DNA of 64,000 bases from NCBI GenBank assembly GCA_965226165.1, contig OZ245334.1, positions 629,947 through 693,946 of the forward strand, given 5' to 3'. This document shows positions 1-64,000 of the stretch, piece after piece. Within the stretch, counting starts at the first letter, position 1; the number at the start of each line of letters is the position of its first letter. The notes under the pieces are model-generated. The model was not told the DNA's origin. It saw nothing but the letters and a program-made list of their open reading frames with translations, and did no database searches. A program made the translations under genes and the position numbers. This stretch comes from Mycoplasmatales bacterium. Its GTDB lineage: Bacteria > Bacillota_I > Bacilli_A > CBDATW01.

Positions 1-748
1 CAAAATATTTTTCCATACCTTTAGTAAAAGCTAATTGCAACTCTGTATTAACATTAATTTTTGCAACTCCTAAAGATATAGCTTTTTTAACTTGCTCATC
101 AGGAATTCCTGAACCACCATGTAAAACAAAAGGCATTTGATTATTAGTTGCTTTTTGTAATTTTTCTAAAACTTCAAAATTTAATGACTTTCAACCTTTA
201 GGATAAGGGCCATGAATATTTCCAATTCCAGCCGCAAGAAAATCAACCCCAATTTTTGCCATTTCTTTGCATTCTTCAGGGTCTGCTAGTTCGCCTGCAT
301 CACCAACAATGCCATCTTCTTCACCACCAATTGCTCCAACTTCACACTCTACTGAAATATTTAATTTTTTAGCTTCATTTACTCAATGTTTGCTTCTTTC
401 TAGGTTTTTAGTAAATGATAAATGTGAGCCATCAAACATAATTGAAGTAAAATTATTATCAATTCCTTCTTGGCACTCTTGGTCATGACCATGATCAATA
501 TGCAAAGCAACAGGAATTGAGATGTTTAAATCTTTTACTAATCCTGAAACCATTTTTGATACTGCTAAAAATCCTCCCATATATTTAGATGCTCCACCTG
601 ATACTCCTAAAATTACTGGTGATTTTTGTTCTTGGCAAGTTTCTAGAATAACTTTTGTTCATTCTAAATTGTTAATATTGAATTGAGGCACAGCATATTT
701 GTTAGCATGTGCTTTTTTGACCATTTCCTTGGCGTTAACTAAAGGCAT
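1..748 (-). CDS. fba: fructose-bisphosphate aldolase class II (3' end beyond window)
   Basis: Minus-strand ATG at 748 gives MPLVNAKEMVKKAHANKYAVPQFNINNLEW... Track ORF 383..580 (HIDHGHD metal site) is in the same frame when TGA=Trp. Confidence 0.85.
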
Positions 749-777
749 TTTTGCTCCTTTTAAAATTTATTTTAGTT

Positions 778-1059
778 CTATTTTTTTTCATTTTGCTTAT
801 TTTCAATTAAAATATCAAATTGTATATCTTTATATCTTCTACTAGCATTACTTCATTTAATTGCATAAACAATTCAAGTAACTAAGACAATTGGTGTTAT
901 AAAATCAACAACATCTATAACATAATACCCTGATTGAAACCTATATGTGTTGTATATAAAGCAGAAAAATCAAGCAATAAAGAAACCTCAAAACATTCCT
1001 TTACAATACCTAATTCTTGCTCGAATTTTTTCTAATTTTATTTTTATATATTCATCCAT
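778..1059 (-). CDS. hypothetical small membrane protein (93 aa)
   Basis: Hand translation (TGA=W): MDEYIKIKLEKIRARIRYCKGMFWGFFIAWFFCFIY... It has hydrophobic stretches. No family recognised. Confidence 0.35.
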
Positions 1060-1160
1060 TTTTTAAAAATTAAGCTTTTTTAATTTTATATTTTTTGCAT
1101 TTTTTAAACCAATTAGGTCATTAATGCTATATTTAAAATACTAAAAAATTATATCATATT

Positions 1161-2786
1161 TTATACTTTGACATTATCTCTTTTTGCAATTGCTGCTTTA
1201 ATTAAACCAAAAAATAATGGTGCTGGTCTAGTAAAGTTAGATAAGAATTCAGGATGGAATTGGCACCCCATAAAGAAGGGGTGGTTTTTCATTTCAATAA
1301 TTTCAATTAGGGTAAATTCAAAGGAATTAGAAACTCCTGAATAAACAATATCAGAATTTTGGAAATACTCATCATAAGTTTTAGTAGTGAATTCATATTT
1401 ATGACGATGTCTTTCATGAATTAAATCTTTTTTATATAAATCATAGGCCTTAGTCTTTTTACTAATATTACAAGAATTTTTTCCAAGTCTTAAAATCCCT
1501 GCTTTTGTTTCAATTGTTTTTGAAGAAATAATATCAATAATTGGGTATTTGGTTTCAGGATTAATTTCCGTAGTATGAGCCCCTTTTAAATTTAAAACAT
1601 TTCTGGCATATTCAATTAAACTAAGTTGCATTCCATAACATATCCCTAAAAGGGGGATCTTGTTTTCTCTAGCATATTGGATTGCTAAAATTTTTCCATC
1701 AACCCCAGTTGTTCCAAAACCGCCTGGAATTAAAATAGCATCAAAATTTTTAAGTTTGTTTTTATAATTTTGTTTTGTTAATTCTTTTGAATAAATTAAG
1801 TGATAATTTAAATTGGTTCCTAATTTATAACAAGCTGATTTTAAGGCTTCAATAACTGATAAATAAGCATCTTTAAAATTATATTTACCAGCAATAACAA
1901 CTTTGACCTCACCTTTTAAATTTTTAACTTCATTAATTAAATTATTTCATTTTGTTTTATTTGGTTTATCATTTACTAAATTTAAACCTTTGCAAATTAT
2001 TTCATCAATATTTTGTTTATAAAAATCATTAACTAGTTCAAAAATAATTTCTTGATCTTTGGCTTCAATAACACGCTCTTTTTTAACATTGGTAAAAAGG
2101 GCAATCTTTTCTTTAACATCATTTGGAATTTCATCTTTTGAACGAGCAATGATAATATCTGGTTGAATCCCCATTCCATTTAAAACTGAAACTGAATTTT
2201 GGGTTGGTTTAGTTTTGTATTCTTTTGAACTTTCTAAAAAGGGAAGATATGTACATTGAATAAATAAAACACTATTAGGATCTAGTTCATTTTTGATTTG
2301 TCTAATAGCTTCATAAAAAGGTTGTGATTCAATATCGCCAACAACTCCCCCAATTTCCACAATACTAACATCAACATTTGATTCATCAAAAAGACTATAA
2401 ATCTTGCTTTTAATTTCATCAATAATGTGGGGCACCACCTGGATTGTACTCCCCTGATATCTACCATTACGTTCTTTTTCAATAACACTACGATAAATTC
2501 TTCCTGTTGTAATTGAAGATTTATTACTTAATTCTTGTTCAGTATATCTTTCATAATGCCCTAAATCTAAATCGCTTTCATAACCATCATTAGTTACAAA
2601 AACTTCTCCATGTTCTTTAGGATTAATTAAACCAGCATCAACATTAATATAAGGATCTAGTTTTTGCATTGTTACTTTTAAGTTTTTTTGCTTAATAATT
2701 CTAGCAATACTTGAGCCACTAATTCCTTTGCCAACTCCAGAAATTACCCCTCCAGTAATAAATATAAATTTTCTTTTTTTTATCAT
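1161..2786 (-). CDS. pyrG: CTP synthase
   Basis: Track ORFs 1947..2786 (synthetase domain, GGVISGVGKG) and 1161..1631 (amidotransferase, GCQFHPEF) share one frame. The span is 1626 nt, joined through TGA codons. Confidence 0.9.
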
Positions 2787-2819
2787 TAATTAACACTCCT
2801 TAAAAAATAGTTATGACAA

Positions 2820-3083
2820 TTATTTTTTATCTTCAACATAAATTTTGTTAGTTGCTAGCATCACTTCACTATGTTTGTGGTTTGCTCTTAAACTAAAAAC
2901 ATTATTTCCCAAATTAATAAAAAGTTTATTAGTACTAATTTCTAAATAAGCTCTTGATTTATCATTAAAATTTAATTCACCAAATTTTTCTTCGCCCTTA
3001 ATAACTTCTCACAAGTCATCAAAAGCCATTTGCTCTTTTGCTTCTAAATTTTTAATAATAATTTCTAAGATTTCTTTATTCAC
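2820..3083 (-). CDS. rpoE: RNA polymerase delta-subunit-like protein, N-terminal domain only (87 aa, GTG start)
   Basis: Translation: VNKEILEIIIKNLEAKEQMAFDDLWEVIKG...LFINLGNNVFSLRANH. This resembles the RpoE N-terminal fold pattern. It sits directly upstream of pyrG, as in Firmicutes. No acidic tail is present. Confidence 0.45.
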
Positions 3084-3094
3084 TACTCTCTCCT

Positions 3095-4747
3095 TTAGAT
3101 TTCATCCAAAACTTTAATTCCTAACAAACTTAAACCTTCTTCAATAACTTCTTTAACCCTCAAAACAACATATAATCTTGAAAAATAAGATTCATCCTTG
3201 TTTTCTAAAAATCGCACCTGACCATATCAAGTATTAAACATTGAAGCAAGTTTAAACAAATAATTTGCTATGTAATGAGGCTCTGAATTTTCTCATGCCT
3301 TCCTTAATATTTTAACATAATCATAAAGAAAAATGACGATTTCCCTTTCAACCCCTGCTTTAATAATGATATTTTTTTGATCAATTTTATTTTTAACTTT
3401 TTTTAACAAAGAAGTTATTCTTGAATAGGTGTATTGAATATACAAAGAGCTATTACCTTTAAAATTCATTGCTTTTTCCCAAGAAAAAATAATTGAACTA
3501 TTACGCTGGTGCATAAAATCAAAATATTTAATTGCTCCAATAGAAATCACATTAGCAATTTTGTTTTTTGATGCTTCATCAAGATGTGGTTTTTTTTCTT
3601 CAATAATTTTTCTAGCTTTTTTAAAACCTTCATCCAAAAGATCTTCTAAATTAATCACATTACCATCTCTTGTAGAAATTTTTTCATTTTCAAGACTCAT
3701 AATCCCAAAAGCAATAAATTTTAAATCTTGGTTATTTTGATTCATTTTAGCAATCTTAAATAATTGGTGAAAATGATTTTTTTGACGATTGTCCACCACA
3801 TATAAAGCACTATCATTTTTAAATTCTTTTTGACGATACTTAATAGTAGCTAAATCTGAAGTTAAATATAAAAAGCTGGAATCTTGTTTTTGAATAATGG
3901 CTGGAGGCAAATTATCTTTTTCATCAAAAAAGACCACAATTGCTCCATCATCTTTTTTAGCAATTTTTCGTTCAACAAGTTCTTTAACAACACCTGGCAT
4001 CATCTCATTATAAAATGACTCCCCAATTTGGTGATCAAAACCAATTTCTAAACGTTCATAAATTTTTTGATATTCTTGTAAAGAAATTTTTGTAAATTCT
4101 TGTCATATTTTATAAACTCTTGGTTCTTTGCTTTGAATTTTTAAAAGATTTTCTCTTGCTTCTTTTAAAAGTGTTTCATTTTCTTCATTATGAAACTTAA
4201 CATATAGTCTTTGCAATTCTTTTAAGGGGTCTTGTTGGTATTTTTTTTGGTCTAATCATTTTTCATAAGCAACAATTAATTTTCCAAATTGAGTCCCCCA
4301 ATCCCCAATATGAGAATCAGTAACAACCTTTTGCTTAAAGTGTTTATTAATTAAAGCTAGAGAATGACCAATCACGGTTGAGCGTAAATGGCCAATATGC
4401 ATTTTTTTAGCAATGTTAGGACTAGAAAAATCAATAACAACAGTTTTTTTACTTTTTACTTCTATGTCTTTAATTTGTGGTAAAAATTCCCCTAATTTAT
4501 CATCATAAATTTTAATATTAATAAATCCGGGTTTAGTGATTGAAACTTTTTCTACAAAGTCATTTTCTGCTAATTTTTCACTAGCTTGTTTTAACACTTC
4601 TTCAACTTTTAAATTTAAAACTTTAGCATTTTTTAAAGCAAAAGATGTTGAAAAATCAAATTCTTTTAAAGTTGATTTATTTCAAAAAAATTCAATATTT
4701 TGATTATTAAAAATATCCTTGATTAATTGGTTTAAAAATTTATACAT
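3095..4747 (-). CDS. argS: arginyl-tRNA synthetase
   Basis: Track ORFs 3293..4003 and 4256..4597 ([15 protein letters not shown]) are in frame with the ATG at 4747 and the TAA at 3095 (1653 nt). Confidence 0.9.
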
Positions 4748-4765
4748 CCCTTTTCCCCTTTGCTT

Positions 4766-5164
4766 TTAAAATAATGAAATTTTAATCTGATTAACAACAT
4801 TAGCATTAGGTTCTTTACTATCTAACACATCATACTTTATCATAATATTATTTTCTTCTTTTATCAATTCTTGAAGCTTAGTATAGTAACTAAAATCACC
4901 AATAACTGATAAGAATAAATTTTTAGTTATTTTCTTTTTGTCTAAAAAAATGTTTCAATCTTCTCTTTCGATATGAACTTTATTTTTATTATTAAAAAAT
5001 TTAATTCTTACTTTACTTAAAGAATCCTTTTTTGTTGAGCTTTTAATTCTGAAGTTTCAAATATCATTAAGAAAAGAAACTTTAACTTTATCATTGTATA
5101 TATCAATAAAGTTATTAGTTTCTTCATTAAAGTGTTGTATTTTAAAAGTCTTAGTTTTGACCAC
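4766..5164 (-). CDS. hypothetical protein (132 aa, GTG start after AAGGAG)
   Basis: An AAGGAG lies 7 nt upstream of the GTG. Translation: VVKTKTFKIQHFNEETNNFIDIYNDKVKVSF... Two TGA=W codons. No family recognised. Confidence 0.4.
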
Positions 5165-5231
5165 TTTTTTGCTCCTTGCTAAAAATGTATTTAGGGTAAA
5201 TTAGTAAATGTACATTATAACTAACATTTTT

Positions 5232-6368
5232 TCATTTTTGTAAAAAAGATGACTTTTCACAAATTGAACTAATCTCCTTTTTACCATTATTTTCTTTACT
5301 AGCCACCAAGATTTCACCATTAACATCTGGATTATATAAATATTTTTTAATTTTAACTTCTCTTAAAAAGTAACGAGGATCTAGTTTTTTTTCCTTTAGT
5401 TTTTTTAAGATGTCTTTTTTTAAATTATATGAATAATTATATGCTTTAAAAAATTGACGATTTCTAATTCCATATGCTAGTTCCTTAATTATGGGATCAG
5501 AGGTTTCACTTAGATTTTCAATAAACACACCAAAACTTTCATCATCAAATTTAATAAACTCTTTAATGGTGATTTTATTTTCTAAAAGTTTGCCAATTTT
5601 ATTTCAATGCTTTTGATATTGTGCATCATTTTTTAAATCTTTTAATCTTGCAAATAAAAGGGTGTACATTTCTTGATAAATAATTGTCGTGCGATGCAAA
5701 TAAATTGTTTTAAATGATTGAAAACGTGATCATAAAAATGATTCAATAGCTGGAATTGCTGATGATTTAAAAATTAATTTATTTTGATTTAAAATCATTG
5801 ATGAAATAATTTTGTTTTTGTCATGTTTTCCATATTGTGTCCCTGTATGGTGGGCATCACGAAGTAAATAATCCATTCGATCAACATCAACTGTTGATGA
5901 TAGAAGTGAACTTTTTAATGGGTGTTTTTGTGGAGAAAATAAATCAACTATATTTTGGGGATTAAAATTATTTTTAAGCAAAACTTTATTTACTTCAGAA
6001 TTTTTATCCAAAAGAATCTTTTTTCCCATTTCTTCATGATCTAATTTGTGATTAGAAATCACTTCTAAAGAATGGGACAAAGGCCCATGTCCTAAGTCAT
6101 GAAGTAATCCCGCAATAAAGATTTCATTTCATTCCTTTTCACTAAACTTATGGGTTAAGTTTTTTTGCTTTATTTCTGTTAAATTAGCATAAACCCCAAT
6201 TGAATGTTGAAATCTAGTGTGGTTTGCTCCAATAAAAACAAGAGAAGCTCCTCCTAATTGCTTAATTCTTCTTAATCTTTGAAATTCTTTTGTGTCAATT
6301 AATTCTAAAATAAATGGTGGCACATTCACTAATCCCAAAACTTCATCAATAATATTTTTCATTTTCAC
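5232..6368 (-). CDS. HD-domain phosphohydrolase (dNTP triphosphohydrolase-like)
   Basis: Three track ORFs (5232.., 5730.., 6129..) share one frame (1137 nt). Motifs seen: HTRFQHSIGV and DRMDYLLRDAHHTG. Confidence 0.75.
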
Positions 6369-6376
6369 TCCTCTTT

Positions 6377-8759
<2,383 letters not shown>

Positions 8760-8795
8760 ATTAATTTCCTATAATCATTATTATTTTATCATATA

Positions 8796-9626
8796 TTAAT
8801 AATTATTTTTTAATGTTTTGCATTCAAAAATTTTGACATTAAATTGCTTTTTTAAAAGATTTTTTTCTTTTCTTGAAAAACTATTAAGCATAAAGTAACT
8901 TGGGCCTTTCCCAGTTAAAAAAACTTGTTTATTAAATTTGCTTTTAACAAATTCTTTTAATTTCAATCAATTATTATTGGTTTCATTTATGTTATTAAAA
9001 TCATTATGTAAAAATTTAGTGTTTTTGCTTTTGATAAAGTTTTTACAATAATTGATTTTTTGTTTTACTTTTTTATAGTTATTTAAAAGTTGATATCTTT
9101 TTTTAGTTATAAATTTAAAATCAAAAATAATTATTGATAAGGGGTAATCAACATCAAAATTTAAAGGTGTGATTAAATTTCCTTTGCCTTCAACTAACAT
9201 TAAATTAGCATCATTTAAAAAAATATTAATATCACTACTAATATTTAAAAGCATTTTTAAAATCATATTGTCTAGTTTTAATTGATACTTTTTTATAAAC
9301 CATTTAATAACAAAAGCAGCATTAGATGAGCCCCCACCAAACCCTGCTCCAAGGGGAATATTTTTAGTTATTTTAATAATAAAAAAATCATCAATTTTAA
9401 AATAACTTTTTAAAGCATCCAAAACTTGAATCATTAAGTTGTTTTCATCTAAAGGAATTTGAAGTCCTTTAACTTTTATTAAATGCATTTTTAAATTATG
9501 GGTTTTAACATCAATTTCATCATATCAATTAATTTTGCTAACAATTGATCTAATATTGTGATAATTATCACTTCTTTTGTTTAAAACTTCTAATATTAAA
9601 TTAATCTTTGCATATGATTTGTTCAT
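8796..9626 (-). CDS. ispE: GHMP kinase, IspE (CDP-ME kinase) homolog
   Basis: Track ORF 8967..9488 (PLGAGFGGGSSNAA) extends through TGA codons on both sides. The N-terminus is MNKSYAKINLILEVLNKRSDNYHNI. It overlaps the rsmA 3' end by 26 nt. Confidence 0.75.
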
Positions 9627-10437
9627 AAATAGCCTCATAATCTTTTAAAGTTAAATTTTGGGGTCTTAAATTAGGTTTAATTTTTACTTTTTCAAATATT
9701 ATTAAAGCTTGGTTTTTATCATCTAAATATGTTGCTAAATTATTTAAGATTGTTTTTCTTCGATTTAGGAAAAGCTTTTTAATAAAGGCAAATAATTTTT
9801 CTTTTGCCTTAAAGTTGGTGTTTTTCAATTTTAATTCAATAACACTACTTGTTACTTTAGGCCTTGGTATAAAACATTTATTACTAACATCAAAACAAAC
9901 TTTTATATCTGCTAAATAATTAATCATAATAGTAAAGGTGTTATATTTTTTTTCATTAACCTTAGCCATTAGTCTTATTGCCATTTCCTTTTGCACCATT
10001 AAAATAATTTTTTTAAACTTTATATTAGCTTGTAGAATTTTTAAAATAATTAAACTTGAAACTGAATATGGTAAATTAGCCACAATTTTTAATGAGGGGT
10101 ACTCTTGGTTTAGAGTTTTCAAGTCTACTTTTAAAAAATCTTGATTAATAACTTTTAAATTTTGGTAATTTTTAGTTTCTTGTTTTAAGATATTGCAAAC
10201 TTTTTTATCAAGTTCAAAAGCAATTACTTTGTTGCTATTTATAACTAAATCTTGGGTTAGTGACCCTAATCCTGGACCAATTTCAATAATGGTATCTTTT
10301 TGTGTAATATCGCTTACTTCAATAATTTTATTAACAATGTTTTGGTCAATTAAAAAATTTTGACCCTTGTTTTTATTTAAAAAAATATTATTAGCTTTAA
10401 TTAAAAAGTTAATTTTTGAATGCAAAGTCTTATCCAT
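9601..10437 (-). CDS. rsmA: 16S rRNA (adenine1518/1519-N6)-dimethyltransferase
   Basis: Intact 278-aa ORF with GQNFLID, EIGPGLGSLT and NLPYS motifs. Confidence 0.9.
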   Translation of the reverse strand: MDKTLHSKINFLIKANNIFLNKNKGQNFLIDQNIVNKIIEVSDITQKDTIIEIGPGLGSLTQDLVINSNKVIAFELDKKVCNILKQETKNYQNLKVINQDFLKVDLKTLNQEYPSLKIVANLPYSVSSLIILKILQANIKFKKIILMVQKEMAIRLMAKVNEKKYNTFTIMINYLADIKVCFDVSNKCFIPRPKVTSSVIELKLKNTNFKAKEKLFAFIKKLFLNRRKTILNNLATYLDDKNQALIIFEKVKIKPNLRPQNLTLKDYEAIYEQIICKD

Positions 10438-10538
10438 ATTAGTATTGTCATTTTATCATAAAAAGTTTAAAAAGTAGTTGCATAAAAATAAAAAATATGT
10501 ATTATACTTTGAAACAAAAAACTAGTCCGGAGTGTATC

Positions 10539-11516
10539 ATGAACAAAATTAAAAGTGGGGTTATTGCTGTTTCCACATTTTCTTCAATATTTGGAGCATT
10601 AACAATTTTTAATAATCCTAATCAAGACCTAAACCAAAAAGGTCAAAAGCAAGAAGTAGAAAAACAACTAGAAGAAAATACTTTTACTAATAATAGAGGT
10701 TCTTCTTCAAGTTATTCTTCATCTTCACAAAGTGCTGCCCCAAGATCAGATGTTATTAACCCAGTTGATCCTGATGGCCTAAAAGCATCATTTGGTTTAA
10801 AAATGCTAGATGCTTTTAAAACCTTGGGAGAGCAAAAATGAAAGCAAACTTATGTCCAACCAATTTTTATTAGAAAAAATGATCAAAGAATTGACTTTGT
10901 TATTCAAAGATTAAAAAATGTTGGTGGATTTAAAATTGCTAAGCAACTAAAAGGTGAGGAAATTAAATTATTTTATCATCAACTTTTACCAATATTGCGC
11001 GGAAAATATTTAGCTGCTGATTTTAAATATCTTGGAAAAGATGAATGAATTAAAAGATATGTTGCTTCTAGTGAGCATGAAAATAACTTTTTAAATTCAA
11101 AACTAGATGAATCGCTAGAAGACATCCAAAAAGATGTTTTAAGTGCATGACAAGGCATTAAGTGAGAACTATGAATCAAAGAGTTTTATAAGCGTGAATT
11201 GCTATGAAAGATTGAAAATGAAACTCTAGAAGATGCTAAAGCATTTATTAATTATTTACATCCCTTCAATCCAGTAAATATGTGATTAAGATGAAAGAAA
11301 AATTATTATCTAAATGATGCGATTAGAGTTTGAAGTGAATCTTATCTTTATGGATCTTATGATCAAAAACAAATTAATGAGTGATTAAATAAAATTGCTA
11401 GCCAATCATTAAATAAAGATAAACAAATTGCTTATATTAAAATGCATAATTTCTTAGCTAAAAGAAAATGAAATAAATATAAACTTTATGGTGGTCTAGC
11501 TGATCATGTCAAATAA
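10539..11516 (+). CDS. Trp-rich secreted/membrane-anchored hypothetical protein (paralog A)
   Basis: GGAG lies 9 nt upstream of the ATG. The N-terminal hydrophobic segment is MNKIKSGVIAVSTFSSIFGALTIF. Hand translation is continuous through 13 in-frame TGA codons to the TAA at 11514. Confidence 0.6.
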
Positions 11517-11600
11517 ATAATTGCCACAAAACCCTTTAAATTTTAAATTATTTAGTATAATATAATATATTCAAAAAAGTTTGATTTGGATTAAAAGAGT

Positions 11601-12620
11601 ATGAAAAAAATATTATGACAAGCTCCTCTAGCTTTAATTGTAGGTATTTCTATTGGTAGTGCTTATCGTCAGCATAATGAATATTTAGAGATTCAACCTA
11701 ACAAAAGTGAAATTCAAGTAAAAGAAAAATCTTTTAATATTTATAGCGATGGTTATGCCAAATTAAAAATGCTTGCAAAGCAAAATTCATTCACCGTTAC
11801 TAATAATGATGACTTTTGAAAAATCTTATTAGTTGACTTTAAAAATATGGTGGAGAAACCCTGAAGATCTAAATTAAAAAAACAAAATTTAAAACCTAAT
11901 GATTATGAAGCATTAGAACTTTTAAAACAAGAACAATTAAAATATAGTCAAAAATATATTAAAAAAGAATTTTATGAAGCAAGGGATTGAAGAAGAGTCA
12001 TTTGACCTTTTGCTAATATTGTTGAAGATGATGCCAATCTTTATGAATATAAAAATGAAGTTCAAGGTTTTTATCAAACTATTTTCAGGTTTTTAAAACC
12101 TGAAATTATTATTGATGAATACAAAAGAGTTGGTAAAAAAAGATTTATTAAAGAATTTTTTGAATACACTTTTCATTCTAATGAAACCTTACATAAACAT
12201 TTAAATGAAATTTCCCAAGACCTATACCGAGGATATAACATTTTAAAAATTCAGGAAAAATATGAAATGTTTAATGAAACATTCCTGCAAAATAAATGAT
12301 ATAATAGTCCAACTTATATGATGAAACGCTTTCAATTTAGCATCCCAATTGAACACTTAAGAAACCTTGATCACACTAGAGCTTTTAATTTATTAGTTAA
12401 ACTAGTGGGGATTAATAAAGCTAAAGAAGAATGAAAAATAATTTATATTAAACATAATTATAGACAATATATGAGTGATTATAAACTTAATGAATGATTA
12501 AATAAATTATATGCTGAGCGAGATTTAGCTAAACAAGATTTAATTATGAAAGAATTCTTTATCAAACTTAATTATTATAATATAAGTTACTTTAAATATA
12601 GTGGTGGATATGCCTTATAA
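11601..12620 (+). CDS. Trp-rich secreted/membrane-anchored hypothetical protein (paralog B)
   Basis: Starts MKKILWQAPLALIVGISIGSAY... and is continuous through many TGA=W codons. It shares a NEWLNK.. C-terminal motif and a ...GG.. end with paralog A. Confidence 0.6.
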
Positions 12621-12674
12621 AAATAATGTTATAATTTAATAAAAAAGTATATTAAACAAAATAAGGGATATAAG

Positions 12675-12923
12675 ATGGATAAAGATAAGCAGTTATATGA
12701 ATTGATGAATAAAGACAATGAAAGACTTTATAAAGCATTTAAAAAACAAACAAGGTTGTTTTTTACTTGAATTGGAATATCAATTTCAATGCCTTTTTTA
12801 GTTCATTTTAGTCTTGGGGGAATTTGAACTTGAATTGTGGCGATTTTATCAGTTTTTGTTGCTGCAATGTTAACCAGAATTTATTATGTAGTTAAAAAAT
12901 ATGAAAAGTTGAAAAATAGTTAA
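12675..12923 (+). CDS. hypothetical small membrane protein (82 aa)
   Basis: Translation: MDKDKQLYELMNKDNERLYKAFKKQTRLFFTWIGISISMPFLVHFSLGGIWTWIVAILSVFVAAML... Two hydrophobic helices. Confidence 0.3.
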
Positions 12924-12936
12924 TAAGGAATAAAAT

Positions 12937-13098
12937 ATGAATGATGATAATAAAAAAAGAATAGATCAACTTAAAAAAAGAATTGATGAATTCGAGCAAA
13001 AACAAAAATTAATGGTTGAGGTTGTTGAAGAACTTGTGCTTAGGGGGCTTATCAAGGAGGAATTTTCTTTAGGTCTGAAAGAACTGATGAACAATTAA
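12937..13098 (+). CDS. hypothetical small coiled-coil protein (53 aa)
   Basis: An AAGGAA lies upstream. Translation: MNDDNKKRIDQLKKRIDEFEQKQKLMVEVVEELVLRGL... Weak call. Confidence 0.2.
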   Translation: MNDDNKKRIDQLKKRIDEFEQKQKLMVEVVEELVLRGLIKEEFSLGLKELMNN

Positions 13099-13264
13099 AT
13101 TCTATTTTAAAGAAACTAAAAAAATTATAGCTAAGTTTTTTATAATAGTTTTTGATAATATTTTTTTTATAGTTAAATATAAATTAATTTTAAAATTATA
13201 AGGTTTGTTTTTATGAGTGCATTAAATTAATTTAAAAATTTTTAATTTTATACTTAGTAATTTT

Positions 13265-14281
13265 TTATTTTAGTATTCATGAATAATTTATATTTTTTAT
13301 AAATCTTTCCATAAAATTAAAATCAATCTTATTGTTTTTTATAGGTAATTTAATTTTTGCTTGTTTTAGCCTATCTAAACTAATCTTTCTTCCATAACTA
13401 TATTTATTTTTTTCTAGCTCAAGCAATAATTTAAAAAATATTCCTATGAATATATTCAATTTGAAATCTTTTGGTTTTAAAACTTGGATATCTGCAGATG
13501 CAAGAAAATCATTGTTTTGAAAAAAAACTACACCTACTTTTCCGTTTCTTGTAATTGTTAATTTGTTTCCTTTTATAATATTTGTTTTTATTGATGTAGA
13601 AAAAGTTACACCATTATTAAATTCACTAGCAGAAATAAAAGGTGTTGAACCGGGAAAATCTTCAATTTCTTTTATTAAAAATGGTTTGTGTTTTTCAAAA
13701 ATAAATAGGTCTAAAATGCTAAATCATTTCCAATCTTTTGTGTTTAAATTTAATGGTTGTCTTTTAAATTTTTGTTTTTCTTTGTTGATGAAATTTAAAA
13801 TATATGAATATTTTAAGTTCTTTATAAATTCTTCCATAAAATTAAAGTTGATTTGATTATTCTTTACAGGCAATTTAATTTTTGTTTTTTTAATGTTCTT
13901 TAAATTAAATGCTCTATTATAACTATATTTTATTTTTTCTAAATCAATAATCATTTTGAAAAAAAGGCCTCTCCATAAATTAATGTGCAAAAATTTTTTA
14001 GGAATGAGTTTTGTGATATTGTTGCCAGTTATGTAATCTTTTGTTTGAAAAAAACAAGTTGCATTCTCGCCACCAATTGTTAACGTGTTTTTTTTGTTTA
14101 TAAAACTGTTTGGATAATTTGTTGATGTTTTTATGACACACCCATCATTATAATTTGATCTAGTAATGTAATTTAATTCTTTTCCAGGCTCAACATTACT
14201 TGCTTTGACATTTTTTGTTGTTTTAATATCAAACAAATCATTTAAATTAAATCATTTTCATTTACTTGTCTCTATTTTCAT
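13265..14281 (-). CDS. restriction-modification specificity subunit with two target-recognition domains (BcgIB/HsdS-like, 338 aa)
   Basis: Track ORFs 13724..14236 and 13277..13459 share a frame and are joined by hand translation. Each TRD is followed by the conserved block ..FFK..LE..KYSY.R......K.KLP.KNN.I.FNFME.FIKN..YS. Confidence 0.8.
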
Positions 14282-16049
14282 ATTCAAAAAAACTTTCTTT
14301 TTTTATTTCATCAATAATACCTTTTTTAAAAAGCTCAATAGCTTTATTCTTTATATAATCTCATTCTTCCATCTGTTCAAGTGCCTTATAATTTGTTTCA
14401 ATATAAGCACTTGGGTGTCATTCCATTTTGTAATCTACTTCTTGTAAAAAACTAAAACCTTCTTCATATTTTAAGTATTTTAAATTATATAGTCATTTTT
14501 CTATAATCTTAGTAGTTTTGTTTGTTTTCATTCTCCCTATATGCTTTAGTACTTTAAAACCATCATCATCATAATTGCCAAAATAAGTTTTACCTTTGTG
14601 TGGTGAATGGGCCTTGAATATTAAGATAATTGTTTCAACTCCAACATCTTTAAATAAATTTTTAGGCATTTTTAAACTTGCTAGTAAGGTGTGACTTTTC
14701 AATACTTTTTCTTTTTTTAAAATATATTCTTTTTTTGAATTAACTCCAACACTAGAAGAAACTATTGCAGCAACTTTACCCCCTACTTCTATTTGATCTA
14801 AAGTGTTTTTTATAAAATCTAATTGATCTTCAGGCCCTCCATCATATGGAGGATTTAACAAGCCGTGTGTTGGTTTTTTTAACATAATTTCATTTTTAAC
14901 TTGCTTTGAAAAACAATCTCCATTAATTAAATTGCTTTTGCCATCTCCATGAATTACCATATTTATTGCTACTGCTGTAAACATTGTGTTTCTTATTTCA
15001 ACACCTATAAGTTGAGTTTTTTTAATTTTGTCTTTTTCTTTAAAGTTAGTTGTGTTTGTTAGCATTTGATTCATAGCAGCGACTAAAAAAGCCCCTGTTC
15101 CACAACAAGGATCTAAAACAACACTGTTTTTATTAATTTCAATTGCTTCAACCATAAATTTTGCTATATGAGGCGGTGTTAAAACTAAGCCTTTTTTTTG
15201 ATCACCTCTTGCATATCTTATAAATTCATTGTAAAACTCTGCCAGAACATCAAAATAATTATTTTGAAAATATGGTTTTACTTCGTCATTAATTCTAATT
15301 AGAAAATCTTTTAAAATATTATTAGGTACTTCTTTTTCTTTATTTTTTTTATCAACTCTAGTTTCTTTAGTAAAAATTTTTTTTTCAATATTTTTTAAAC
15401 TTTTTAAAATTTCTTTAATATTTTTTTCTTCTATTTCACTTTTTTTTAATTGTTGCTTACAACTAGTTAATACATTTTCAACAAGTCCTTCATTATTTTG
15501 CGGAATATGATCTTTTAAAGTGTTTGCAAATGATTCTACTTGTAAAGAAAGGATAGCCGCGCTAATTAAAGATAACCTTTCGCTTTCATCAATAGAAAAA
15601 TTTTGCAAATAATTATTTATTTCTTTTGCTACCTTTTTTAATGATTTGATGTCTGGTTTAGGTAAAAAATAATTATTAATTTCTTTTTCAGAAGGCATTT
15701 CTTCAAATACAATTTTGTTTTGTATAATTGTTTTAGAAATGAAATTATTTTCTTGTCCTGCAATTGCAATTGCAACAATTTGATTATATTTAGAATTTAA
15801 GTGTTGGGAATAATTTTGAACTTCTTTTATTGCTTTTTGTATTTTTTTAGCTAAGTTTTTACATTCAATAACTATTATTCTATTAGGCTTATTTATAAAT
15901 TTAATTAAATAATCTGGCCTCCCTATATTGCCGGGTATATTTTTACTTGCTCCTTTGATTTTGGGATGCCTAAGAATTTCAATTTGATCTATTTTAAAAT
16001 TTTTTTTCAAGTAGTCTTCTACTATTTGTTCTGTATTTCTTTCATTCAT
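14262..16049 (-). CDS. fused PD-ExK endonuclease / gamma-class N6-adenine DNA methyltransferase (BcgIA-like type IIB R-M subunit, 595 aa)
   Basis: The N-terminus has GRPDYLIKF...RIIVIECK (PD..ExK). Methyltransferase motif I is VLDPCCGTGAFL and motif IV is LLNPPYDGG. The track ORF ends at a TGA. Read as Trp, it adds 76 more codons, and the extended ORF overlaps the S-gene start by 20 nt. Confidence 0.8.
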
Positions 16050-16073
16050 TTATATAACACACTATTAAAAAGC

Positions 16074-16104
16074 ATTATATATATATATATATATTGAATG
16101 TCAA
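16074..16104 (-). promoter_or_regulatory. sigma-70-type promoter of the R-M operon with a (TA)9 spacer
   Basis: On the minus strand: TTGACA (16099..16104), a 19-nt spacer made of ttcaa plus most of (TA)9, then TATAAT (16074..16079). This lies 24 nt upstream of the ATG at 16049. Confidence 0.55.
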
Positions 16105-16140
16105 TTTTAAATAAGTAGAATTTTTAAAATATCTATATTT

Positions 16141-16981
16141 TTAATTTTTTATTAATTTATTTTTTTCTTCAATGAAATAAAAAATTTCATCATTATATTT
16201 ATCGTCAGATAATATTTTCAAGTTCTTGTCACTTAATTTTTCTATTTTGTTTTTTGATATATTATGAAATTTATTATATCCTCTTATAACTTTTAAACAT
16301 TTTCAAATTCCTGGTTCTTCAAATGTAATATAATTTAATTCAAATAATTTATCATGTAAGATACACAAGACTAAACCATTGTTTGGGCTTGTTTTTTCTT
16401 TGCCCTCGCTTTTAGATCAAGGTAAAATGTGTGAAGCTATTAATAATCTCTTCTCTTCTTCTTTTCTCCCAATTCCACAAACTGCACATATTTTATGTTT
16501 ATCTTTCAGTCTTTTAGCTCATTTTGTGTGGTTTCTTCTTGTTTTTACATAACTTGAAACCCATCTACCTTCATCAACTGGCTTGTTGTCTTCATCATTT
16601 TTAAAGTTTTTTTCAGTTTCCTTGTTTATTTCTTCAAATGTTTTTTTAGAATCACTATTTCTTAAAGGATGTTTTTTTAAAAATTGTTTATACTTTAAAA
16701 CATTAATGTGTTGTTTGTAATTTTTAAATAACGTATATACCCCCCCCCTGATAATTAAATAAATAAATTCCTTTGTGTGATTTAATATTTCCTTTTTGTC
16801 TTTTTGAATAAATTAAGAGAACATTACAATCAACACTTCATTTTGGTGTTTTTGTTTTTAAATTTAATTGATTATATCTTTGAGATGCTTTTTGAATTAA
16901 AATATCTTTGGTCAATTGTTGTCTATTTTCTAAAATTTGAACAACATTAAAAACTTCTTTTGCTTTTATTAATTTTTTCAT
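16141..16981 (-). pseudogene. HNH (HNH_2-type) endonuclease, reading frame broken at a poly(G)9 tract (phase-OFF or pseudogene)
   Basis: The N-terminal 85 codons (MKKLIKAKEVFNVVQILENRQQL...) end just after the G9 run. The rest lies in the next frame and includes KICAVCGI...LLIASHILPWS...NNGLVLCILHDKLFE. Total length is 841 nt, so 8 or 11 G would restore the frame. Confidence 0.65.
16740..16748. repeat. homopolymeric C9 (G9 on the coding strand) tract
   Basis: The run is ...tatatac ccccccccc tgataatt. It is the only long G/C run I saw in this very AT-rich window. Confidence 0.8.
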
Positions 16982-16983
16982 TT

Positions 16984-17763
16984 TTAAATATTAAAAACCT
17001 TTCTTACATTTTTTAAAACTTGTTTAGTTATTTTTTTATTTCTTATTTCTTCAAGTTTATTATATGTGTGAACTATGTGGTGGGGGTAGTTTATTTTACC
17101 TCTAAAAGGTTCAGGAGTTAATAAAGGTCCATCTGTTTCACACAATAATCTATTTAAAGGAGTAATTTTTGCTGCTTCTTTTATATCTTCTACTTTCTTT
17201 TTAAAAGTAATAATTCCTGAAAATGATAAATAACAATTTAATGCTAAAAATGCTTTAGCTATTTTAGCATTATAAGTAAAACAATGAATTATTACTTTTG
17301 GAGGATTATATTGTTTAATAATATCTATAGTTTCTTGAGCAGCATTACGAGAATGAACTATTAATGTTAAGTTATATTTAATAGCTAACTCTACTTGTTT
17401 AATAAATCATTTAGTTTGAACTTCTTTACTAGGATTGTTTTCATAATAAAAATCTAATCCACATTCACCAATAGCTTTAATTTTATTTAAACCATCTTTT
17501 TTTTGATCATTAATAATTAGTTCTTCTAGTTTATTGATGTCTTCATCTTTCATTTTATTTACTTCTGATGGATGGACACCAATTGCTGCATACATAAAAT
17601 CATATTTATATGTTTGTTTAACTACTTCGCTAGCTTCAAAATGTGATGCTGAAACATTAATAATTCCAACCACATTAGCATCTTTTGCTTTTTGAATTAT
17701 TAAGTCATGATTTTCATCTTTATATTGTGAGTCATTTAAATGAAAGTGGGTGTCAAAATACAT
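16984..17763 (-). CDS. tatD: TatD-family metal-dependent DNase/hydrolase
   Basis: Starts MYFDTHFHLND.... Track ORF 17407..17763 extends in frame through TGA to the TAA at 16984 (780 nt). Confidence 0.85.
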
Positions 17764-17962
17764 TATTTTGCTCCTTTAAATATTTTTTATTTAGTTTTAT
17801 TGTTTGTTTTTTTTATCATTGTTCTACTATATTTATCTTTACCTTTAATTTTTAATTTTGTTTTTTAACCTTTTATGATTTTTATTATATCTTTTTTTGT
17901 TTTTGATTTTATCTAATAACATTTTTTGCCTGGTTGTTGTGGTCAAAACTGGTTGGTGCTTA

Positions 17963-18250
17963 TTAAATGTTTGTTTTTTTACAAAGCAAAACAAAAGAAT
18001 AATGAGGTTTGTAATAGCCACTGCCAGCAGAACTTTGGAAATGCGTAACAATACAATTGTAGTTTTGGGTTATATATTTAATCTCAATATTTGCTTCTTT
18101 AATGCTTAAAAACTCAAACACAAGGTTATGATAAAAGTCACCCTCATCAACAACATCTTTATAATTTAATTGGGTAGATATTTTTGGGTTTGTTTGTGTT
18201 TTATTACAACCACTTAATAAAATAGTTGAAATAAATAATATTTTTTTCAT
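17963..18250 (-). CDS. putative lipoprotein (95 aa)
   Basis: MKKILFISTILLSGCNK carries a lipobox (LLSGC). It ends at a genuine TAA stop. Confidence 0.55.
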   Translation of the reverse strand: MKKILFISTILLSGCNKTQTNPKISTQLNYKDVVDEGDFYHNLVFEFLSIKEANIEIKYITQNYNCIVTHFQSSAGSGYYKPHYSFVLLCKKTNI

Positions 18251-18277
18251 TTGTTCTCCTTAAAATTTTTTATTTTG

Positions 18278-18541
18278 TTATCCAGAGCCTGATTTTGTTA
18301 CTTTTCAAATAAACAATAATGCACCCAAAGTTAAATAAAGAAAATTGTTTATAATTAACAATTTAATAATTCAAATTTTAAAATTGTTTTTGTTGACAAA
18401 AGTATTTTTAAAAAGAATGTAAAAGAAAAAACTTAAAAAAATTAAAAATATATTTAAAAATAATAAGGTACCTAATAAAATTTCAAGCCTAATATATGGT
18501 GTGCTGATGTAATCTAGATCATTTAAAAAAATGTTTTCCAT
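18278..18541 (-). CDS. hypothetical small membrane protein (87 aa)
   Basis: Hand translation: MENIFLNDLDYISTPYIRLEILLGTLLFLNIFLIFLSFFFYILF... with two TGA=W codons. Confidence 0.35.
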
Positions 18542-18555
18542 TATTTTTTCCTAAA

Positions 18556-19473
18556 TTACTTTCTAAAAGGTTTGTTGACCTCTTTTTGTTTCTTTTCTTG
18601 ATAAACAATGTATTTATGCAAAACTACTGATTGCAAGATTGTAAAAATTGGTGAAACAGTAAAATAAACTAAAATTGAGATTGGTGAACTATAAGCAATA
18701 AAAAACATCATTACTGGAAAAATATAAGCTAGGGTATCAGCTGGATTTTTTCCTTGAATTGCTCGATTACCTTTTTTACTACGCTTATTAGAAAGTCACA
18801 TTGGCATTTTAATTGAAACAAATTGAGTAATTACAAGCAAAGCAACAGCAATGATAATTGCTGTATTAAATCCAGCTTGACTAGTAATTGATCCAGCATT
18901 AACTCCTAATAAATCAAATTGTTTAATATAAGTATTATCTTTTACCGCTGCATATATTCCCATAAAAAGTGGTAATGAAACTAAAAGGGTTGAAAACAAA
19001 GCAAAAGGATTAATTTGGTGTTTTTTAAAGACTTTTTGAATTTCTTGTTGTTTAGCAAACATTGAAAGGCGATCTTTTTTTTGGGCATATTTAGCATTAA
19101 TTGCCGTTAATAAGGGTTGAATTTCTTTCATCTTTTCCCCTTCAATGGTCGCTTTAAAAGAAAATAAAAAACCAACAATCCGGTTAATTACAGTAATTGA
19201 AACAATAGCAATTAAAGTTGAACTAGTTAATTGGTGAACTAAAATAATCGCTCTTGACATTGGATAAACAAATAACCCATGAAATAAAGAAATCTTATTT
19301 AGATCACTAAAAGTGGATGTGTCAGTAATAGCTATATCCTTATTATTTAATTGAAAACATCCAGTAAAAAAGATAATAGTTAGGGTTAAATAAAAAATTG
19401 TTTTTAATCTTTTTAAGATACTAACAGGTTTTGGTTGGTTTTCATTACTATCTAAAGATTCATATGGATTCAT
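18556..19473 (-). CDS. yidC: membrane protein insertase YidC/Oxa1 family
   Basis: Track ORF 18796..19473 extends through TGA to the TAA at 18556. Its position after rnpA-rpmH is typical. Confidence 0.85.
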
Positions 19474-19477
19474 AAAT

Positions 19478-19810
19478 TTATTTCCTTTCTAGGGTTTTAA
19501 TTAGTGTTTGTAACTTTTGATGATTATTTCAAAACTTTTTGTTTTCATAATGTAGTGTTGGAATAATTACTAGATCATAATTAAAATTAGTAAAGTCAAT
19601 TAAAAGATGCATTGTTGCTTTGATTTGTCTTTTAATATAGTTTCTAATTACTGCATTACCTCTTTTTTTACTAACGGAAATGCCAATGCGACAAAATTTT
19701 TCTTGTTTGCTTTGATAATAAATTCGAAATTCTTTATTACTAATCTTTAATCCTTCTTTCATTATCTTATGAAATTCAACATTTTTTAAAAGGCGGTATT
19801 TTTTTTTCAT
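19478..19810 (-). CDS. rnpA: ribonuclease P protein component
   Basis: Starts MKKKYRLLKNVEFHKIMKEG.... It extends through one TGA to the TAA at 19478 and lies downstream of rpmH. Confidence 0.85.
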
Positions 19811-19827
19811 TATCTAAATAATAAAAA

Positions 19828-19962
19828 TTATGGAGTTAATCTTTTTCGACCCTTTAAGCGGCGATTTGATAAAATCTTTTGTCCACTTTTACTACTCATC
19901 CTTGCTCTGAAACCATGAGTTTTTTTAGTTTTGCTTTTATTGGGTTGAAACGTTCGCTTCAT
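19828..19962 (-). CDS. rpmH: 50S ribosomal protein L34
   Basis: Hand translation: [44 protein letters not shown]. Confidence 0.9.
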
Positions 19963-20095
19963 AACACAAGACCTCCTTAACAAAGTTTATTATATATTAT
20001 TCCCTATTCTTATACAATTTATTGAAAAAAAATATTTTTTTACCTAAAAAAGTTTTTAACATATTTTGGTCTTTTTTATAATGGCTTTATAAAAG

Positions 20096-20205
20096 TTTTC
20101 CACATTTTTCCCCACTATTTTTTATAATATTTTTTTTATATGTTAATATAGTGTGGAAAACTTGTTAATATATTATTGAATAAAGACATTTATATATGTG
20201 GAAAA
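20096..20205. promoter_or_regulatory. oriC-type DnaA-box cluster upstream of dnaA
   Basis: TTTTCCACA occurs at 20096..20104. Its reverse complement TGTGGAAAA occurs at 20152..20160 and 20197..20205. All lie in the AT-rich rpmH-dnaA spacer. Confidence 0.6.
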
Positions 20206-20292
20206 CTTAAAACACAAGAAAAAAAGTTGTTGTTTTTTTATTATTAAATGGGTAATATAAGTGTTGAAAATAAGAAAAAGGATAAGACTATA

Positions 20293-21657
20293 ATGAATAT
20301 AGCAAATCAGACTTTTTGGGAAAGTTTAAAAAATGATGTTATAAAAGAATTTGGCGAAGAAATTTATGACACTTTTTTTATGAATTCTAAATTTGACAGT
20401 CTTGATAATGATAAATATAGTGTAGTTGTAAAAAATCAGTCAGTAAGAGTTGTTTTTAATGATCATTTTAAATTAAAAATTGAAAACATCATCTTTAATA
20501 AATCAAAACAAAAAGTAAATTTTGAACCTTTTTGTGTTGAAGGAGAGAGTCCAGAAAAAATTAAAGCCTTAAGGCAACAGAGTTGGTATGAAGATTATAA
20601 ACCATTAAAAAATTATCTTTTTGATAACTTTGTTCCTGGTGATTCTAATCTTAAAGCTTTAAAATCAGCACAATTAATGACTTCAAATCCTTCTTTAAAT
20701 ATTAATCCTTTATTTATATATGGGGATTCAGGTCTTGGAAAAACCCATTTATTAAATGCAATTGGTAATGACTTTTTAAAACAAAACCCAAATTTAAAAG
20801 TGGTTTATATTTCTGCTTATGATTTTATTAATGGATATATTTCAGCACTAGGACACATTAATTGGCGTAATCAATCATCATTAAATGATTTTACAACCAA
20901 CTTTTTAGAAGCTGATGTTTTATTGCTTGATGATGTCCAAAGTTTTAATTCTAAAGTTGAAACTTCAGAAACATTTTTTAATATTTTTAATCATTTAGTT
21001 AATCATAACAAAAAAATCATTATTGCCGCTGATAAAGCACCTCACCAATTAAAAGGAATTGAAGAACGTTTAATTACAAGATTTAATCAGGGATTAAGTG
21101 TTCCTGTCTTAAAACCAGGTAACGCCCTAGCAAAAGCTTTTTTAAATAAGCGTTTAGAAATTTGTTTTAAGGATAGTCCAGAATTAATCATTACTGATGA
21201 AGTGATTGATGTTTTTGCCACTAATTTTGGAACAGACTTTCGTACCTTAACTGAAGTCATAAATAGTTTATCTTTACAGGTAACAATTTTTCCTACGCAA
21301 AAAATTGATTTAGACTACATTAAAGAACATTTAAATGACAAGATTCAAAACAAGACTAAAAAGTCATCAAGAGACATTCTTGAATATGTTAGTGAATATT
21401 TTCAAATTAGTGATTATAATCTAATTACAGGATCAGGAAGAAAAAAAGAACTAGTTTTGGCAAGAAATTGTGCGGTTTGATTAATTAGAACTTATACTCC
21501 TCATAATTCATATAAACAAATCGGGAATATTTTTAATGGTCGAGATCACACCACAATCATGCACTCATATAAAAAAATAAAAAAGGAACTAGAAAATAAT
21601 AAGGAAATGAAAAAAATTATTAATGATATTGAAAAGAAGGCAATGTTGAAAACTTAG
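20293..21657 (+). CDS. dnaA: chromosomal replication initiator DnaA
   Basis: Contains GDSGLGKTHLL (Walker A). The C-terminal DNA-binding part follows one TGA (..RDHTTIMHSYKKI..). An alternative upstream ATG lies at 20248. Confidence 0.9.
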
Positions 21658-21664
21658 GAAAACT

Positions 21665-21673
21665 TGTGGATAA
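21665..21673. promoter_or_regulatory. consensus DnaA box (TTATCCACA, reverse orientation) between dnaA and dnaN
   Basis: The sequence is tgtggataa, immediately after the dnaA stop. Confidence 0.5.
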
Positions 21674-21772
21674 AAAAAGCCTATTTTGTCAGTCTCATAA
21701 AGACAACTTAAAAGTTATTCCCTATTATCCCCAAGATAATAATAATAATCAAAATAAAAAAAGGAAAATAAG

Positions 21773-22894
21773 ATGAAAATAAAAATTAAAAGAAAAGAAT
21801 TAGAAAAAAAGATTACTAAAATCAATTACCTTATCACTTCTTCAAATACCATTACTTTACCAATTTTAAAAAACATTAAAATGGAAGTATTACCAGAAAA
21901 AATTATCTTATATGGATCTAATAGTTTTAGTTCAATTAAAGTTGAAATGAAACAAGATGCTAATGTTTTAGAAATTGAAAAAACGGGTTCAATTCTTTTA
22001 CCACTAAAATATATTGTTGAGTTAGTGAGGAAGATTGATGGAGAATTTATTTTTATTGAAAAAAAGGAAAACCAAACTTTAGAAATTAGGGATTCTAAAT
22101 CAGAATTTATTATCAATACATGGGATGAAGTAGCTTATCCGAGTTTAATTTTTGATATTAAGGGAACAGAAATGACTTTTGATCCCCAAATTGTTGAAGC
22201 GATTAATAATGAAGTAGTTTTTGCAGCTGATAATGATTTATACCAACAAAATGAAACTTTAAGAGGGATCAATTTTATTTCTGATAAAAAAAAGATGCGC
22301 TTTACGGCGACAAATAGTCATCGTTTAGCAATGAGGACAATTGCCCAAAGTGATAAAGAAATTAATGTCACCTTACAGCCCCAAGTTTTTAAAGTGTTTA
22401 ATAAAATTTTTGATCATAAAAACCCAATTAAAGCTTTTATTTCAGAAAATAAAATAATTTTTAAAGAAAAAGAAGATGTTATTCAATTTCAAAACAAACA
22501 AGGACAATATCCTGATGTTTTAAAAATTGTTCCAGAAAGTGCAATTATTTCTCTTATCATCAATCGTCAGGAATTAATCAAAGCACTAGAACGAATTAAT
22601 TTAATTTTGGAAAGTAGTGATAAAAAAGTGAAGATGACAATTGAAGACAACAAAGTTCAATTAGCTACAACGCAAAACCAATCAGGTTCAGTTTTAGAAC
22701 CAATTGAAAACTTTACAAAAAAAGGTCAAGATATTGAATTTATTTGTTCAACAAATTACCTTTTAGATAGTTTAAGATCATTTAAAACTCCAGAAGTTAA
22801 ATTTGAAATTAATACTAGTACTAAACCAGTTTTAATTTCAAATAATAAAGATAAAGAATTAATTCATTTAATAATGCCAATTAGAAGCATTTAA
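21773..22894 (+). CDS. dnaN: DNA polymerase III beta sliding clamp
   Basis: Intact 373-aa ORF directly after dnaA. It ends ..LIMPIRS. Confidence 0.9.
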   Translation: MKIKIKRKELEKKITKINYLITSSNTITLPILKNIKMEVLPEKIILYGSNSFSSIKVEMKQDANVLEIEKTGSILLPLKYIVELVRKIDGEFIFIEKKENQTLEIRDSKSEFIINTWDEVAYPSLIFDIKGTEMTFDPQIVEAINNEVVFAADNDLYQQNETLRGINFISDKKKMRFTATNSHRLAMRTIAQSDKEINVTLQPQVFKVFNKIFDHKNPIKAFISENKIIFKEKEDVIQFQNKQGQYPDVLKIVPESAIISLIINRQELIKALERINLILESSDKKVKMTIEDNKVQLATTQNQSGSVLEPIENFTKKGQDIEFICSTNYLLDSLRSFKTPEVKFEINTSTKPVLISNNKDKELIHLIMPIRSI

Positions 22895-22974
22895 ATAATG
22901 ATTTTTTGGTTGAAATTTAAGGCCTTTTAGTGTAAAATTATTTTTAGTTTATAAATAATAAAGGGAACTTTTAT

Positions 22975-24912
<1,938 letters not shown>

Positions 24913-24923
24913 GGAAATTTAAA

Positions 24924-27407
24924 ATGGATATAAATGATAGATTAAAAAATATTGATATTGTTGATGAAATGGAGAACTCATTTCTTGATTATGCAATGTC
25001 AGTTATTGTTTCAAGAGCGTTGCCTGATGTTAGAGATGGTTTAAAACCAGTGCATCGTCGCATTTTGTTTGCTATGAACCAAATTTCTAATCATAGTGAT
25101 AAACCTTATCAAAAATCAGCAAGAACAGTGGGAGAAGTTATTGGTAAATATCACCCCCATGGTGATTCATCAGTTTATGATGCAATGGTAAGAATGGCTC
25201 AAGATTTTTCTTATCGATATGAACTTGTTGATGGTCATGGTAACTTTGGTTCAGTTGATGGAGATCGTGCTGCTGCAATGCGTTATACTGAAGCAAGAAT
25301 GTCAAAACTAGCAATGTTTTTAGTTTCAGACATTAATAAAAAAACTGTTGATTTCCAGGATAATTATGATGGTAAGGAACAAGAACCAAGTGTTATGCCT
25401 GCTAAATTTCCTAATCTTTTAGTTAATGGAGGAACAGGGATTGCCGTTGGAATGGCAACCAATATTGCTCCTCATAACTTAGGAGAAGTAATTGATGCTC
25501 TGTTACACTTAATTGATAATCCAGAAATGACTCTTGAAGAAATCATGGAACATATTAAAGGGCCAGATTTTCCTACAGGAGGAATAACTCTTGGAATTGG
25601 TGGCATTAAAAAAGCTTATGAAACTGGTAAAGGATCAATTATTACCAAAGCCAAAGCAGAAGTAATTACTAATAAAAATAATCGATCAAGCATTATTATT
25701 ACTGAGATTCCTTTTCAAGTTAATAAAGCTAAAACTTTAGAAAAAATTGCTCAACTGGTAAGAGAGAAACTAATTTTAGGGATCTCAGAAATTAGAGACG
25801 AATCTAATCATGAAGGTTTAAGAATTGTTTTAGAAATTAAAAGAGATTATATTCCAGAAATCATTTTAAATAAACTTTATAAGCACACCAATTTGCAAGC
25901 TTCTTTTTCTTTTAATAATGTTGTTTTAGTTCATGGTGAACCAAAAAGAATAAATCTTAAAGATACTTTATCTCTTTATTTAAAGCACCAAGTAGAAGTT
26001 ATTACCAGAAGAACAAAATTTGATTTAGATAAAGCTAATAAAAGAATTCATATTTTAGAAGGTTTAGCAATTGCCACAGCTAATATTGATAAAGTAGTAG
26101 CAATTATTAAAGAATCTAAAGATCCCCAAGTAGCAAGAATAAACTTAATTAATGAATTTAATTTAAGTGAAATTCAAGCTAAAGCAATTTTAGAAATGAA
26201 ATTAGCAAGATTAACGGGACTAGAAAGACAAAAACTTTTGGATGAAATTAAGAGTTTAGAAGCAGAAATAGCCAAATATAAGGCAATTTTAGATGATAAG
26301 GTTAAATTACACCAAATTATTAAAAATGAGTTAATAATGATTAAAGATAAGTTTGGTGATAAGAGAAGAACAAAAATTGATATTCATGCTTCCCTTTCAA
26401 TTGATGATGAAGACTTAATTCCTAAAGAAAAAATTATTATTACCCTTTCTAAAGAAGGATATGTAAAAAGATTAGTTGCTAATACTTATAAATCCCAAAA
26501 TCGTGGTGGTAAAGGCATTAAAGGTCAGGATATTGTTGAAGAAGATAGTGTTTACAAGATGCTTGTAACTAACACTCATAGTGATTTATTGTTCTTTAGT
26601 GATAAAGGAAAAACTTATCGCATTAGAGCTCATAAAATACCAGTTTATTCAAGACAAGGAAAAGGAATGCCCATTATTAATCTTTTAGAAATTGAAAAGG
26701 GTGAAAAAATTAAAGCCCTACTTTCTTTAAATGAATATAGCGATCAAACTTATTTCTTCTTTGCAACTGAAAAAGGCTTAGTTAAAAAAACAAAGTCTTC
26801 TCTTTACCAAAGAGTTTCAAGAAAAGGGAAAATTGCTATTGCATTAAGGGATGATGATAATTTATTAAATGTTAAATTAACTAATGGCAATGATAATATT
26901 TTAATTGGTAATTCTAATGGAAAAGTGATTCATTTTAATGAAAAAGATGTTAGAGCATCAGGTAGAAAAGCTTATGGTGTTAAAGGGATGAATATTGATG
27001 GTGGTAAAATCATTGCCTTTGTTAAAACTAATCCTGACTTATCAGGTTATTTGTTATCAGTTTCATCAAAAGGAACTGGGAAACTAACCAAAATTAGTGA
27101 ATATCGTAAGATTAAGCGTGGTGGTAAAGGGGTTAAAAGTCTTAAGATCACTAATAAAACAGGGCAACTTGTGGGAATTTTAGGACTTAATGGTGATGAA
27201 GAATTGCTTTTAATGTCAAGTAAAGGAATTATTATTAGAGTTAGAGCTAGTGAAATAAGTCGAATTTCAAGAAACACCCAAGGGGTTAAATTAATGAATT
27301 TGCAACCTGGTGAAGTTGTTAAAAATGTAGTTGTTGTTAATAAACCAGAGCAAGAACAAGAAGAAAACAAAGAAAAAAATATTGATAACACTCATAATAT
27401 GAATTAG
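24924..27407 (+). CDS. gyrA: DNA gyrase subunit A
   Basis: Intact 827-aa ORF with AMRYTEARM (active-site Tyr region). Confidence 0.95.
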
Positions 27408-27418
27408 GAGTTGAAAGT

Positions 27419-28684
27419 ATGATAGATATTAAACTTTTAAAAAGTAATTTTAAAGAAATTAAAGCAAAATTAGAATCTAGAAATGATGATTTTACATTTT
27501 TAGATGATCTTTTAAAGCATGAAAACAGACGAGTAGAAATTATTCAAATCGTGGAAGATAAAAAAGCTTTGCGCAATCAGCAATCAAAACAAATTGCAGT
27601 TCTTAAAAAAAAGAACCAACCAGTTGATCAAGTTTTAAAAAAACTAGAAACCTTAAAAAAAGAAATTATAAAACTTGATCAACAACTTTTAGAGTGCCGT
27701 AATAAGATTAAAGAATATCTTTTGCAAATTCCTAATGTTCCACGTGGAACATGTCCTATTGGTAAAGATGAAAATGATAATGTTGAATTAAGAAAATGAG
27801 GTCAAATGCCTTCTTTTAGCAAATATAAAGCTTTGGATCATCAAACTTTAGGAGAAAAGTTAAACATTTTAGATTTTGTTAGTGCTGCTAAAGTTTCAGG
27901 CTCTAGGTTTGCTATTTATAAAAATGATGGTGCCAAGTTGCACCGAGCCTTAACCCAATTTTTATTAGACTTTCAAACCCAAAAAAATCAGTTTATAGAA
28001 ATTATTACACCTTATATTGTTAATCACAATTCAATGCAAAATACTGGACAATTACCAAAGTTTGCTAATGATCTTTTTAAAACTGATAATAATATGTTTT
28101 TAATTCCTACAGCCGAAGTTTCTTTAACAAATATTTTAAAAGATGAAATTATTAATGTTGATAAAACTATTAAATATTGTTCATTTAGTCCATGTTTTCG
28201 CTTAGAGGCTGGTTCGGCCGGAAAAGATGTAAGGGGTTTAATTAGACAACACCAGTTTCACAAAGTAGAAATGGTGATGTTTTCTCATCCTGATAAATCA
28301 TTACAAGACTTAGAAATTATGACTAATTATGCCGAAGATATTTTAAAAGCTTTAAAGTTACCATATCGTGTAATTGAGCTTTGTACTGGTGATTTAGGTT
28401 TTTCTTCATCTAAAACTTATGATATTGAAGTGTGGTTACCATCATATAATGCTTATAAAGAAATATCTTCATGTTCTAATATGTCTGATTTTCAAGCTAG
28501 AAGGGCTAATATTAGATATCGTAATAAAGAAAAAACTTTAAGTTTTGCTCACACCCTTAATGGTTCGGGTTTACCCATTGGTCGAACAATTGCTGCAATT
28601 TTAGAAAACAACCAACAAGAAGATGGATCAATTAAGGTTCCAGAAGTCTTAATATCTTATTTTGGTAAAAAATATATTAAATAA
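27419..28684 (+). CDS. serS: seryl-tRNA synthetase
   Basis: Track ORFs 27419.. and 27806.. are in frame and joined by one TGA (1266 nt). It has the coiled-coil N-terminus and a class II core. Confidence 0.9.
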
Positions 28685-28692
28685 CATCTAGC

Positions 28693-28712
28693 AATGTTCC
28701 ACGTGGAACATT
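28693..28712 (+). terminator. perfect 20-bp palindrome after the serS stop (possible hairpin terminator)
   Basis: The sequence is aatgttccac/gtggaacatt followed by tt. A 19-nt copy also occurs inside serS at 27734..27752. Confidence 0.35.
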
Positions 28713-28748
28713 TTAAAGATATAAAATATTGTATGATATAATACTAAT

Positions 28749-28820
28749 GTCACAATAGTAACCTAAGAACCTGGTCAGATTAGAAATAAAGCAGCCATAA
28801 TTAGAAGTGCTATGTGTGAC
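28749..28820 (+). ncRNA. ffs: signal recognition particle RNA (small 4.5S/scRNA type)
   Basis: The domain IV motif CCTGGTCAG...AGCAGCCATAA is present. The ends pair (GTCACAATAG / CTATGTGTGAC) and a T-run follows. Its position upstream of tadA/dnaX resembles Bacillus scr. Confidence 0.7.
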
Positions 28821-28886
28821 TTTTTTATATATAATAATTTAATTAACAATAAATTCTATATATAAAAAATATAAAATGGTTTTAAG

Positions 28887-29291
28887 ATGAAAGAAAATAT
28901 TATTTTTAAAGAGCTTATTAAATTAGCTAAAAAAAGTTTAACTAAGGATGAAGTGCCAATTGGCGCTTTAATTGTTGATAATAATCAACAAATAGTGGCA
29001 AGAGGTTTTAATAATAAGGAAACTAACAATAATGTTTTAGATCATGCTGAAATTATTGCTATTAAAAAATTAGCCAAAAAAATTAAATCTTGAAAATTAA
29101 ATGATTATATTTTGTACACAACTTTAGAACCCTGTGATTTATGCAAAGAAGTTATCAAGGTTTCTCGAATTAAAAAAGTGATTTATTTTGCAAAACAAAA
29201 CAAAAAAATTAACTATAAAACTAAGTGGGAATTTAACAAGAAGAACGAGGCCTCATCATTAATAACAAAATACTTTAAAACAAAAAAATAA
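28887..29291 (+). CDS. tadA: tRNA-specific adenosine deaminase
   Basis: HAEIIAIKK is followed, after one TGA, by TLEPCDLC (zinc-binding deaminase motifs). Confidence 0.85.
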
Positions 29292-29370
29292 CACTTATAG
29301 TGTGAATTGATTGAAATATATATATATATGATATAGTTTTAAAAAGATTTTAGAAAGTAGCACTAGAAAT

Positions 29371-29580
29371 ATGGATTTTAAAAAAAATAGTTCAATAGCC
29401 AAATATTCGTTTTGATTTTGTATAGCAATTCAAGTTATTCTTGGAATTATTTATTATGTAGACAAAAAATTAACGCAAAATTTGCTTCATGATGTCATAA
29501 ATTGAGGATCAGTAATAGGAATTTCTTTTTCTGCATATTTGTGATGGTCTTATGCTAAAAAAGCAAAACAAAAACAATAA
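29371..29580 (+). CDS. hypothetical small membrane protein (69 aa)
   Basis: Translation: MDFKKNSSIAKYSFWFCIAIQVILGIIYYV...VINWGSVIGISFSAYLWWSY... Four TGA=W codons. Confidence 0.3.
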
Positions 29581-29623
29581 AAAAATTTATAATATATAAT
29601 TATAGTGTAGTTGGAGGTCTAAA

Positions 29624-29665
29624 ATGGCAAAAAATTGTTGCTTAGATGGAGCTTGCAATTGCTAA
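29624..29665 (+). CDS. micro-ORF encoding a 13-aa Cys-rich peptide MAKNCCLDGACNC
   Basis: GGAGG lies 7 nt upstream of the ATG and a TATAAT lies further upstream. A hairpin plus T8 terminator follows. Confidence 0.3.
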   Translation: MAKNCCLDGACNC

Positions 29666-29693
29666 TTGCAATTAAATTATATAATTAATAATT

Positions 29694-29730
29694 ACCACAT
29701 ATTCTTAATCGGATTTGTGGTATTTTTTTT
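29694..29730 (+). terminator. rho-independent terminator-like hairpin
   Basis: ACCACA...TGTGGT stem followed by a T8 run. Confidence 0.5.
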
Positions 29731-29847
29731 AAATAATGAGTTTCATTCAATTTATTTCACTTTTTTATCTAATAAATTATTTTAGTGTTTAAAAAAATAA
29801 GGATTTGTTTATAATTATATATAATAAGGAAATTATTAAAGATAATT

Positions 29848-31818
29848 ATGGAACAAATACATAAATCACTTTATCGAGTTTATCGTCCCAAGGTTTTTGA
29901 TGAAGTTTTAGGCCAAAAATTAATAGCAACAGCATTAAAAAATGCTATTAATGAAAACAAAATAGCTCATGCTTATTTATTTGCTGGAAGTTCAGGTGTA
30001 GGAAAAACATCGCTTGCTAAAATATTTGCTAAGGCAGTTAATTGCATTAAGGAAAATAAACCTTGTTTAGAATGTGATATTTGTCAATTAATTCATAATA
30101 ACAAAACTACTGATGTTATTGAAATGGATGCTGCTTCAAATAATGGAATTGATGAAATTAAAAATTTGATAGAAAACGTTAAATACCCACCACTTGAGTG
30201 TGAATATAAAGTTTATATTATTGATGAAGTTCATATGCTTTCCAGTTCAGCTTTTAATGCTTTATTAAAAACTCTTGAAGAACCACCTGCTAAAACCATT
30301 TTTATTTTAGCAACAACCGAAGAACACAAGGTGCCAGAAACAATTTTAACAAGATGTCAAAAATTTTACTTTTTAAAAGTAGCTGATCAAGAAATTGTTA
30401 AACTTTTAGAAGACATTGCTAAACAAGAAAACAAAGAATATGATAAGCAAGCTTTAGAATTAATTGCTGAAATGGCCAACGGGGGAGTGAGGTTAGCAAT
30501 TTCTATTTTTGAAAAATGTATTAGTCTTCCTGAAAAGTTAACTATTAATGTTGTGAATAAAACTTATGGTTTATTATCTAAAGAAGAAGTAAAAGAACTT
30601 TGTGAAGCAATTTATAAGAAAGATCAACAAGCAATTTTTGTTATGTTTGATAAAATTAACAATCTTTCTTCTAATTATTTGAGAATCACAGAAGAAATTT
30701 TATCATTTTTAAAAGAAGTTTTAATTTCAAGCATTAATCAGGACTATAATTTTAAATTTATTAATAAAAATGATGATATTTTACTAGATGAAAAATTTAT
30801 TTATGATTTTATTAATTTAATTAAAAATAGTATGCAAGAAATGAGGTTTGCTAATAGCCCTAAATTGTTATTTGAAATCTTAATTTTAGAAGCTTTAAAA
30901 TTTAATGAAGAAATGAAACCAAGCAAGGTAAAAAAAATTGGTAAAAACCAAGAAGAAAAAACATCTATAGTTGAAAAAAATTTAGAAGTTAATAAAACAA
31001 AAGAAAAACCCCAAAAAATTGAAAAAATCCCAACCCAAACGGGTTCTTTATTTGCTAGTGATAACAATGTTGATGAAGTAAGCGAAGTCAAAAAAGATGA
31101 AAAACAAGCAAAGGAAATAAAGGAAAGCAAAGATGAGAAGATACAAGAAAAGATCACCACTAAAGACATACCTGAAAATGAGCAACCCAAGGAAGAACAA
31201 GACAAGCATATTGAAGATGATATTCTCTCTGAAATCAAATCAGAAAAAGAAGCCTTAATTGAAGATATCAATAAACAACCAATTGAAGAAGAACCCCAAG
31301 AACAAAGTAAAGAAAAAAAAGAAGAAATAGCAAGTGAACATATTAAGCTTGAAAATGAAATTATTAATGTTTTATTAAAAGCTGAACGAAAATATAAAGA
31401 GTTTTTTAAAACAAAATGAGAAAATTTAGATAAGTATTTAGATATTCCAGAAAATGCTAGATGAATTAATATGATTCATAATTCTAAAATAGCTGCTGCC
31501 ACAGATAATGTAATTATTTTATTATTTGAATATGAACCAAGTGCCAATATTTTAAATGATGAAAATAAAAATCAAAAATTTTTAAATTTAATGTATCAAA
31601 TTTTTGAAAAAGATGTTTTGTTTTTAGGAATATGAGTTGAATTATGAGAAAAAATTAAAAGTGATTTTGTTTATAAGAAAAATAATAATAAATTACCAAA
31701 ATATGTGGAAATTTTTGTTCCTAAAACCAAGCTTAAGGTTAATAAAAAAGATATGGATCAAGATTTAAAAAACATTAATGATCTTTTTGGTGAAGATGTT
31801 GTTAAAGAGGTTGAATAA
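29848..31818 (+). CDS. dnaX: DNA polymerase III subunit gamma/tau
   Basis: Contains HAYLFAGSSGVGKTS and a Zn module (CLECDIC). A K/E-rich linker follows. The C-terminal domain continues through several TGA codons to 31818. Confidence 0.9.
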
Positions 31819-31820
31819 TC

Positions 31821-32393
31821 ATGGAAAAACAAATTTTAGAATTAATTAATGGTTTTAGTAAACTTCCTGGTGTAGGACAAAAATTAGCTGAAAAAATAGT
31901 TTGTTATAGTAATAAAGAAATGATTAACAATTTAAAAAAAATGTTGGAAGTTTTTGACAAAATGCAAAATTGTCAAAAATGCAATGGTTTTACACAGAAT
32001 AAAGTTTGTGATGTTTGTTTAGACAAAAATAGAAATAACTACCAAATATGTGTGGTTTCTTCAATTGTTGATTTTTTTCAACTTGAAGAAAAAAACTTTT
32101 TTAAAGGAAAATATTATATTTTAAATCAAGAAATTAATCCCAAAAAAGGAATTGCTCCCCAGGATTTAAATTTAGATAAACTTAAAAAACAAGTTAATGA
32201 AAAAACTGAGCTAATGATTGCCACAAATTTTACTATTGAAGGGGAATTAACTGCTAAATACATTGTTAGTTATTTTAAAGATAAGGTCAAAAAGATTTTT
32301 CGCCCTTCCACTGGAATTCCGGTTGGTTCAAAAATTTCTTATGTTGATAATGAAACATTAAAAGCATCATTTAATAATAAAAAAGAGGTTTAG
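31821..32393 (+). CDS. recR: recombination protein RecR
   Basis: 190-aa ORF with LPGVGQKLAEK (HhH), a C4 zinc finger (CQKCNG...CDVC) and a Toprim part. Confidence 0.9.
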   Translation: MEKQILELINGFSKLPGVGQKLAEKIVCYSNKEMINNLKKMLEVFDKMQNCQKCNGFTQNKVCDVCLDKNRNNYQICVVSSIVDFFQLEEKNFFKGKYYILNQEINPKKGIAPQDLNLDKLKKQVNEKTELMIATNFTIEGELTAKYIVSYFKDKVKKIFRPSTGIPVGSKISYVDNETLKASFNNKKEV

Positions 32394-32395
32394 TT

Positions 32396-33034
32396 ATGTT
32401 TAAAAAGAAAAAAGGAATATTTATCACAATTGAAGGCACTGATGGTGCTGGCAAAACTACTTGCTTAAGCAAGGTTTATGATTTTTTAAAACAAAAAAAT
32501 ATTCAAGTAGAACAAACTAGGGAGCCAGGAGGAACTAAATTTGCTGAAGGAGTGAGAGATTTATTGTTAAATGAAGAAATTGATGCTGTCACAGAAGCGC
32601 TGGCTTTTGCAGCAGCAAGAAGAGATCATATTAAAAAATTTATTGAGCCTAACCTAAAAGCAAATAAAATAGTTTTATGTGATCGTTTTGTTGATTCTTC
32701 TTTTATTTACCAAACTTTTTCTAAAAAATTAAAAATTAATGATGTTATTACCATTAACCGCTTTGCTATTGAAAAACTATTCCCCGATTTAACCATTATT
32801 TTATTAGTAGAACCTAAAATTGCTTTACAAAGAAATGCTGATGATTTTAACAAAGAACTTAATCGCTTAGATAAAAGAGATGAATCTTTTTATCAAGCGA
32901 TTAATAATAGTTTTAAACAACTTGGTAAGGTGTTTAAAAAAAGAATAGTTTATATTGATGCTGATAATTTAACCATCAAAGAAATTACTAACCAAATCCT
33001 TGAAAAGATTAATCAACGTTTTAAGTTGTGGTAA
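32396..33034 (+). CDS. tmk: thymidylate kinase
   Basis: Contains FITIEGTDGAGKTT and DRFVDSS motifs. Confidence 0.9.
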   Translation: MFKKKKGIFITIEGTDGAGKTTCLSKVYDFLKQKNIQVEQTREPGGTKFAEGVRDLLLNEEIDAVTEALAFAAARRDHIKKFIEPNLKANKIVLCDRFVDSSFIYQTFSKKLKINDVITINRFAIEKLFPDLTIILLVEPKIALQRNADDFNKELNRLDKRDESFYQAINNSFKQLGKVFKKRIVYIDADNLTIKEITNQILEKINQRFKLW

Positions 33035-33063
33035 AATAAAAGAAAGAAAAAGAGGTGTTTAAG

Positions 33064-33489
33064 ATGTTTTTTAATTATTTTTATAACCATCATCATTGGG
33101 GTTGATCTTTTTTACCTTGACCATTTTTTGTTTTTATTATTTTATTTAAAATTGTTTTAATAGTAACAGTTATATCAATTATTATTATAGTTGTTAAAAA
33201 CTATAATATTAAAAATGCTAAAAATATGCAGTTATTAGAAGAGGAAATAAAAGAGGTTAAAGTGAAAACTAAAACTAAAAAAGAATATGAGATTCAAGTT
33301 CAAATTATAAGGCTTGTTAACAAAAGAAATAAAAAGATTATTTGGGGAGCAGTTAATGTTATTATCTTTTGATGACTATTATTTATTCCTTTAGTTATAG
33401 GAATTATGCAATTAAGTGAAATTCCTGATATTAATTCAGAAATTGAAATCTTAAAATTAAAAGCTGCTACATATAATAAGGAAAAATAA
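33064..33489 (+). CDS. hypothetical membrane protein (141 aa)
   Basis: Starts MFFNYFYNHHHWGWSFLPWPFFVFIILFKIVLIV.... Hand-translated through TGA codons. Confidence 0.4.
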
Positions 33490-33499
33490 ATAAATCATA

Positions 33500-34192
33500 A
33501 TGACAAAATTAATTCATGCTTATATTATTGAAAACCAAACAATAGCTAAATTAAAAGTTTTAACAAAAAACTTTGTTAAAACACTAATTTGTGATGATTT
33601 AAGTGATAAATGCTTAAAATGTTTAGCAATTGAAAATGAGCAAAATAGTAATGTTTTATATTTTGATGGTTTTAGTGAAAAAATTAAAAACCAAGATATT
33701 AAACTTGCTAAGGAATTTACTAGTTATAAAAATGATAGTCAAGAAATTAAAATAGTGGTTTTACATGGGTTTGAATATGCCACCAAAAAAGCAGCAAATA
33801 GCTTTTTAAAATATTTAGAAGACCCTTATGAACAAACCATTTTTATTATCACTACTGCTAATAAAAATTTGGTGCTACCCACTATTGTTTCTCGTTGTGT
33901 TGATGTTACTAATAAAAAAGAAGATATTAAAGTAGAAACTAAATACCAAGAAGAAATTAATCTTATTAAAGCAAAACAATATTGAGACATTAATTGAGCC
34001 AGTTTTAATAAAAATAATATTTTAGATTTTTTAATAACTTTATCTAATAATATTGATGTTAAAACTAATCCTTTATTTGTTAAAGGGATATTACAAATTA
34101 TTGATCAAGTTAAATCAAATGTTACTTATGATTTAGTATTAGCACAAATTTTAAAATTATGTGAAGAGATTAGTGATGGAAAAAGTAATTAA
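33500..34192 (+). CDS. holB: DNA polymerase III delta' subunit
   Basis: Starts MTKLIHAYIIEN.. and contains ANSFLKYLEDP and TIVSRC motifs. It extends through two TGA codons. Its position after tmk matches M. genitalium-type order. Confidence 0.75.
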
Positions 34193-34874
34193 TCATAACA
34201 ACTTCCCTAATTTATATCTTCTAGCGACTCCAATTGGAAATTTAAAAGATGTTTCAATTCGGTTAATTGAAACATTAGAATTAATTACTATTTTGCTTTG
34301 TGAAGATACAAGAAAAACAGGCCTATTATTACAAAAGTTAAATATTAAAAATAAACCTAAACTAATTAGATATGATGTTACTAATGAAAATAAAATAACT
34401 AGTAAAATAATTAACCTCTTTAAAGAACATCAAAACATAGGTTTATGTAGTAATGCAGGCACACCATTAATTTGTGATCCTGGCTTTCCTTTGGTAAGAG
34501 ACATTCAAAAATTAGATATTAATGTTGTTTCTATTCCTGGTCCAAATGCTTATTTAAATGCTTTAGTTGTTAGTGGTTTTCCAACTAATCATGTGTTTTT
34601 AGGTTTTATTAAAAATAAAGAATCACAGATTATTAAACAATTAAATGAGGCAAAGCAATATAAATTATCAATTGTTTTTTATGTCTCATGTTATAAGTTA
34701 TTAAAAACTTTAAAAATAGCTAATGATATTTTTAAAGATAAAGAAATTTTTATTGCTAAAGAATTAACCAAATTATATGAAACCCATTATCAAGGTGAAA
34801 TTAATGATGTTATAAAAAAATTACCACAAACTCTAAAAGGAGAATATGTGGTAATCATTAATAATGCAGGTTAG
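34176..34874 (+). CDS. rsmI: 16S rRNA 2'-O-ribose C1402 methyltransferase
   Basis: Contains LYLLATPIGNLKDVSIR..LCEDTR (tetrapyrrole-methylase fold). An alternative GTG start lies at 34161. Confidence 0.85.
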   Translation: MEKVINHNNFPNLYLLATPIGNLKDVSIRLIETLELITILLCEDTRKTGLLLQKLNIKNKPKLIRYDVTNENKITSKIINLFKEHQNIGLCSNAGTPLICDPGFPLVRDIQKLDINVVSIPGPNAYLNALVVSGFPTNHVFLGFIKNKESQIIKQLNEAKQYKLSIVFYVSCYKLLKTLKIANDIFKDKEIFIAKELTKLYETHYQGEINDVIKKLPQTLKGEYVVIINNAG

Positions 34875-34930
34875 TTATTGTTGTCTTTAAAAAGTGTATA
34901 ATAAAATTATGAAAGTCATAGGTAAAAATT

Positions 34931-35131
34931 ATGAAGAGAATTGCAAAAACAAAAACATATGAATTGAAAAGAATAAGTGATATAGACATTATTATTGAAA
35001 AACAAAAACCAAATAACTTTAAAGTCAAAAGTTTAGGAATAAATAAAAGGCAAAGTGCCTTTCGAGAAGTGGGGAAAGACAGATTTATATTGGATTATAT
35101 TCACATACTTGTGTGTATTTGATATGAATAA
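34931..35131 (+). CDS. hypothetical protein (66 aa)
   Basis: This is the track ORF plus WYE after one TGA. No motif recognised. It sits at the left edge of the defence island. Confidence 0.25.
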
Positions 35132-35149
35132 AAAATAGCAATAAAGACT

Positions 35150-35644
35150 TTAAAATAAATCAATAAAGGGATTTTCTATTTTCCTGTGTTTTAACAAATA
35201 TCGAAAGACCCGATTAGGGTTTATAGGTTTATTATAATACGTCTCAGGTAATTTAATTTTTTTTAATTTTTCATTTTTAAATAAATATGAATATGATTGA
35301 TTTTTGAAATTATAAATCTTTTCAATACAATCCAAATAACCATTTTTATTAAATGAAACATACCCATATTCAAATATTAGATCACACGATCCGCACAAAA
35401 TTAAAAAGTTATCCCAATCTCTCATTTCATATTTATTGCAAACACTATATTGCTTTATATGTGAAGCTCTTAAAAATTTTTTGTTAGAAAGACCACATAT
35501 CGCGCACTTCTTATGCAATTGTTTTAAATCATTAGCAGTTTTTGTGTGACCCTTTCTATAACTTGATAAATATTCTACTTTTTCTCCCAACTCTATTCTT
35601 CTTTTAGCTTCATTGCTTTCTTTATGAAACTTATATTTAATCAT
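35150..35644 (-). CDS. HNH (HNH_2-type) nuclease, third gene of the GHKL/Z1 operon
   Basis: Contains KCAICGLSNKKFLRASHIKQYS....WDNFLILCGSCDLIFEYGYVSF. Its start lies 21 nt after the Z1 stop. Confidence 0.7.
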   Translation of the reverse strand: MIKYKFHKESNEAKRRIELGEKVEYLSSYRKGHTKTANDLKQLHKKCAICGLSNKKFLRASHIKQYSVCNKYEMRDWDNFLILCGSCDLIFEYGYVSFNKNGYLDCIEKIYNFKNQSYSYLFKNEKLKKIKLPETYYNKPINPNRVFRYLLKHRKIENPFIDLF

Positions 35645-35665
35645 CTTTTCTTTGTCTCTAAAAGA

Positions 35666-37249
35666 TCATATTGTTTTATTTTGTATGATTTTTTGTTCCA
35701 CAAATTTTGCCTCATAATTTTTATTTTTATTTTTCAAACTATAATTATTTATTACATTTTCTATATTTGAAAATTCTTCTGTGTTTTTTGAAGAAACTTT
35801 ATCTATTAAATCATCTTTAATAATCCCAAACTTTTTATTTTTCAATAATTCTTCTGTTACTTTAATAATTTCATTTTCTTGCTTTTCTTTTTTTTTCAAA
35901 ATTTTGTCATTAAACAAATTTTTATATTTAGATTTATTCATATTGTAAAAATTAATAATTTCATCAATGTTGTTTCTTTCACAAACATTCTTTAATTCTT
36001 TATTTATTATTTTTATTTCTTTGTATTTCTTAATTAATTCTAATTCTAAATAAACATTTGGTTCTTCTTTTCTATAACCTAAAAATCTAGCATTTTGCAT
36101 TAATATATCATAATTAGTGTTTTTATTTTTTGAAATAATAATATCAGTTAATCCCTCAAATGTGTTTCCTCTAGAAAAGCAAAAACCTCCAATTAATATT
36201 TTCTTTTCGTTCTTTATAGTTTTAAAACTATTATGCTTGTCGTGCTTGTTTGAATTTATAATTAAAATATTGCTTTTTCTTAAATGCCATCATTTTGTTA
36301 ATTCTAATAACTGGTTTTTATTAATATTTAATGTTTCTTTATTTTTTTTTCTATTTGGAGTGTTATCATCTATGTATTTAACAAAAAAAAGCACTATCAA
36401 TTTTTTTATTTGCTTATGAAATTTTTGCTCAGTTTTTACATTTATCAAAAATTCATTGTCTTTTTTATTATCAAGTAGCCACTTAATCAAAACACTTATT
36501 ATTTTATTGCACTCTTTAATAGGCAATTGAATACCCAAATCTTCTATTTCTTTTTTAGAAAAAAATTCTTTTATTTGTATTTGGTTATAGTTGTCAAAAT
36601 TATGAAAACCCAAATATTTTTGGCCATATTCCAAAACACAAACCCCTTGTATATTTATATATTTTTGTGCATATTTAGAAAAAATATTTCAAAAAGGAGT
36701 TGCCGAAACACCAATATATTTTGAACCTTCATAATCAAACAAAGTGTTTAAGCCATAATCTATTAAATTATCTTTGCTTCAATAATCACATTCATCATCA
36801 AACACAACAATTTTTTTGTTTAATTCTTTAGCTTTTTTAACAATTCTTTTAAGGTCGTTTGTTTGTTTTTTTAAAAATATAATTTGTTTGTATTTCCTTC
36901 TATTAATAAAAATATCAATTTCCTCATTAATATAGCAATAGATATTATAATCATTATTATTGTAAGCTTTTTTAAATCTTGAAAATGTTTGATCATTCAG
37001 GGAATTTCTATCGCCTGTTAAAACAATTATTCATGAATAATTTTGTTCAAAAAATCAACCAGATAAATAAATCATATTGTTTGTTTTACCAGACTGGACA
37101 TCACCATATAAAACAATTCTGTTATTTTTATTAATTTCTTTTATAATTTTATTCAAATTTTTATCAAGAATTTTTTCAAAGTTTTCTTTTTGAATAGGAT
37201 CTTCAATTTTCTTTGATAGATTAAGCTTTAAGCTATTTAATATTTTCAT
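35666..37249 (-). CDS. Z1-domain P-loop/helicase-like protein (527 aa)
   Basis: Three track ORFs share one frame (1584 nt). Motifs: GDVQSGKTNN (Walker A), VFDDECDYW, GVSATPF, GGFCFSRGNTFEGLT and ARFLGYR (Z1 signature). Confidence 0.8.
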
Positions 37250-37262
37250 TTATTCAATTTTT

Positions 37263-39170
37263 TCATTCTTCTTCATTCTTGACTCTTTTACCTTCAAACA
37301 AAAGAACAATTATAAATGCAAGTACTGAGGCATTATAAAGTTTTTCTTTTCTATTTTCTGTTTGATCTTCATTGATTTCATCAAATGTAATATTTTTATG
37401 TGCATTAAATCTATATAATTTAACCTGTCTATCTCCAACTATATCTTTAAAATTTTTATTCAATTCATCTCTTTGTTCCTGACTAAAAGTTCCAGGGTTT
37501 TCTTCATAAAAAGTTTGTACAAACTTGTTTGGTTCATCAAAATTTTGTATTGTTAGGGTAGGCAAGGTTTCATCAATAAATTTTACACTTAATAAAATTG
37601 ACTTTTCTTCATCTTCATCAGCCATAGAAAAAAGTCATTCCTTAGGGGTTATATTAATTCTTGGAACCTCATTCATTTCACTTAAAGATCATTTTATTTT
37701 GCTATCATTAAAAAAAACTTTTGACCCATCATCATTTGAAAAATTGTCATTTCATTTTGTTAAATAAGCATTTGCAAAAAGAACAACATAATAAAGTTTC
37801 ATTTTTTTAAAAACTTCTTTATAAAAACAATCTTTTATTCTTTTAATTAATTCTTTGTCAAAATTTATTTTATTTTTTTCTGTCCTTATTTTATCATTTA
37901 TTGGTAAAATAATTTCTAAATCAAAATGTTCTAATTTTACTACCCCAGAACCACCCCTTTTTCCAACAAGGTTTTTAATTCACGATTTTTGAGGTATAGA
38001 TTTCTCCATAACATGAGGGCCCCTGTCATGTTGATATAATCTTATTCCTAAATTTTTCTTTCCCAAACTATTACTATTTTTTATTTCAATAGTTTTTCTT
38101 TTTGATGAAGAGTGTGGTATTCCAAATATTATTTTGAATGAATCTTCTTCATTCAAAAAACCATCTAAATCTGATATTCAATTAAAAGCTCATTTTAATT
38201 CTTCTCCTTTTTCAGAAGGAAGACTTAATAATTTTTTTCACATTAAGTTTAAATCATATTTTCTTCCATCAATTTGCCTTATATTATTGAATGTTGTATT
38301 ATCTTTTCACTCCAAAAATGATTCAAAAGTTTCAACAAATGATGTTTTTATCCAACCCACATTGTTCAAATATTCAAATTTTCTTTTAAGAATAGTTTCT
38401 CAATCTTCTTCATCACCAATTTTACAAAAAATATCAAGATTTTGTATAACAAAAAAATCTCTAGGAATCTTTTTTTCAATTATTCATTCATAATCAATAG
38501 TTTCAGTATTTTCAAATATATTTATTTTTATTTTTATTGCTTTGTTTGTTAAAAAATTTTTATAATACCTAATAGCCACAAAGTAACAAAATAATTGAAA
38601 ATTATCAATTTTAAAAATTTTATCTTTATCTTTTCTTTCATCATAAAAATCAAAAATTCTAATAAGCGTGCCTGTTGTTTCAAAATCACTTGTTATTCCT
38701 TTTATTTTTGAATGTTCAATTTCTCTAAACTTAATAATTCCTGAATAATCTTTCCATGTAGTGTCTGAATCATCTTTTGAATAATGAGCATTAACACACA
38801 ATGCCTTTTTAAAAATTTTGTTATTTTTATTAAAAGAAGAACTAAAAATTTGGCCTTGATATCCAAAAAATTGAATAGCATCTTTCATCCCCACATTATA
38901 TTCAGATTTAGTGTCTTTTAAGTTTTCTGAATATCTTGTTATTGCGGAATCTCATATTTCTTCCTTAATTCCTTCACCATTATCTTTTACTCATAAATGA
39001 TCTTCGTTTCAAAAAATTTCAATAATTAAATCTTTATTTTGTTGTTGATATTCTAAAGAATTGTCAATTAATTCACAAATAAAATATTTTCAAGGAATTT
39101 TACTTTTTTCTCCCTCGCTTCTCCATCTTGCTTTTTGATCAATTATAGCTTTATGCAGATCTCCTATCAT
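37263..39170 (-). CDS. GHKL-family (HATPase_c_3-like) ATPase (635 aa)
   Basis: The N-terminus MIGDLHKAIIDQKARW...FICELIDNSLEY...LWVKDNGEGI carries the Bergerat N and G1 boxes. I translated 37626..38483 codon by codon and found no TAA or TAG. Confidence 0.8.
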
Positions 39171-39491
39171 ACAAACCCCTTAAATATATTAATTATATCA
39201 ATACTATCACACCAGAATCTCCAACACAATATTTTTGAAAACATTTTCAATAATTTAAATAAAGTGTTAAAATAAAAATGTAGTTATGAGATAGAATTTA
39301 GTTATTAAATGTATATTAATAGTCATAGACTACATCAATTTAAAGTTTTAAATCTTTTTTTCAAATATTTTTTGTTATTAAGTTTTTATTTTTGTTTTTT
39401 CTTTTGAGAAGCTTTGAAGTTTTCATTTTTAGACTCCTTTTTTAAAAGTAAATGTTTTTGTTAATTTTAAATTAAAACTTAAATTGAACTC

Positions 39492-39525
39492 AAAAATAAC
39501 TTATTTTAATTAATAAGTTATTTTT
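39492..39525. repeat. perfect 14-bp-stem inverted repeat
   Basis: aaaaataacttatt / ttaatt / aataagttattttt, in the divergent spacer upstream of the GHKL operon. Confidence 0.6.
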
Positions 39526-39579
39526 TAATATATATAACTAAATTAAAGGGATTTTATATTAATGTATAATTAAGTTATT

Positions 39580-39795
39580 ATGAAGCGTCGACCTAGCGAT
39601 TATATTATTATTATATTTGTCATCATGTTTTTTGCAGTTGCTGCTTTTTACATCTTAGTTCCTTCTGGCCAAGATGGCATTTCTTTAATTGTGCAAAATA
39701 CAGTTAGAAGATATTTTTTTAATAATTTATGAGCTTGAATATTTGCTTTCTTTATTCTAGGAGGAATTATTTTAGTATCAATTCTTTTTTATTAA
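39580..39795 (+). CDS. hypothetical small membrane protein (71 aa)
   Basis: Translation: MKRRPSDYIIIIFVIMFFAVAAFYILVP...LWAWIFAFFILGGIILVSILFY. A TATAAT lies upstream. Confidence 0.3.
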
Positions 39796-39825
39796 AAAAG
39801 AAAAAGATAATGTTATAATTGCTTT

Positions 39826-39972
39826 ATGATTGGTCTTGGTGAAGTTTGAATTAGCTTTCTTGTATTTTGTTTTTTGGCCATTGTTTCCTGACCCTTTACT
39901 GAAAATACAATCATTACTATTTTAATTTCTTTTTTGTTAGCATCTTGATTCTTATTTTCTTCTGGAAAATAA
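39826..39972 (+). CDS. hypothetical small membrane protein (48 aa)
   Basis: Translation: MIGLGEVWISFLVFCFLAIVSWPFTENTIITILISFLLASWFLFSSGK. Weak call. Confidence 0.2.
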
Positions 39973-39979
39973 AAACAAT

Positions 39980-42138
39980 TTATTTTAAACCAACAATTTT
40001 TCTATATTGCATAATCTTGTGAAGAGGCATTTCTATCATAGGTGCTCATCTTAGATTGTTTATATGATTTACAAAATTAAGCCTATTATAAATATTTTTT
40101 CACTCTTCCTCTATTTCCAATTTTTCTTTTTCTATAATATTCATTAAGCCTTTAAATTTACCATTATTTCATTCATTTATTTTGTTTTCACTTAAACTCA
40201 ATATTACTTTTTTTTCAATTTGAAATCGTATTTGCATTGTCAACATATATTTATTTAAAACATAGTCAAAAAAACTTTCAATTTCATTTTTTGATTTATG
40301 TTTATAATTCAGAATGAAATCACTCACCGTTTTTTCCTTAATTGATTTATTTTTAAATAAAAAGTTCAAAGGACTATTGTTTTCTTGGAGCAAGTTAATT
40401 AGTTGCATAGGAGCGATTTCTTTAATTTCTTTTACAAGAACAAAGAACGACTTACTATTCGACCTTCAATGTCTATAGTTTTGGTCAATAAAATCTTTTA
40501 ATTTTTCTAAATCTTTTTTTTCTTCTTTGCTTTTTGCATTTAAAAAATAATTACTTGTAATTTCCCTCAATATTGTTGCAAACATCAATACAGTTTCTTT
40601 ACTACATTTGTCAAGGTTTTTGTCTTTCTTAAAATTAGTTGTCAACCATTTAGACATTTTTTTTAAAACATTAATATTAATTTCTTTTACAATAATGTCT
40701 GCTTGACTATATGAGTCCATAAAAAAGAATTTAGTATTATCATTATTTTTTGCAATTGCAAAATTACTTAACAAGTGATAATTATGAGTTAGTATTAAAA
40801 TGTTTTTGTTTTTATCAAAATTATTTATTATTTCAATAAAGATATTAATATTATCCAAATCCAAAGAGGAAACAGGATCATCAATTACTATGAAATCTTT
40901 TTCTTTTGCTTCAATTAAAGCAATTATTAAATACAAAATTTTTCTTTGCCCATTTGACCCGTACTCATTAAGTTCATCTTTTGAAATTGTTTTTGAATTA
41001 TTCTTATTTTCAAAAACAATATTAGTCTCTTCATAATAATTTTTAATTTCTTTAATCTTAATTGTTCACATTAAAGCATTTATTTTTAAACTTTCCTCAT
41101 TAATTTCTTTAGCAATTTCATTATAATTTTTAACAAAATTTTTATTTTCATTTATAATTTTTTTATGTTCAATTTGAAGCTGATCTTGATATTTTTTAAA
41201 TTCTCCTATTATAAGGCTATCCCACATTTCAATTAAAAAATTTTCTGCAATCTTTAATTCTGCTATTCCCCTCGTGGATAACTTTTCTATTTCCTTGTGA
41301 TTGCCTTTTAAATATCGCAACGCTAAATAAGCATCCCTATTAAGTTTACTAATTCCGTTTTCATTAAATTTTTCTTTAAGGTTCTCTTCAGCATTCTTTA
41401 TGTCGATTCAATGATTTTCATATTTATATTGAAAGTTTAGAGAACCAGACTCATTTATGTTTTTGATTAGTGGAAAATCTCTGTCAAGATTTTTGTTAAA
41501 ATATTTTCCAACCTTATCATCTAACTTGTTAAATTTTATCCTTTTATCAACCTTAGTAGCTTTTTTAATTGCATCTATTTTGTTTTTATATAATTTAATC
41601 TTATCAAAAAGATCTTTATCAATGTGCTTGGGGCTTTTTAGTAAAATTTTATTTTCAATATCCTTTATTTCCTCTATGTTTTTATTAGGATTATTAACTA
41701 TTTTTTTAATTATCTTAGATATTTCGCTTTGATTGTCAATTTCTTTATTATCAAAAAAAATTGAATACTTAATTTTTAACTCTTTAAAAACTTTTTCAAT
41801 AATTTTAAAATATCCTACATGTAAATCACTATTTATAGAAAATATTATTTTTTTGTTAACTTGATTTTTGATTAAATCACTATTTTCGCTATTTTTAATT
41901 TCATCAAGAAAATTTTCATCTATTATAAATATTTGATTACTTTTTATATCAATTTGAATAAAATCTTTATTAACCGTTCCTTCTAATGAAGTTTTAAAAA
42001 TTTTTTCTTTCAAACCTTTGAAACCTTTTGTTATGCTTGTTTTTCCAACCCCATTTGGTGCAAATATTATATTTTTTCACTTAAGTCAAAATTTATTTCA
42101 TCTTTTAGACCATAAAGATTTTTTATTTTCAATTTCAT
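39980..42138 (-). pseudogene. AAA_13/ABC-type (PrrC/RloC-like architecture) ATPase, N-terminal 23 codons out of frame at an A6 tract
   Basis: MKLKIKNLYGLKDEINFDLSEKI-stop is in one frame. NIIFAPNGVGKTS (Walker A) is in the next. Track ORFs 41408, 41066, 40466 and 40169 share that second frame through TGA. Signature and Walker B read GSNGQRKILYLIIAL...FIVIDDPVSSLD. The 3' end near 39980 was derived by hand. Confidence 0.6.
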
Positions 42139-42270
42139 TATAACTTCTTTTTTTTATTTCCAATCTTATGAATGCCCTTCTTAAATTATAAAAAAAATGT
42201 TTAAAAACTTCATTTAAAAATTGAAAATTTCTTAAAAATTTGTTTTAATTAATTAAGGAACGCTAGACTC

Positions 42271-42849
42271 ATGGAACGAAAATTAAAAGATATGATTTCT
42301 CAAGAAATGGTTTTATGAAGAGATCAATCAAGGAGACACAACTTTTCACCAAAAGGGTGAATAATATCAGAAATAGTAAAAAATTATTATAAAGATTTTT
42401 TCAAAAATAAAGAAGAGTTTAATATTAAAGAATTTTGTAAAAAGTTAGAATTAGAAGTAGAAAAAATAGATTTAAATTTTAACAGTCTAGACAAAAATAT
42501 TTGAGGAATGCTGGATCGAAAAAACAAAAAAATTTATATTTCTGAACATTTGAAAAATGAACAAACCATAAGATTTACAATAGCACATGAATTAGCTCAT
42601 TTTTTAATAGACCAAAATGAAACCAATGATATATATTATAGAGATAGAATTAATATTGGTAAAGAAGTAATATATAATGATTTTGCTGCAAGTTTTTTAG
42701 TTGATATCAAACAAATTCAAGATTATATAGACAATAAAAAATTAACTTTTCGAGAATTATCAAAAAATTATAAAGTTCATTATGAAACAATCGGCATTTT
42801 AATTGACCAAGAGTTAAGAAAAAGAAAAAAAATAAATCAAATTAAGTAA
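42271..42849 (+). CDS. ImmA/IrrE-family (COG2856-like) zinc metallopeptidase, no HTH domain (192 aa)
   Basis: Contains ..KKIYISEHLKNEQTIRFTIAHELAHFLIDQ (HEXXH). The ATG at 42271 is in frame with track ORF 42508 through three TGA codons. Confidence 0.75.
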
Positions 42850-42851
42850 TT

Positions 42852-43421
42852 ATGGCATTATCTAAGAAAGAATTAAACAAAATTAAAGAATTAGAAGATG
42901 AAATAAAAAGACTTGATTGAAGATTAAGAAGACAAGAGAAAATTTTATATGATAAAAATACTGAAATTAATGAATATCTTTCTAAATATAACTCATTTCA
43001 ACAAAAAATTGAATCAGAATTTACTATTCTTAAAAACTCTAAAGAAATTGAATCGAAATTTCTATATGAAAACTCAAGATCAAATTTGCACACAATTACT
43101 ATTTTTTCATTTATTTTAATTCTGTCATTAACTATTTTGAATTCTATAATAATAAACAGGCTTGATAAATTTCAAATTAAAATTAAAGATGGAAAAGAAA
43201 TTATTGAAAAAACATATGATGGAAATGCAATAAATACAATAATTTCATTTTCATATGCATATGCTCTTCTTGGTTTTTTCACAATCTTCATTGTTTCAAA
43301 GCTATTTGATAGCTTGTGAAAATTTAAAGACAAAAAAATTTTAACAACAATAACCATAATATTTGTGAATTTATCAATAATTTGAATAGCAATTTTGTTA
43401 TATTTACTTTTTATTAAATAA
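42852..43421 (+). CDS. coiled-coil plus three-TM membrane protein (189 aa)
   Basis: It starts 3 nt after the peptidase stop. MALSKKELNKIKELEDEIKRLDWRLRRQEKILYD... is followed by three hydrophobic helices (ITIFSFILILSLTILNSIII, ISFSYAYALLGFFTIFIV, IIFVNLSIIWIAILLYLLFI). Confidence 0.55.
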
Positions 43422-43523
43422 AAATTAAATTTCTATAATAAATAATACAAAAAACATAATATAATAAAAAATATTTATATTTAATATATATTTTTAGTAT
43501 AATATTTACAAATGAGGTGTAAA

Positions 43524-44819
43524 ATGAATAAAAATAACAAAGCAAACAAAATAATTTCTTTGAAAGCAAAAAATGTTTTTTCGTTTTATGATGAAACGAA
43601 AATATCTTTTTTGGGAAAGACAAGAAAAAAAGATAAAAAAAGTTTTTATCAATTTTTAAACAAAAAAAATCAAGTGAACATTTCTAACATAAATGGTATT
43701 TTTGGAATTAATTCATCAGGTAAAACAAACCTAATAGTTAAAACAATTCAAAAACTTAAAAACATAATAAAATCAAAAAGTGTTGAAAAAGAGTTGTTAG
43801 ATGTACCCTTTTTTAATTCGAGTAATAAAGAATCAACCATAGCTTTAGAATTTCTAACATCAGCAAAATTTTATTATTTTGAAATCAAATTTAAAAATAA
43901 CAAAATCACACATGAAAAACTTTCTTTTAAAGAAAAAAAAGTTAATAAATACCAAAATATTTACAAAGTAGAAAATAATAAGTTTTATTTAAAAAACAAA
44001 TTTATTAACAAAATAGAATTAAAAGATGAAACAATAATTGGCAATACAAGTTTATTTAATATGTTTTTGTATAAAGAAAAGATTGAAGCATCAACAAAAA
44101 GAAAACATATTGAATTAGTAAAAGACTTTGTTATAAATAAAATTCATTTATTAACGCCAGAAACAATTAGTTTTGAAGAAACATTATCAAAACTAGCAAA
44201 TAAATCTTATGTATTTCAAAAATTTAATAACATCGCTAAAGAAATAAATTTAGGTTTTGAAAAAATTGAATGCGAATTAAATGAGGTTATAACTAAGGAT
44301 TTTAAAATGGAGCAAAAAGAAAATGGTTTTTCTTTCTTTTCTGCAAAAGACAAAGTCGTTAAAAAAATTTCTCCTAAATTTTATAGATCAATAGATACTG
44401 ATAAATACGAATTAATTCCTAAACTTGCAAACACCTTATCTAGTGGAACTATTCAATTTATTGAAACTATAGTATTTTTACTAGATGCTGTTGAAAGCAA
44501 TCATATTTTAATTTGAGATGAATTTGGCAGTTTTCTTGATGATGAATTAATAGAAGCTATATTTGAAATCATTGCTAATAATGACTCAGTACAATTAATT
44601 TTTAATTCTAATAAAAAATCAATTATTTCAAAGCTAGATTGAAACCAAATTTTTATTGTTAAGTTAAATAGGCATTGAGAATCTAGTTTAATAGAAAGAA
44701 ACTATTCAAGAATTCAACAAGTGGAAATAGAAAAGAAATATCGAAACAATTACTTTGGCAATCTTAATAATTTTAATGTGATAAGTATTCTCAAACATTT
44801 TGATAAAGCATTTGGTTAG
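43524..44819 (+). CDS. soluble ABC-type ATPase (AAA_15/AAA_21-like, 431 aa)
   Basis: GAGGTG RBS and an upstream TATAAT. Motifs: GINSSGKTN (Walker A), LSSGTIQF (signature) and HILIWDEFGSFLD (Walker B, after a TGA). Confidence 0.8.
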
Positions 44820-44824
44820 CTTTT

Positions 44825-45406
44825 ATGAAAAAAGTAAAAAGTAAAATTGATATTTCATTTTATGTTGAGGGACAAGTTGAACAATGATTAATAAATTTTA
44901 TTAATGAAGAGTTTTCATTCCATAAAATTTGCAATATAAAAAATCCTGAAGTTACTAAATATAAAAAAAATATTGAATATATAATTCAAAAAGTTTATAA
45001 ATTAGAAAAATTTAATGAAAACAAACACTTAAAACCAATAGTTATTTTAATTTATGATAACGAAGTAAAGGTTTCAAAAATATACAAAAATATACACCAC
45101 ATTCATATTAACAAACCATCAATTGATTATCCAATTGCATTATCATTAGGAATAAAAGCTAACAAAAATGATCAAGTTAGAAAAATAAAATCAAAAATAA
45201 AGATAAAATATAAAACTACAAAACAAAACTATTTAAGAGAAAAAAGATTAAAAGATGATATTAACTATAATATTTTGTTTAATCATTTAGGAAAATTAGG
45301 TTTGTTTTTCAAACATTTAATTAATATTTTAAATAAAAATAAAAATGCTAACCAAAGCAAAGTGAATGAAACAATAAAAAAAATAGCACTTAAAGTGTTT
45401 AAATAA
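44825..45406 (+). CDS. small DUF4276/RloB/Toprim-like partner protein (193 aa)
   Basis: It starts 5 nt after the ATPase stop and is absent from the track (TGA at codon 21, no later ATG). MKKVKSKIDISFYVEGQVEQWLINFI resembles the DUF4276 N-terminal VEGxTE motif. A later IVILIYDNE acidic patch is present. Confidence 0.5.
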
Positions 45407-45464
45407 ATCTATTATTTTTTATTTAAAAATGAAATAATATTTATAGGTGATAAAGGAGATATAT

Positions 45465-46472
45465 ATGAGTGTAAAAATTAATATATATGATAGCAAAAAA
45501 CATGATGTAAAATTTTTTACTAAATATAATAAAGATAATTATCAATTAAATTTTTTAGAATATAAAATATCTAAAAATATGAACCTAAATCAATTCAAAA
45601 AAGATTTAAAAGATGTAGACATTATTGTTGTTTTTGTTAATGATGATGTTTCTAAAGAAACAATTCAAGTTTTAAAAGAAACAAATGTTAAATTGATTGC
45701 TACAAGATCAGCTGGATTTAATCATATTGATTTAGATGCAGCAAAAGCAAATGATATTAAAGTGGTAAGAGTGCCAGAATATTCACCCCACTCAATTGCA
45801 GAACATGCTATTGCCTTGCTTTTAACAATTAATCGTAAAACCCATCGGGCTTATTTAAAATCAAAAATGAATGATTTTACTTTAGATGGTTTAATTGGTT
45901 GGGATTTATATGGCCAAACTATTGGAGTATTTGGCTATGGGAAAATTGGTAAAATTTTTGCTAACATTATGAAAAGCTTTGGTTGTAAAGTCATAGTTAA
46001 CTCTTTACCAAGTGATAAGGAGGCAATTATTAAAGACGGGCATCAATTTGTTGATTTAAAAACCTTGTTTGCAAAATCAGACATCTTATCTCTTCATTCA
46101 CCATTAACTCCTGACACTAAGGAAATTATTAATAAAAAAACCATATCCTATATGAAAAAAGGCATAGTTTTAATTAATACTAGTCGAGGAGGTTTAATTA
46201 ATTCTAATGATTTAATTGATGGTTTAAGAAAAAACATTATTTCTTTTGTTGGTCTTGATGTTTATAGTAATGAAGCCAATTATTTTTTTGAAGATAAATC
46301 AAAAGATAATATTAATGATCCAATTTTAATGCAATTATTACAATCTAATAAAGTTTTAATTACACCTCATTCAGCCTTTTTTACTAATAATGCATTAACC
46401 CAAATTGCCAAAGTTACGCTTTTTAATATCAAGCAGTTTTTAAACAAACAAAAATTAGATAATCAACTATAA
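45465..46472 (+). CDS. D-isomer-specific 2-hydroxyacid (D-lactate) dehydrogenase
   Basis: AAGGAG RBS. Contains GVFGYGKIGKIF (NAD fold) and NTSRGGLI motifs. Confidence 0.85.
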   Translation: MSVKINIYDSKKHDVKFFTKYNKDNYQLNFLEYKISKNMNLNQFKKDLKDVDIIVVFVNDDVSKETIQVLKETNVKLIATRSAGFNHIDLDAAKANDIKVVRVPEYSPHSIAEHAIALLLTINRKTHRAYLKSKMNDFTLDGLIGWDLYGQTIGVFGYGKIGKIFANIMKSFGCKVIVNSLPSDKEAIIKDGHQFVDLKTLFAKSDILSLHSPLTPDTKEIINKKTISYMKKGIVLINTSRGGLINSNDLIDGLRKNIISFVGLDVYSNEANYFFEDKSKDNINDPILMQLLQSNKVLITPHSAFFTNNALTQIAKVTLFNIKQFLNKQKLDNQL

Positions 46473-46530
46473 AACATTTCTTTTATTTTTAAAAAATGTA
46501 AAATAAATATCATATAAAGGTTATATATTT

Positions 46531-47088
46531 ATGAACAAAGATATAAAAATTGATAAAAGAATAAAAGAAGTTTTATTTTGAGAAGATGAAATCATCACTA
46601 AAATTAGAAGTTATGGAAAAGTAATTGATGATTATTATAAAGATAAAGAAGCACCAATATTTTTAGGAATTTTAAAAGGATGTGTCTTATTTTATACCCA
46701 CCTAATAACAGCAACAACTATTGAATCAGAAACAGAGTTTATTAAGGTTTCAAGTTATAAAAAAACTAAAATTAAAAGCAATATTAATATTCAATGAGAT
46801 TTATCAACTCCAATAATGGGAAGAAATATTTTAATTATTGAAGATGTTGTTGATAGTGGAAAAACCTTAATGAAACTATCTGCACTTTTAAAACTCCATG
46901 GGGCTAAGGATATTAAAATCATTACTCTTTTAGATAAACCTAAGGGTCGCAAAGTTGATTTAAAAGTTGATTGAGCACTTTTTACCTTAACTAATGTTGA
47001 TCAATTTGTTGTGGGATGAGGTTTTGACCTTGATGAAAAAATGCGCAATCTCCCTTATATTGGTCTTTTAAAAGAAGAATATGAGTAA
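46531..47088 (+). CDS. hpt: hypoxanthine phosphoribosyltransferase
   Basis: Hand translation through four TGA codons gives ILIIEDVVDSGKTL (PRPP motif) and ..VVGWGFDLDEKMRNLPYIG. Confidence 0.85.
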
Positions 47089-47719
47089 TCAAAAGTTATT
47101 AGAAAAATATTGTGATTTAATTTTAAAATATAACAAAATTCATATGTTGACAGGTTTTAAAAATAAAGAAAATGTTTTTAATTATTTATTTTTAGACTCA
47201 ATTAAAAGCTTTGAAAATATTGATTTAACAAATAAAAAACTTTTAGATGTAGGAACAGGGGCAGGAATTCCTGGAGTAGTTTTAAAAATAAATAATCCTG
47301 ATGTTGATTTGACTGTGATTGAAAGTTTAAATAAAAGGGTAAAATTTTTAGAATCATTAAATTTTGCTGATTTTAAAATTTATAATCAAAGAGCAGAAAT
47401 AGTTAAAGATAGTTTAATTGAGCAATTTGATATTGTTACCACAAGAGCTTTTTATAATTTAGCAATGAGTTTAGAAATTTTAGCAAAATATTGCAAGGTT
47501 AATGGTTTAATAGTTTTAATTAAAGGAAAATCAGTCGATTTAGAAATAAAGAAAAGTAGTGAAATAGTTAAAAAATTACACCTTAAATTAATTAAAACTA
47601 CTAGTCATAAAATTAATGATTTAACAACCAAGGTTTTAATTTATCAAAAATTAAAAGCAACGCCAACAATCTATCCAAGAAGTTTTGCTAAATTAAAAAG
47701 ATTAAGGAATAATCACTAA
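47081..47719 (+). CDS. rsmG: 16S rRNA m7G527 methyltransferase
   Basis: 212-aa ORF with LLDVGTGAGIPG. Confidence 0.85.
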   Translation: MSNQKLLEKYCDLILKYNKIHMLTGFKNKENVFNYLFLDSIKSFENIDLTNKKLLDVGTGAGIPGVVLKINNPDVDLTVIESLNKRVKFLESLNFADFKIYNQRAEIVKDSLIEQFDIVTTRAFYNLAMSLEILAKYCKVNGLIVLIKGKSVDLEIKKSSEIVKKLHLKLIKTTSHKINDLTTKVLIYQKLKATPTIYPRSFAKLKRLRNNH

Positions 47720-47775
47720 TTTATAGTTTTAATGATAAAATAATAAGGAAATTTAATATTAAGTAGGAATAATAG

Positions 47776-48543
47776 ATGGGAAAAGTTATTGCAATTTCAA
47801 ACCAAAAAGGGGGAGTTGGCAAAACGACAACAGCAATTAATTTGGCTGTTGCATTGTCAAGAAAAAAGAAAAAAGTTTTATTAATTGACCTTGATGCTCA
47901 ATGCAATGCCACCACTGGTTTAGGGCTTGATCCTTTAAAAAATAGTAACCTATTAAAAGTTTTGCAAGGTGAAAAAATTATTAATGAAATTATTCATCAT
48001 AAGATTTTAAAAAACTTGGATTTTATTGAAAGTTCTCAAGAAGTTGCTAGTCTTGATTTAACAATGGCTCAAGAAGAAAAACCTCAACTTTACTTGAAAA
48101 GTATTTTAGCACCCATTAAAGATAAGTATGATTTTATTATCTTAGATTGTCCACCTTCGCTAGGAATTTTAAATGCTATGGCATTAACTGCATCTGATTC
48201 AGTTTTAATCCCTATTCAAACAGAGCATTTTGCCTTAGAGGGGATTCAACAATTATTTTCAACAATAAGGTTAGTCCAAAGGTTATTTAATAAAAACTTA
48301 GGTATTGAAGGCATCTTAATTACAATGTATGATGCTAGAACTAATTTATCAAAAGAAATTAAAGACATTATTTATAGTACTTTTGACTCTAAAGTTTTTA
48401 AAACTTTTATTCCTCGTAATATTAAACTTGCAGAAGCTCCCTCATTTGGTAAAAGCATTTTTGATCATGATAAAAACTCCCAAGGAGCTAAATGTTATTT
48501 TCGTTTGGGACTAGAAATTATAAAAAATAATAAAAAAAGGTAA
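47776..48543 (+). CDS. parA: chromosome partitioning ATPase ParA/Soj
   Basis: Contains KVIAISNQKGGVGKTTTAINLA (deviant Walker A). Confidence 0.9.
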   Translation: MGKVIAISNQKGGVGKTTTAINLAVALSRKKKKVLLIDLDAQCNATTGLGLDPLKNSNLLKVLQGEKIINEIIHHKILKNLDFIESSQEVASLDLTMAQEEKPQLYLKSILAPIKDKYDFIILDCPPSLGILNAMALTASDSVLIPIQTEHFALEGIQQLFSTIRLVQRLFNKNLGIEGILITMYDARTNLSKEIKDIIYSTFDSKVFKTFIPRNIKLAEAPSFGKSIFDHDKNSQGAKCYFRLGLEIIKNNKKR

Positions 48544-48548
48544 TTAAA

Positions 48549-48866
48549 ATGATTTATAAAGACAAGCTGCCAAAGCCAACTAAAGAAGAGAAAAAATATT
48601 ATAAAACAATGCATTCTTATCACATCACTGTTAAGGGAAGCATTTTTATGGGACTTTTAATTTTTCCCATTGTTTTTTTCACAATCACCCTTCCTCCAGA
48701 AGAAAAACCAAATATTGGATGAGTTTATGTTATTTGGGGCGTTTCTTTTGCTATCAATTTAATTACCATGTGGGTTTTGCACAAAAGAGTTAAAAAAATG
48801 GAAAAAGAAATTGATTTTTATGTTATTAAAAGAAAACCTAATAAAAATGATGATGATAAAAAATAG
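48549..48866 (+). CDS. hypothetical membrane protein between parA and parB (105 aa)
   Basis: Translation: MIYKDKLPKPTKEEKKYYKT...GLLIFPIVFFTITLPP...WVYVIWGVSFAINLITMWVL. Confidence 0.4.
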
Positions 48867-48919
48867 CATTAAAATTAAAAAAAGAGTAAAATTAATGAAA
48901 AGAATAAAGGATTATAATA

Positions 48920-49780
48920 ATGACTAAATTTGATCGTTCTGGTCTTGAAGCAATTTTTGGTAAGGGTTTAAAAGAAGCAATGCAAGACATTGAAAATTAC
49001 CAAAAAAAATCAAGTGCCAACAAACCAACCCTAATTCCTATTAAGTTAATTAGAACCAATCCTTATCAACCTAGAAAGTTTTTTGATAAAGAAAAAATTG
49101 CCAAATTAGCCCAATCAATTAAAGCAAATGGTTTAATTCAACCAATTTTAGTTATTAAAGATGTTAAGGGTTATATTCTAGTAGTTGGGGAAAGAAGACT
49201 TCGCGCCCATCAATTAAACAAACAAAAAGAAATTTTAGCAATAGTTGCCAGTATTAAACAAAAACAACTGCAAAGTTTAGCTTTAATTGAAAATATTCAA
49301 AGAGAAGATTTAAATCCGATTGAAGAAGCGGTGGCCTTAAAAGAAATTTTAAATACCCAAAAAATTACTCAAGAAAAATTGGGATTAGAAATTGGAAAAT
49401 CTCGCTCTTATATTACTAATAGTTTAAGATTATTAACTCTTCCAAAAGAAGTGCAAAAATTGGTTATTAATAATGACTTAAGTGTTGGCCATGTTAAAGT
49501 TTTACTTGGTTTAGATGATGAATTTCAAATTATGGAACTTGCTAAAAAAATTATTTATGATGAATTAAGTGTAAGAGATTTAGAAAAACTAATTGTTACA
49601 ATTAATAAAAAATCATTACCAAGAAAAACTTATAAAAATAATGAACTTGAATATGTTGAAGATATTTTAAGAGATAAACTTGATACAAAAATTATTGTTT
49701 CAAAAAATAATATTAATATCAGATTTAATAATTACCAGGATTTAAATCGAATTTTAAAATTATTAAAAATTATTAAATAA
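48920..49780 (+). CDS. parB: chromosome partitioning protein ParB/Spo0J
   Basis: Contains IRTNPYQPRKFF, LVVGERRLRA and IENIQREDLNPIEEA motifs. Confidence 0.85.
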   Translation: MTKFDRSGLEAIFGKGLKEAMQDIENYQKKSSANKPTLIPIKLIRTNPYQPRKFFDKEKIAKLAQSIKANGLIQPILVIKDVKGYILVVGERRLRAHQLNKQKEILAIVASIKQKQLQSLALIENIQREDLNPIEEAVALKEILNTQKITQEKLGLEIGKSRSYITNSLRLLTLPKEVQKLVINNDLSVGHVKVLLGLDDEFQIMELAKKIIYDELSVRDLEKLIVTINKKSLPRKTYKNNELEYVEDILRDKLDTKIIVSKNNINIRFNNYQDLNRILKLLKIIK

Positions 49781-49791
49781 AAAGGAGTAAA

Positions 49792-50895
49792 ATGGCACTA
49801 TCAGCAGGCATTGTTGGTTTACCAAATGTGGGGAAATCAACCTTATTTAATGCCATAACTAAATCCCAAGTTGAGGCAGCAAATTATCCTTTTGCTACTA
49901 TTAAACCAAATGTTGGAGTAATTAATGTTGTTGATTCAAGATTAGATCAATTATCAACTTTATTTAATAGCCAAGAAACCATTTATGCTACGTTCCAATT
50001 TATTGATATTGCCGGCCTTGTTAAGGGTGCTTCTGCTGGTGAAGGCTTAGGGAATGAGTTTTTAGAAAACATTAAAAATGTTGATGCAATTTGTCATGTA
50101 GTGCGTTGTTTTGAAGATGATAAAATCACCCATGTAGAATCAAGAATTGATCCAATAGAAGATATTAAAATTATTAATTTAGAATTAATTTTAAAGGATT
50201 TACAAATGGTAGAAAAAGCTTTGTTTAGGATTAATAAAAAAGTTTTAGTCACCAAAGAAAAAACTTTACTTGCTAAATTTGAACTTTATAAGTTATTAAA
50301 GCAAACCTTAAATGAAGAAAAACTATTATCAACTCTAAATTTAGATGAAAACCAATTAGAATTAATTAAAGATTTAAATTTAATTACAACTAAAAAAGTC
50401 ATTTATGTTGCTAATATTAGTGAAGATGATATTAATAATCCTGAAAATAATCCTCATTTTTTAAAAGTTAAAGAATATGCTACAACTCACAATTCTTGGT
50501 ATCTACCAATATCAGCAAAAATTGAACAAGAATTATCTTTATTAAAAGATGACGAAAAAAATCTATTTATGCAAGAGTTAGGCATTAAAACTTCTGGATT
50601 AAATCAGTTAGTTAAAAAAAGTTATGATATTTTAATGCAACAAACTTTTTTCACAGTTGGACCAAAAGAAGCAAGGGCATGAACTTTTACAAAAGGTGAT
50701 GATGCAGTGAAATGTGCTGCAATTATCCACAATGATTTTGCTAAAGGTTTTATTAGGGCAGAAGTAATGGCATATAATGATTTATTAAAATATAAAAGTG
50801 AAATTAAAGTTAAAGAAGCTGGCAAATGGCATTCTGAAGGAAAAAATTATTTAGTCCAAGATGGTGATGTTATTTTGTTTAGATTTAATGTTTAA
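49792..50895 (+). CDS. ychF: ribosome-binding ATPase YchF
   Basis: Contains [16 protein letters not shown]. Track ORFs 49792.. and 50707.. are in frame (1104 nt). Confidence 0.9.
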
Positions 50896-50910
50896 AGAAG
50901 GAAAATATAA

Positions 50911-51378
50911 ATGTATTTAATAGGGCAATCAATAGATTTTCACCAAATAGAAAAAGCAAAACCATTAATTTTAGGAGGACTAAAATTAAAAGATAATAAT
51001 GGGTTAAAAGCTTATTCTGATGGCGATATTATTTTACATGTTATTGCTGAAGCAATTCTTGGTTCAATACAAAAAGGTGATTTAGGAGATCACTTCCCAA
51101 GTAGTGATTTAAAGCATAAAAATATATCATCAATTAAGATTTTAAACCATAGTTTAAAGCTTTTAAAAAATGAAGGTTATAAAATCCAAAATATTGATTT
51201 AACTTTTATTAGTGATGATATTATGATTAGTCAATATAGGGACAAAATTCTTAATCACTTAAAGGAATTGATAAATTGTGATAAAATTAATTTAAAAGGA
51301 ACAACAAGTGACAATATTTTGTATGCACAAAAAAAATATGTAATTTGCCAATGTGTAATTTTGGTTTGAAAGGTTTAA
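50911..51378 (+). CDS. ispF: IspF (MECDP synthase) homolog
   Basis: IGQSIDFHQ....LILGG........AYSDGDIILHVIAEAILGS...GDLGDHFP aligns by eye with the IspF metal and substrate motifs. Confidence 0.7.
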
Positions 51379-51389
51379 AGAAAAAATAA

Positions 51390-53105
51390 ATGAATTATAA
51401 ACAGAATTTAGACATTTGATTGAATTCATCAATTGATGAAAGTCATAAAAAAGAAATCAATAAATTAAGTGAAAAAGAAAAAAAAGAAGCATTTTATGAA
51501 AACTTATCTTTTGGAACAGCAGGGATAAGAGGAATTAGAGGAATTGGAAGCAATCGAATAAATATATATAACATTCGAATGTATTCTTATGCTTTTGGAA
51601 AGTTTTTGGTTGAAAATTCCCATGTTTTAAAATCAGGAGTAGCAATTGCTTATGATAATCGCTTTTTATCAAAAGAATTTTCCTTAGAATCAGCTAAAGT
51701 TTTTGGAACATTTGGAATAAAAACTTATCTTTTTGCAAAAGAAAGACCAACGCCTCAATTATCATGAACCATCCGTAATTTAAAACTAGCAGGAGGTTTA
51801 GTTTTAACTGCTTCCCATAATCCTAAAGAATATAATGGTTATAAAATGTATGATGAGAGTGGTGGTCAAATTGTTCAAGATAAAATGGATAAATATTTAC
51901 ATTATCTAGAAAAAGAAATGAATAATTTTGACATCCCAACACTTTCATTAAAAGAATTAGAAGAACAAAAACTTTTAGAATACTTAGATGAAGATTATGA
52001 TCAGGGTTTTATTAAAGATTTAACAAAACTTCCAATTAATCCTGTTAAAAAACAAACTATTAAAGTTGCTTATTCAGCGCAAAATGGAGCTTCTAATGCA
52101 ATAACTATGAAACTTTTTGAAAAATTAGGATTAGAAGTTTATAGTGAAATGTCTCAAGCTCAACCAGACCCTAATTTTACAAATTCACCAATGCCCAATC
52201 CAGAAGAAGAAAAAGCTTTTGATAAATTAAAGGAACTAGGACACAAGATTAATGCTGATTTATTACTTTCAACTGACCCTGATGGTGATCGTTTTGGAAT
52301 TTGTGTTCTTCACAATAACAAATATGTTTTTTTAAATGGAAATCAAATGGCAGCTCTACTTTTAGATTATATTATTTCTCAAAAGATTGAAAAAAATATA
52401 TTAGGAAAAGATCCTTATGTTGTTAACTCTTATGTAACTTCTTCACTTGGAAGATTAATTTGTGAAAAATATGGAGTTAAACTAATAAAAACTTTAACTG
52501 GTTTTAAATGAATTGGTGGTTACACCGAAATGGAAATTGCTAAAGGTTTTGAAAATATTATTTGTGCTTATGAAGAATCAAGTGGTTTTATGTTTAGTGG
52601 TATGGCCAGGGAAAAAGATTCATTACAGGCTTGCTTAATGATGATTGAAATGAGTCAATTTTACAAAAACAAAAACAAAACACTAATTGATCGTCTAGAG
52701 GAACTAGGGCAAGAATTTGGTTATCATAAGCAATTTGTTAAGGCATTAGTTTTAAAAGGAATTGAAGGAATAGAAAAAATAAGAGGGTGTATTAAATTTT
52801 TACAAGAATCAAAATTTGAGGATTTCTTAAGCTTAGGTTTTGTTCGTTATGATAATTATGAAAAAGCTATTTCTTTTACAAAAGACAATCAAAAATTAAT
52901 TGAATTGCCAACTTCAAAAGCTTTTAAATTTTACTTTAATGATTATGATTGAATTACGATTAGACCATCAGGAACAGAACCAAAAATTAAAGCTTATTTT
53001 TGCCTAAAAGCAAAAACTAAAGAAGAATTGGAAGAAAAATATAAAAAAGCTGAAAAACAAGTTAAAGCATTATTTAAAAAAGGAGGAATTGACCAGTGAA
53101 ACTAA
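51390..53105 (+). CDS. phosphohexomutase (phosphoglucomutase/phosphomannomutase)
   Basis: Four fragments share one frame. Motifs: GTAGIRG, TASHNPKEYNGYK and DPDGDR. Confidence 0.85.
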
Positions 53106-53644
53106 TTGTTGCTCTTGGCAATCCTGGAAAAAACTTTGAAAAAACTAGGCATAATGTAGGGTTTTTAGCATTAGATTATTTTATTAAATCAAAAAAACTA
53201 AAAGAATTAACGCCTTTTAAAAAAGCTGATTGCCTTTTTTATAAAGATAAAAACTTTATCTTAATAAAACCGCTTTCTTTTATGAATAATTCAGGAATTC
53301 CTACTTATAAAATTATTAAATTTTTTAAAATAAAACTGGAAAATGTTTTAGTTATTTATGATGATATTAATTTACCAATTGGTAAATTAAGAAGTCGTGT
53401 AAAAGGTTCTAATGGTGGCCATAACGGAATTAAAAATATTATTAAAAATCTTGGTAGTGAAAAAATTAAAAGAATTAGAATTGGGGTTGATAATGATATG
53501 GATATGCCCCTTTCAAAATGAGTTTTAAGTCCTTTTGAAAAAGAAGAATTAATTGAATTAGAAGGTGTTTTTAAAAAAACTGAAGATGTGATTGACCTTT
53601 TTTTAAAGGGAGATTTTTATTCAGGAATGAATAAATATAACTAA
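53096..53644 (+). CDS. pth: peptidyl-tRNA hydrolase (GTG start)
   Basis: Contains KLIVALGNPG..YEKTRHNVGF and GHNGIKN motifs. It extends through one TGA. Confidence 0.9.
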
Positions 53645-54594
53645 TGATTCAAAAAATTATTAATAAAAAAATTGCTAATTTAAATCAAAAATTTATCATC
53701 GGGGTTTCTGGTGGAGTTGATTCAATGGTTTTATTAGATGTTGTTAATAAACTTCATCCTGATTTATTAGTTGTTTGTCATGTTAATTACAATCTTCGTA
53801 AAAACTCTAATAAAGAAATGTTAATGGTCAAAAGGTTTTGTTTAAAAAATACTATTCCTTTTCATGTTTTGAGTGTTAAAAAAAAGTTAAAGTCAAACAT
53901 TCAGGAGCAAGCGAGAATTATTCGATTTAATTTTTTTAATAAAATTGCTAATAAATATAAAATAAAAAATATTTTAATAGGTCATAATTTTGAAGATCAT
54001 CTTGAAACTTATTTATTGCAAAAGAAGCGCAATATTATTACGCCTTTTTGAGGCATTAAAGATGTCTCGCTATGACAGAATTTAACAATAATTCGCCCAA
54101 TGTTAAAGATTTTTAAAAAACAAATTTATGATTATGCTAAAAATTATAAGGTTGATTTTATTGAGGATTTATCTAATCAAAAAAAGTTTTATAAAAGGAA
54201 TGAAATTCGTATAGATAAAATTCAAAATCTTTCTTTATTTCAAAAAAAAATAATGGCTTTTAAAATTTCTTTAAAAAACCTAAAAAATAAACAACTATTT
54301 AAAAAAATTGCTATAATGAAAAAGGAAATAATAGTTAGAAATAAGTTTCATAAATCAATATTTAAGCACAAATACAAACATATTTTTATCACTCTTTATT
54401 ATTTTTTAAAGGACTTATCTTATCCAGTAAAAAGAATAAATAAAAAGATTATTAATGAAATTATTTCGTTTCATAAAAAATCAATTCATAATAAAGTTAA
54501 ATTAAAAATGTGTCAAGATTTTTACCTCCAAAAAGATGGGGATTGATACAAACTATTGAAGGGGACAGATTATGAGTCAAAAAATGCCTAATAA
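53644..54594 (+). CDS. tilS: tRNA(Ile)-lysidine synthase
   Basis: Contains IGVSGGVDSMVL (PP-loop). Fragments 53644.. and 54100.. are in frame. It overlaps the ftsH start. Confidence 0.8.
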
Positions 54595-56572
54595 CAAACA
54601 AATAAATAAAAATGTTAGAAAAAATTCAATTTTTCCATTTCTTTTTATGGCCATCTTAATTTCTTCAATAGTTTTTTTGTTTAGGAATCCTTTAACTAAA
54701 ATTCATACTAACACTGAATTTCAAAAAATTTTAGTTGATGATAGTTACCAATTTGAAAGCGTTAATATTTTTCCTTCAGAAAAAACAATGCAAGTTAAAG
54801 GGATTTATTATAAAGATGATAAAAAGTATGAGTTTGAAACCATTTATCCCAATACTGAGAAAAATTATAACTATATAGTTGAAACAATTAATCAAAAAAT
54901 TAAAGATCCTACAAAAGGATTAACAATTGTTAAACCATCTAACTTTTCAATTTGGAATTTACTTTGAAATATTCTTATTTTTGTAGTTCCATTTATGTTA
55001 ATCTTTTGACTACTTTCTAAATCAGGCCCAAGCAAGGGAATAGAATTTGGAAAATCAAGAGCTAAATTAAACAAATTAAACACTATCACCTTTAAAGATG
55101 TGGCAGGAGCAAAAGAAGAAAAAGAAGAACTTAGTGAAATTGTTGATTTCTTAAAAAAACCTAACGAATATGTTTCACTAGGAGCAAGAGTTCCTAAGGG
55201 GGTAATTTTAGTTGGGCCACCTGGAACTGGTAAAACTTTACTTGCAAAAGCAGTTGCTGGGGAAGCCAAGGTGCCTTTTTACACAATTTCTGGTTCTGAT
55301 TTTATTGAAATGTTTGTTGGGGTTGGTGCCTCAAGAGTAAGAAGTATGTTTAAGGAAGCCAAAAAAAATGCCCCTTGCATCATTTTTATTGATGAAATTG
55401 ATGCAGTAGGAAGAAATCGTGGACCTGGTTCAATGGGGGGACATGATGAAAGAGAACAAACCCTTAATCAGTTACTAGTAGAAATGGATGGGTTTGGTAC
55501 TAATGCAGGAATTATTATAATCGCCGCTACTAACCGTGAAGATGTTTTAGATAAGGCCTTGCTTCGTCCTGGAAGATTTGATCGTCGCATTTCAGTTCAT
55601 TTACCAGATGTTTATGCCCGAATTGAAATTTTAAAAGTTCATGCTCGTAATAAAAAATATGCTAAGGGAATTGATTTTGAAAAATTAGCATATCGAACAC
55701 CTGGATTTACTGGAGCTCAACTGGAAAATGTTTTAAATGAAGCAACCCTTCTTTCAATTCGAGATGACAGTAAAAAAGTAACAATGCTTCATCTTGATGA
55801 GGCAGTTGATCGAGTAATTGGTGGACCAGCCAAATATTCAAAAAAGAAAAATGCTGAAGAACGAAAACTAGTTGCCTTCCATGAAGCGGGTCATGCTGTC
55901 ATTGGGTTAAAATTAGCAGATGCAGAAATTGTGCAAAAAGTAACAATTATTCCTCGTGGGGCAGCTGGTGGTTATGTTTTGATGACTCCAAAAAAAGAAT
56001 CATTTATTTTAACTAAAACCCAAATGTTTCATAAAATTGTTTCATATATGGGGGGGAGGGTTTCTGAAAAACTTCATTTTGGAAAAGAAAATATTACAAC
56101 AGGATCATCTGATGATATGAAAAAAGCAACAAGTTTAGCAAGAGCAATGGTAACGCGCTTTGGAATGTCTGATGAAATTGGTCCAATTTCTCTTGAACCA
56201 AGCAACCAAAATGCTTTTGGACCTTCGTCAATACTTAATCCAGCCAAAGAATATGGAGAACAAGTTAATTCTCAAATTGATAGTGAAATTAAAAAAATTA
56301 TTCTTAATGCTGAGAAAAAAGCTCATGAAATTATTAGTAAACATTTACCAAAAGTGAAACTTATTGCTGAAATGTTACTTAAGCATGAAACTTTAACAGC
56401 AGAAATGATTGAAAACATTGATAAATATAATGATGTATCAAAACCAATTGAAAAAAAAGAAGATAAAAAAGAAAAAGTAAAAAAAGAAGAAAAACAAAAG
56501 GATTTAAAACCAAAAGAAAAAACTAAGAAATCTTTAAAACAAGAGTCACTAGATTTTAATAATAAAAAATAA
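54572..56572 (+). CDS. ftsH: ATP-dependent zinc metalloprotease FtsH
   Basis: Contains [13 protein letters not shown] and HEAGHA. Both fragments share one frame (2001 nt). It has a K/E-rich tail. Confidence 0.95.
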
Positions 56573-56578
56573 TTCTAA

Positions 56579-59500
56579 TTATGAATTTGCTTCTTTGTAT
56601 TTGGAAAAAAGTGATTGAGCTCTAGGAGTATTTTGGAATATTCTTTTTGTTTTTTCAAATGAACTTTCAACCCAAGATTGAATATCATTATAAACTTGTT
56701 TACTGGCTAAATAATCACCAATTTTTGGATTTAAACCAACTTCTTCTCAATATTCTTGCCATTTTTTTGAACTTCAATTTTTATAAATATTTTCAACAAA
56801 TAAAGAATTTATAAAAATATCCTTAATTAAAGTCTTTTGATTTGCTGTAACAAAAGTATTTAATGATGCTTTAAATTGAGTAGTTTGTTTAAATTTTTCT
56901 TCGGTTCTAACATTAGGATCAATTCAACTTTGATAAGCTTTTTCTGTTTCATTCTCATCTTTAAAAAATGCTTTAGTGTTGTCATAGTTATTAATTCAAT
57001 TTTTTCAATGTTGTTGATATTCATGACTATTTAAAAAATCAGCATTTGTAAATACTTTTTCATTTTTAAAGTTATCATAATCATTTTTTTTAGCACTCTT
57101 TGAATAATCATCATAGCCTTTTTTAAATCCTAAATCTTCTTTTAAATAATATTCAACAAAATCATCTTTATAAAAATCACTATTTAATTCATAATCTCTT
57201 CTTGTTCTTATTAATGGGTCTTCTCAATTTTTATAATCATTTAAAGCTTGTTTTGAATTATGATAAATTTTCACATCATTTTTTGAAAGAAAATTGTTAT
57301 ATGCAGTTTCATAAGCTTTTTCTTTTTGAAAGTTTTCATTTGTTAAGTTTGGTTGTTCTCATTTTTGATAATCACTTAAAGCTTCTTTTTTATAAATTTC
57401 TAAAGCATTTGCTTTGGTTGCCCACTTTTTCAAATCAAGATTAAATTGATTAGATTTTAAATATTTATTTTTTAATCAAGTGTTAAAAACATTAATGTTT
57501 TCTTCATCTTTTTTAAACAAAGCAACACTTTCAACTTTTAAATTAATTCAATTATTAAAATAAGAATCTTTATCATCACTTGCTTGGAATTTTAATTCAT
57601 TATCTTTTTGCAATTTAGCATTGTAAGCATTATATTTTTGTATTGTGTCTTTATCTTGTAAAAATAAGTCCCCAAGATTCTCACTATTTGTTCATTTATA
57701 TAAGTCTTGTAAAAAACGATTATTATTATTTGTTTTATTATAGTCAGCTTTGGTTCTAACCAAAGGATCTATTCAATTATTGTAATCAACTTTAGCTTCA
57801 TCACTTAATAAATATCATTTTTTTCCTTTTGCTAAAATTCAAGCACTCAAAGCATCTTCATATGCTTTTAAGCCTTTTTCAAAATCACTTGCTTGGTGTT
57901 TTTCAGGATCATTTCATTGATTATAATCTTGATTTGATTGATCATCACTTTTATAAAGGTTAAAAACAAAATCATTATTTTCATTGATCCATTTATCTAA
58001 ATCATTTTTATATGCTTCTTTTAAATAATAGTTTTTATATCAATTTAAATAAATGTTTGTTTTACTTTGATCATTAATCATTTGGTCAATAAATTTTTTG
58101 TGCTTTCTTTGCATTTTTAATTCTTGATTAACAATTTCATTTCAGTAATTATTGTAATCTAAATTATATTGTTCATTTAAATATTTTTGATCATATTGTT
58201 TTAAAATATTATCATTATGTTCCTTAAATTTTGTTTTAAAAAAGGAACTATCTTCAAAGATATCTGGCAAAATATTTGCTTTTATTTTTGACCAAGTATC
58301 TAAATCATTTCATTTTTGAAGATTGTTATATTTATCAGTCCATTTAGTTTTTTCAAGAATTTCTTCTTCAAAATATTTTATACCACCAGTTGCATCATTA
58401 ACCCAAGAATTAAAATCATTGTTTCAGTTGCTTTGTTTTGCCAAATATTTTTCTTTATTTTGTTTGGCAATTTCTTTTTTTCCAACATCTAATTTTAGCC
58501 ATTGTTTAAAAGCTAAATTTTGATCATTTTTTCATTGGTTGAATGCAATGTTATGACTATTATCTTTTTCAAAATCACTTTTTGTAATTTTTTTAGCAAC
58601 TTTTCAATGTTCATAATCCCTAACAATTGCTAGATCATCTTTTTTATATAAATCTTTTAAAAAGTTATTGTGAATATCAACCTGTGCATCAATTCATGAA
58701 TTGAAAGGTTTATTTGTCTTAAATCATTTGCTAAATCAATCCTGATAAGGTTTAAAATTATTAAAATAACCAGTTTTTGTTTTGTCTTTAGATAATTTTT
58801 TTAATTCAAAAAGTTCTTTTTTCCATTGCTCATTTTTGAAAAACTCTTCATTAGCATAATAAGAATTTTTAAAATAATTTTCTTTATTTTGGGAATCTAA
58901 TCACTTTTTAAAGTTGCTATTAAAATCATTAGAATAATAATAACTTTGCAGGGCAATTTGTTTGTTTGATAAATTATTATATTTATTATTTAATTGATTA
59001 ATTTGATTTAAACTCAATTTAAAATCATCAATAACAGCAATTTTATTTTCACTTCTCCCACCGTCATTACTTCTTCTTGCTTGAGAAAGCCACTTATTTT
59101 CAAAATATTTTACAAATAGTTTATTTAATTCATCATGTTCATAAAGATTATAAAATTTATCATATTGCAATTTTACTTTTCGAAGACTATAAGCATTTGG
59201 ATTGTTATTTTTTCAATTTTTGAAAGCTAAAGATTTTTCAAATTCATCAATAGCATTATAATTAATCATCAATATTTGATTATCTTTAATTTTTGTTTTT
59301 GAAAGTAAACTAATGCTTCCATAATCACTATCCACCTCTGCTTCTTCTCTATATATTTGGTGATCATTTGTGCTTGAAATTTCTTTTAATTTTTCCTTAA
59401 AACTATTAAACATTCCTTCAATCACCGAGTCTAATCAAGCCTGATCATCTTCACCTCTAAGTCTCATTGTGCGCATTCAATTCATTATGTAGCGATCTCG

Positions 59501-62500
59501 ATTTTCAATGTAATACCTAAATTTTTTTAAATCCATCATTGACAATATTTCTAACATTTTATCCTGATCTTGATGGGCTTCAATCAATTCTTTTCAACTA
59601 TATTTGTCTTCTCTAAAAGAAAATTCTTGATTTATACCATGAAGATTATCAAAAGCATAGGGCGTATAACCTTCTGGGAAAAAAAGACCATCACCAGTGG
59701 GATATTTGTATCCCCATAGTTTTTTACTAGAAATAAAATTAGCATCAATATGATTAAAATAAGTTATTTTTTGATTAACAATGGCATTTTTATTTGTTGT
59801 TTTAACATCTAATTGATCAAGAATTTTTAAAGGATCATATTCTCTATTTTTTCACAAAGTATAAACTTTTTTTCAAAATGTACTTTTAATTCGGTTTTTT
59901 CACAAACTATAGCGCTCACTCATTAGGTTGCTATGATAAGAATAAGTTCTTAAAAAAGGATTAATAACATATTTAACATAGCTTAAAAAGTTTTTAACAA
60001 ACGCCTTTGGTTGAATAAATGTTTTATCTTCTTTTTCACCAAAACGATAAAAAATTTCTTCTAGTCAAGATCAGTCAGGCTTCTTTATTCGATAATGGCT
60101 AAGAGCACCATTTTTATGTTCTGGAATATATGAATTATAAGATAAATACCTAGTGTTATGGCCTCACTCAATTTTTGTTTGCATATTTTGTCAATTGAAA
60201 TATTCATAAGGATTATTAATACTTTGATCAAAGTTCTTATATAGTTCACTTAAAAAACTTTTACCCCAGTTTTGTGAACTACTAAATGATTTTGCAAAAT
60301 CATTTTGATTAACCATTGATTCATCTTTAATACTAATGATTTGGGGTATTAACCAAGCATAAAACTCTCTCTTATATTGGGGATTATCTGATAATAACAC
60401 ATCCCCACTTCCACCAATTCATTTAGCAATTTCTTTTCTTAATTCACCATGCTTTCGCTTTTGTTCAAAGCTTGTTGGTGAATTAAATTTAGTTTGCCAA
60501 TTTGTTAAATCATCTTGATAAGAGCTTGAATTTTGGTATTCATTTTTCAAATATTTTAATGATGTTTTTTCTCAATCTTGATAATATTTGTCATAATTTG
60601 AAAAAGATTTAATATCATTTAATCAATCGCTTTTAGTTAGTGTTGCTTTAAAATTAGCAAAAGCCTTTTTATAAGAATTAGCAAACTCAATATTTTTGTA
60701 TTTTTTTTCCAATAATGATTTCTTATAAACATTTTCTAAAATATATAAATTATTAGATTCTTGTTTTCAATTATCAAAATATTGGTTTAAAAATATTGAA
60801 TCTTTTCATTGGTCTTTGGTTAAAAATGAATTAGCATTTTTATAATCTTCATATGCTTTTGCATATTGGGGAGAATTTCTTCAAAGAGTCTTTAATTCTT
60901 CTTCATTTTCTTGGCTCCACTTTAAAAATTCAGCATTTGAATAATCAATATTTTTTTGATTTGAGATTCACCGATTCATTTGGGTTTGAAAAATAGGTTC
61001 ACTTTCCCATTTAGCTTTTAATAAATTAAAATTCTTTGCTTTTCAAATACTAAAATCAAAATCACTAACACCACTTTTTGCAACAATATAATCTTGCAAT
61101 TTTTGGTCATAACCATTGTTTGAAGAATCCTTTTTTCAAAGATTAAAACGCAGATTACGACTATTATTAAATTCTTGATGTTTAGTTCAATCCAAAAAAG
61201 CTTGATTAGAAACATTTTGGTTAGACCATTGCTCTTTTGACAAAGTAGGAACATTTTGTTTTTGCAATCATTTGTTTTTAAAATCACTTAATTGATTATT
61301 ATCAAAATCACTTTTTAATAAATTATTTCCCTCTTGATTCATTCACTTTTTAAACTCTTCATTAAAAGAATGGTCATTTCTAATTTGACCATCTTGGTGA
61401 TTGCTATTTTGAAACCAATAATTAAGATTAGTTTTATTCTTTGTTTTATCATCTATTCATTTTTCCTGAGAATTTTGAAAATTAAAATCTCCTTTGTTAG
61501 TTTTTTTTCATTCATTTTTAATTTTAATATGAGAATTATTTTTTCAACTATTGTAATAACTATTAACAAAAGGAGAGGCTAGTCATTGGGTCTTGGTTCT
61601 TTTGCCTTTAGCATTCAATCAACTATTTTTTTTACTTAAATAATCATTGTCAAAATTTGATTCTCATTTGTTTTTTAAAAAACTATAATGATTAGTAGTT
61701 TTTCAATTTTCATATTCCTGATTTCAAAAAACTTCATTATTTTTTCAATTAGCAAAACTTTGTTTTTTTGGCCCTTCATTAATTCAAGCACCAACCCTTG
61801 CTTCATAATCATCTTTACCATCACTTTTTCATAGATGGACTAATTGGTTTTTTAAAGAAGGTCTTTTAACTCAAGTTTGAAAATGACTTTGACCATCCAA
61901 AGTATTTAATCATTGCTTTTTTGAAATTGATTCAAAAGTTTTATCGTTAGATTCAATTCATGTTTTTAAACTATTTTGATAATGGTTGGTGTTTTTATAT
62001 CAATGATTTAAAATAGATAACTTTTTAGTATTGACTCATTTTTGAAATTGAGTCCTTCCTTCACTAATCTCTACTCAATCTTTTACCTTATGGTTTTGAG
62101 AATTAATTCAATTAGTTTTTGCATCTAAAAAATTATTAGCACCACTTGTTGTTTTTTTGAAACCATAATTTTCATCATCACTAACTTTTTTTAAATTTTG
62201 TGCTTCCTTAATTCAATTATTATAAAACGAGTTACTATAATCATTGCTTAACCAATTTTCATAACTCATTTTATTAACTTTTTTTCAATTATTAAATTTT
62301 TGTTGATAATCATCACTTTTTATAAAAAGGTTTTTTCCATCACTTTTAAAAGCAGCACTAGTTTTATAACTTTTAAAATTTTCTAGCCAAAAACTTTGAT
62401 CTTTTTTTCAATGATCAAAAGTTCTTTTGCTTTGGTGCTTACCCTTTTTTAAAAAAACATTAACTTTAGTTTCATAATCTTGGGTATTTTTTCAGTTATT

Positions 62501-63289
62501 AAGTAAATCTTGATTATCTACTTGTTTTAAAAGTCATTTATTGTAACTTTTCTTTCCATAAATTTCTTCTCATTTTTCCATTGTTGGTTTTTGATTTTTT
62601 TTTGTCACCCATTTTTTTTGTTCTTGACTAAAAGCATCACTTTTTTTTCAAGCATTTAACAATAAAAGATTTTTTTCAGGTTTTAAAATCCATTCCTTGT
62701 GTAAATCTTTAGCATCCTTTGTGTCAATTCAAAAGTCTTTTGTTCTTTTTTTTGGGCCACTAGATATTCAATTATTCATTGTGCTTAAAATTGGTAGATT
62801 TTCTTGCCTTGCTTTTTGCAAGTAATGAGCTCCCAAAGGTTTTTGCCCTTCAGGTAAATTTTTTCAAGAAGCAAAATACTGAGTCGTTTTATCTTTTTTT
62901 AGCATCCACTTTCTTCAACTTTGAATGCTATCTTTTTGACTTTTGGCTCATCTATTTAAATACTCATCAAATCGATCATCCTTTTGAAACTCAGCAGTCA
63001 AAACCTTTAAGGCTTCAGGAGATTTTTTCCATGTCTCAAAAGCTTTTGTTGCCTCACTAGTTTGAAATCATTGGTCAAAAGTTATATTTCTATTATTAAA
63101 ACTCGAAGTAATTTTATCGACTAAAGATTGTGGTTTTTTAGTTTCTTGAATTTTAGAATCTTTTTTTTCATTATCTATTTTTTGTTCTTGTAAACCCAAA
63201 AAAAGTGAATTATCCATAAGATAAAAAGAACTTATCCCCATTGTTAAAAATGTCACCATTCCTAGGTTATTTTTATTGTTTCTTCTCAT
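56579..63289 (-). CDS. giant Trp-rich secreted/surface protein (~2,236 codons)
   Basis: Track fragments 63068.., 60191.., 59213.. and 58901.. all share the frame of the ATG at 63289 and the TAA at 56579 (6711 nt). I translated 63289..60360 codon by codon. It was open except for one doubtful 60-nt stretch (62101..62160). 60360..56579 was translated only quickly. The N-terminal anchor is LGMVTFLTMGISSFYL. Confidence 0.6.
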
Positions 63290-63390
63290 TAATAATAATT
63301 TTTTTACACTTCACCTTCAAAATCTTATCTAATAGATTATATTATCATTTTTGTGGTTTTTTACAAGACAAAAAAACTGATAAAACAATT

Positions 63391-64000
63391 TTATTTTGTT
63401 TCAATTAAAGCATATTTTTCAAAATTTATTTTTTCATTTTTTGTTGCCAAATATGCTTCTTCTTTAATTAAATCAATCACAATTGCATCATTTTTTAAAA
63501 TAATGCTTTCTTTTAAAACTGTTATTACATAATCTAAAAATTGATAACTTAAAGGATTTTTGGAAATAAATGTTGGTTGATAATCATGGTTTTTTAAACA
63601 CTGTAATGATTTTTTAATATGCAAAGGGCGCAATTTATTATTTTCTAAACAATTAAAGTCATAAAAACAATAAGTAATATCTGATGGTTGTTGGATTTCT
63701 AAAATTTTTGAGTTTTGTCCAACGCTATGAATTAAACCAGCTGGAACATTAATAACATCATTAACCTTAGGAACAATTTTTATTAATAAATCTTCAATTT
63801 TATTTGCTTTAATCTTTTCTAAAATTTTTTGATGATCATAAGTCTTGATCCCAACCACAAATTCACTATTTTTTTAGCTTCTAAAATAAATCATGATTCA
63901 CTTTTTCTATTTTATTCTTTTTCTAATTTTCAAGCCAACTTATCATCAGGGTGAACCTGGATAGAAAGAGGATTTTTAACATAAATAATTTTAACTAAAG
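63391..64000 (-). pseudogene. manA: class I mannose-6-phosphate isomerase, disrupted (5' end beyond window)
   Basis: LSIQVHPDDKLAWKLEKE is followed by an in-frame TAA (63912..63914), then NRKSESWFILEAKK. A frame change at an A7 run (63869..63875) leads into track ORF 63391..63858 (..VPAGLIHSVG..). Confidence 0.55.

What the first reader, a model, noticed from the sequence alone, without database searches (positions are those of the whole stretch)
16141..16981. HNH nuclease gene gated by a poly(C)9 tract
A 9-nt G/C homopolymer is striking in DNA this AT-rich. It sits exactly where the reading frame of a ~280-codon HNH_2 nuclease breaks: G9 is OFF, and G8 or G11 would be ON. The gene begins 2 nt after tatD and lies next to the R-M operon. 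Two neighbouring restriction functions may therefore each have their own slipped-strand switch.
Basis: seen in the sequence. Interest (0 to 1): 0.65.

Follow-up and report, generated by a model that had tools for sequence, protein, structure and literature searches.

The report
Frameshifted HNH nuclease gene at poly-G tract
A restriction-type HNH nuclease gene in an uncultured mycoplasma-like bacterium is switched off by one extra G in a run of nine; this looks like a slippage on/off switch of a known kind, but no length variation was seen at this tract, only at a TA repeat in the neighbouring R-M promoter.

Summary
C9 (16740-16748; G9 on the gene strand) is the only G/C run longer than 7 in 64 kb of 25 % GC, TGA=Trp DNA. 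It sits exactly where an otherwise intact 279-codon gene (16981->16141, minus strand) changes frame. G8 or G11 restores it.

The downstream frame is a Pfam HNH_2 nuclease. Its closest solved relatives are modification-dependent (Type IV) enzymes, VcaM4I and TagI. The N-terminal ~100 aa remain unassigned.

A conspecific strain (L001) has an intact 287-aa allele at the same place after tatD, without a G tract. That strain has a G10 tract breaking an EcoRI-like methylase gene in the same island.

Contigs of four runs (three samples) all carry C9, so I think assembly error unlikely. This also means no length variation was seen here; minority variants are invisible in contigs.

The same contigs differ from each other over 4.1 kb only by one TA unit. 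That unit lies in a (TA)n repeat in the spacer of a perfect TTGACA/TATAAT promoter before the adjacent M+S genes (spacer 17 vs 19).

Verdict: a plausible contingency locus, currently OFF. It is a new member of a known kind; a freshly dead pseudogene is not excluded.

The parts
16141..16981 (-). Frameshifted stand-alone HNH_2 nuclease gene (279 aa if G8, 280 aa if G11)
   Evidence: Table-4 translation in three frames and in-silico G8/G11 repair. Pfam HNH_2 E=1.1e-10, 41.6 bits against a cutoff of 21. Intact 287-aa allele P0003 at the syntenic place in strain L001.
16740..16748 (-). G9 tract (C9 on the + strand). In G8 form it reads CAG GGG GGG GTA = Q78-G79-G80-V81
   Evidence: It uses rare codons: CAG is 8 % of Gln and GGG 15 % of Gly in the window's long ORFs. 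The G8 form aligns without a gap to homologues that have NNNK or NNNN at this place.
16724..16981 (-). OFF-state ORF: 85 aa, made of N-terminal domain residues 1-80 plus GIYVI and a stop
   Evidence: The same 85-aa product is on record as P0157, from a single contig of 753,368 bp.
16318..16488 (-). HNH_2 catalytic core (residues 165-221 of the read-through protein; CxxC ... ASHILPW ... NNG ... HD motif)
   Evidence: Pfam envelope and codon coordinates. Sequence match to VcaM4I 6YEX, E=1.5e-8. Foldseek of the P0003 model finds VcaM4I at E=6e-6 and TagI at E=0.1. 24 of 27 columns conserved at 90 % or more are kept, including all 16 invariant ones.
16984..17763 (-). tatD (259 aa), the upstream gene; its stop lies 2 nt before the HNH start
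   Evidence: Pfam TatD_DNase E=2e-71. 90.7 % nt identity to L001 tatD.
16074..16104 (-). Promoter of the M+S operon: TTGACA (16104-16099), 19-nt spacer holding the (TA) repeat, TATAAT (16079-16074). The M start codon is at 16049
   Evidence: It is the only perfect TTGACA-N15-21-TATAAT in the window. The spacer is 17 nt in runs X1 and X3 and 19 nt in X2, X4 and the window.
16076..16094 (.). (TA)9.5 repeat, polymorphic between samples (one unit fewer in X1 and X3)
   Evidence: TRF: period 2, 9.5 copies, 100 % matches. The 2-nt deletion at 16076 is the only difference in 4116 nt between the runs' contigs.
14262..16049 (-). 595-aa N6-adenine methyltransferase (HsdM-like) with an N-terminal extension carrying a PD...ExK-like motif (weak HSDR_N match)
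   Evidence: Pfam N6_Mtase E=7e-25 and HSDR_N E=0.003, below its cutoff. PDB HsdM proteins, E=2e-16.
13265..14287 (-). 340-aa specificity subunit with two target-recognition domains; overlaps the M gene by 26 nt
   Evidence: Pfam Methylase_S E=9.5e-36, two stretches.

Best explanation
The gene encodes a small stand-alone restriction-type nuclease. It has an N-terminal domain of about 100 aa, probably DNA-binding, joined by a linker to a C-terminal HNH_2 (beta-beta-alpha-Me) nuclease of the kind used by modification-dependent Type IV enzymes. It lies in a strain-variable defence island next to oriC in an uncultured mollicute with a genome of about 0.75 Mb.

Its reading frame passes through a G tract. 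With 8 Gs (or 11) the frame is continuous. The present 9 Gs, one slippage step from 8, end translation five codons later and leave only an 85-aa stub.

Long G runs gain and lose units by slipped-strand mispairing at high rates, and mollicutes lack mismatch repair (background knowledge). The gene should therefore flip between OFF and ON in a minority of cells, so it would act as a contingency locus. The population sampled is OFF.

Shown here: the tract, the frame arithmetic, the intactness of the rest of the gene, the family of the nuclease, the synteny, and a really polymorphic second repeat next door.

Inferred: that the tract actually varies, that variation is selected rather than mere decay, and that the enzyme targets modified DNA.
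For: 1. The tract coincides with the frame break, and G8 or G11 restores 279 or 280 aa.
2. It is the only G/C run of 8 or more in 64 kb, against 0.06 C8 matches expected. It is built from rare codons; given the residues Q-G-G, the chance of this encoding is about 0.08 x 0.15 x 0.15 = 0.002.
3. The G8 form aligns gap-free to homologues, so the present state is a single +1 slip.
4. All 16 invariant and 24 of 27 near-invariant family positions are intact, and 194 codons are open in 25 % GC DNA.
5. The assembly has no general homopolymer problem. Of 67 long runs, only this one coincides with a frame break. Four runs agree on C9.
6. The conspecific strain L001 carries a G10 tract exactly at the frame break of an EcoRI-like methylase in the same island. 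Its ON lengths are also 8 and 11.
7. The adjacent M+S promoter has a (TA)n spacer whose length differs between samples of an otherwise identical 4.1-kb sequence.
8. There is precedent: poly(G)6-11 tracts in the M. agalactiae CpG methylase genes were shown to be phase variable by fragment-length analysis (PMC9465063).
Against: - No tract-length variant was seen. Consensus contigs of four runs from three samples are all C9, and no indel variant unitig was reported at min_share 1. Over the same material the TA repeat did change.
- No ON (G8 or G11) copy of this allele exists in the protein collection, the GTDB genomes or the JGI metagenomes searched.
- Both poly-G genes known in this species are OFF, which also fits decay.
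- The G tract is not conserved in other alleles; L001 has AAT AAT AAT AAA there. There is thus no evidence that the tract is long-lived.
Confidence: 0.55

Rival explanations
1. Plain pseudogene. A nuclease gene that happened to contain a G8 run suffered a +1 slip and is now dead and drifting. Reversion is possible in principle but is not used or selected.
For: The C9 consensus is invariant in 4 runs from 3 samples, while the neighbouring TA repeat changed. No ON copy was found anywhere. The second poly-G gene of the species (L001 methylase) is also out of frame. The island turns over fast: the alleles are 41 % identical between strains whose flanks are 96-98 % identical, and gene loss is expected in such a region.
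Against: There is no second lesion. 194 downstream codons are open and all invariant catalytic positions are kept. The tract is made of rare codons and is unique in the window. R-M genes of this species show recurrent poly-G at frame breaks with the same ON lengths. An inactivation this recent cannot be told apart from an OFF phase.
Confidence: 0.3
2. Sequencing or assembly artefact. The true tract would be G8 or G11 and the gene would be intact.
For: Homopolymers of 9-10 are the classic indel-error site of long-read platforms. The related ENA contigs have long-read-style names and about 12x coverage. The platform of runs X1-X4 is not on record. The four runs may all come from the platform used for the window, so they would not be independent of a systematic bias.
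Against: K-mer contigs of four runs from three samples give C9 at word depth 6-13, with no alternative. 66 other long homopolymers, including a G7 in ftsH and 64 A/T runs of 8-9, cause no frame break. Word depth close to the stated coverage argues for low-error reads.
Confidence: 0.07
3. Recoding. The G9 allele is the functional form, and full-length protein is made by +1 ribosomal frameshifting or by transcriptional slippage on the G run, giving constitutive low-level nuclease.
For: On GGG_GGG_GGU the P-site tRNA-Gly can re-pair perfectly in the +1 frame, and the product would equal the G8 protein (sequence). Low expression of a toxic nuclease would be advantageous. This is inference.
Against: Homologues (P0003, P0009, P0001) are single ORFs without any tract or frameshift. 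No stimulatory element is present: there is no stop or rare codon directly after the slip site, and the stop lies five codons later. No RNA data exist to test it.
Confidence: 0.05

Closest known systems
Poly(G)-gated CpG methyltransferase genes of Mycoplasma agalactiae, with poly(GA) in the Type III mod genes (PMC9465063)
   Same: A mollicute host; a G tract of 6-11 in the middle of an R-M gene, just upstream of the catalytic domain; most strains are out of frame; ON/OFF by +/-1-2 G.
   Different: There the gated gene is a methyltransferase, and phase variation was measured by fragment-length analysis. Here the gated gene is a stand-alone nuclease, and no length variation has been observed.
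Reader-HNH Type IV (modification-dependent) restriction endonucleases: VcaM4I (EVE-HNH, PDB 6YEX), TagI (SRA-HNH, 6GHS), and the wH-HNH enzymes of 224-283 aa such as SruGXI (PMC7897488, PMC6765204, PMC11037411)
   Same: A C-terminal HNH_2 nuclease, with sequence E=1.5e-8 and fold E=6e-6 to VcaM4I. The size (279 aa) and the two-domain layout with an N-terminal non-catalytic domain also match. An N6-adenine methylase lies nearby, a co-occurrence reported for wH-HNH enzymes.
   Different: The N-terminal domain has no Pfam or PDB match, and the AF2 model is of low confidence there (pLDDT below 50). A three-helix plus beta-hairpin layout is only suggested. Modification dependence is untested. None of the characterised enzymes is reported to be gated by a repeat.
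Poly-G/C contingency loci in R-M genes of Campylobacter, Helicobacter and Neisseria (PMC8355987, PMC3936762, PMC4209511)
   Same: An intragenic G/C homopolymer of 8-11 whose length sets the reading frame of a restriction or modification gene.
   Different: Those are Gram-negative pathogens with many such tracts per genome and measured switching. Here the organism is an uncultured mollicute, with one tract in 64 kb and a second in a sister strain.
Promoter-spacer dinucleotide switches, e.g. (TA)n between -35 and -10 of the Haemophilus influenzae hif fimbrial promoters (from my own knowledge, not checked here)
   Same: This applies to the neighbouring M+S operon. A (TA)n repeat fills the -35/-10 spacer, and one unit changes the spacer from 17 to 19 nt. 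Length variants were observed between samples.
   Different: It controls an R-M operon rather than fimbriae. The effect on transcription was not measured.

Membership tests
Pfam HNH_2 (PF13391) nucleases | Profile match above the curated gathering score | tested here: met
   41.6 bits against a cutoff of 21, E=1.1e-10, residues 165-221, full profile 1-66.
Pfam HNH_2 (PF13391) nucleases | Conserved CxxC / ASHI-PW / NG / HD-LF catalytic and metal-binding positions | tested here: met
   All 16 columns invariant in 43 relatives are kept. 24 of 27 columns conserved at 90 % or more are kept. The three changes are D->E, S->T and S->L.
Type IV modification-dependent restriction endonucleases (reader domain + HNH) | Nuclease domain homologous to that of characterised members | tested here: met
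   phmmer against PDB: VcaM4I 6YEX, E=1.5e-8. Foldseek: VcaM4I E=6e-6, TagI E=0.1. The weak NCBIfam PT-DNA_restrict hit covers the HNH part only.
Type IV modification-dependent restriction endonucleases (reader domain + HNH) | N-terminal modification-sensor domain (PUA/EVE/SRA, winged helix, SBD) | tested here: inconclusive
   No Pfam hit at E<=10. No credible PDB profile hit. The AF2 model of P0003 has pLDDT 30-52 over residues 1-130; it shows three helices followed by beta strands, which is compatible with a winged helix but not reliable.
Type IV modification-dependent restriction endonucleases (reader domain + HNH) | Cleaves only modified DNA; needs no cognate methylase | not testable with these tools
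   This needs expression of the G8 form in hosts with and without defined methylation. The orthologous position in L001 has no adjacent M+S pair, so the nuclease is not an obligate partner of that system.
Simple-sequence-repeat contingency locus (phase-variable gene) | Hypermutable repeat inside the ORF, whose length sets the frame of an otherwise intact gene | tested here: met
Simple-sequence-repeat contingency locus (phase-variable gene) | Repeat length differs between isolates or samples | tested here: not met
   C9 is the consensus in X1-X4, which come from three samples. No other copy of this allele was found. Only one clone was sampled: 0 SNPs in 4.1 kb.
Simple-sequence-repeat contingency locus (phase-variable gene) | Minority length variants within a population, above sequencing error | not testable with these tools
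   Only Logan contigs are kept for these runs, and they drop rare variants. No raw reads were available.
Promoter-spacer repeat switch (neighbouring M+S operon) | Repeat between the -35 and -10 hexamers, and length polymorphism | tested here: met
   TTGACA-19-TATAAT with (TA)9.5 in the spacer. One unit is missing in X1 and X3, giving a 17-nt spacer. The effect on expression was not tested.
Programmed frameshift / transcriptional slippage gene | Frameshift site conserved among homologues, with a stimulatory element | tested here: not met
   The homologues are uninterrupted ORFs with no tract at this position.

The most novel reading that the evidence does not exclude
The HNH enzyme is an N6-methyladenine-dependent Type IV nuclease that conflicts with adenine methylases in its own island. 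The repeats form a paired toggle: a G tract in the nuclease or the methylase, and (TA)n in the R-M promoter. The toggle would let a clonal population hold mutually exclusive defence states, either modification-dependent restriction ON with the methylase OFF, or the reverse.

Two strains hint at this. L001 has the HNH intact and its EcoRI-like methylase broken at G10. The window strain has the HNH broken at G9 and its M+S genes intact behind a variable promoter. With two different methylases and only two strains (n=2), this is only a hint.
Probability: 0.12. Interest if true: 0.7.

Novelty: new member of a known kind. Interest (0 to 1): 0.42.

Why it matters
If the tract switches, this would be a phase-variable stand-alone HNH (probably Type IV) restriction nuclease in a minimal-genome bacterium. 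It would sit beside an R-M operon with its own, demonstrably polymorphic, promoter repeat.

That would show that even a genome of about 0.75 Mb diversifies its defence repertoire stochastically within a clone. It would also offer a compact natural system for studying how modification-dependent and modification-blocked restriction coexist.

In practice, the gene should be annotated as a phase-OFF or frameshifted gene rather than as two hypothetical ORFs. The locus also marks a hypervariable defence island next to oriC in this lineage.

Tried and rejected
Searches for other copies of the allele, to compare tract lengths:
- The search for related loci in GTDB genomes and JGI metagenomes found nothing.
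- A gapped DNA pattern around the tract found nothing in GTDB genomes.
- A GyrB scan for taxonomic placement found nothing. tatD gave only 40-41 % hits to rumen Mycoplasmataceae/Malacoplasma MAGs.

- No RNA runs exist, so slippage in transcripts could not be examined.

N-terminal domain:
- Pfam at E<=10, a PDB profile search and AF2 gave no usable assignment.
- A profile search of the N-terminal domain in the 5.8-billion-protein set returned only the window's own 85-aa stub.

One technical point: the first read-laying run did not show the long covering contigs. Later calls on other sub-ranges did, and I rely on those.

Rejected idea: that the HNH is the missing R subunit of the adjacent M+S pair. 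The L001 orthologue stands without that pair, and the M protein has its own PD-ExK-like N-terminus.

Full report
**Observation.** The + strand carries C9 at 16740-16748. The window is 25.2 % GC, and this is its only G/C run longer than 7. A C8 pattern is expected 0.06 times in dinucleotide-preserving shuffles, and 1 of 100 shuffles reached the observed count. The genome reads TGA as Trp: tatD, gyrB and other genes are whole only under table 4, and long ORFs hold 178 TGA against 46 TGG. All translations below therefore use table 4.

**Gene anatomy.** The gene lies on the minus strand.
- Its ATG at 16981 follows the tatD stop (16984-16986) by 2 nt.
- The zero frame reads ...N-Y-Q-G-G-G-I-Y-V-I-stop, which is 85 aa, ending at 16724-16726.
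- The frame reached by removing one G is open from the tract to the stop at 16141-16143.
- G8 gives 279 aa, G11 gives 280 aa, and G9 or G10 are out of frame.
- In the HNH frame, the first canonical start codon after the tract is a TTG beyond the catalytic His. No useful truncated nuclease can therefore be made, and OFF is truly off.

**What the protein is.**
- Residues 165-221 match Pfam HNH_2 (PF13391) at 41.6 bits against a cutoff of 21.
- The nearest solved sequence is VcaM4I (6YEX), at E=1.5e-8 over the nuclease domain.
- I modelled the intact allele P0003 with AF2. The model is confident only over the HNH part (pLDDT 81-88). Foldseek of it finds VcaM4I (E=6e-6) and then TagI (E=0.1). Both are modification-dependent restriction enzymes (PMC7897488, PMC6765204).
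- An exhaustive profile search finds 6434 HNH_2 relatives but only two at E<=1e-30.
- Among 43 of the top hits, all carry HNH_2. Their N-terminal regions differ: 5 have DUF7225, 2 EVE, 1 a DNA methylase domain, 1 AbiGii, and the rest are unannotated.

**The N-terminal domain.**
- The first ~100 residues of the window protein are shared only with P0003 and P0009, and more loosely with P0001 and P0013.
- They have no Pfam or PDB match.
- They are modelled with low confidence, as three helices followed by beta strands.
- A winged-helix reader, as in the 224-283-aa wH-HNH Type IV enzymes (PMC11037411), is therefore a lead and not a result.
- In the alignment the tract residues Q-G-G lie between two short hydrophobic segments, where homologues have NNNK or NNNN. 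I read this as a hairpin turn that tolerates variation, but that is an inference.

**Context.**
- The window covers the oriC region: rpmH, rnpA, yidC, dnaA, dnaN, gyrB and gyrA.
- P0003 comes from a 716-kb ENA contig (locus L001). Its flanking blocks are 98.3 % and 96.1 % identical in DNA to the window and are in the same gene order. Its tatD is 90.7 % identical, which I take to mean the same species.
- The gene after tatD, however, is only 41 % identical in protein. The surrounding island also differs. L001 has a GmrSD_N-HNH gene and an EcoRI-like methylase between yidC and tatD. The window has an M+S pair after the HNH gene.
- The exchange boundary lies right after the tatD stop. L001 keeps a vestigial ATG-GTA-TAA there, and then its own AAGGAG-led start.
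- The L001-type sequence is also present in runs X1-X3. A 2704-nt contig shows exactly L001's mismatch counts and its 675-nt spacing. The two strains therefore co-occur.

**Is the tract real, and does it vary?**
- Contigs of X1, X2 and X3 (4128, 4130 and 4128 nt; word depth 13.4, 11.3 and 11.3) and of X4 (741 nt; depth 6.4) cover the tract with no difference.
- Of 67 long homopolymers in the window, only this one coincides with a frame break. Coding density is 0.90 and the core genes are intact.
- Assembly error is therefore unlikely, although a platform-wide bias cannot be excluded because the platform is not on record.
- The same data give no sign of variation at the tract. Contigs report only the majority, so within-population variation remains untested.

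**The neighbouring switch.** The HNH stop and the M start are 91 nt apart.
- On the gene strand this gap holds TTGACA (16104-16099), a 19-nt spacer filled by (TA)9.5, and TATAAT (16079-16074). The ATG follows 24 nt later.
- This is the only perfect -35/-10 pair in the window.
- Over 4116 nt, the contigs of X1 and X3 differ from those of X2 and X4 and from the window by exactly one TA unit and nothing else. The spacer is therefore 17 nt in samples S1 and S3 and 19 nt in S2.
- This is direct evidence for repeat-length change in this clone. I infer that it alters transcription of the R-M operon.
- The M protein is an HsdM-like N6-adenine methylase (N6_Mtase E=7e-25; PDB HsdM E=2e-16). It has an N-terminal PD...ExK-like motif (HSDR_N, E=0.003, below its cutoff). 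The S protein has two target-recognition domains.

**A second poly-G gene in the species.** In L001, a G10 tract (5602-5611) lies exactly where the EcoRI-like methylase splits into two ORFs. G8 or G11 gives a single ORF of 321 or 322 aa with an NPPF motif. The homologous position in P0002 is also Gly-Gly.

**Mechanism and rivals.**
- My best reading is a contingency locus caught in the OFF phase, one +1 slip away from the gap-free G8 form (confidence 0.55). In its favour:
  - the tract is unique, and it is made of rare codons (CAG is 8 % of Gln, GGG is 15 % of Gly);
  - the rest of the gene is undamaged, with 16 of 16 invariant positions kept;
  - the species has a second poly-G tract at a frame break in an R-M gene;
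  - the repeat next door really varies;
  - mollicute precedent exists (PMC9465063).
- Against it stands the invariant C9 consensus and the absence of any ON copy.
- A freshly dead pseudogene (0.30) explains the same facts without selection.
- An artefact (0.07) and recoding (0.05) are less likely, for the reasons given under the rivals.

**Comparison and novelty.** Intragenic poly-G gating of R-M genes is well known in Campylobacter, Helicobacter and Neisseria, and in Mycoplasma methylases. Gating of a stand-alone HNH_2, probably Type IV, nuclease is a new member of that kind and not a new kind.

The more novel possibility is that nuclease and methylases form an antagonistic pair of repeat-controlled states. 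It rests on two strains with reciprocal ON/OFF patterns, and on literature reports of frameshifted methylases next to some winged-helix fusion endonucleases (PD-(D/E)XK-wH; PMC11037411). I give it about 0.12.

Noticed in passing
window 16074-16104 (repeat 16076-16094): A (TA)9.5 repeat fills the spacer of a perfect TTGACA/TATAAT promoter before the M+S operon. Runs X1 and X3 have one unit fewer (spacer 17) than X2, X4 and the window (spacer 19). This is the only difference in 4.1 kb.
   Followed up: yes
L001 5351-6318 (tract 5602-5611): The conspecific strain has a G10 tract at the frame break of an EcoRI-like N6-adenine methylase with an NPPF motif. G8 or G11 would restore a 321- or 322-aa ORF.
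   Followed up: partly
window 16141-17010 vs L001 7930-8864: The HNH_2 alleles of two strains are 41 % identical in protein, although the flanks are 96-98 % identical in DNA. The exchange boundary lies directly after the tatD stop, where L001 keeps a vestigial ATG-GTA-TAA. tatD itself drops to 90.7 % identity.
   Followed up: partly
runs X1-X3 laid on window 16100-17100: A second, L001-type strain co-occurs in the same samples at similar depth. A 2704-nt contig and a 238-nt variant contig show L001's exact mismatch pattern.
   Followed up: partly
window 35150-44819: This is a second defence-like island. It holds a 699-aa ResIII/Z1 protein with its own C-terminal HNH_2 domain, a HATPase_c_3 protein, two AAA_21 (AbiEii-like) ATPases and a Peptidase_M78 protein. 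It resembles the context of P0001 in L002.
   Followed up: partly
P0002 (458 aa, 12.9-kb ENA contig): P0002 is a natural fusion of an EcoRI-methylase-like N-terminal region to the same HNH_2 C-terminal module. Its motif reads NPTF instead of NPPF. The nuclease module is thus combined with a methylase-like domain in some relatives.
   Followed up: no
window 56050-56056 and 55435-55440: G7 and G6 runs lie in frame inside the 678-aa ORF at 54536-56572, which I take to be ftsH. They would serve as internal controls for homopolymer sequencing error.
   Followed up: no

What the first reader, a model, noticed from the sequence alone, without database searches (positions are those of the whole stretch)
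34875..45464. 10.5-kb defence-type island with no mobility genes, inserted after the dnaX-recR-tmk-holB-rsmI block
The housekeeping run stops at rsmI (34874) and resumes at the dehydrogenase/hpt/rsmG/parAB genes (45465 onward). Every sizeable gene in between is an ATPase, nuclease, peptidase or small membrane protein. There are four separate modules: 35150..39170, 39980..42138, 42271..43421 and 43524..45406. I found no integrase, transposase, tRNA or flanking direct repeats. Clustering of such modules is the hallmark of defence islands. Several of these modules do not match a named system as far as I can tell.
Basis: partly seen in the sequence, partly recalled or inferred. Interest (0 to 1): 0.75.

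Follow-up and report, generated by a model that had tools for sequence, protein, structure and literature searches.

The report
Integrase-free defence hotspot in a mycoplasma
This 10.5-kb stretch is a real anti-phage "defence hotspot" wedged between two housekeeping genes of an uncultured mycoplasma, and near-identical relatives carry different defence cassettes at the same spot; this is a known kind of genome feature, newly seen in this lineage, with a few poorly characterised genes worth testing.

Summary
Read with genetic code 4 (TGA = Trp), window 34865..45401 carries seven intact genes plus one or two small membrane ORFs between rsmI and a 2-hydroxyacid dehydrogenase/hpt/rsmG/parAB block.

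- C: an orphan 727-aa ABC-type ATPase.
- D+E: an ImmA/IrrE-type Zn-protease plus a coiled-coil, 3-TM protein.
- F+G: an AbiLi-like ATPase plus a new 193-aa partner.

There is no tRNA, integrase, transposase or convincing flanking repeat.

This is a core-gene-flanked defence hotspot that most likely diversifies by homologous recombination. That is a known kind of feature. Module functions are predicted, not shown. Interest is moderate.

The parts
34161..34874 (+). rsmI, the left core-gene boundary. Similarity to L088 (95% nt) ends at 34864.
   Evidence: Homologs carry PF00590 TP_methylase.
34931..35131 (+). 66-aa ORF of uncertain status, possibly a gene remnant.
   Evidence: ORF list. No Pfam hit. 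A weak 17-aa match to a 57-aa ORF in the L088 island.
35045..35063 (-). Terminator-like hairpin downstream of gene A.
   Evidence: The only terminator-like site in 34700..45600. The shuffled-sequence mean was 1.1 sites, so it is consistent with function but not proof of it.
35150..37249 (-). [not shown]
37233..39170 (-). Gene B: GHKL (MutL/MORC-like) ATPase, 645 aa. It overlaps A by 17 nt, so B and A form a B-to-A operon.
   Evidence: HATPase_c_3 3.9e-6, above the Pfam cutoff. ELIDNSLE and DNGEGI motifs. The B+A pairing is conserved in L085.
39229..39536 (.). Conserved non-coding 'anchor' segment. It forms the right-hand boundary of cassette slot 1 in all four close genomes.
   Evidence: 99.7% identical to L088 4077-4384, while the flanks are 95% identical. 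About 70% identical to sequence upstream of both GHKL genes in L085, and retained in L001, which has no GHKL gene. No significant RNA fold.
39493..39524 (.). Perfect AT-rich palindrome (13-nt stems). It lies inside the 73-nt sequence that is duplicated around D/E in L088.
   Evidence: It occurs once in the window, with 0 expected by chance.
39580..39795 (+). Small two-TM membrane protein (71 aa), part of the conserved backbone.
   Evidence: ORF. Homologous ORFs occur in L085, L001 and L088. Two hydrophobic segments. No Pfam hit.
39826..39972 (+). Possible second small membrane ORF (48 aa), uncertain.
   Evidence: Conservation was not demonstrated.
39980..42163 (-). Gene C: solitary ABC/SMC-type ATPase, 727 aa. 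A roughly 350-aa, mostly helical insert separates Walker A from the signature/Walker B motifs, followed by a roughly 240-aa all-helical C-terminal domain. It is present only in the window.
   Evidence: AAA_21 6.3e-7; AAA_13 9.1e-4, below cutoff. Only the ABC core matches PDB sequences. No homolog found in the 5.8-billion-protein search, JGI metagenomes, IMG/VR or plasmids. Absent from L088, L085 and L001.
42271..42849 (+). Gene D: ImmA/IrrE-type Zn-metalloprotease (HEXXH = AHELAH) with no HTH domain.
   Evidence: Peptidase_M78 1.2e-9. PADLOC capP 2.4e-14, RmrA 1.9e-6. PHROG 87 metallo-protease 3.4e-15. Homologs lie at the same site in L088 (56%), L085 (40%) and L001 (40%).
42852..43421 (+). 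Gene E: an 80-aa N-terminal region read as coiled coil from the sequence, followed by three TM segments. It starts 2 nt after D.
   Evidence: Hydropathy. The only Pfam hit is a sub-threshold DUF2951 match. The D-E pairing is conserved in L088, L085 and L001.
43524..44819 (+). Gene F: AbiLi-like AAA_21 ATPase.
   Evidence: PADLOC AbiLi 1.1e-33 and AriA 1.9e-9. Pfam AAA_21 3e-8. phrog_5836 2.2e-28. 51% identical homolog in the same slot in L088.
44825..45406 (+). Gene G: 193-aa partner of F, belonging to a new small family. Conserved YVEGxVE and LIYDxE motifs suggest a TOPRIM-like nuclease; this is inference.
   Evidence: No hit in Pfam, PADLOC, NCBIfam or PHROGs. Only 2 relatives among 1.84 billion representative proteins. 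The F-G pairing is conserved in L088.
45465..46472 (+). D-2-hydroxyacid dehydrogenase, the right core-gene boundary. The 95%-identical flank shared with L088 resumes at 45402.
   Evidence: 2-Hacid_dh_C 4e-46. Aligned blocks. It also forms the right boundary in L085.

Best explanation
The region is a chromosomal defence hotspot. It is a fixed site between the core genes rsmI and ldhD/hpt, close to the replication-origin gene block, where anti-phage cassettes accumulate and are exchanged between strains without a dedicated recombinase.

The window's version carries four independent modules.

(2) C. A single-protein ABC/SMC-like ATPase with a helical C-terminal effector domain, in the style of an Abi or anticodon-nuclease system.

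(3) D+E. An ImmA-like Zn-protease operonic with a coiled-coil membrane protein. It may be a protease-gated membrane effector or a sensor/regulator. It belongs to the conserved backbone of the hotspot.

(4) F+G. An AbiL/PARIS-style pair in which an AAA_21 ATPase sensor controls a small nuclease-like effector.

The hotspot has two variable slots. Slot 1 runs from the rsmI 3' end to the 308-nt anchor. Slot 2 runs from E to ldhD. C is a lineage-specific insertion between the small TM ORF and D. Turnover most likely occurs by homologous recombination through the conserved flanks and the internal anchor after DNA uptake.

Shown: gene content, domain assignments, intact catalytic motifs, location, strain-level cassette replacement, and the deeper coalescence of island alleles.

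Inferred: anti-phage activity of each module, the biochemical mechanisms, and the recombination route.
For: Synteny without the island:
- M. neurolyticum has rsmI followed directly by hpt.
- L002, L083 and L084 have rsmI-thyX-like-hpt-hpt-rsmG-parAB.

Same site, different cargo:
- L088: DpnII REase + D12 MTase, D/E, S78-like gene, F/G.
- L001: GmrSD + DpnII REase + split MTase, D/E, a DUF4011 fragment.
- L001 and L085 are 97.6% identical on both sides of the swapped cassette.

Divergence between the window and L088:
- Flanks are 95% nt identical, while D-G are about 68% nt and 43-56% aa identical.
- Codons that encode the same amino acid differ in 3.5-21.5% of cases in the flanks and in 27-48% of cases in D-G. 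The island alleles were therefore replaced, not merely fast-evolving in place.

No tRNA, integrase or transposase.

Short duplications at cassette edges in L088: 53 nt of the rsmI 3' end flank the DpnII cassette, and a 73-nt repeat flanks D/E.

Pairings conserved across genomes: B+A (L085), D+E (three genomes), F+G (L088).

Literature:
- AbiL is an AAA ATPase plus a TOPRIM_OLD/RloB effector (PMC10440598).
- Core-gene-flanked defence hotspots with no MGE hallmarks are proposed to spread by homologous recombination (PMC10250203).
Against: - No function was tested; every activity is predicted from domains.
- B has no PADLOC hit, and G has no hit in any library.
- C's hits cover only the generic ABC core.
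- E has no significant family.
- A reaches only 47.5 bits against the 1500-bit cutoff of the NCBIfam MzaC model, and no methyltransferase or Vsr gene is linked. A/B is therefore not a member of the described MZA-type or Dcm-linked operons.
- D/E is present in all four close genomes, so it could be a conserved regulatory or envelope function rather than defence.
- Composition does not mark the island as foreign.
- All close relatives are metagenome contigs of unknown provenance. Two of them (L001 and L085) come from one sample.
Confidence: 0.8

Rival explanations
1. The region is a decayed mobile element (prophage, phage satellite or ICE remnant). It integrated next to rsmI, lost its integrase and structural genes, and keeps only its defence and immunity cargo.
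For: D is a phage-type ImmA-like metalloprotease (PHROG 87, 3.4e-15), and F matches a phage protein family (phrog_5836, 2.2e-28). The L088 version carries a Peptidase_S78 (prohead protease) gene between E and F. L088 also shows short direct repeats at cassette edges, including a duplicated rsmI 3' end.
Against: There is no integrase, recombinase, transposase, att-like repeat, tRNA or structural gene in the window. Four genomes share the same backbone at the same site but differ slot by slot, which does not fit one element inserted once. No relatives of C, D or F were found in IMG/VR.
Confidence: 0.12
2. The genes are lineage-specific housekeeping or regulatory genes (DNA repair helicase/MutL-like ATPase, ABC ATPases, a regulatory protease with a membrane partner) that happen to sit together. 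This would not be a defence island.
For: D/E and the small TM ORF are present in all four close genomes. B, C, E and G lack specific defence-family hits. Composition and codon use are host-like.
Against: A, B and C are absent from a genome whose flanks are 95% identical. The alleles that are shared are 43-56% identical, against 93-99.6% for the flanking genes, and show 3-6 times deeper synonymous divergence. The equivalent slots in relatives hold unambiguous defence genes: a DpnII R-M system, GmrSD, and a CRISPR array. F is AbiLi-like at 1e-33, and A matches restriction-enzyme helicase and HNH models.
Confidence: 0.05
3. The region is a graveyard of inactive defence genes. The ORFs are remnants no longer under selection.
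For: Elsewhere in the window there is a broken HNH_2 ORF (16141..16720), so defence-gene decay does occur in this genome. L085 carries a truncated GHKL paralog, and L001 has a split methyltransferase.
Confidence: 0.03

Closest known systems
Core defence hotspots (cDHS1/cDHS2) of Pseudomonas aeruginosa and the hotspot-type defence islands of E. coli (PMC10250203, PMC10121019)
   Same: A fixed chromosomal site bounded by conserved core genes. Content varies between close strains. There are no obvious hallmark genes of a mobile element. Turnover is attributed to horizontal transfer plus homologous recombination through the flanks.
   Different: This one is very small (10.5 kb, against a 26-kb median for cDHS1) and sits in a roughly 0.75-Mb code-4 Mollicute genome next to the origin-proximal gene block. 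It has no tRNA or tmRNA at its edge. It has an internal conserved backbone (a 308-nt anchor, a small TM ORF and D/E) that divides it into two exchange slots.
[not shown]
   Different: The nuclease is an HNH_2 domain fused to the helicase, rather than a separate restriction-fold protein. Among the 21 hits, only the query itself and one other sequence (P0122) show this fusion. No Dcm/Dam methylase, Vsr or AIPR gene is linked. A scores far below the MzaC equivalog cutoff (47.5 against 1500 bits).
H-subunit of the ATP-dependent restriction enzymes CglI/NgoAVII (PMC5861437)
   Different: No R-subunit (B3-like DNA-binding domain plus PLD nuclease) and no methyltransferase. Here the partner is a GHKL ATPase, and the nuclease is a fused HNH_2 domain.
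AbiL of Lactococcus lactis (AbiLi + AbiLii) and PARIS AriA/AriB (PMC10440598)
   Same: A two-gene operon with an AAA_21 ATPase first (AbiLi 1.1e-33, AriA 1.9e-9), followed by a small second gene starting 5 nt downstream. The pairing is conserved in a relative.
   Different: G does not match the AbiLii/RloB, DUF4435 or OLD-TOPRIM models. Only an EGxxE ... DxE motif pattern suggests TOPRIM. The G family has just two detectable relatives.
ImmA/IrrE-type protease modules: RosmerTA (RmrA), CapP/CapH of CBASS, ImmA/ImmR of ICEBs1 and phages
   Same: D is an M78 Zn-protease with an intact HEXXH motif. Its best defence-library hits are capP (2.4e-14) and RmrA (1.9e-6). It is encoded in a tight two-gene operon.
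   Different: D has no XRE/HTH domain, and no adjacent HTH repressor gene exists. The partner is a coiled-coil protein with three TM segments and no known family.
RloC/PrrC anticodon nucleases and other solitary ABC-ATPase Abi proteins (AAA_13/AAA_21)
   Same: C has an ABC ATPase core split by a long helical insert, followed by an all-helical C-terminal domain. It is a single-gene module in a defence context.
   Different: The AAA_13 hit is below threshold (18.5 against 36 bits). No CxxC zinc hook is visible in the sequence. No anticodon-nuclease domain is recognisable. No homolog was found anywhere.

Membership tests
Defence island / core defence hotspot | Two or more recognisable defence systems clustered together | tested here: met
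   F is AbiLi-like (1.1e-33). A matches restriction helicase/HNH/MzaC models. D matches capP/RmrA. B matches HATPase_c_3.
Defence island / core defence hotspot | Bounded by core genes that are adjacent, or nearly so, in genomes lacking the island | tested here: met
   M. neurolyticum has rsmI followed directly by hpt. L002, L083 and L084 have rsmI-thyX-like-hpt.
Defence island / core defence hotspot | Content varies between closely related genomes at the same site | tested here: met
   Window against L088, with flanks 95% identical. L001 against L085, with flanks 97.6% identical. Deeper synonymous divergence in shared alleles.
Defence island / core defence hotspot | No hallmark genes of a mobile element (the 'core' type, as opposed to the MGE-borne type) | tested here: met
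   No tRNA. No integrase or transposase domains in genes or gap ORFs. No significant flanking repeats. Caveat: an S78-like gene is present in the L088 version.
AbiL (AbiLi/AbiLii) | AbiLi-type AAA_21 ATPase | tested here: met
   PADLOC AbiLi 1.1e-33, covering model positions 40-295 of 326.
AbiL (AbiLi/AbiLii) | AbiLii / RloB-type TOPRIM effector encoded immediately downstream | tested here: inconclusive
   A gene does sit immediately downstream, and the pairing is conserved in L088. However, G has no AbiLii, RloB or TOPRIM hit in Pfam, PADLOC, NCBIfam or PHROGs. Only the conserved YVEGxVE and LIYDxE motifs point that way.
AbiL (AbiLi/AbiLii) | Abortive-infection phenotype | not testable with these tools
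   Requires phage challenge experiments.
[not shown]
   B: HATPase_c_3 at 27.4 bits against a 25-bit cutoff. N-box and G1 motifs present.
[not shown]
   [not shown]
[not shown]
   None of A-G has a methylase, Vsr or AIPR domain. The L085 copy of the module has none either.
[not shown]
   NCBIfam NF041933: 47.5 bits against a 1500-bit cutoff, and only residues 327-421 are matched.
[not shown]
   No such genes in the island. Only the motor is shared.
RosmerTA / CapH-CapP / ImmR-ImmA | M78 (ImmA/IrrE) Zn-protease | tested here: met
   Peptidase_M78 1.2e-9. capP 2.4e-14. AHELAH motif.
RosmerTA / CapH-CapP / ImmR-ImmA | XRE-type HTH domain, either fused or in an adjacent repressor gene | tested here: not met
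   No HTH family hit in D, E or the small ORFs. D matches only the protease part of the RmrA models.
RloC/PrrC anticodon nuclease | AAA_13-type ATPase above threshold, with a C-terminal anticodon-nuclease domain (RloC also has a CxxC zinc hook) | tested here: not met
   AAA_13 at 18.5 bits against a 36-bit cutoff. No CxxC in the insert (sequence). The C-terminal domain has no hit. The structure model is unusable, with pLDDT 38.

The most novel reading that the evidence does not exclude
The rsmI-ldhD slot is a lineage-wide, recombinase-free defence hotspot of a minimal-genome bacterium, and its cargo includes several systems with no described counterpart:
- the orphan 727-aa ABC-ATPase C, acting as a single-protein system;
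- an HTH-less ImmA-like protease paired with a coiled-coil 3-TM protein (D/E), conserved in all four close genomes, acting as a protease-gated membrane effector;
- an AbiLi-like ATPase working with a new 193-aa effector family (G);
- in the same slot of a relative, a compact 818-aa double-HEPN CRISPR effector undetectable with current Cas13 profiles.
Probability: 0.35. Interest if true: 0.65.

Novelty: new member of a known kind. Interest (0 to 1): 0.4.

Why it matters
Defence islands and core-gene-flanked hotspots are well established in Proteobacteria. My two literature searches on defence islands and hotspots did not turn up one described in Mollicutes, whose genomes are near-minimal and use code 4, so standard table-11 pipelines miss their genes.

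It does not overturn any concept.

Tried and rejected
- Two genome-contig scans gave nothing useful. The single-protein RsmI query found no relative. The RsmI alignment query used patterns that were too generic and returned mostly unrelated phyla.
- The look-up of encoding contigs and the representative search refuse table-4 proteins containing TGA-Trp. I worked around this with proteins returned by homology searches and with a TGA-free fragment of G.
- I guessed that the gap ORF at 39580..39795 was an FtsK_4TM remnant, which would have been a mobility trace. No Pfam support at E<=5. It is instead a small TM ORF conserved in the relatives.
- The 35-nt, 77% direct repeat D14 (35130-35164 and 45378-45412) sits at both island ends. 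It is one of more than 60 similar AT-rich families in 14 kb, so I treated it as chance.
- The 308-nt anchor as a structured RNA: z-scores of -1.2 and -1.7, and no Rfam hit. Rejected.
- Single-sequence AF2 of C gave pLDDT 38 and was not used for a fold search.
- C, D and F against IMG/VR, C against JGI metagenomes, and C and F against plasmids all found no relatives.
- C against F shows only ATPase-motif similarity, so they are not paralogs.
- Two L085 spacers searched against IMG/VR gave no exact match.
- A literature search for MZA/MADS descriptions found nothing usable.

Full report
**1. Genetic code and gene calls**

The window is about 25% GC. Under table 11 the region breaks into many short ORFs. 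Read with table 4 (TGA = Trp) it resolves into long ORFs throughout, so the source is a Mollicute.

Between rsmI (34161..34874) and a D-2-hydroxyacid dehydrogenase (45465..46472) there are seven intact genes:

| Gene | Coordinates | Strand | Length |
|---|---|---|---|
| A | 35150..37249 | - | 699 aa |
| B | 37233..39170 | - | 645 aa |
| C | 39980..42163 | - | 727 aa |
| D | 42271..42849 | + | 192 aa |
| E | 42852..43421 | + | 189 aa |
| F | 43524..44819 | + | 431 aa |
| G | 44825..45406 | + | 193 aa |

- B overlaps A by 17 nt.
- C's start is a TTG and is uncertain.
- E starts 2 nt after D.
- G starts 5 nt after F.

**2. What the genes are**

  - PADLOC: 'Helicase_II' 9.7e-21, MzaC 1.8e-10, HNH 7.8e-9.
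  - An AF2 model built on 16 sequences is confident for residues 1-445. It matches two-lobed SF2 motors, including the restriction motors LlaBIII and EcoR124I HsdR. The C-terminal third is poorly modelled.
- **B** is a GHKL ATPase. HATPase_c_3 scores 3.9e-6, above cutoff, and the ELIDNSLE and DNGEGI motifs are present.
- **C** is an ABC-type ATPase. AAA_21 scores 6.3e-7; AAA_13 scores 9.1e-4, below cutoff.
  - Walker A is at residue ~36. The signature, Walker B and H-loop motifs are at ~400-466.
  - A long helical insert separates them, and an all-helical ~240-aa C-terminal domain of unknown family follows.
- **D** is an ImmA/IrrE Zn-protease with an AHELAH motif and no HTH domain. Peptidase_M78 scores 1.2e-9, capP 2.4e-14 and PHROG 87 3.4e-15.
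- **E** has an ~80-aa N-terminal region that I read as coiled coil from the sequence, followed by three hydrophobic segments. It has no significant family.
- **F** is AbiLi-like. PADLOC AbiLi scores 1.1e-33 and AriA 1.9e-9.
- **G** has no hit in any of the four libraries. A search of a 172-residue TGA-free fragment of G against 1.84 billion representative proteins found only two relatives. Both share the motifs YVEGxVE and LIYDxE. I read these as TOPRIM-like, which is inference.

**3. Mobility signatures**

- No tRNA or tmRNA occurs in the whole window.
- The only Rfam hit is SRP RNA.
- No integrase, transposase or recombinase domain appears in any gene or in ORFs of the intergenic gaps.
- The repeat search gave only low-identity AT-rich matches. 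One 35-nt, 77% pair lies at both island ends, but it cannot be distinguished from more than 60 similar families.

**4. Composition**

- Island GC is 21.9% against 25.9% elsewhere. The difference lies in codon positions 1 and 2, reflecting K/N/I-rich proteins.
- GC3 is 12-18%, against 15.2 +/- 2.6% for the background. Synonymous codon likelihood is within the background range.
- The island genes use TGA-Trp 41 times against TGG 9 times.
- The cargo is therefore at home in code-4 genomes. Composition neither proves nor excludes transfer among Mollicutes.
- The local GC-skew inversion at 35-42 kb simply reflects A, B and C lying on the minus strand.

**5. Comparative evidence (the decisive part)**

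RsmI homologs led to contigs of relatives.

*Distant relatives (RsmI 51-59% identical) have no island.*
- L002, L083 and L084 have rsmI-(0-1 small ORF)-thyX-like-hpt-hpt-rsmG-(purAB)-parAB.
- Mesomycoplasma neurolyticum LR214951.1 has rsmI followed directly by hpt.

*Close relatives all have an island at the same site, with different content.*

**L088** is nearly conspecific with the window.
- Flanks are 95% nt identical: window 33644-34864 and 45402-47800.
- Flanking proteins are 93-99.6% identical.
- Its island reads rsmI-80aa-DpnII REase-D12 MTase-two small ORFs-anchor-D'-E'-small TM ORF-Peptidase_S78-F'-G'-ldhD.
- A, B and C are absent.
- D', E', F' and G' are only 56%, 43.5%, 51% and 49% identical to D, E, F and G.
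- Among codons that encode the same amino acid, 27-48% differ in D-G, against 3.5-21.5% in eight flanking genes. The shared alleles therefore coalesce much deeper than the genomes do. This indicates allelic replacement by recombination rather than fast evolution in place.

**L085** has housekeeping proteins 67-83% identical to the window.

**L001** comes from the same sample as L085.
- It is 97.6% nt identical to L085 on both sides of the cassette.
- Downstream of E' it again differs, with a DUF4011/PDC-S37-like fragment.

**6. Architecture of the hotspot**

*Slot 1* runs from the last ~10 nt of rsmI to a non-coding 'anchor' at window 39229..39536.
- The anchor is 99.7% identical between the window and L088, more conserved than the flanks.
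- It is ~70% identical to sequence upstream of both GHKL genes in L085.
- It is retained in L001, which has no GHKL gene.

*The conserved backbone* follows.
- It consists of the anchor, a 71-aa two-TM ORF (39580..39795) and D+E.
- In the window only, C is inserted between the small ORF and D.

*Slot 2* runs from E to ldhD.
- It holds F+G in the window and in L088.
- It holds the double-HEPN protein plus CRISPR array in L085.
- It holds other genes in L001.

*Cassette edges in L088.*
- A 73-nt direct repeat (92% identical) flanks D'/E'. It contains the perfect palindrome found once in the window at 39493..39524.
- A 53-nt copy of the rsmI 3' end flanks the DpnII cassette.
- I take these as scars of recombination at short shared sequences; this is inference.
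- The anchor shows no significant RNA structure.

**7. How it most likely works**

The site behaves like the 'core defence hotspots' described in P. aeruginosa. Those also have conserved core flanks, no MGE hallmarks and highly variable cargo, and are proposed to move by transfer plus homologous recombination (PMC10250203).

Module mechanisms are inferred from family knowledge.
- **F+G.** AbiL and PARIS pair an AAA ATPase with a TOPRIM_OLD/RloB effector (PMC10440598). F fits the ATPase. G fits only at the motif level.
- **D+E.** This may be a protease-controlled membrane effector or a sensor/regulator. It lacks the HTH partner that defines the RosmerTA, CapH/CapP and ImmR/ImmA modules.
- **C.** This looks like a solitary ATPase-effector protein in the RloC/PrrC/Abi style, but it fails the membership tests for those families. 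No relative was detected in the homology search, JGI metagenomes, IMG/VR or plasmids.

**8. Rivals**

- *Decayed prophage, satellite or ICE.* This cannot be fully excluded, given the phage-type protease D, F's PHROG hit, and the S78-like gene in L088. It does not explain the slot-wise variation around a common backbone, nor the absence of any recombinase or att site.
- *Non-defence role.* This is contradicted by presence/absence between 95%-identical genomes, by the deep allelic divergence, and by the unambiguous defence genes in the same slots of relatives.
- *Pseudogene graveyard.* This is contradicted by intact long ORFs and intact motifs.

**9. Verdict**

The feature is a new member of a known kind: a core-gene-flanked defence hotspot, here in an uncultured mycoplasma lineage.

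Nothing here is categorically new, and no function has been demonstrated. Interest is moderate (0.4). The main value is as a compact hotspot model and as a source of testable candidates.

Noticed in passing
L085:272..3741 (relative; ENA ERZ25073789 ctg148855): In the same slot that holds F/G in the window, L085 has an 818-aa protein next to a CRISPR array. The protein carries two HEPN-type RNxxxH motifs: LIRNYYAH about one-sixth of the way in, and YFRNKVFH near the C-terminus. The array has 13 repeats of 36 nt (GTTTTGATCCCGTGCAAATTAGCACCGGACAGAAAC) and 12 unique spacers of 30 nt. The repeat folds into a terminal-paired hairpin (z = -5.2). No cas1, cas2 or cas9 lies nearby. The protein has no PADLOC, Pfam or PDB-sequence hit, and the array region has no Rfam hit. 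It looks like a compact, divergent type VI (Cas13b/bt-like) system in a Mollicute. Two spacers gave no exact match in IMG/VR.
   Followed up: partly
window 13265..16049 (-) and 16141..16720 (-): There is a second defence locus on the other side of the origin-proximal block. It has an HsdS-like specificity protein (Methylase_S 9.5e-36) and a 595-aa N6_Mtase protein (7.3e-25). The N-terminus of the latter shows a PD...ExK-like motif (GRPDY...IECK), so the arrangement resembles a BcgI-like type IIB enzyme. Next to it lies a stop-interrupted HNH_2 ORF, 37.5% identical over 96 aa (tblastn) to the HNH_2 domain of gene A.
   Followed up: partly
window 39229..39536 vs L088:4077..4384: This 308-nt non-coding segment is 99.7% identical between two genomes whose housekeeping flanks are only about 95% identical. 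It marks the shared right-hand boundary of the cassette-exchange slot in four genomes. It shows no significant RNA structure. A recent recombination tract seems the likeliest cause.
   Followed up: partly
L088:6118..6591: A 157-aa Peptidase_S78 (phage prohead protease family) gene sits alone between the small TM ORF and the F homolog in the near-conspecific island. It is the only phage-structural trace seen in any version of the hotspot.
   Followed up: no
L088:8663..9314: Between the G homolog and ldhD, L088 has a 285-nt direct repeat (72% identical) containing an 86-nt inverted repeat (93%). The window lacks this roughly 700-nt stretch, with G ending 58 nt before ldhD. It may be a small repeat element or a recombination scar.
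   Followed up: no
[not shown]
   Followed up: no
L085:6073..7479 and 8134..10017: L085 carries two tandem GHKL paralogs, one of 468 aa (truncated) and one of 627 aa. Each is preceded by a copy of the anchor-like upstream sequence, which is evidence of local duplication within the slot.
   Followed up: no
window 56579..63289 (-): A single 2236-aa ORF under table 4, containing 78 TGA-Trp and 24 TGG codons. It was not analysed.
   Followed up: no
window 45465..46472: The 2-hydroxyacid dehydrogenase that bounds the island on the right is at this position only in the close clade (window, L088, L085). The more distant relatives have a thyX-like gene here, or nothing. It may therefore be an older insertion at the same site.
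   Followed up: partly

What the first reader, a model, noticed from the sequence alone, without database searches (positions are those of the whole stretch)
35150..39170. Orphan GHKL-ATPase / Z1 / HNH operon without the Dcm-Vsr partners
The three co-directional genes are separated by only 13 and 21 nt. The first is a GHKL ATPase (ELIDNSLEY, DNGEGI). The second is a Z1 P-loop protein (GDVQSGKTNN, DDECD, FSRGNTFEGL, ARFLGYR). The third is an HNH_2 nuclease (CAICG..ASHIKQ). As I recall from Pfam notes and defence-island surveys, HATPase_c_3 plus Z1 normally travels with a C5-cytosine methyltransferase and Vsr, with an AIPR or PD-(D/E)xK third gene. Here I see no methyltransferase or vsr in the window apart from the unrelated N6-adenine enzyme at 14-16 kb, and the effector is an HNH. 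That suggests a self-standing, possibly modification-dependent, nuclease complex whose mechanism is not established.
Basis: partly seen in the sequence, partly recalled or inferred. Interest (0 to 1): 0.7.

Follow-up and report, generated by a model that had tools for sequence, protein, structure and literature searches.

The report
Two-gene GHKL plus Z1-HNH cassette
A small mycoplasma-like bacterium carries a swappable two-gene DNA-cutting defence cassette: an ATPase "clamp" protein and a DNA motor fused directly to a nuclease, a rare, stripped-down variant of a known but mechanistically unsolved family of restriction-like systems.

Summary
The three domains are real (Pfam HATPase_c_3, Z1 and HNH_2, all above gathering cut-offs) and lie on the minus strand at 35150-39170. 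The gene model is wrong, though. The genome uses code 4 (TGA = Trp). There are two genes overlapping by 17 nt: a 645-aa GHKL ATPase and a 699-aa DEAD-Z1 motor fused to the HNH.

No Dcm or Vsr occurs in the window. In a 97%-identical relative, exactly this cassette (34865-39228, with its own promoter and terminator) is replaced by a DpnII + Dam restriction-modification cassette, so it is an autonomous accessory unit in a defence hotspot.

Only one other motor-HNH fusion turned up among the top hits from 1.84 billion representative proteins: a syntenic orthologue with 45% identity. The nearest relatives are Mollicute three-gene modules (GHKL + short DEAD-Z1 + a separate DUF4420 nuclease), some next to DndC-like or Dam-like genes.

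I read it as a new variant of the known paraMORC/Z1 restriction-like kind (Mza, CglI): the nuclease has been swapped and fused, and no methyltransferase is present. How it tells self from non-self is unresolved. Interest is moderate.

The parts
34865..39228 (-). The whole swappable cassette: promoter, GHKL gene, DEAD-Z1-HNH gene and terminator
   Evidence: blastn against close relative L019. Identity is 97.4% up to window 34864 and resumes at 99.7% from 39229. Between these points L019 carries DpnII + a D12-class methyltransferase instead.
39171..39228 (-). Cassette-specific 5' region, with an extended -10 box TGATATAAT (39200-39192) and an RBS-like AAGGGG (39181-39176) ahead of the ATG at 39170
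   Evidence: Read directly from the sequence. The consensus scan also lists a promoter-like site at 39210-39183. Function is inferred, not shown.
37233..39170 (-). geneA: a 645-aa divergent MORC/paraMORC-like GHKL ATPase with 16 in-frame TGA (Trp) codons
   Evidence: Code 4 ORF. Syntenic orthologue in L001 at 37% identity over 640 aa. Family-invariant residues are E33, D36, N37, D63, G67, G94, K96, G167, T168, R383 and K434. The nearest PDB sequences are the SMCHD1, MORC2 and HtpG GHKL modules.
38760..39080 (-). Bergerat-fold ATP-binding domain of geneA (aa 31-137)
   Evidence: PF13589 HATPase_c_3, 27.4 bits against a cut-off of 25. hhalign to classical GHKL partners is limited to aa 31-115.
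37233..37249 (-). 17-nt overlap between the geneA stop (TAG at 37235-37233) and the geneB start (ATG at 37249)
   Evidence: L001 has the same 17-nt overlap (genes 8134-10017 and 10001-12073). Translational coupling is inferred.
35150..37249 (-). geneB: a 699-aa DEAD-Z1 SF2 motor fused to a C-terminal HNH nuclease, with 6 in-frame TGA codons
   Evidence: Code 4 ORF. Full-length orthologue P0002 at 45% identity. It was the only full-length match among the listed top 150 hits of a search of 1.84e9 representatives.
36692..37156 (-). N-terminal RecA-like (DEAD) domain, aa 32-186: Walker A GDVQSGKT (49-56), Walker B DDECD (151-155), motif III SATP (182-185)
   Evidence: PF18766 and PF04851. These columns are invariant across 23 Z1 proteins. 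The AF2 pLDDT is about 85-90.
35978..36469 (-). Z1 (second RecA-like) domain, aa 261-424: GGxxFSRGxTxEGL (354-367) and motif VI QNAR (385-388)
   Evidence: PF10593, 53.7 bits. Invariant columns G354, G355, R360, G361, T363, L367, D381, Q385, R388, G391 and Y392. The QxxR and Q-containing Walker A motifs are the DEAD-Z1 hallmarks reported for H.CglI (PMC5861437).
35666..35668 (-).
   Evidence: The position is a conserved Trp in P0002.
35348..35506 (-). HNH (beta-beta-alpha-Me) nuclease core, aa 582-634, with catalytic H597, N614, D623 and (just beyond the Pfam match) E627, and a Cys4 set C582, C585, C619, C622
   Evidence: PF13391, 24 bits against a cut-off of 21. phmmer to the VcaM4I HNH (6yex) gives E = 6.6e-10. 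The residues map onto VcaM4I H224, N241, D250 and D254, which were shown to be essential (PMC7897488). All are invariant in P0002.
35045..35063 (-). Terminator-like hairpin followed by a T-rich tail (ATTTATT, three consecutive T), 87 nt downstream of the geneB stop
   Evidence: It is the only terminator-like site found in 34700-42400.
39229..39536 (.). 308-bp intergenic block that forms the right-hand border of the cassette. It is shared at 99.7% with L019, which lacks the cassette.
   Evidence: The part next to geneA is also about 67% conserved upstream of both geneA copies in L001. There is no significant RNA structure (z = -1.69).

Best explanation
This is an autonomous, horizontally exchangeable two-gene defence cassette encoding an ATP-dependent, restriction-like nuclease complex.

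- GeneB is a single-polypeptide translocase-nuclease. Its DEAD-Z1 motor is the same kind that drives dsDNA translocation in the H subunit of CglI. It is fused through a helical linker of about 130 aa to an HNH domain with an intact catalytic site.
- GeneA is a divergent MORC/paraMORC-like GHKL ATPase. It is translationally coupled to geneB.

Proposed mechanism:
1. The GHKL protein dimerises on ATP binding and acts as the DNA-engaging, licensing subunit. Its roughly 450-aa C-terminal region of unknown fold is the only candidate target-recognition module.
2. It recruits or activates geneB.
3. GeneB translocates along the DNA and cuts it with the HNH domain.

Evolutionary origin: the cassette derives from Mollicute three-gene modules (GHKL + short DEAD-Z1 + separate DUF4420 PD-(D/E)xK nuclease). 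The separate nuclease gene was lost and an HNH was fused to the motor.

Shown: the domain architecture, intact motifs, operon structure, orthologue conservation, cassette boundaries, and replacement by an R-M system in a near-identical strain.

Inferred: complex formation, the division of labour between the two proteins, translocation-coupled cleavage, and the defence role. How self DNA is spared is not known. No dedicated modification gene travels with the cassette.
For: - Domains and motifs.
- Code 4 and the two-gene model.
- The 17-nt overlap is conserved in L001.
- The architecture recurs in an independent assembly, at a syntenic site beside rsmI/holB/tmk/recR/dnaX.
- The cassette is replaced precisely by DpnII + Dam in a 97.4%-identical genome, and the slot also hosts a CRISPR/double-HEPN locus in L001.
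- The nearest motors all sit in GHKL + DEAD-Z1 + DUF4420-like operons on code 4 contigs.
- L013's upstream partner shares geneA's C-terminal motif.
- Published biochemistry shows the DEAD-Z1 motor is an ATP-driven dsDNA translocase that couples to a nuclease subunit (PMC5861437).
- GHKL + SFII helicase + nuclease operons were predicted to be R-M systems (PMC2292703).
- A methylase-less GHKL-nuclease, VcSduA, gives direct anti-phage defence that needs both the ATPase and the nuclease (PMC12137116).
Against: - There are no experimental data for any member of this lineage.
- GeneA scores only just above the Pfam cut-off, and its G2 box is degenerate (YNVGMK instead of FGxGxK).
- The fold of its C-terminal two thirds could not be modelled (pLDDT 34.5), so its clamp or sensor role is conjecture.
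- The HNH part of the geneB model has low confidence.
- PADLOC has no model that matches geneA.
- Only two genomes carry the fusion, so conservation statistics are thin.
- A restriction enzyme with no cognate modification enzyme would be toxic to its host unless an unseen discrimination mechanism exists.
Confidence: 0.7

Rival explanations
1. Modification-dependent (Type IV-like) restriction. The complex attacks DNA that carries a foreign modification, so it needs no methyltransferase. A specific version: it is the methyl-dependent counterpart of the DpnII/Dam cassette that occupies the same locus in the sister strain, analogous to the pneumococcal DpnI/DpnII alternative cassettes.
For: - The swapped unit contains no modification gene.
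- The closest solved relative of the HNH is the nuclease domain of the 5mC/5hmC-dependent enzyme VcaM4I.
- The allelic cassette in L019 is a GATC methylase plus DpnII.
- S. pneumoniae carries either DpnI or DpnII as alternative systems (PMC3812788).
Against: - No EVE, SRA, SBD, wH or other known modification-reader domain was detected in either protein or in any of six geneA-family members.
- HNH_2 domains also occur in enzymes that are not modification-dependent.
- The allelic relation rests on a single strain pair.
- GATC usage gives no signal.
Confidence: 0.3
2. A conventional restriction module whose protective modification enzyme is encoded elsewhere in the genome, outside the 64-kb window.
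For: - Relatives sit next to modification genes: Dcm in the classical loci, a DndC-like protein plus a DUF262 protein in L015, and a Dam-like N-terminus in L013.
- Iyer et al. discuss unlinked partners as a possibility (PMC2292703).
Against: - In a 97%-identical background the cassette is exchanged as just two genes for a complete R-M pair. That is hard to reconcile with dependence on an unlinked methylase.
- No candidate lies within the available flanks of either locus: about 35 kb and 25 kb either side in the window, and 10 kb either side in L001.
- The only DNA methyltransferase in the window belongs to its own M+S system at 13-16 kb.
Confidence: 0.25
3. Sequence-independent sensing of invader DNA features (free ends, replication or recombination intermediates, supercoiling), as in Shedu-type GHKL-nucleases, possibly with abortive outcomes.
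For: - VcSduA (paraMORC3 GHKL + PD-(D/E)xK) defends without a methylase.
- Neither protein has a recognisable sequence-reading domain.
Against: There is no direct evidence. The DEAD-Z1 motors characterised so far work with site-specific recognition subunits.
Confidence: 0.15
4. A housekeeping DNA-repair module (MutL-like ATPase + helicase + nuclease) substituting for the mismatch repair that Mollicutes lack.
For: GHKL + helicase + nuclease is also the logic of MutL/UvrD/MutH repair (discussion in PMC2292703).
Against: - The pair is absent from a 97%-identical strain, where an R-M system takes its place.
- It lies in a slot that also holds CRISPR-associated or ATPase cassettes.
- It diverges much faster than its flanks: 65-67% versus 78-82% DNA identity to L001.
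Confidence: 0.04

Closest known systems
Mollicute three-gene GHKL + short DEAD-Z1 + DUF4420-like modules (uncharacterised; loci L008/L009, L013, L015, L016, L017/L018 found here)
   Same: - Closest motor sequences: 28-32% identity over about 400 aa, HMMER E values from 1e-41 to 1e-31.
- Same gene order, GHKL then motor, with abutting or overlapping genes.
- All are on code 4, AT-rich contigs.
- They share the N/H variant of the H/H motif.
- L013's GHKL shares geneA's C-terminal motif.
   Different: - They have a separate PD-(D/E)xK (DUF4420-like) nuclease gene, and their motors are 430-500 aa with no HNH.
- Several sit beside DndC-like or PAPS-reductase-like genes, Dam-like genes, or stand-alone HNH_2 genes.
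- The window has no third gene and no modification neighbour.
Mza (MzaABCDE), also described as paraMORC + Z1 helicase + RE-fold nuclease + AIPR operons linked to Dcm/Vsr (Iyer et al. 2008; PADLOC and NCBIfam models)
   Same: A GHKL ATPase next to a DEAD-Z1 SF2 protein, together with a nuclease, in defence islands.
   Different: - Mza has five genes, including DUF4420 and AIPR. Its Z1 protein is 920-940 aa with N- and C-terminal extensions, and Dcm (plus or minus Vsr) is adjacent.
- GeneB scores 47.5 bits against the MzaC equivalog cut-off of 1500.
- GeneA matches no PADLOC model.
- In the window the nuclease is an HNH fused to the motor.
CglI/NgoAVII ATP-dependent Type II restriction enzymes (R2H2; the H subunit is the prototype DEAD-Z1 motor)
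   Same: - Motor architecture and hallmark motifs: Q-containing Walker A, DExD Walker B, QxxR motif VI.
- H-like size class. The best PADLOC hit is the 'Type II helicase domain protein' model at 1e-20.
   Different: - CglI uses a separate PLD-B3 R subunit for recognition and cleavage, plus a cognate C5 methyltransferase, and has no GHKL partner.
- GeneB carries its own HNH and lacks the H.CglI C-terminal domain (no hit to 6F1S).
HNH_2-type modification-dependent restriction endonucleases (VcaM4I, TagI, ScoMcrA-like)
   Same: The HNH core, with the same catalytic H/N/D/acid arrangement, and no methyltransferase.
   Different: Those are single polypeptides of about 300 aa with an EVE, SRA or SBD reader domain and no ATPase. 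GeneB has an SF2 motor instead and no detectable reader.
VcSduA / paraMORC3 (Shedu type I-D)
   Same: A GHKL ATPase controlling a nuclease. It is methylase-independent and gives direct defence.
   Different: It is a single protein with a DUF4263 PD-(D/E)xK nuclease and no SF2 motor.

Membership tests
Pfam HATPase_c_3 / GHKL superfamily (geneA) | Bergerat-fold motifs: N box ExxxN, G1 box DxGxG, G2 box GxxGxG, and the GT motif | tested here: met
   PF13589 scores 27.4 bits against a cut-off of 25. E33, N37, D63, G65, G67, G167 and T168 are present. E33, N37, D63, G67, G167 and T168 are invariant in all six family members; G65 is not, with A, C or G at that column. The G2 box is reduced to NVGMK, although G94 and K96 are invariant.
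MORC/paraMORC (GHKL + S5) proteins of R-M systems (Iyer et al. 2008) | An S5-fold transducer domain with a conserved Lys after the GHKL domain | tested here: inconclusive
   A family-invariant K434 and an R383 motif exist. However, the fold could not be modelled (pLDDT 34.5), and no profile reaches beyond aa 137.
MORC/paraMORC (GHKL + S5) proteins of R-M systems (Iyer et al. 2008) | An operon with an SFII helicase (Z1 type, DThhQxuRhFG motif) and a nuclease | tested here: met
   The 17-nt overlap with geneB. GeneB has DILMQNARFLGY (aa 381-392) and an HNH.
MORC/paraMORC (GHKL + S5) proteins of R-M systems (Iyer et al. 2008) | A linked DNA methylase and/or Vsr (frequent, but not universal) | tested here: not met
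   The Dcm and Vsr profiles are negative in the window, L001 and L008/L009, with a positive control.
DEAD-Z1 helicase-like motors (H.CglI prototype) | Walker A with Q (GxxQSGKT), Walker B DExD, motif III, and motif VI QxxR in the Z1 domain | tested here: met
   GDVQSGKT, DDECD, SATP and QNAR are present, and these columns are invariant across 23 Z1 proteins. The motif definitions come from PMC5861437. The AF2 model shows a dual-RecA fold that matches SF2 helicases.
DEAD-Z1 helicase-like motors (H.CglI prototype) | The H/H motif that couples ATP hydrolysis to cleavage | tested here: inconclusive
   The consensus is LIHxxxxxxxH. GeneB and P0002 have LINVxTxxKxH, with N270 and H278. The Mollicute short motors also show N...H (sequences).
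CglI/NgoAVII restriction system | An R subunit with PLD nuclease and B3 DNA-binding domains, and a cognate C5 methyltransferase | tested here: not met
   Both are present in L005, L006 and L011 and absent from the window cassette.
Mza anti-phage system | An MzaC equivalog (NCBIfam NF041933, cut-off 1500 bits) | tested here: not met
   47.5 bits, and only aa 327-421 align. The PADLOC MzaC hit is 1.8e-10 and partial.
Mza anti-phage system | A five-gene set including a DUF4420 nuclease and an AIPR protein | tested here: not met
   There are only two genes between the cassette borders. DUF4420 and AIPR are seen in L003/L004.
HNH_2 nucleases / Type IV modification-dependent enzymes | A catalytic beta-beta-alpha-Me site (His general base, structural Asn, acidic or His metal ligands) | tested here: met
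   H597, N614, D623 and E627 align with VcaM4I H224, N241, D250 and D254. PF13391 scores above its cut-off.
HNH_2 nucleases / Type IV modification-dependent enzymes | A fused modification-reader domain (EVE/PUA, SRA, SBD, wH) | tested here: not met
   No such domain was found by Pfam, NCBIfam, PADLOC or PDB sequence search in geneA, geneB or the geneA family. A reader with a novel fold cannot be excluded.
HNH_2 nucleases / Type IV modification-dependent enzymes | Cleavage that depends on modified bases | not testable with these tools
   This needs biochemistry or in vivo restriction assays.

The most novel reading that the evidence does not exclude
The cassette is an ATP-driven, modification-dependent restriction machine of a new type. 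A MORC-like GHKL subunit, rather than a PUA/SRA reader, recognises methylated DNA (for example Gm6ATC) and licenses a Z1-HNH translocase-nuclease. The cassette and the DpnII/Dam cassette are complementary alleles at one locus in this Mollicute population, a parallel to the pneumococcal DpnI/DpnII system and a prokaryotic precedent for methylation-responsive MORC ATPases.
Probability: 0.12. Interest if true: 0.75.

Novelty: new variant of a known kind. Interest (0 to 1): 0.45.

Why it matters
GHKL (paraMORC) + Z1-helicase systems were predicted in 2008, and defence-finding tools now detect them as Mza. As far as the literature I could search shows, nobody knows how the GHKL subunit, the motor and the nucleases cooperate, or what they recognise.

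This cassette is the most reduced version I could find. It has two proteins, one nuclease active site covalently tied to the motor, no methyltransferase and no AIPR. The fusion works like a Rosetta stone: it indicates that the Z1 motor acts in cis with the nuclease, and it leaves the GHKL protein as the only candidate for target choice. That makes it an attractive minimal model for biochemistry and cryo-EM, once its 22 TGA codons have been recoded.

The strain-level swap with a DpnII/Dam cassette also marks a defence hotspot next to rsmI in a very small genome (about 0.75 Mb). The swap offers a natural experiment on how competing restriction strategies alternate.

Tried and rejected
- **Table 11 ORF calling.** It fragments every gene, so I replaced it with code 4.
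- **Word-indexed homology search with geneA alone and with a three-sequence alignment.** Both returned only the query and missed even the syntenic orthologue, probably because AT-rich low-complexity words saturated the candidate list. I used local BLAST and hhalign instead.
- **AlphaFold of geneA.** The single-sequence model was unusable (pLDDT 34.5).
- **Foldseek of geneB.** It returned only generic SF2 helicases, with no specific relative.
- **GTDB genome scan.** Cluster look-up gave no names either.
- **Metagenome, IMG/VR, plasmid and phage scans.** None found a second motor+HNH fusion.
- **GATC and palindrome statistics.** GATC is not avoided in the window, L019 or L001, so they say nothing on methyl-dependence.
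- **PAPS-reductase/DndC-like profile against the window and L001.** No orthologue was found. The weak hit at 53641-54588 is probably a TilS-like PP-loop protein; I did not test this.
- **Repeat search for att-like direct repeats at the cassette borders.** Only low-complexity matches turned up.
- **RNA folding of the 308-bp border block.** Not significant.
- **Considered and rejected:** a separate HNH gene starting at Met536 (the reading frame is continuous and conserved across the TGA); a pseudogene or decaying remnant (both ORFs are intact in two diverged genomes); a sequencing-artefact fusion (an independent assembly has the same architecture).

Full report
**1. What is in the sequence**

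The window has about 25% G+C. ORFs called with table 11 are short fragments. Under code 4 the region 35150-39170 resolves into two long minus-strand ORFs:
- geneA, 39170..37233, 645 aa, with 16 in-frame TGA codons.
- geneB, 37249..35150, 699 aa, with 6 in-frame TGA codons.

That TGA encodes Trp is shown directly. In alignments with the orthologues from locus L001, 18 Trp columns align. Seven of them show a TGA/TGG exchange between the two genomes. Window-wide, the 49 code 4 ORFs contain 205 in-frame TGA and 53 TGG codons.

- Stopping at TGA codon 636 of geneA leaves 13 nt before the geneB ATG. That codon is TGG in L001.
- Stopping at TGA codon 528 of geneB leaves 21 nt before Met536. Trp528 is conserved in the orthologue, and the frame continues into the HNH.

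[quoted passage not shown] The same 17-nt overlap occurs in L001.

**2. Domains**

Pfam confirms all three assignments above the gathering thresholds.
- GeneA: HATPase_c_3 at aa 31-137.
- GeneB: ResIII/SWI2_SNF2 at aa 32-186, Z1 at aa 261-424, and HNH_2 at aa 582-634.

GeneB carries the hallmarks of the DEAD-Z1 motor as defined biochemically for H.CglI (PMC5861437). These are the Q-containing Walker A (GDVQSGKT), Walker B (DDECD), motif III (SATP) and the short motif VI (QNAR). All of them fall in columns that are invariant across 23 Z1 proteins.

An AlphaFold model built on that alignment gives a confident dual-RecA motor for residues 1 to about 500. Its structural neighbours are generic SF2 helicases and translocases, including HsdR.

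The HNH region matches the nuclease domain of the 5mC/5hmC-dependent enzyme VcaM4I (6yex, E = 6.6e-10). The residues shown to be essential in VcaM4I (H224, N241, D250, D254; PMC7897488) correspond to H597, N614, D623 and E627. All four are invariant in the orthologue, as is a Cys4 set (C582, C585, C619, C622). I therefore predict the nuclease to be active.

GeneA is a very divergent GHKL.
- Profile comparison with the GHKL partners of classical Z1 operons aligns only aa 31-115.
- A six-member family alignment keeps the N box, G1 box and GT motif, plus an invariant Arg383 and Lys434.
- Its nearest solved relatives by sequence are the SMCHD1, MORC2 and HtpG ATPase modules.
- No domain is recognisable in the C-terminal roughly 450 residues of any member.
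- The single-sequence structure prediction failed.

**3. Methyltransferase and Vsr**

They find nothing in the window, in L001 or in L008/L009. In the control locus L004 they score 354 and 127 bits. The weak window hit is the rRNA dimethylase RsmA. The 13-16 kb genes are an N6-adenine methylase plus a Type I-like S subunit, forming their own system.

**4. Relatives and contexts**

Only one protein shares the full architecture. P0002 has 45% identity and lies on a 788-kb contig.

An exhaustive HMMER scan of 1.84 billion representatives gave 7468 hits with E of 0.001 or less. Among the 150 best that are listed, apart from P0002, every hit matched either only the motor or only the HNH. A local HNH profile run over all 184 retrieved proteins confirmed this. 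DNA-level scans of GTDB genomes, JGI metagenomes, IMG/VR, plasmids and phages found no further fusion.

P0002 sits in a syntenic position next to rsmI/holB/tmk/recR/dnaX. Upstream is a geneA orthologue (37% identity) and a truncated tandem duplicate of it.

The distant code 11 relatives reproduce the two textbook contexts.
- GHKL + a 920-940-aa Z1 protein + DUF4420 + AIPR + Dcm. Vsr was shown for L004 by the control.
- Dcm + a PLD-B3 (NgoFVII/CglI-type) nuclease + a roughly 620-aa Z1 H subunit. One Bsp6I/Vsr/Dcm variant also occurs.

The closest motors (E from 1e-41 to 1e-31) are short proteins of 430-500 aa on AT-rich code 4 contigs. Each lies in a GHKL + DEAD-Z1 + DUF4420-like operon. In L013 the upstream partner ends with geneA's C-terminal motif.

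Some of these triads lie beside candidate modification or restriction genes.
- A DndC-like protein (246 bits against a cut-off of 290) plus a DUF262 protein in L015.
- A Dam-like N-terminus in L013.
- Stand-alone HNH_2 genes of about 315 aa in L008 and L017/L018.

From this I conclude that the window's system belongs to a Mollicute lineage of reduced paraMORC/Z1 modules. In it, the separate PD-(D/E)xK gene was replaced by an HNH fused to the motor.

**5. It is a mobile, self-contained cassette**

A second genome (715-kb contig, L019) has housekeeping proteins more than 90% identical to the window's. At the DNA level the comparison runs as follows.
- The two are 97.4% identical from window 18552 to 34864, which is the end of rsmI.
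- Homology then stops. L019 has an 80-aa ORF, a DpnII endonuclease, a D12-class (Dam-type) methyltransferase and two small ORFs where the window has geneB and geneA.
- Identity resumes at 99.7% for a 308-bp intergenic block (39229-39536).
- A second indel follows: the 727-aa ATPase at 39537-42347 is absent from L019.
- The next shared gene, an M78 peptidase, is only 75.6% identical.

The cassette-specific 58 bp upstream of geneA contain an extended -10 box (TGATATAAT) and an RBS-like AAGGGG. The only terminator-like hairpin in the region lies 87 nt past the geneB stop.

In L001 the same neighbourhood additionally holds a 14-repeat CRISPR array and an 818-aa protein with two RNxxxH motifs.

The pair is therefore an accessory unit in a defence hotspot. 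It is exchanged as a unit against a complete R-M system. It also diverges faster than its flanks, at 65-67% versus 78-82% DNA identity to L001.

**6. Mechanism**

Established knowledge covers several pieces.
- The DEAD-Z1 motor of CglI hydrolyses ATP to translocate on dsDNA and thereby activates a partner nuclease.
- GHKL-S5 ATPases are ATP-operated dimerising clamps. Iyer et al. proposed that paraMORCs in R-M operons link recognition and cleavage sites.
- A paraMORC3-type GHKL-nuclease defends without a methylase and needs both of its activities.

On this basis I propose that geneA is the DNA-engaging, licensing subunit. It would also be the specificity subunit, because geneB has no candidate reader: its residues 425-560 are a predicted helical linker. 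GeneB would then translocate and cut through its HNH. Complex formation, the order of events and the target are all inferred.

How self DNA is spared is open. My estimates for the options are:
- Modification-dependent attack: 0.30.
- An unlinked modification partner: 0.25.
- Recognition of DNA structure or ends: 0.15.

A repair role is unlikely given the presence/absence polymorphism.

**7. Comparison with known families, and novelty**

It works like a member of the paraMORC + Z1 restriction-like class. It is not an Mza system: it scores 47.5 bits against the MzaC cut-off of 1500, has no DUF4420 or AIPR gene, and geneA matches no PADLOC model. It is not a CglI-type enzyme either, because it has no PLD-B3 subunit and no Dcm. 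It has the HNH of the VcaM4I-like Type IV enzymes but no reader domain.

I rate it a new variant of a known kind. The variant features are the motor-HNH fusion, the two-gene format and the lack of a methyltransferase. It is rare (two genomes) and confined to uncultured code 4 Mollicutes.

Its value is as a minimal, tractable model for a family whose mechanism is unsolved, and as one allele of an interesting cassette polymorphism. Interest: 0.45.

Noticed in passing
L001 270-1170 and 1285-3741 (-): In the related Mollicute genome, a CRISPR array of 14 copies of a 36-nt repeat (GTTTCTGTCCGGTGCTAATTTGCACGGGATCAAAAC, 30-nt spacers) lies next to an 818-aa protein with two HEPN-like RNxxxH motifs (RNYYAH, RNKVFH). 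The protein has no NCBIfam hit. From memory this looks like a compact Cas13b-like locus, which would be unusual in a code 4 Mollicute. It is about 2.3 kb from the truncated geneA copy (6073) and about 4.4 kb from the full-length GHKL/Z1-HNH pair (8134).
   Followed up: partly
window 39537-42347 (gene 39980-42163, minus strand): A 727-aa ABC/AAA_21-type ATPase (weak AAA_13, HEC-01A and AbiLi-like hits) with a C-terminal region of about 250 aa of unknown function. It is a separate single-gene insertion, absent from the 97%-identical relative L019, and is probably an independent defence gene.
   Followed up: partly
window 39229-39536: A 308-bp intergenic block that is 99.7% identical to L019. That is more conserved than the flanking coding DNA (97.4%). 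It lies between two variable cassettes and is partly conserved upstream of geneA in L001. It contains a perfect 14-bp hairpin followed by a T run (about 39494-39525). It may be a recombination landing pad, a terminator or a regulatory region. The RNA fold z-score is only -1.69.
   Followed up: partly
window 13265-16049 (minus strand): A 595-aa protein with an N6_Mtase domain at aa 267-537 (NPPY motif) and an unassigned N-terminal region of about 260 aa that contains a D...ExK-like motif (PDYLI...IECK, by eye). It is followed by a 340-aa two-TRD Type I-like S subunit. From memory this resembles a BcgI-like Type IIB nuclease-methylase + S pair rather than an orphan adenine methylase. No HsdR gene is evident nearby.
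   Followed up: partly
window about 16000-18551, compared with L019 1-1133: Homology with the 97%-identical relative also breaks on the other side, upstream of yidC/rnpA/rpmH next to dnaA. There L019 has a GmrSD_N + HNH (Type IV-like) gene, while the window has different content. This is a second variable defence slot beside the replication origin region (dnaA at 20248-21657).
   Followed up: no
L001 6073-7479: A truncated (468-aa) tandem duplicate of the geneA orthologue, including its upstream region, lies directly upstream of the full-length copy.
   Followed up: partly
L015 10403-14462; L008 7452-8939; L017 4728-6149: A PAPS-reductase-family gene recurs next to the Mollicute GHKL/DEAD-Z1/DUF4420 triads. 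The L015 copy is DndC-like (246 bits against a cut-off of 290) and is followed by a DUF262/GmrSD_N protein. This suggests that some triads may serve as the restriction arm of a phosphorothioation-type modification system.
   Followed up: partly
L008 2054-3735: The GHKL gene of this triad is split into ORFs of 389 and 160 aa. Joined, they align over 578 aa with the intact L017 homologue. This is either a frameshift or pseudogene, or an assembly error.
   Followed up: partly
window 42271-43421: The M78/ImmA-like peptidase (best PADLOC hit CapP, 2e-14) and the following small membrane protein are conserved next to the hotspot in the window, L001 and L019. They are much more divergent than the background (75.6% versus 97.4% DNA identity to L019).
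   Followed up: no
window, whole: The palindromes CATG (observed/expected 0.57), TGCA (0.72) and AGCT (0.75) are under-represented, whereas GATC is not (0.92). CATG is also low in L019 and L001.
   Followed up: no
window 56579-63289 (minus strand): A very large 2236-aa ORF under code 4. I did not examine it.
   Followed up: no

Follow-up and report, generated by a model that had tools for sequence, protein, structure and literature searches.

Judged by their sequences, two adjacent genes in a 64,000-nucleotide stretch of DNA from a bacterium of the Mycoplasmatales (the whole stretch is called the window below) form a translationally coupled pair that moves as a unit and consists of a catalytically intact zinc peptidase of the ImmA/IrrE type and a small membrane protein; the former is distantly homologous to RmrA and CapP, and the latter represents an orphan family without detectable homology to known toxins. 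By analogy with the RosmerTA systems, the pair may be an autonomous, horizontally exchanged toxin-antitoxin or abortive-infection cassette that carries a new membrane toxin, a reading to which we assign a probability of about 0.5. The pair is most likely a new member of the known RosmerTA class and not a new kind of system.

Both genes were read with genetic code 4, in which TGA encodes Trp. This code was adopted in place of translation table 11 because TGA interrupts both genes when ORFs are called with the latter, and it is justified by TGA codons at conserved Trp positions, namely the universally conserved Trp of the GyrB motif QLWETTMDP and the invariant Trp of the NIWGM motif in the peptidase family, the latter in all five loci. 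The resulting ORFs, of 192 aa for the peptidase and 189 aa for the membrane protein, have coordinates identical to those given for the two genes in the initial annotation (Table 1). The TAA of the peptidase gene ends at 42849 and the ATG of the membrane protein gene begins at 42852, leaving a spacer of 2 nt. Upstream of the pair, direct reading of the leader gives a candidate promoter, TTGAAA (42221-42226) and TTTAAT (42244-42249) with a 17-nt spacer, and a Shine-Dalgarno-like AAGGA (42255-42259) lying 11 nt before the peptidase ATG. The promoter is held with low confidence because it was not flagged in a consensus scan, which accepts only -10 hexamers with A as the second base. No ORF of at least 35 aa fits into the leader.

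Table 1. Coordinates in the window of the peptidase-membrane protein pair and its context, with operons of the same layout found elsewhere
Feature	Position	Strand	Basis
5′ leader/intergenic region of the pair	42164..42270	+	read directly from sequence
Standalone ImmA/IrrE-type Zn-metallopeptidase (Peptidase_M78), putative RmrA-like antitoxin/sensor	42271..42849	+	ORF, family matches, invariant catalytic residues, fold model, alignment with Kita RmrA, dN/dS
Three-TM membrane protein, orphan family, putative membrane toxin/effector	42852..43421	+	ORF, searches, alignments, model, hydropathy/charge, dN/dS, heptad test
ABC/AAA-type ATPase, 727 aa, divergent (context, outside the module)	39980..42163	-	AAA_21 above cutoff
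AbiL-like two-gene system, directly downstream of the pair (context)	43512..45406	+	PADLOC AbiLi 1.1e-33
Standalone M78 and small TM protein operons: L023 Dakarella, L059 Sutterella, L060 Sulfurospirillum, L064, L071, L073, L082			

The peptidase matches the Pfam family Peptidase_M78 (PF06114) through residues 78-174 (E=1.2e-9, 38.4 bits, cutoff 22). Its best profile match overall is the metallo-protease family PHROG 87 (3.4e-15), and its best match among PADLOC models is capP (2.4e-14); eight PADLOC models of RmrA are also matched (1.9e-6 to 4.7e-3). H106, E107 and H110 of the HEXXH motif and E132 are invariant among four aligned peptidases, and the fifth, from the locus L085b, keeps HEIGH and the Glu on inspection by eye. 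E132 is presumably the third zinc ligand, a candidate role that we take over from IrrE. The AF2 model of the peptidase has a pLDDT of 80.5 and a pTM of 0.82, and its top PDB matches in Foldseek are PprI (8sln), CapP (7t5t) and IrrE (3dti), with E-values of 1.4e-4 to 9e-4 and TMq of 0.44-0.51; a search of PDB sequences with the peptidase profile gave no match. An N-terminal helix of the peptidase carries the motif KGxIxxIV, and the gene is under purifying selection (dN/dS 0.35-0.44). The family match above cutoff, the invariant HEXXH and the IrrE/CapP-like fold bear out the original description of a standalone ImmA/IrrE peptidase. The same description held that no HTH is fused or adjacent to it, and this also agrees with the present results: the Pfam scan found no HTH family match at E≤1 and no HTH of the XRE type in the peptidase, and the neighbouring gaps contain no HTH-like ORF. 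Small ORFs were translated from the 107-bp upstream gap and from the equivalent gaps of related loci to look for a missed HTH gene, and none was found; in three of the six copies of the pair this gap is only about 100 bp long.

The membrane protein has hydrophobic segments at 82-100, 130-148 and 169-187 by hydropathy. A charged N-terminal helix (residues ~1-80), placed in the cytoplasm by the positive-inside rule, leads into TM1, an outside loop of ~30 aa that includes a beta-hairpin, TM2 with a Y-A-x-x-G motif, a K-rich inside loop and TM3. The AF2 model consists of a helix (5-103), a beta-hairpin (107-120) and two further helices (124-157 and 161-188), and its pTM is 0.29. The N-terminal stretch is a helix of 60-80 aa with 36-44% KRDE that is essentially free of Pro and Gly. 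This protein had been described as a cytosolic coiled coil of ~80 aa followed by three TM helices; the three TM helices and the long charged helix stand, and the coiled coil is weakly suggested by an enrichment at heptad a/d positions that exceeds shuffled sequences (p~0.02-0.06) in three of five family members but not in the other two. In alignments of the family the N-terminal helix is the most variable part and TM1, the loop and TM2 are conserved, and members have the TM hairpin with or without the third TM helix. Purifying selection acts on this gene as well (dN/dS 0.19-0.45).

The family is narrow. Word-indexed searches, an exhaustive phmmer search of 1.84 billion representatives, profile searches, and searches of phage genomes and IMG/VR leave five distinct members only, among them that of L085b, which was found by its context. 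P0007, a protein of 1180 aa with seven short matching stretches, was set aside as a seemingly low-complexity match. PADLOC models gave no credible match and no toxin model for any of the five members; those of typeIV_DinG, Cmr6, LeoBC and PbeC, each matched by a single member at E-values of 0.003-0.05, were dismissed. Kinship with DUF2951 (small membrane proteins of staphylococcal phages) and PHROG 276 was likewise rejected, and the similarity is treated as compositional, since the DUF2951 match stays below threshold (21.6 bits, cutoff 26.7) and is seen in one member of the five. Fold searches of the model against PDB and BFVD returned nothing with an E-value below 0.6, and such matches are meaningless at a pTM of 0.29.

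The two genes recur together in five further copies in related metagenomic genomes, two of them as paralogs in one genome (L085). The order, peptidase and then membrane protein, is the same in six of six copies, and the junctions measure +2, 0, -1 or -8 nt. Identity values of one protein track those of the other (r=0.89), and each protein yields the same three subtypes. The conserved order and this coupling in five further copies make the pair more than a chance arrangement, and the coupling of the two genes first suggested by their spacing is upheld by the tight or overlapping junctions together with the co-divergence. Across the six copies the peptidase has a single invariant partner, the membrane protein.

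The pair is part of a hypervariable defence island, the other genes of which differ between strains. Its neighbours in the window are a Z1/SNF2/HNH and GHKL ATPase group, an AAA ATPase and AbiL, and those in related loci include a DpnII restriction-modification system, GmrSD, a DUF4011 helicase and, in L085, a CRISPR array next to a Cas13-like gene, the product of which has 818 aa and a double RNxxxH motif. Between the window and L001, which represent strains of one species, DNA identity is 95-97% in the flanks and only 68% in the pair, and synonymous divergence is 0.9-1.3 for the pair as compared with 0.11 for ldhA and 0.31 for parA. A search with GyrB yielded no relatives of the host, and the ParA matches listed, at 41-51% identity, are spread over many phyla. 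In L001 a direct repeat of 98 nt brackets the pair, and a 157-aa fragment of Peptidase_S78 (prohead protease) follows right after it. The downstream neighbour is the housekeeping gene hpt in L002 and L085b, and in L085 it is the Cas13-like gene on the same strand. A scan of all listed ORFs of at least 80 aa in 35150-45406 found no HTH protein and no integrase, the window contains no tRNA, and the seven island proteins scanned against PADLOC matched AbiL, R-M-like and ATPase models and no CBASS model.

The two genes that flank the pair in the window are not constant companions. The divergent ATPase scores 18.5 bits against AAA_13, below the cutoff of 36, and passes that of AAA_21. Its candidacy as a co-travelling partner was rejected because tblastn detects no homolog of it in L001-L004 or L085, and the earlier suggestion that the pair regulates this gene has no support from conservation, the ATPase being absent from all five related loci. 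Downstream, the AbiLi ORF (43512-44819) probably starts at ATG 43524 after GAGGTG and is followed by a 193-aa partner (44825-45406). AbiL has a promoter-like site of its own (43474-43503) and an RBS; of the loci L001, L002, L004 and L085, only the first has it together with the pair. The gap between the pair and AbiL shows no terminator or structured RNA (fold z-score +1.4, no Rfam match).

The closest functional precedent is the RosmerTA system of Gordonia phage Kita, which comprises RmrA-D25 (YP_009301393.1) and RmrT-D5 (YP_009301394.1) (Ernits et al., 2023; PMC10440598). RmrT-D5 depolarises membranes, RmrA neutralises RmrT at least partly, and together they protect against Bas54 and Bas59; the only domain listed for RmrA is Peptidase_M78, and an N-terminal HTH is described as often present on RosmerTA antitoxins and not as obligatory (Ernits et al., 2023; PMC10440598). 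It did not prove possible to delete rmrA, for which toxicity may be the reason (Millman et al., 2022; bioRxiv 10.1101/2022.05.11.491447). The Kita genes g32 and g33 were equated with the published accessions on domain content and gene order; genes 43-45, of which g44 has an HEXXH, were discarded, as no TM segments occur in their neighbours and g32/g33 agree with what was published. Kita RmrA has 178 aa, and no HTH region was seen in its sequence; RmrT has 119 aa, with a soluble N-terminus and two C-terminal TM helices, and the two genes overlap by 4 nt.

The peptidase of the window aligns with Kita RmrA in BLASTP at 28% identity over 88 aa of the catalytic core (E=3e-6), and the two share the same pattern of PADLOC matches. 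In both systems the antitoxin gene comes first, the peptidase is an HTH-less M78 protein of about 180-190 aa, the junction is tight or overlapping, and the partner is small with C-terminal TM helices. The window protein differs from Kita RmrT in its length, in a much longer charged helix and in its third TM helix, and hhalign gives a probability of 0.3% for their relationship; RmrTs are a diverse set by their very definition, and Kita RmrT itself matches no PADLOC model. The Kita pair is borne by an actinophage, whereas the window copy belongs to the chromosome of a low-GC, code-4 bacterium, and function has been assayed for Kita alone. Compared with the PADLOC models of RmrA, which span 360-400 aa, the peptidase aligns only with the C-terminal peptidase part (for example 191-278 of 383) and lacks the N-terminal region, an HTH according to the description by Ernits et al. 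The tentative label Rosmer-like of the initial annotation is the best match, the peptidase being homologous to RmrA and the layout being that of Kita RmrTA; the membrane protein shows no detectable homology to any known RmrT.

If the pair works in the manner of RosmerTA, the membrane protein would be the toxin, would oligomerise, perhaps via its N-terminal helix, and would depolarise or permeabilise the membrane. The peptidase would serve as the antitoxin and hold this protein in check as long as the cell is uninfected, through binding or through cleavage of the cytoplasmic helix. Phage infection would lift this control and lead to death or arrest of the infected cell ahead of phage release. 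The toxin role is assigned purely by analogy, since no homology of the membrane protein was detected to Kita RmrT, PADLOC models, the partners of other peptidases or PDB and viral folds.

The order of control might also be the reverse, which we regard as unlikely: a signal-activated M78 peptidase would cleave the N-terminal helix of its partner and free a pore-forming TM core, following the pro-toxin logic of gasdermins. All characterised M78 relatives work by signal-triggered cleavage, and the fold comes closest to those of ssDNA-bound PprI (8sln), CapP (7t5t) and IrrE. A strictly conserved catalytic site is needless for simple neutralisation by binding, and a variable helix set against a conserved TM1-loop-TM2 fits a removable pro-domain that co-evolves with its protease. 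However, the RosmerTA peptidase behaves as an antitoxin, as judged by the unobtainable rmrA deletion and the partial neutralisation of RmrT by Kita RmrA, the helix of the membrane protein shows no conserved cleavage motif, and the peptidase lacks the GAF-like domain of IrrE and CapP. An M78 peptidase that is activated by phage or DNA damage and cleaves its own membrane partner would amount to a protease-gated pore in wall-less bacteria, one without an HTH repressor step, at equally long odds; in a weaker version of this idea, the orphan family may represent a structurally new membrane toxin.

Somewhat more doubtful still is a regulatory role of the CapP/ImmA type, in which the peptidase would cleave an unlinked HTH repressor and thereby induce AbiL, the Cas13-like gene and the AAA ATPase, with the membrane protein as an anchor, sensor or inhibitor. 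The capP model as the best PADLOC match, the position of the pair upstream of AbiL (window and L001) and of the Cas13-like gene (L085) on the same strand, and its divergence from the AAA ATPase in the window speak for such a role. The M78 fold is indeed shared with CapP and IrrE/PprI (Foldseek E-values of 1e-4 to 5e-4, TMq about 0.5), but, unlike in CapH/CapP and IrrE/PprI-DdrO, no HTH gene of the CapH/DdrO type adjoins the peptidase in any locus (six of six copies) and the C-terminal GAF-like domain is missing, the protein having 192 aa as compared with 240-280 aa for CapP/IrrE chains and matching the capP profile at positions 14-134 of 242 only. The pair also departs from CapH/CapP in that no CBASS match occurs among the neighbours scanned and that its conserved partner, the only invariant one, is a membrane protein. 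The inconstant downstream neighbour (hpt in L002 and L085b), the absence of the AAA ATPase from related loci and the independent promoter-like site and RBS of AbiL argue in the same direction. Quite improbable is a relic of prophage or ICE lysogeny, that is, an ImmA-like anti-repressor that has lost its repressor, together with a superinfection-exclusion protein. The peptidase resembles ImmA of ICEBs1 and ImmA-like anti-repressors of phages in being a small, standalone M78 protein of comparable length that strongly matches PHROG 87, its best profile match; moreover, the Kita system is phage-borne, and the prohead protease fragment follows the pair in L001. Unlike ImmR/ImmA of ICEBs1, however, the pair has no adjacent repressor or integrase and lies outside any recognisable mobile element. 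Neither an integrase nor a tRNA nor any other phage gene lies in the window island, searches of 50,697 phage genomes and of IMG/VR gave no relatives of the two proteins, every copy has both genes intact and under purifying selection, and superinfection exclusion would itself count as defence.

If the RosmerTA-like reading is correct, a new, lineage-restricted family of membrane toxins would be added to the network of RosmerTA and ImmA-type antitoxins, and such cassettes would be kept and exchanged even in Mollicute-like, code-4 genomes of about 0.75 Mb, in which each gene is costly. The locus is a clean natural example of a defence hotspot, with conserved flanks, divergent cassettes and two paralogs in one genome. 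The small size of the two proteins and the lack of an HTH on the peptidase make the pair a simple system for the question of whether RosmerTA toxins are neutralised by binding or by cleavage. No new principle is involved, the architecture having already been validated in phage Kita and recurring across phyla.

This recurrence was seen in a survey of 78 M78 loci, the output of a GTDB scan with the peptidase profile, which consists of generic M78 proteins at 23-40% identity. The lack of an HTH on an M78 peptidase, taken as unusual in the initial annotation, proves to be ordinary: Kita RmrA has none, and 49 of the 78 surveyed genes encode standalone M78 proteins. We know of no experimental test of the partners in the seven unrelated loci listed in Table 1, and the membrane protein family of the window resembles them neither in sequence nor in profile comparisons (at most 6 bits with HMMs, a probability of 1.8% in hhalign). 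Among the 49 standalone genes, 16 have a tightly linked small TM neighbour, and the seven loci (of 78) have the same layout as the window pair, with a partner that starts with a charged helical N-terminus and continues with TM helices. In these partners the N-terminus measures 35-80 aa and is followed by two TM helices (three in L073) and a short charged tail.

The window has a G+C content of about 25%, and under translation table 11 its long ORFs are broken by TGA only, whereas re-calling with table 4 yields uninterrupted genes throughout, including dnaA, dnaN, gyrB and gyrA at 20-27 kb. Code 4 is correct because TGA stands both for the Trp that is universally conserved in GyrB (QLWETTMDP) and for the Trp that never varies among the peptidases; under this code the boundaries proposed for the peptidase and membrane-protein (TM) genes in the initial annotation are exact.

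Features of the window, with strands and product lengths as read under code 4
Feature	Position	Strand	Remarks
Two overlapping ORFs	13265-16049	-	340 aa (two repeated halves) and 595 aa (NPPY motif)
Bacterial small SRP RNA	28739-28833	+	RF00169, 52 bits
rsmI	34161-34874		island boundary
Z1 + SNF2/ResIII + HNH protein; GHKL (HATPase_c_3) protein	35150-39170	-	699 aa and 645 aa, 17-nt overlap
Hairpin	39492-39525		single copy, 2.7 kb upstream of the pair
Two-TM ORF	39580-39795	+	71 aa, MKRRPSDYIIIIFVIMFF...
AAA_21/AAA_13-like ATPase	39980-42163	-	727 aa
M78 peptidase	42271-42849	+	192 aa
Membrane protein	42852-43421	+	189 aa; start after 2-nt spacer
AbiL-like system	43512-45406	+	AbiLi, PADLOC 1.1e-33
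ldhA	45447-46472		island boundary
Large ORF	56579-63289	-	2236 aa, N-terminal hydrophobic segment

For the peptidase, Peptidase_M78 scores above its Pfam cutoff (E=1.2e-9; 38.4 bits vs 22), and among PADLOC models it matches capP (2.4e-14) and eight models of RmrA, the M78 antitoxin of the RosmerTA toxin-antitoxin class (best 1.9e-6). Its catalytic site is intact, H106, E107, H110 and E132 being invariant across relatives. The nearest folds to its AF2 model (pLDDT 80.5, pTM 0.82) are PprI/IrrE (8sln, 3dti) and CapP (7t5t), with E of about 1e-4 and TMq of about 0.5; no PDB relative was found at the sequence level. The capP profile is covered at positions 14-134 of 242 only, so the protein has no room for the GAF-like domain that IrrE and CapP carry, and no HTH family was detected in it.

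Hydropathy places the TM segments of the membrane protein at 82-100, 130-148 and 169-187, and by the positive-inside rule its N-terminus is cytoplasmic, because the loop after TM2, or the C-terminal tail in two-TM versions, is K-rich. A Cys pair conserved in the TM1-TM2 loop of one subtype would agree with this latter loop being outside. AF2 gives a single helix over residues 5-103, a beta-hairpin at 107-120 and then two helices (pLDDT 75.7, pTM 0.29). The coiled coil proposed initially was borne out only weakly: heptad periodicity exceeds that of shuffles in three of the five family members but not in the other two. In alignments of the family, conservation centres on TM1, TM2 with its Y-A-x-x-G motif, and the loop between them; two members lack TM3, and variation is greatest in the N-terminal helix.

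This TM family is an orphan. The query recovered only itself in a word-indexed search of 5.8 billion proteins; exhaustive phmmer against 1.84 billion representatives gave one real relative, a profile search added two members, and the fifth, L085b (see below), was detected through genomic context only. No PADLOC model matched the family, and a fold search of the model in PDB and BFVD returned nothing. A similarity to DUF2951, below threshold and seen in one of the five members only, was rejected. By analogy, these proteins may be toxins of a new orphan family, and their host is an unusual one.

The coupling of the two genes, as originally observed, was confirmed and recurs in relatives. Three homologs of the peptidase (40-54% identity), found in ENA metagenome assemblies on 716-788 kb contigs from related small genomes, each directly precede a 160-180 aa protein of like design. 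One related genome, L085, carries two paralogous copies of the pair (8329-9507 and 14307-15435; 39% and 25% identity between copies), one upstream of ldhA and the other, L085b, between ldhA and hpt; the latter belongs to the same subtype as the copy in the related locus L002, that with the Cys pair. The peptidase/TM junctions are +2, 0, -1 or -8 nt, and an apparent 56-nt gap in L004, a contig with 1.4x coverage, is a frameshift effect. Pairwise identities of peptidase and partner co-vary (r=0.89) and yield the same three subtypes, and dN/dS values of 0.35-0.44 (peptidase) and 0.19-0.45 (TM protein) show that purifying selection acts on the two genes.

In RosmerTA, the ImmA-protease node D25 is a hub antitoxin with diverse toxin partners; its N-terminal HTH is 'often' present and its gene order is variable (Ernits et al., 2023, PMC10440598). 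The system of Gordonia phage Kita, which consists of RmrA-D25 ('Peptidase_M78') and RmrT-D5 ('Transmembrane'), has been validated: RmrT-D5 depolarises and permeabilises membranes, and the pair protects against Bas54 and Bas59 (PMC10440598). Judging by domain content and gene order, its genes are g32 and g33 of KU963257. The former encodes 178 aa with 'RFTCAHELGHF...NEFAANLL' and no HTH; the latter, overlapping it by 4 nt, encodes 119 aa that begin with a soluble region and end in two TM helices. The window pair is built in the same way. The catalytic cores of the two peptidases align (28% identity, E=3e-6) and both show the same PADLOC order, capP first and RmrA next, whereas homology between the two membrane proteins is undetectable (hhalign probability 0.3%); Kita RmrT matched no PADLOC model. 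The RmrA matches, this alignment and the like layout uphold the Rosmer-like part of the initial interpretation. The lack of an HTH, regarded there as unusual, is shared by g32 and is common: among 78 generic M78 loci taken from GTDB genomes, 49 peptidases are standalone, 16 of them with a tightly linked small TM neighbour. In seven surveyed loci (Dakarella, Sutterella, Sulfurospirillum and several Bacillota) the peptidase is followed by an overlapping protein of 120-190 aa whose N-terminus is helical and charged and which has two or three TM helices; no homology was found between these partners and the window family. Kita and the survey therefore indicate that a standalone M78 peptidase with a small membrane protein is a recurrent design, validated once already.

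The pair lies in a 10-kb island between rsmI and ldhA that is made up of four modules: the Z1/SNF2/HNH and GHKL proteins, the AAA ATPase, the pair itself and the AbiL-like system. As none of the related loci has a homolog of the AAA ATPase, this is not a partner of the pair, and the earlier idea that the pair regulates it is not supported. In the AbiL-like system the true AbiLi start is likely the ATG at 43524, preceded by GAGGTG, and the second gene (193 aa) matched no AbiLii, Pfam or PADLOC model. The Z1/SNF2/HNH and GHKL proteins resemble a restriction-like defence pair; their counterparts in L085 (45% and 37-39% identity) include two paralogs of the GHKL protein.

The window and the related locus L001 represent essentially one species, with ParA identical at 254/255 residues. 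Their flanks (30227-34864 and 45402-49317) share 95-97% DNA identity, whereas the island (35150-45406) differs in content or reaches only ~68% DNA identity (pair, AbiL). For the AbiL-like system, identities of 51% and 49% to L001 are also given. Synonymous divergence is 0.9-1.3 for the pair, 0.11 for ldhA and 0.31 for parA. Because the pair is far more diverged than flanks, ldhA and parA, its versions are old alleles swapped like cassettes at a hotspot, not fast-evolving orthologs. This sharp defence hotspot, some 15-25 kb from dnaA, has rsmI on one side and ldhA-hpt-rsmG-parAB on the other; in relatives it holds DpnII R-M, GmrSD, a DUF4011 helicase, a prohead-protease fragment and a CRISPR array with a Cas13-like gene. 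A direct repeat of 98 nt (7733-7830 and 9174-9271, 82% identity) flanks the L001 pair on both sides and contains a perfect 34-nt hairpin, AAAAATAACTTATTTTAATTAATAAGTTATTTTT, also present in the window; it may serve as the site at which cassettes are exchanged by recombination, or as a terminator. The 71-aa two-TM ORF, which has no family match, is separated from the pair by the AAA ATPase gene in the window; its L001 counterpart (93% identity) comes right after the pair, and those in L004 and L085 (36% identity) come right before it.

We give a probability of about one half to the best supported reading, a RosmerTA-like toxin-antitoxin or abortive-infection cassette, in which the membrane protein would be the toxin and the peptidase would restrain it until infection. 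The genes themselves, how they are coupled, their conservation and joint divergence, the intact active site, the topology in the membrane, the place in a defence island and the exchange as a cassette are shown; toxicity, neutralisation, trigger and defence role are here inferred by analogy. The peptidase might instead be an activating sensor that cleaves the helix of its membrane partner, which we consider unlikely, or, with slightly lower probability still, a CapP/ImmA-type regulator whose target is an unlinked repressor; no HTH ORF, the possible oversight raised by the initial annotation, was found accompanying the pair, nor was a tRNA, integrase, terminator or Rfam element. Least probable is that the pair is left over from the lysogeny module of a prophage, with a superinfection-exclusion protein as its membrane component. 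The match of the peptidase to phage metallo-protease PHROG 87 (3.4e-15) speaks for this reading; against it, searches of phage genomes and IMG/VR found no relatives of the TM family. Between pair and AbiL, L001 has a 157-aa Peptidase_S78 (HK97-type prohead protease) fragment (9538-10011), absent from the window; this is either what remains of a phage or a decoy within the defence island.

In L085 (ENA ERZ25073789 ctg148855, 788-kb contig), the region 9592-13061, directly downstream of one pair copy, begins with an ORF of 818 aa. This ORF has two HEPN/Cas13-type motifs (R-N-x-x-x-H), at about residue 133 toward the N-terminus and near the C-terminus, and is followed by a CRISPR array of ~14 copies of a 36-nt repeat, GTTTTGATCCCGTGCAAATTAGCACCGGACAGAAAC, with a 66-nt period. 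The ORF product matched nothing in Pfam, PADLOC or PDB sequences and is a candidate type VI effector, compact and divergent, from a Mollicute-like genome. The type VI-B accessory proteins known so far are membrane proteins, so its position next to the M78/TM pair may or may not be due to chance. Within the 64-kb window no tRNA genes were found, and the SRP RNA is the sole Rfam match. By eye, the overlapping 340-aa and 595-aa ORFs look like a type I R-M specificity subunit and methyltransferase, and the 2236-aa ORF may encode a surface protein.

Follow-up and report, generated by a model that had tools for sequence, protein, structure and literature searches.

Do two adjacent genes at positions 43524-45406 of the DNA analysed here (a stretch of 64,000 nucleotides, called the window below) form a defence module of an ABC-type ATPase and a small nuclease, and to which of the known ATPase-plus-nuclease systems would such a module belong? 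According to the original prediction, the first gene encodes an ABC ATPase and the second, missing from a list of ORFs, a DUF4276/Toprim-like partner; the features and coordinates on which this was based (the ATPase motifs, a 5-nt gap and a 193-aa ORF) are all present in the sequence. The G+C content of the window is 25%, and long ORFs appear in it only when TGA is read as Trp (genetic code 4). The host reads as a wall-less, Mycoplasma-like bacterium in which TGA encodes tryptophan, and the pair is chromosomal. The first gene, gene A, and its upstream region have the following features:

43474..43503, + strand: promoter-like TTTATA-18-TATAAT just upstream of gene A, matching 10 of 12 consensus positions; a weak candidate
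43513..43518, + strand: Shine-Dalgarno-like GAGGTG, 5 nt before the gene A ATG, read directly from the sequence
43524..44819, + strand: gene A, encoding a 431-aa ABC-type ATPase of the AbiLi/RloA type in code 4, with three in-frame TGA codons as Trp
43704..43727, + strand: Walker A (P-loop) GINSSGKT, residues 61-68 of A, aligning with GANASGKS of RloB-partnered ATPases
44436..44450, + strand: ABC signature-like LSSGT, residues 305-309 of A, aligning with E-S-x-G-T of RloB-partnered ATPases
44505..44525, + strand: Walker B ILIWDEF, residues 328-334 of A, with its Trp from TGA 44514-44516
44604..44612, + strand: N-S-N at the H-loop position, residues 361-363 of A, where RloB-partnered ATPases have [TS]-H-[DE]

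Gene A extends from the ATG at 43524 to the TAG at 44817-44819; under code 11, its ORF ends at the TGA at 44514-44516. The start at 43524 is preferred over that at 43512 because of the GAGGTG at 43513-43518, and a database protein (P0002) shares the 431-aa form. The promoter-like site is a candidate only, since such sites are no more common in the region than in shuffled AT-rich sequence (25 observed versus 34 expected). The Walker A stretch can be read as GINSSGKTN (residues 61-69), and the Walker B motif opens the segment ILIWDEFGSFLD (residues 328-339). Thus, of the motifs by which the competence of an ABC ATPase is judged, A has Walker A, LSSGT and Walker B (WDE) and lacks the H-loop His. 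In its place, all three members of the A clade have N361, S362 and N363 without variation. The loss of this His suggests that A is chiefly a switch operated by ATP binding and hydrolyses ATP slowly or not at all.

As had been proposed, the product of gene A is an ABC-type ATPase (Pfam AAA_21, PF13304, E=3e-8). Its best match among the PADLOC models was AbiLi (PDLC02335, E=3.1e-33); the match to AriA (E=1.6e-9) was weaker by 24 orders of magnitude, HEC-01A came further down (E=5e-4), and the OLD and GajA models gave no significant match. Four genuine RloB-partnered ATPases, taken as controls, ranked the models alike (AbiLi at 1e-74 to 1e-101, then AriA), and control ATPases partnered with DUF4276 matched HEC-01A at about 1e-150. 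In support of that, BLASTP alignments of A with RloB-partnered ATPases span the entire protein (E=2.6e-6 and 3.8e-8), those with DUF4276-partnered ones local motifs only, and in a multiple alignment A is collinear with the RloB-partnered ATPases from the N-terminal strand through the C-terminal KxYxxGxYG. A tblastn search with A against 72,556 plasmids gave no match, indicating that A is distant from plasmid-borne examples. Clearly, A is an AbiLi-family ABC ATPase and is not of the HEC-01A type that partners DUF4276.

The identity of the second gene, gene B, is more difficult to establish. Its features are as follows:

44825..45406, + strand: gene B, encoding a lysine-rich protein of 193 aa and 23 kDa; a putative effector and candidate highly diverged RloB/AbiLii Toprim-like protein
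44852..44881, + strand: B motif 1, ISFYVEGQVE (residues 10-19 of B), in which a beta-strand leads to E15, G16 and E19
44885..44887, + strand: TGA codon (Trp21), which hides gene B from code-11 ORF finders
45038..45064, + strand: B motif 2, IVILIYDNE (residues 72-80 of B), in which a beta-strand leads to D78-x-E80
45101..45151, + strand: B motif 3, IHINKPSIDYPIALSLG, residues 93-109

Gene B starts with an ATG at 44825, 5 nt past the gene A stop, ends with a TAA at 45404-45406, and contains ISFYVEGQVEQWL as well as IVILIYDNE. It is absent from the code 11 ORFs because its codon 21 is TGA. The earlier explanation of this omission, an early TGA and the lack of later starts, is correct: the first start listed in the frame is a TTG at 45275, which leaves an ORF of 43 aa. 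That B is nevertheless a real gene follows from its homolog and from its substitution pattern. In the contig of a closely related strain (L002), a homolog of A is followed by one of B with 203 aa (49-51% identity, BLASTP E=2e-54), and in the comparison of the window with another contig (L001), dN/dS is 0.12 for the N-terminal and 0.36 for the C-terminal part of B, with 0.107 for A. Motif 1 is invariant between B and the 51%-identical homolog, motif 2 is IIILIYDQE in the homolog, and motif 3 is IHISNPSIDFPLALSLG; E15/E19, D78/E80 and D101 do not vary within the B family, and the acidic motifs are its best-conserved blocks. The tight pairing of the two genes is also confirmed by their spacing, a gap of 5 nt in the window and an overlap of 8 nt in L002. 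Gene B is thus no chance ORF: it codes for a conserved protein, is subject to purifying selection and is closely coupled to A.

The DUF4276 label would make the pair an ATPase plus DUF4276 system. The original prediction knew of no characterised system of this kind, a statement that needs updating: PADLOC lists such a pair as the candidate HEC-01, whose defence was not detectable when it was tested in E. coli (bioRxiv 10.1101/2024.01.29.577857). The HEC-01 reading draws on the resemblance of ISFYVEGQVE to the VEGQTEE of DUF4276, with a like E-G-x-x-E spacing (hhalign P=0.015 over 23 columns), and on the occurrence of DUF4276 genes directly 3' of AAA ATPases. Like HEC-01, the window has two genes, for an ABC ATPase and a small Toprim-like partner, and the N-terminal EGxxE strand is common to both. 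However, DUF4276 aligns to RloB through this very motif, so the motif is generic to the superfamily, and the profile comparison recovered only the generic hhhhEGxxE strand. B did not match PF14103 or HEC-01B, whereas a true DUF4276 protein matched HEC-01B at 3e-91; its global profile scores against DUF4276 fell below the decoy mean, its conserved-column matches were not above those of decoys, and a counterpart of the DUF4276 motif HEFEALLF is missing from its alignment. With A matching HEC-01A at 5e-4 only, as opposed to about 1e-150 for true DUF4276 partners, neither protein matches the HEC-01 models as true members do. The DUF4276 identity of B is thus not supported, and the HEC-01 reading is largely refuted, with next to no chance of being correct.

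Does B then belong to the family that normally partners AbiLi-type ATPases, that is, RloB/AbiLii? No family model in Pfam, PADLOC, NCBIfam or PHROG recognised it, in line with the predicted divergence of the partner. The profiles proposed for its identification (PF14103, PF13707 and PF14491) all failed to match: B gave no hit to PF13707 (RloB) or PADLOC AbiLii even at E≤10, and none to PF14103, HEC-01B, DUF4435 (PF14491) or AriB, whereas true RloB proteins match AbiLii at about 1e-26. Relatives are also rare. An exhaustive phmmer search of 1.84 billion representative proteins returned two true relatives, both from the same locus of near-identical strains, and one spurious repeat protein; a word-indexed search of 5.8 billion proteins returned B itself only. 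Metagenome and viral contigs scanned with the B alignment and with a degenerate DNA pattern for motif 3 yielded nothing, and a tblastn search of phages with the B homolog was likewise negative. A match of the B profile to REV1 in a PDB sequence search (E=0.14) was discarded as chance.

A number of alignments and decoy-calibrated tests point to RloB. In MAFFT alignments with diverse RloB references, residues E15, G16, E19, D78, E80, D101 and L106 of B fall in the columns where RloB has invariant E, G, E, D, D, E and L, and one alignment (A5) additionally places Y136 and K140 in conserved RloB columns. Motif 1 aligned to the LIvcEG-TE of RloB in every alignment tried, and to VEGQTE of DUF4276 as well; motif 2 aligned to vWvVfDkD of RloB with the diverse references but not with a Firmicute-only set. 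Motif 3 was the best-scoring position for the RloB block vAwSNxxFElWlLLHF in all three B-family sequences, and it was in register both in the hhalign global alignment and in A5. When added to a fixed RloB alignment (mafft --add), B matched 35 and the L002 homolog 34 of the 49 conserved columns, compared with an average of 23.9±3.1 and a maximum of 31 for 135 proteins of the same genome, and with at most 32 for 150 shuffled sequences. With a plasmid-only RloB reference, the matches were 32/41 for B (z=3.9) and 30/41 for the homolog (z=3.2), values that no decoy reached. The homolog also scored above 70/70 decoys against the RloB profile in the hhalign global mode (P=0.008, z=4.7; motifs 1 and 3 in register), and its collinear three-motif score (p=0.005 versus shuffles) was reached by none of 138 decoys. 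Its sole match among 5,027 PADLOC models was AbiLii, at a sub-threshold E=0.013, in the profile region that true RloB proteins match.

Other tests did not separate B from the background. By hmmsearch, our own RloB HMM and the DUF4276 HMM gave B about 0 bits, and when the search was turned round, with an HMM of the B family as query, RloB proteins did not come out ahead of decoys. The window's B alone was not above decoys in the hhalign global comparison with RloB (z=0.5), and its three-motif score was unremarkable (p=0.18). With Firmicute-only RloB references, MAFFT kept motif 1 alone in register, and the column-match z of the window's B dropped to 1.7. The hhalign local mode gave no in-register match between B and RloB, but this test has low power because the profiles are so shallow that only the N-terminal motif was recovered even in the DUF4276-versus-RloB control. 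By this evidence, weaker than that for A, B is a candidate very diverged RloB/AbiLii Toprim-like protein.

Results of this kind could also be expected if A were an AbiLi-type sensor whose usual partner had been exchanged, so that a small effector or adaptor unrelated to Toprim/RloB occupies the AbiLii position. Partners of the AAA_15/21 ATPases include TOPRIM-Old, DUF4435, RloB or DUF4276 (bioRxiv 10.1101/2024.01.02.573894), and effector swapping on this scaffold is promiscuous, with HNH, HEPN, NERD and PIN also found as partners. Such swapping, documented in the literature, fits with the failure of the window's B to match any curated model, with the non-significant local profile comparisons, and with an alignment that past motif 1 varies with the reference set. 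Structure prediction lent B no support either: AlphaFold2 models of B and its homolog, made from 2-sequence alignments, were of low confidence (pLDDT 39.5 and 46), and a Foldseek search of PDB with the better of these low-confidence models gave no Toprim matches (best E 0.03, TM-scores ≤0.27). On the other hand, the best-conserved blocks of B are acidic motifs collinear with those of RloB, the decoy-calibrated tests favour RloB, and AbiLii is the only PADLOC model that the homolog matched. Moreover, the secondary structure predicted by the same low-confidence models (beta-alpha-beta-alpha-beta-beta-alpha, then a helical tail) has an order compatible with a Toprim core. Weighing these points, we regard a replaced effector as unlikely, though worth keeping in mind. 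As to HEPN in particular, an Rx4H (RILEKH) is present in the L002 homolog and absent from the window's B, and this reading was rejected.

The best explanation is that A and B form a very diverged module of two genes, anti-phage or toxin-antitoxin-like in nature and of the AbiL/RloAB kind, which we consider probable. This kind belongs with the systems of an AAA_15/21 ABC ATPase and a Toprim-like nuclease, which include OLD, Gabija, PARIS, AbiL and HEC-01. An abortive-infection phenotype of AbiL has been demonstrated in Lactococcus. AbiL consists of an ABC/Rad50-like ATPase and the TOPRIM/OLD-like AbiLii of the RloB family (PMC13064643, PMC10440598). As in AbiL of the Lactococcus lactis plasmid pND861, the ATPase gene comes first in the window and a partner of roughly 200 aa second, AbiLi is the best model for A, and the acidic motifs of B are collinear with those of the RloB-family AbiLii. 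In contrast to AbiL, B is not recognised by AbiLii or PF13707, A has no H-loop His, and the genes are not plasmid-borne but located on the chromosome of a code-4 Mollicute-like genome.

Gene order, short gap or overlap, protein sizes, full-length collinearity of the ATPases and defence-gene neighbourhoods are also shared with the RloA/RloB pairs that are widespread in plasmids and restriction-modification loci, such as Campylobacter RloAB. Of ten annotated RloB genes from plasmids, nine are preceded by the gene for an ATPase of about 410-540 aa, which overlaps them or ends ≤75 nt before them (the tenth, from a small Klebsiella plasmid, is situated at the border of the retrieved sequence), and RloB proteins have about 185-250 aa, compared with 193-203 aa in the B family. 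B differs from RloB proteins in that it is only 8-17% identical to them (alignment A5), its beta3-beta4 segment is shorter (23 residues from D78 to D101 versus about 31), and the SNxCFExWxLLH of RloB is degenerate in the B family ([KNQ]PSID[YF]P[IL]ALSL). PARIS likewise combines an AAA_15/21 ABC ATPase sensor (AriA) with a separate Toprim-type effector, but AriA is only a secondary match of A, behind AbiLi, and AriB, which belongs to DUF4435 (PF14491), has a mass of about 35 kDa, as opposed to the 23-kDa B with no DUF4435 match. OLD and Gabija GajA have the ATPase superfamily in common with the pair, and presumably the Toprim catalytic chemistry, but carry both parts fused in one polypeptide rather than encoded by separate genes. 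Thus, of the original interpretation, the ABC ATPase, the tight pairing, the divergent partner and the ATPase-plus-Toprim logic of AbiL, PARIS and OLD are all supported, and the DUF4276 label is not. As for classification by PADLOC as an already characterised system, this applies to the AbiLi-family ATPase but not to its partner, which fails the AbiLii/RloB models; as the partner is under the AbiLii/RloB thresholds, automated tools would not call the pair as AbiL.

Comparison of the strains bears on whether such a module is active. Housekeeping proteins flanking the locus are 93-99.6% identical between the contigs, whereas A and B of L002 are only 51% and 49% identical to those of the window. 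With L001, the window's A and B share 87% and 92% identity, and the adjacent ImmA-like and membrane genes only 38% and 31%. Between these near-identical strains, A and B have thus changed jointly, as one unit, at a locus that is hypervariable. With alleles of A and B about 50% identical between such conserved flanks, the locus shows the dynamics of a defence hotspot, and restriction-modification and other defence-type genes surround the pair. Apart from chance matches in AT-rich sequence, the flanks of the locus showed no direct or inverted repeats, and neither tRNA genes nor terminator-like sites were found; therefore, there is no evidence for a discrete mobile element.

In L001, a 10-nt deletion shifts the frame of B, which also carries G16R, while A is intact; the contig (ENA ERZ26696836) has a coverage of 1.59x, and the deletion may be a sequencing error. 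In toxin-antitoxin pairs, loss of the toxin with the antitoxin kept is the tolerated direction of decay. This frameshift, together with the loss of the H-loop His in all three A-clade members, could mean that the pair is not an active defence module but a decaying remnant, or that it serves another cellular role in a variable region. Its defence role is, moreover, a prediction from sequence, and the related ATPase-plus-TOPRIM candidate HEC-01 gave no defence when tested. Yet purifying selection acts on both genes (omega 0.11 to 0.36), two of the three strains carry both in intact form although the sequences are about 50% diverged, A retains Walker A, the signature motif and Walker B, and the pair resides among restriction-modification and defence-type genes at a hypervariable hotspot, all of which makes an inactive pair quite improbable.

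How would an AbiL/RloAB-like module of this kind act? ATPase/TOPRIM pairs were reportedly validated in the NetFlax study. For PARIS, the mechanism comprises sequestration, trigger-dependent release and tRNA cleavage (bioRxiv 10.1101/2024.01.02.573894). By analogy with PARIS and the NetFlax pairs, an oligomer of A would keep B inactive until a phage-derived trigger is sensed and B is released. The freed B would then cut nucleic acid, either tRNA, as in PARIS, or DNA, as in OLD and Gabija, so that the infected cell makes no phage. B itself would be an extremely diverged RloB/AbiLii-type, Toprim-like, metal-dependent nuclease with E15, E19, D78, E80 and D101 as candidate catalytic residues.

A bolder idea, which we hold to be rather unlikely, is that B founds a new effector family, either non-Toprim or remodelled with new chemistry, and that the AbiLi-derived A with its inactivated H-loop is an ATP-gated sequestering switch, the two forming a Mollicute-specific toxin-antitoxin or abortive-infection system. 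If so, an arms race against mycoplasma phages or mobile elements would account for the allelic divergence of about 50%.

For the annotation of such genomes, the pair is instructive in that the standard procedure misses it twice, as code-11 ORF calling hides B and the AbiLii/RloB models fail on it; defence systems in minimal genomes with TGA as Trp may therefore be undercounted. Should B prove to be a Toprim nuclease, it would mark the outer edge of the RloB family, with about five acidic residues and a few hydrophobic positions kept. It would then help to show how small the catalytic core can be and could serve as the starting point for models of higher sensitivity. The general picture of ABC-ATPase plus Toprim immunity would remain unchanged, but would be extended to a new lineage and to a more extreme divergence.

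The two-gene observation at 43524-45406 was borne out: both ORFs and their motifs are present under code 4, in which TGA is read as tryptophan. The window has a G+C content of 25%, and long ORFs appear in it only under this code; it includes dnaA, dnaN, gyrB and gyrA, as part of what looks like a Mollicute chromosome about 0.75 Mb long.

43524 (ATG) to 44817-44819 (TAG), plus strand: gene A, ABC ATPase, 431 aa under code 4
5 nt before the ATG of gene A, plus strand: Shine-Dalgarno-like GAGGTG, read from the sequence
44825 (ATG) to 45404-45406 (TAA), plus strand: gene B, 193 aa under code 4

In the window, 5 nt separate the stop of A from the start of B. Under the standard bacterial code 11, gene A is truncated at the TGA at 44514-44516 and gene B shrinks to a 43-aa ORF with a TTG start (45275..45406), because codon 21 of B (44885-44887) is TGA and the next in-frame start lies only at 45275. 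This confirms why the ORF track had missed B, which the original prediction had ascribed to an early TGA and the lack of later starts; all the peptide strings that it quoted were found in the window.

Gene B is real. A database of 5.8 billion proteins yielded two relatives of ATPase A, P0003 (88% identity) and P0004 (51% identity), whose loci occupy the same chromosomal position on two ENA metagenome contigs, L001 and L002, respectively, and in both contigs a B-like gene follows the A homologue. The B homologue of L002 (P0006), of 203 aa, shares 49-51% identity with B (BLASTP E=2e-54); its gene and the end of the preceding ATPase gene have 8 nt in common. The dN/dS values between the window and L001 were 0.107 for A, 0.118 for the N-terminal part of B and 0.36 for its C-terminal part. 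A 10-nt direct tandem repeat, AAAAATATAC, is present in two copies in the window (about 45075-45094); the B homologue of L001 (L001 2869-3500) has lost one copy and is therefore frameshifted, and it also carries G16R, within the EG motif. Unlike this B, A is intact in L001. The two lesions could be a genuine pseudogenisation of a putative toxin, or an error, because the coverage of the contig is only 1.59x.

The pair lies in an island between rsmI and a dehydrogenase gene, the latter being followed by hpt, rsmG, parA and parB.

34161-34874: rsmI, one flank of the island
35150-37249, minus strand: Z1-helicase-HNH gene, 699 aa; SWI2/SNF2-like helicase, Z1, HNH; PADLOC Helicase_II 1e-20, MzaC 2e-10
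37233-39170, minus strand: GHKL ATPase gene, 645 aa; HATPase_c_3
39980-42163, minus strand: ABC ATPase gene, 727 aa; AAA_21/AAA_13
42271-42849, plus strand: ImmA/IrrE-type metallopeptidase, 192 aa, HELAH motif, directly upstream of A
42852-43421, plus strand: membrane protein, 189 aa, 3 nt after the peptidase; N-terminal coiled coil, predicted membrane helices
45465-46472: D-2-hydroxyacid dehydrogenase gene, other flank

We compared this interval (34161-46472) with L002 1833-11656 and with L001. The flanking housekeeping proteins are 93-99.6% identical between the window and L002 and 92-98% between the window and L001. For A, the respective identities are 51% and 87%; for B, 49% and 92% (N-terminal part); for the ImmA-like peptidase, 56% and 38%; and for the membrane protein, 44% and 31%. 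Thus, A and B have diverged jointly, as one unit, and the ImmA/membrane pair is a separate, independently assorting module. This latter pair, which each of the three contigs carries, may form a Rosmer-like module of a peptidase and a membrane toxin: the peptidase matches Pfam Peptidase_M78 (1e-9) and PADLOC capP (2e-14) and RmrA (2e-6), and no HTH partner of the pair was seen. The three minus-strand genes (35150-42163) together resemble a restriction cluster of the Mza-like or Z1 type. L002, a strain near-identical in other respects, lacks them and carries a DpnII-type restriction-modification system in their place, and L001 has an additional N6/N4 methyltransferase and a 200-aa ORF between the dehydrogenase gene and hpt. 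The interval is a hypervariable defence hotspot, with contents either swapped or only about 50% identical. Its G+C content is slightly lower (19-23% vs 25-27%), and neither terminator-like sites nor convincing boundary repeats were found at the island. A 157-aa ORF of L002 (7418-7891), flanked by the ImmA/membrane pair and the A homologue and lacking a counterpart in the window, matches Pfam Peptidase_S78 (prophage head protease) and may be a phage remnant, a clue to the acquisition of the island. No tRNA genes were found across the whole 64 kb; the sole Rfam match in the window was an ordinary bacterial small SRP RNA (RF00169, 52 bits; 28739-28833, plus strand).

A belongs to the AbiLi family of ABC ATPases. 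In Pfam it matched AAA_21 (PF13304, E=3e-8), and in PADLOC the ATPase of AbiL, AbiLi, was best (E=3.1e-33), ahead of AriA (1.6e-9) and HEC-01A (5e-4). As controls we used annotated plasmid pairs, ten loci of "RloB family protein" and six of "DUF4276 family protein", retrieved with approximate consensus sequences that served as bait only. The RloB-partnered ATPases matched AbiLi first (1e-74 to 1e-101) and AriA next; the DUF4276-partnered ones matched HEC-01A at about 1e-150 and AbiLi far lower (about 1e-18 to 1e-21). The genuine RloB proteins matched the partner profile, AbiLii, at about 1e-26, and a genuine DUF4276 protein matched HEC-01B at 3e-91. The ranking of A fits the AbiLi pattern. In BLASTP, A and its homologue aligned end to end with the RloB-partnered ATPases (E=2.6e-6 and 3.8e-8), and with the DUF4276-partnered ones over the Walker A and signature segments only. 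In a multiple alignment, A was collinear with the RloB-partnered ATPases from the N-terminal strand to the C-terminus, including Walker A (GINSSGKT), the signature-like LSSGT and Walker B (WDE); LDWNQIF of A corresponds to their RRDQIW, and its C-terminal KKYRNNYFG to KxYLxGxYG. One difference stands out: all three clade members have N-S-N instead of T-H-D at the H-loop [TS]H[DE] (A residues 361-363, window 44604-44612), and the Walker A, signature and Walker B motifs are retained despite this change. This suggests that A binds ATP and that its hydrolysis is slow, if any, because the H-loop histidine is missing.

B, by sequence, is almost an orphan. The only sequences returned by an exhaustive phmmer search of 1.84 billion representative proteins were the copies at the two syntenic loci and a repeat protein, a spurious match. 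No match to Pfam, PADLOC, NCBIfam or PHROGs was obtained at normal thresholds, and window B had no relevant match in profile searches even at E≤10. Two AlphaFold2 runs on the B family gave low confidence (pLDDT 39.5 and 46), and Foldseek with such a model found nothing meaningful in the PDB. Only the predicted secondary-structure order could be used from these models; it (beta1, alpha1, beta2, alpha2, beta3, beta, beta4, alpha, four long helices) is compatible with a Toprim-like core and a helical tail. Residues 15-124 of the L002 homologue, spanning this putative core, marginally matched phrog_4792, "anti-repressor" (E=0.009), which could be chance or a mis-named Toprim-like family.

The original prediction had read the pair as an ATPase with a DUF4276/Toprim-like partner. 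The ATPase-plus-Toprim-like logic holds, and the DUF4276 label is not supported: B gave no DUF4276 signal past a generic EGxxE strand, and A is not HEC-01A-like, as a HEC-01 pair would require. Global hhalign scores against the DUF4276 profile were below the decoy mean for both window B and the L002 homologue, and the block for the DUF4276 HEFEALLF motif was absent from window B in the alignment. PADLOC already catalogues an ATPase with DUF4276 as candidate HEC-01, which showed no detectable defence in an E. coli test (bioRxiv 10.1101/2024.01.29.577857).

The blocks in which B and its 51%-identical homologue agree best are ISFYVEG-VE (E15, G16, E19), ILIYD-E (D78, E80), PSID[YF]P[IL]ALSLGIK (D101) and a C-terminal helix. 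RloB proteins, the family of AbiLii, share this order, with EG-TE-YF, vWvVfDkD and SNxCFElWlLLHF similarly spaced. As decoys we used 195-aa segments of other proteins encoded by the same genomes. With a collinear three-motif PSSM, window B scored 12.9 bits (p=0.18, not significant) and the L002 homologue 21.7 bits (p=0.005; 0/138 decoys as high); it located motifs 2 and 3 where expected in each of the three B-family sequences, and motif 1 in the L002 homologue only. Global hhalign against a diverse RloB profile gave 4.6 for window B (not significant) and 14.6 for the homologue (P=0.008, z=4.7; 0/70 decoys as high), with motifs 1 and 3 in register. When added with mafft --add to 17 diverse RloB proteins, window B matched 35/49 and the homologue 34/49 conserved columns (decoys 23.9±3.1, maximum 31, n=135; shuffles, maximum 32, n=150). 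With nine plasmid RloB proteins, they matched 32/41 (z=3.9) and 30/41 (z=3.2), reached by 0/135 decoys; with 32 Firmicute ones, z was 1.7 for window B, reached by 5/135 decoys, and 3.45 for the homologue (0/135). In three of the four modes, unsupervised MAFFT of B, the homologue and the 17 diverse RloB proteins placed E15, G16, E19, D78, E80, D101 and L106 in columns that are invariant in RloB, and in the alignment tool's own output (A5), Y136 and K140 were also near-invariant. Of 5,027 PADLOC models, AbiLii was the sole one touched by any B-family sequence at E≤10 (L002 homologue, E=0.013, residues 4-152 to profile positions 26-110), in a region that genuine RloB proteins match too. All B-family sequences scored near 0 bits with our own RloB HMM, the B-family HMM ranked RloB proteins no higher than decoys, and MAFFT with Firmicute-only RloB references left only motif 1 in register. 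In local mode, hhalign recovered the N-terminal strand alone, matching it to DUF4276 (P=0.015) no less readily than it matched DUF4276 to RloB (P=0.006). The comparisons are suggestive and internally consistent, short of proof, and we lean towards B being a very diverged RloB/AbiLii-type protein.

Architecture and ATPase put A/B alongside AbiL and RloAB, members of a recognised group in which AAA_15/21 ATPases have TOPRIM-Old, DUF4435, RloB or DUF4276 partners (PMC13064643). In the strict sense the pair is not an AbiL system, since B, whose match to AbiLii/RloB would be a defining feature, is below their threshold; it is therefore set apart as a highly divergent variant. We hold with moderate confidence that it works like AbiL. 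Within the defence hotspot, A is tightly linked to a small, conserved partner with which it co-evolves. In PARIS, an AriA hexamer sequesters AriB, and a trigger leads to its release and to tRNA cleavage; ATPase/TOPRIM toxin-antitoxin pairs were validated in the NetFlax study. By analogy with both, A would keep B inactive until a phage cue freed it, and B could then cut tRNA or DNA via a putative Toprim-type acidic metal site (E15, E19, D78, E80, D101), which would abort infection. That B may have decayed in L001, where A is intact, agrees with B being the toxic component.

Taken together, the A/B pair is a putative minimal-genome defence module overlooked by code-11 ORF calling and by current family models and, as an extreme outlier, could help to define the RloB/Toprim core more sharply.
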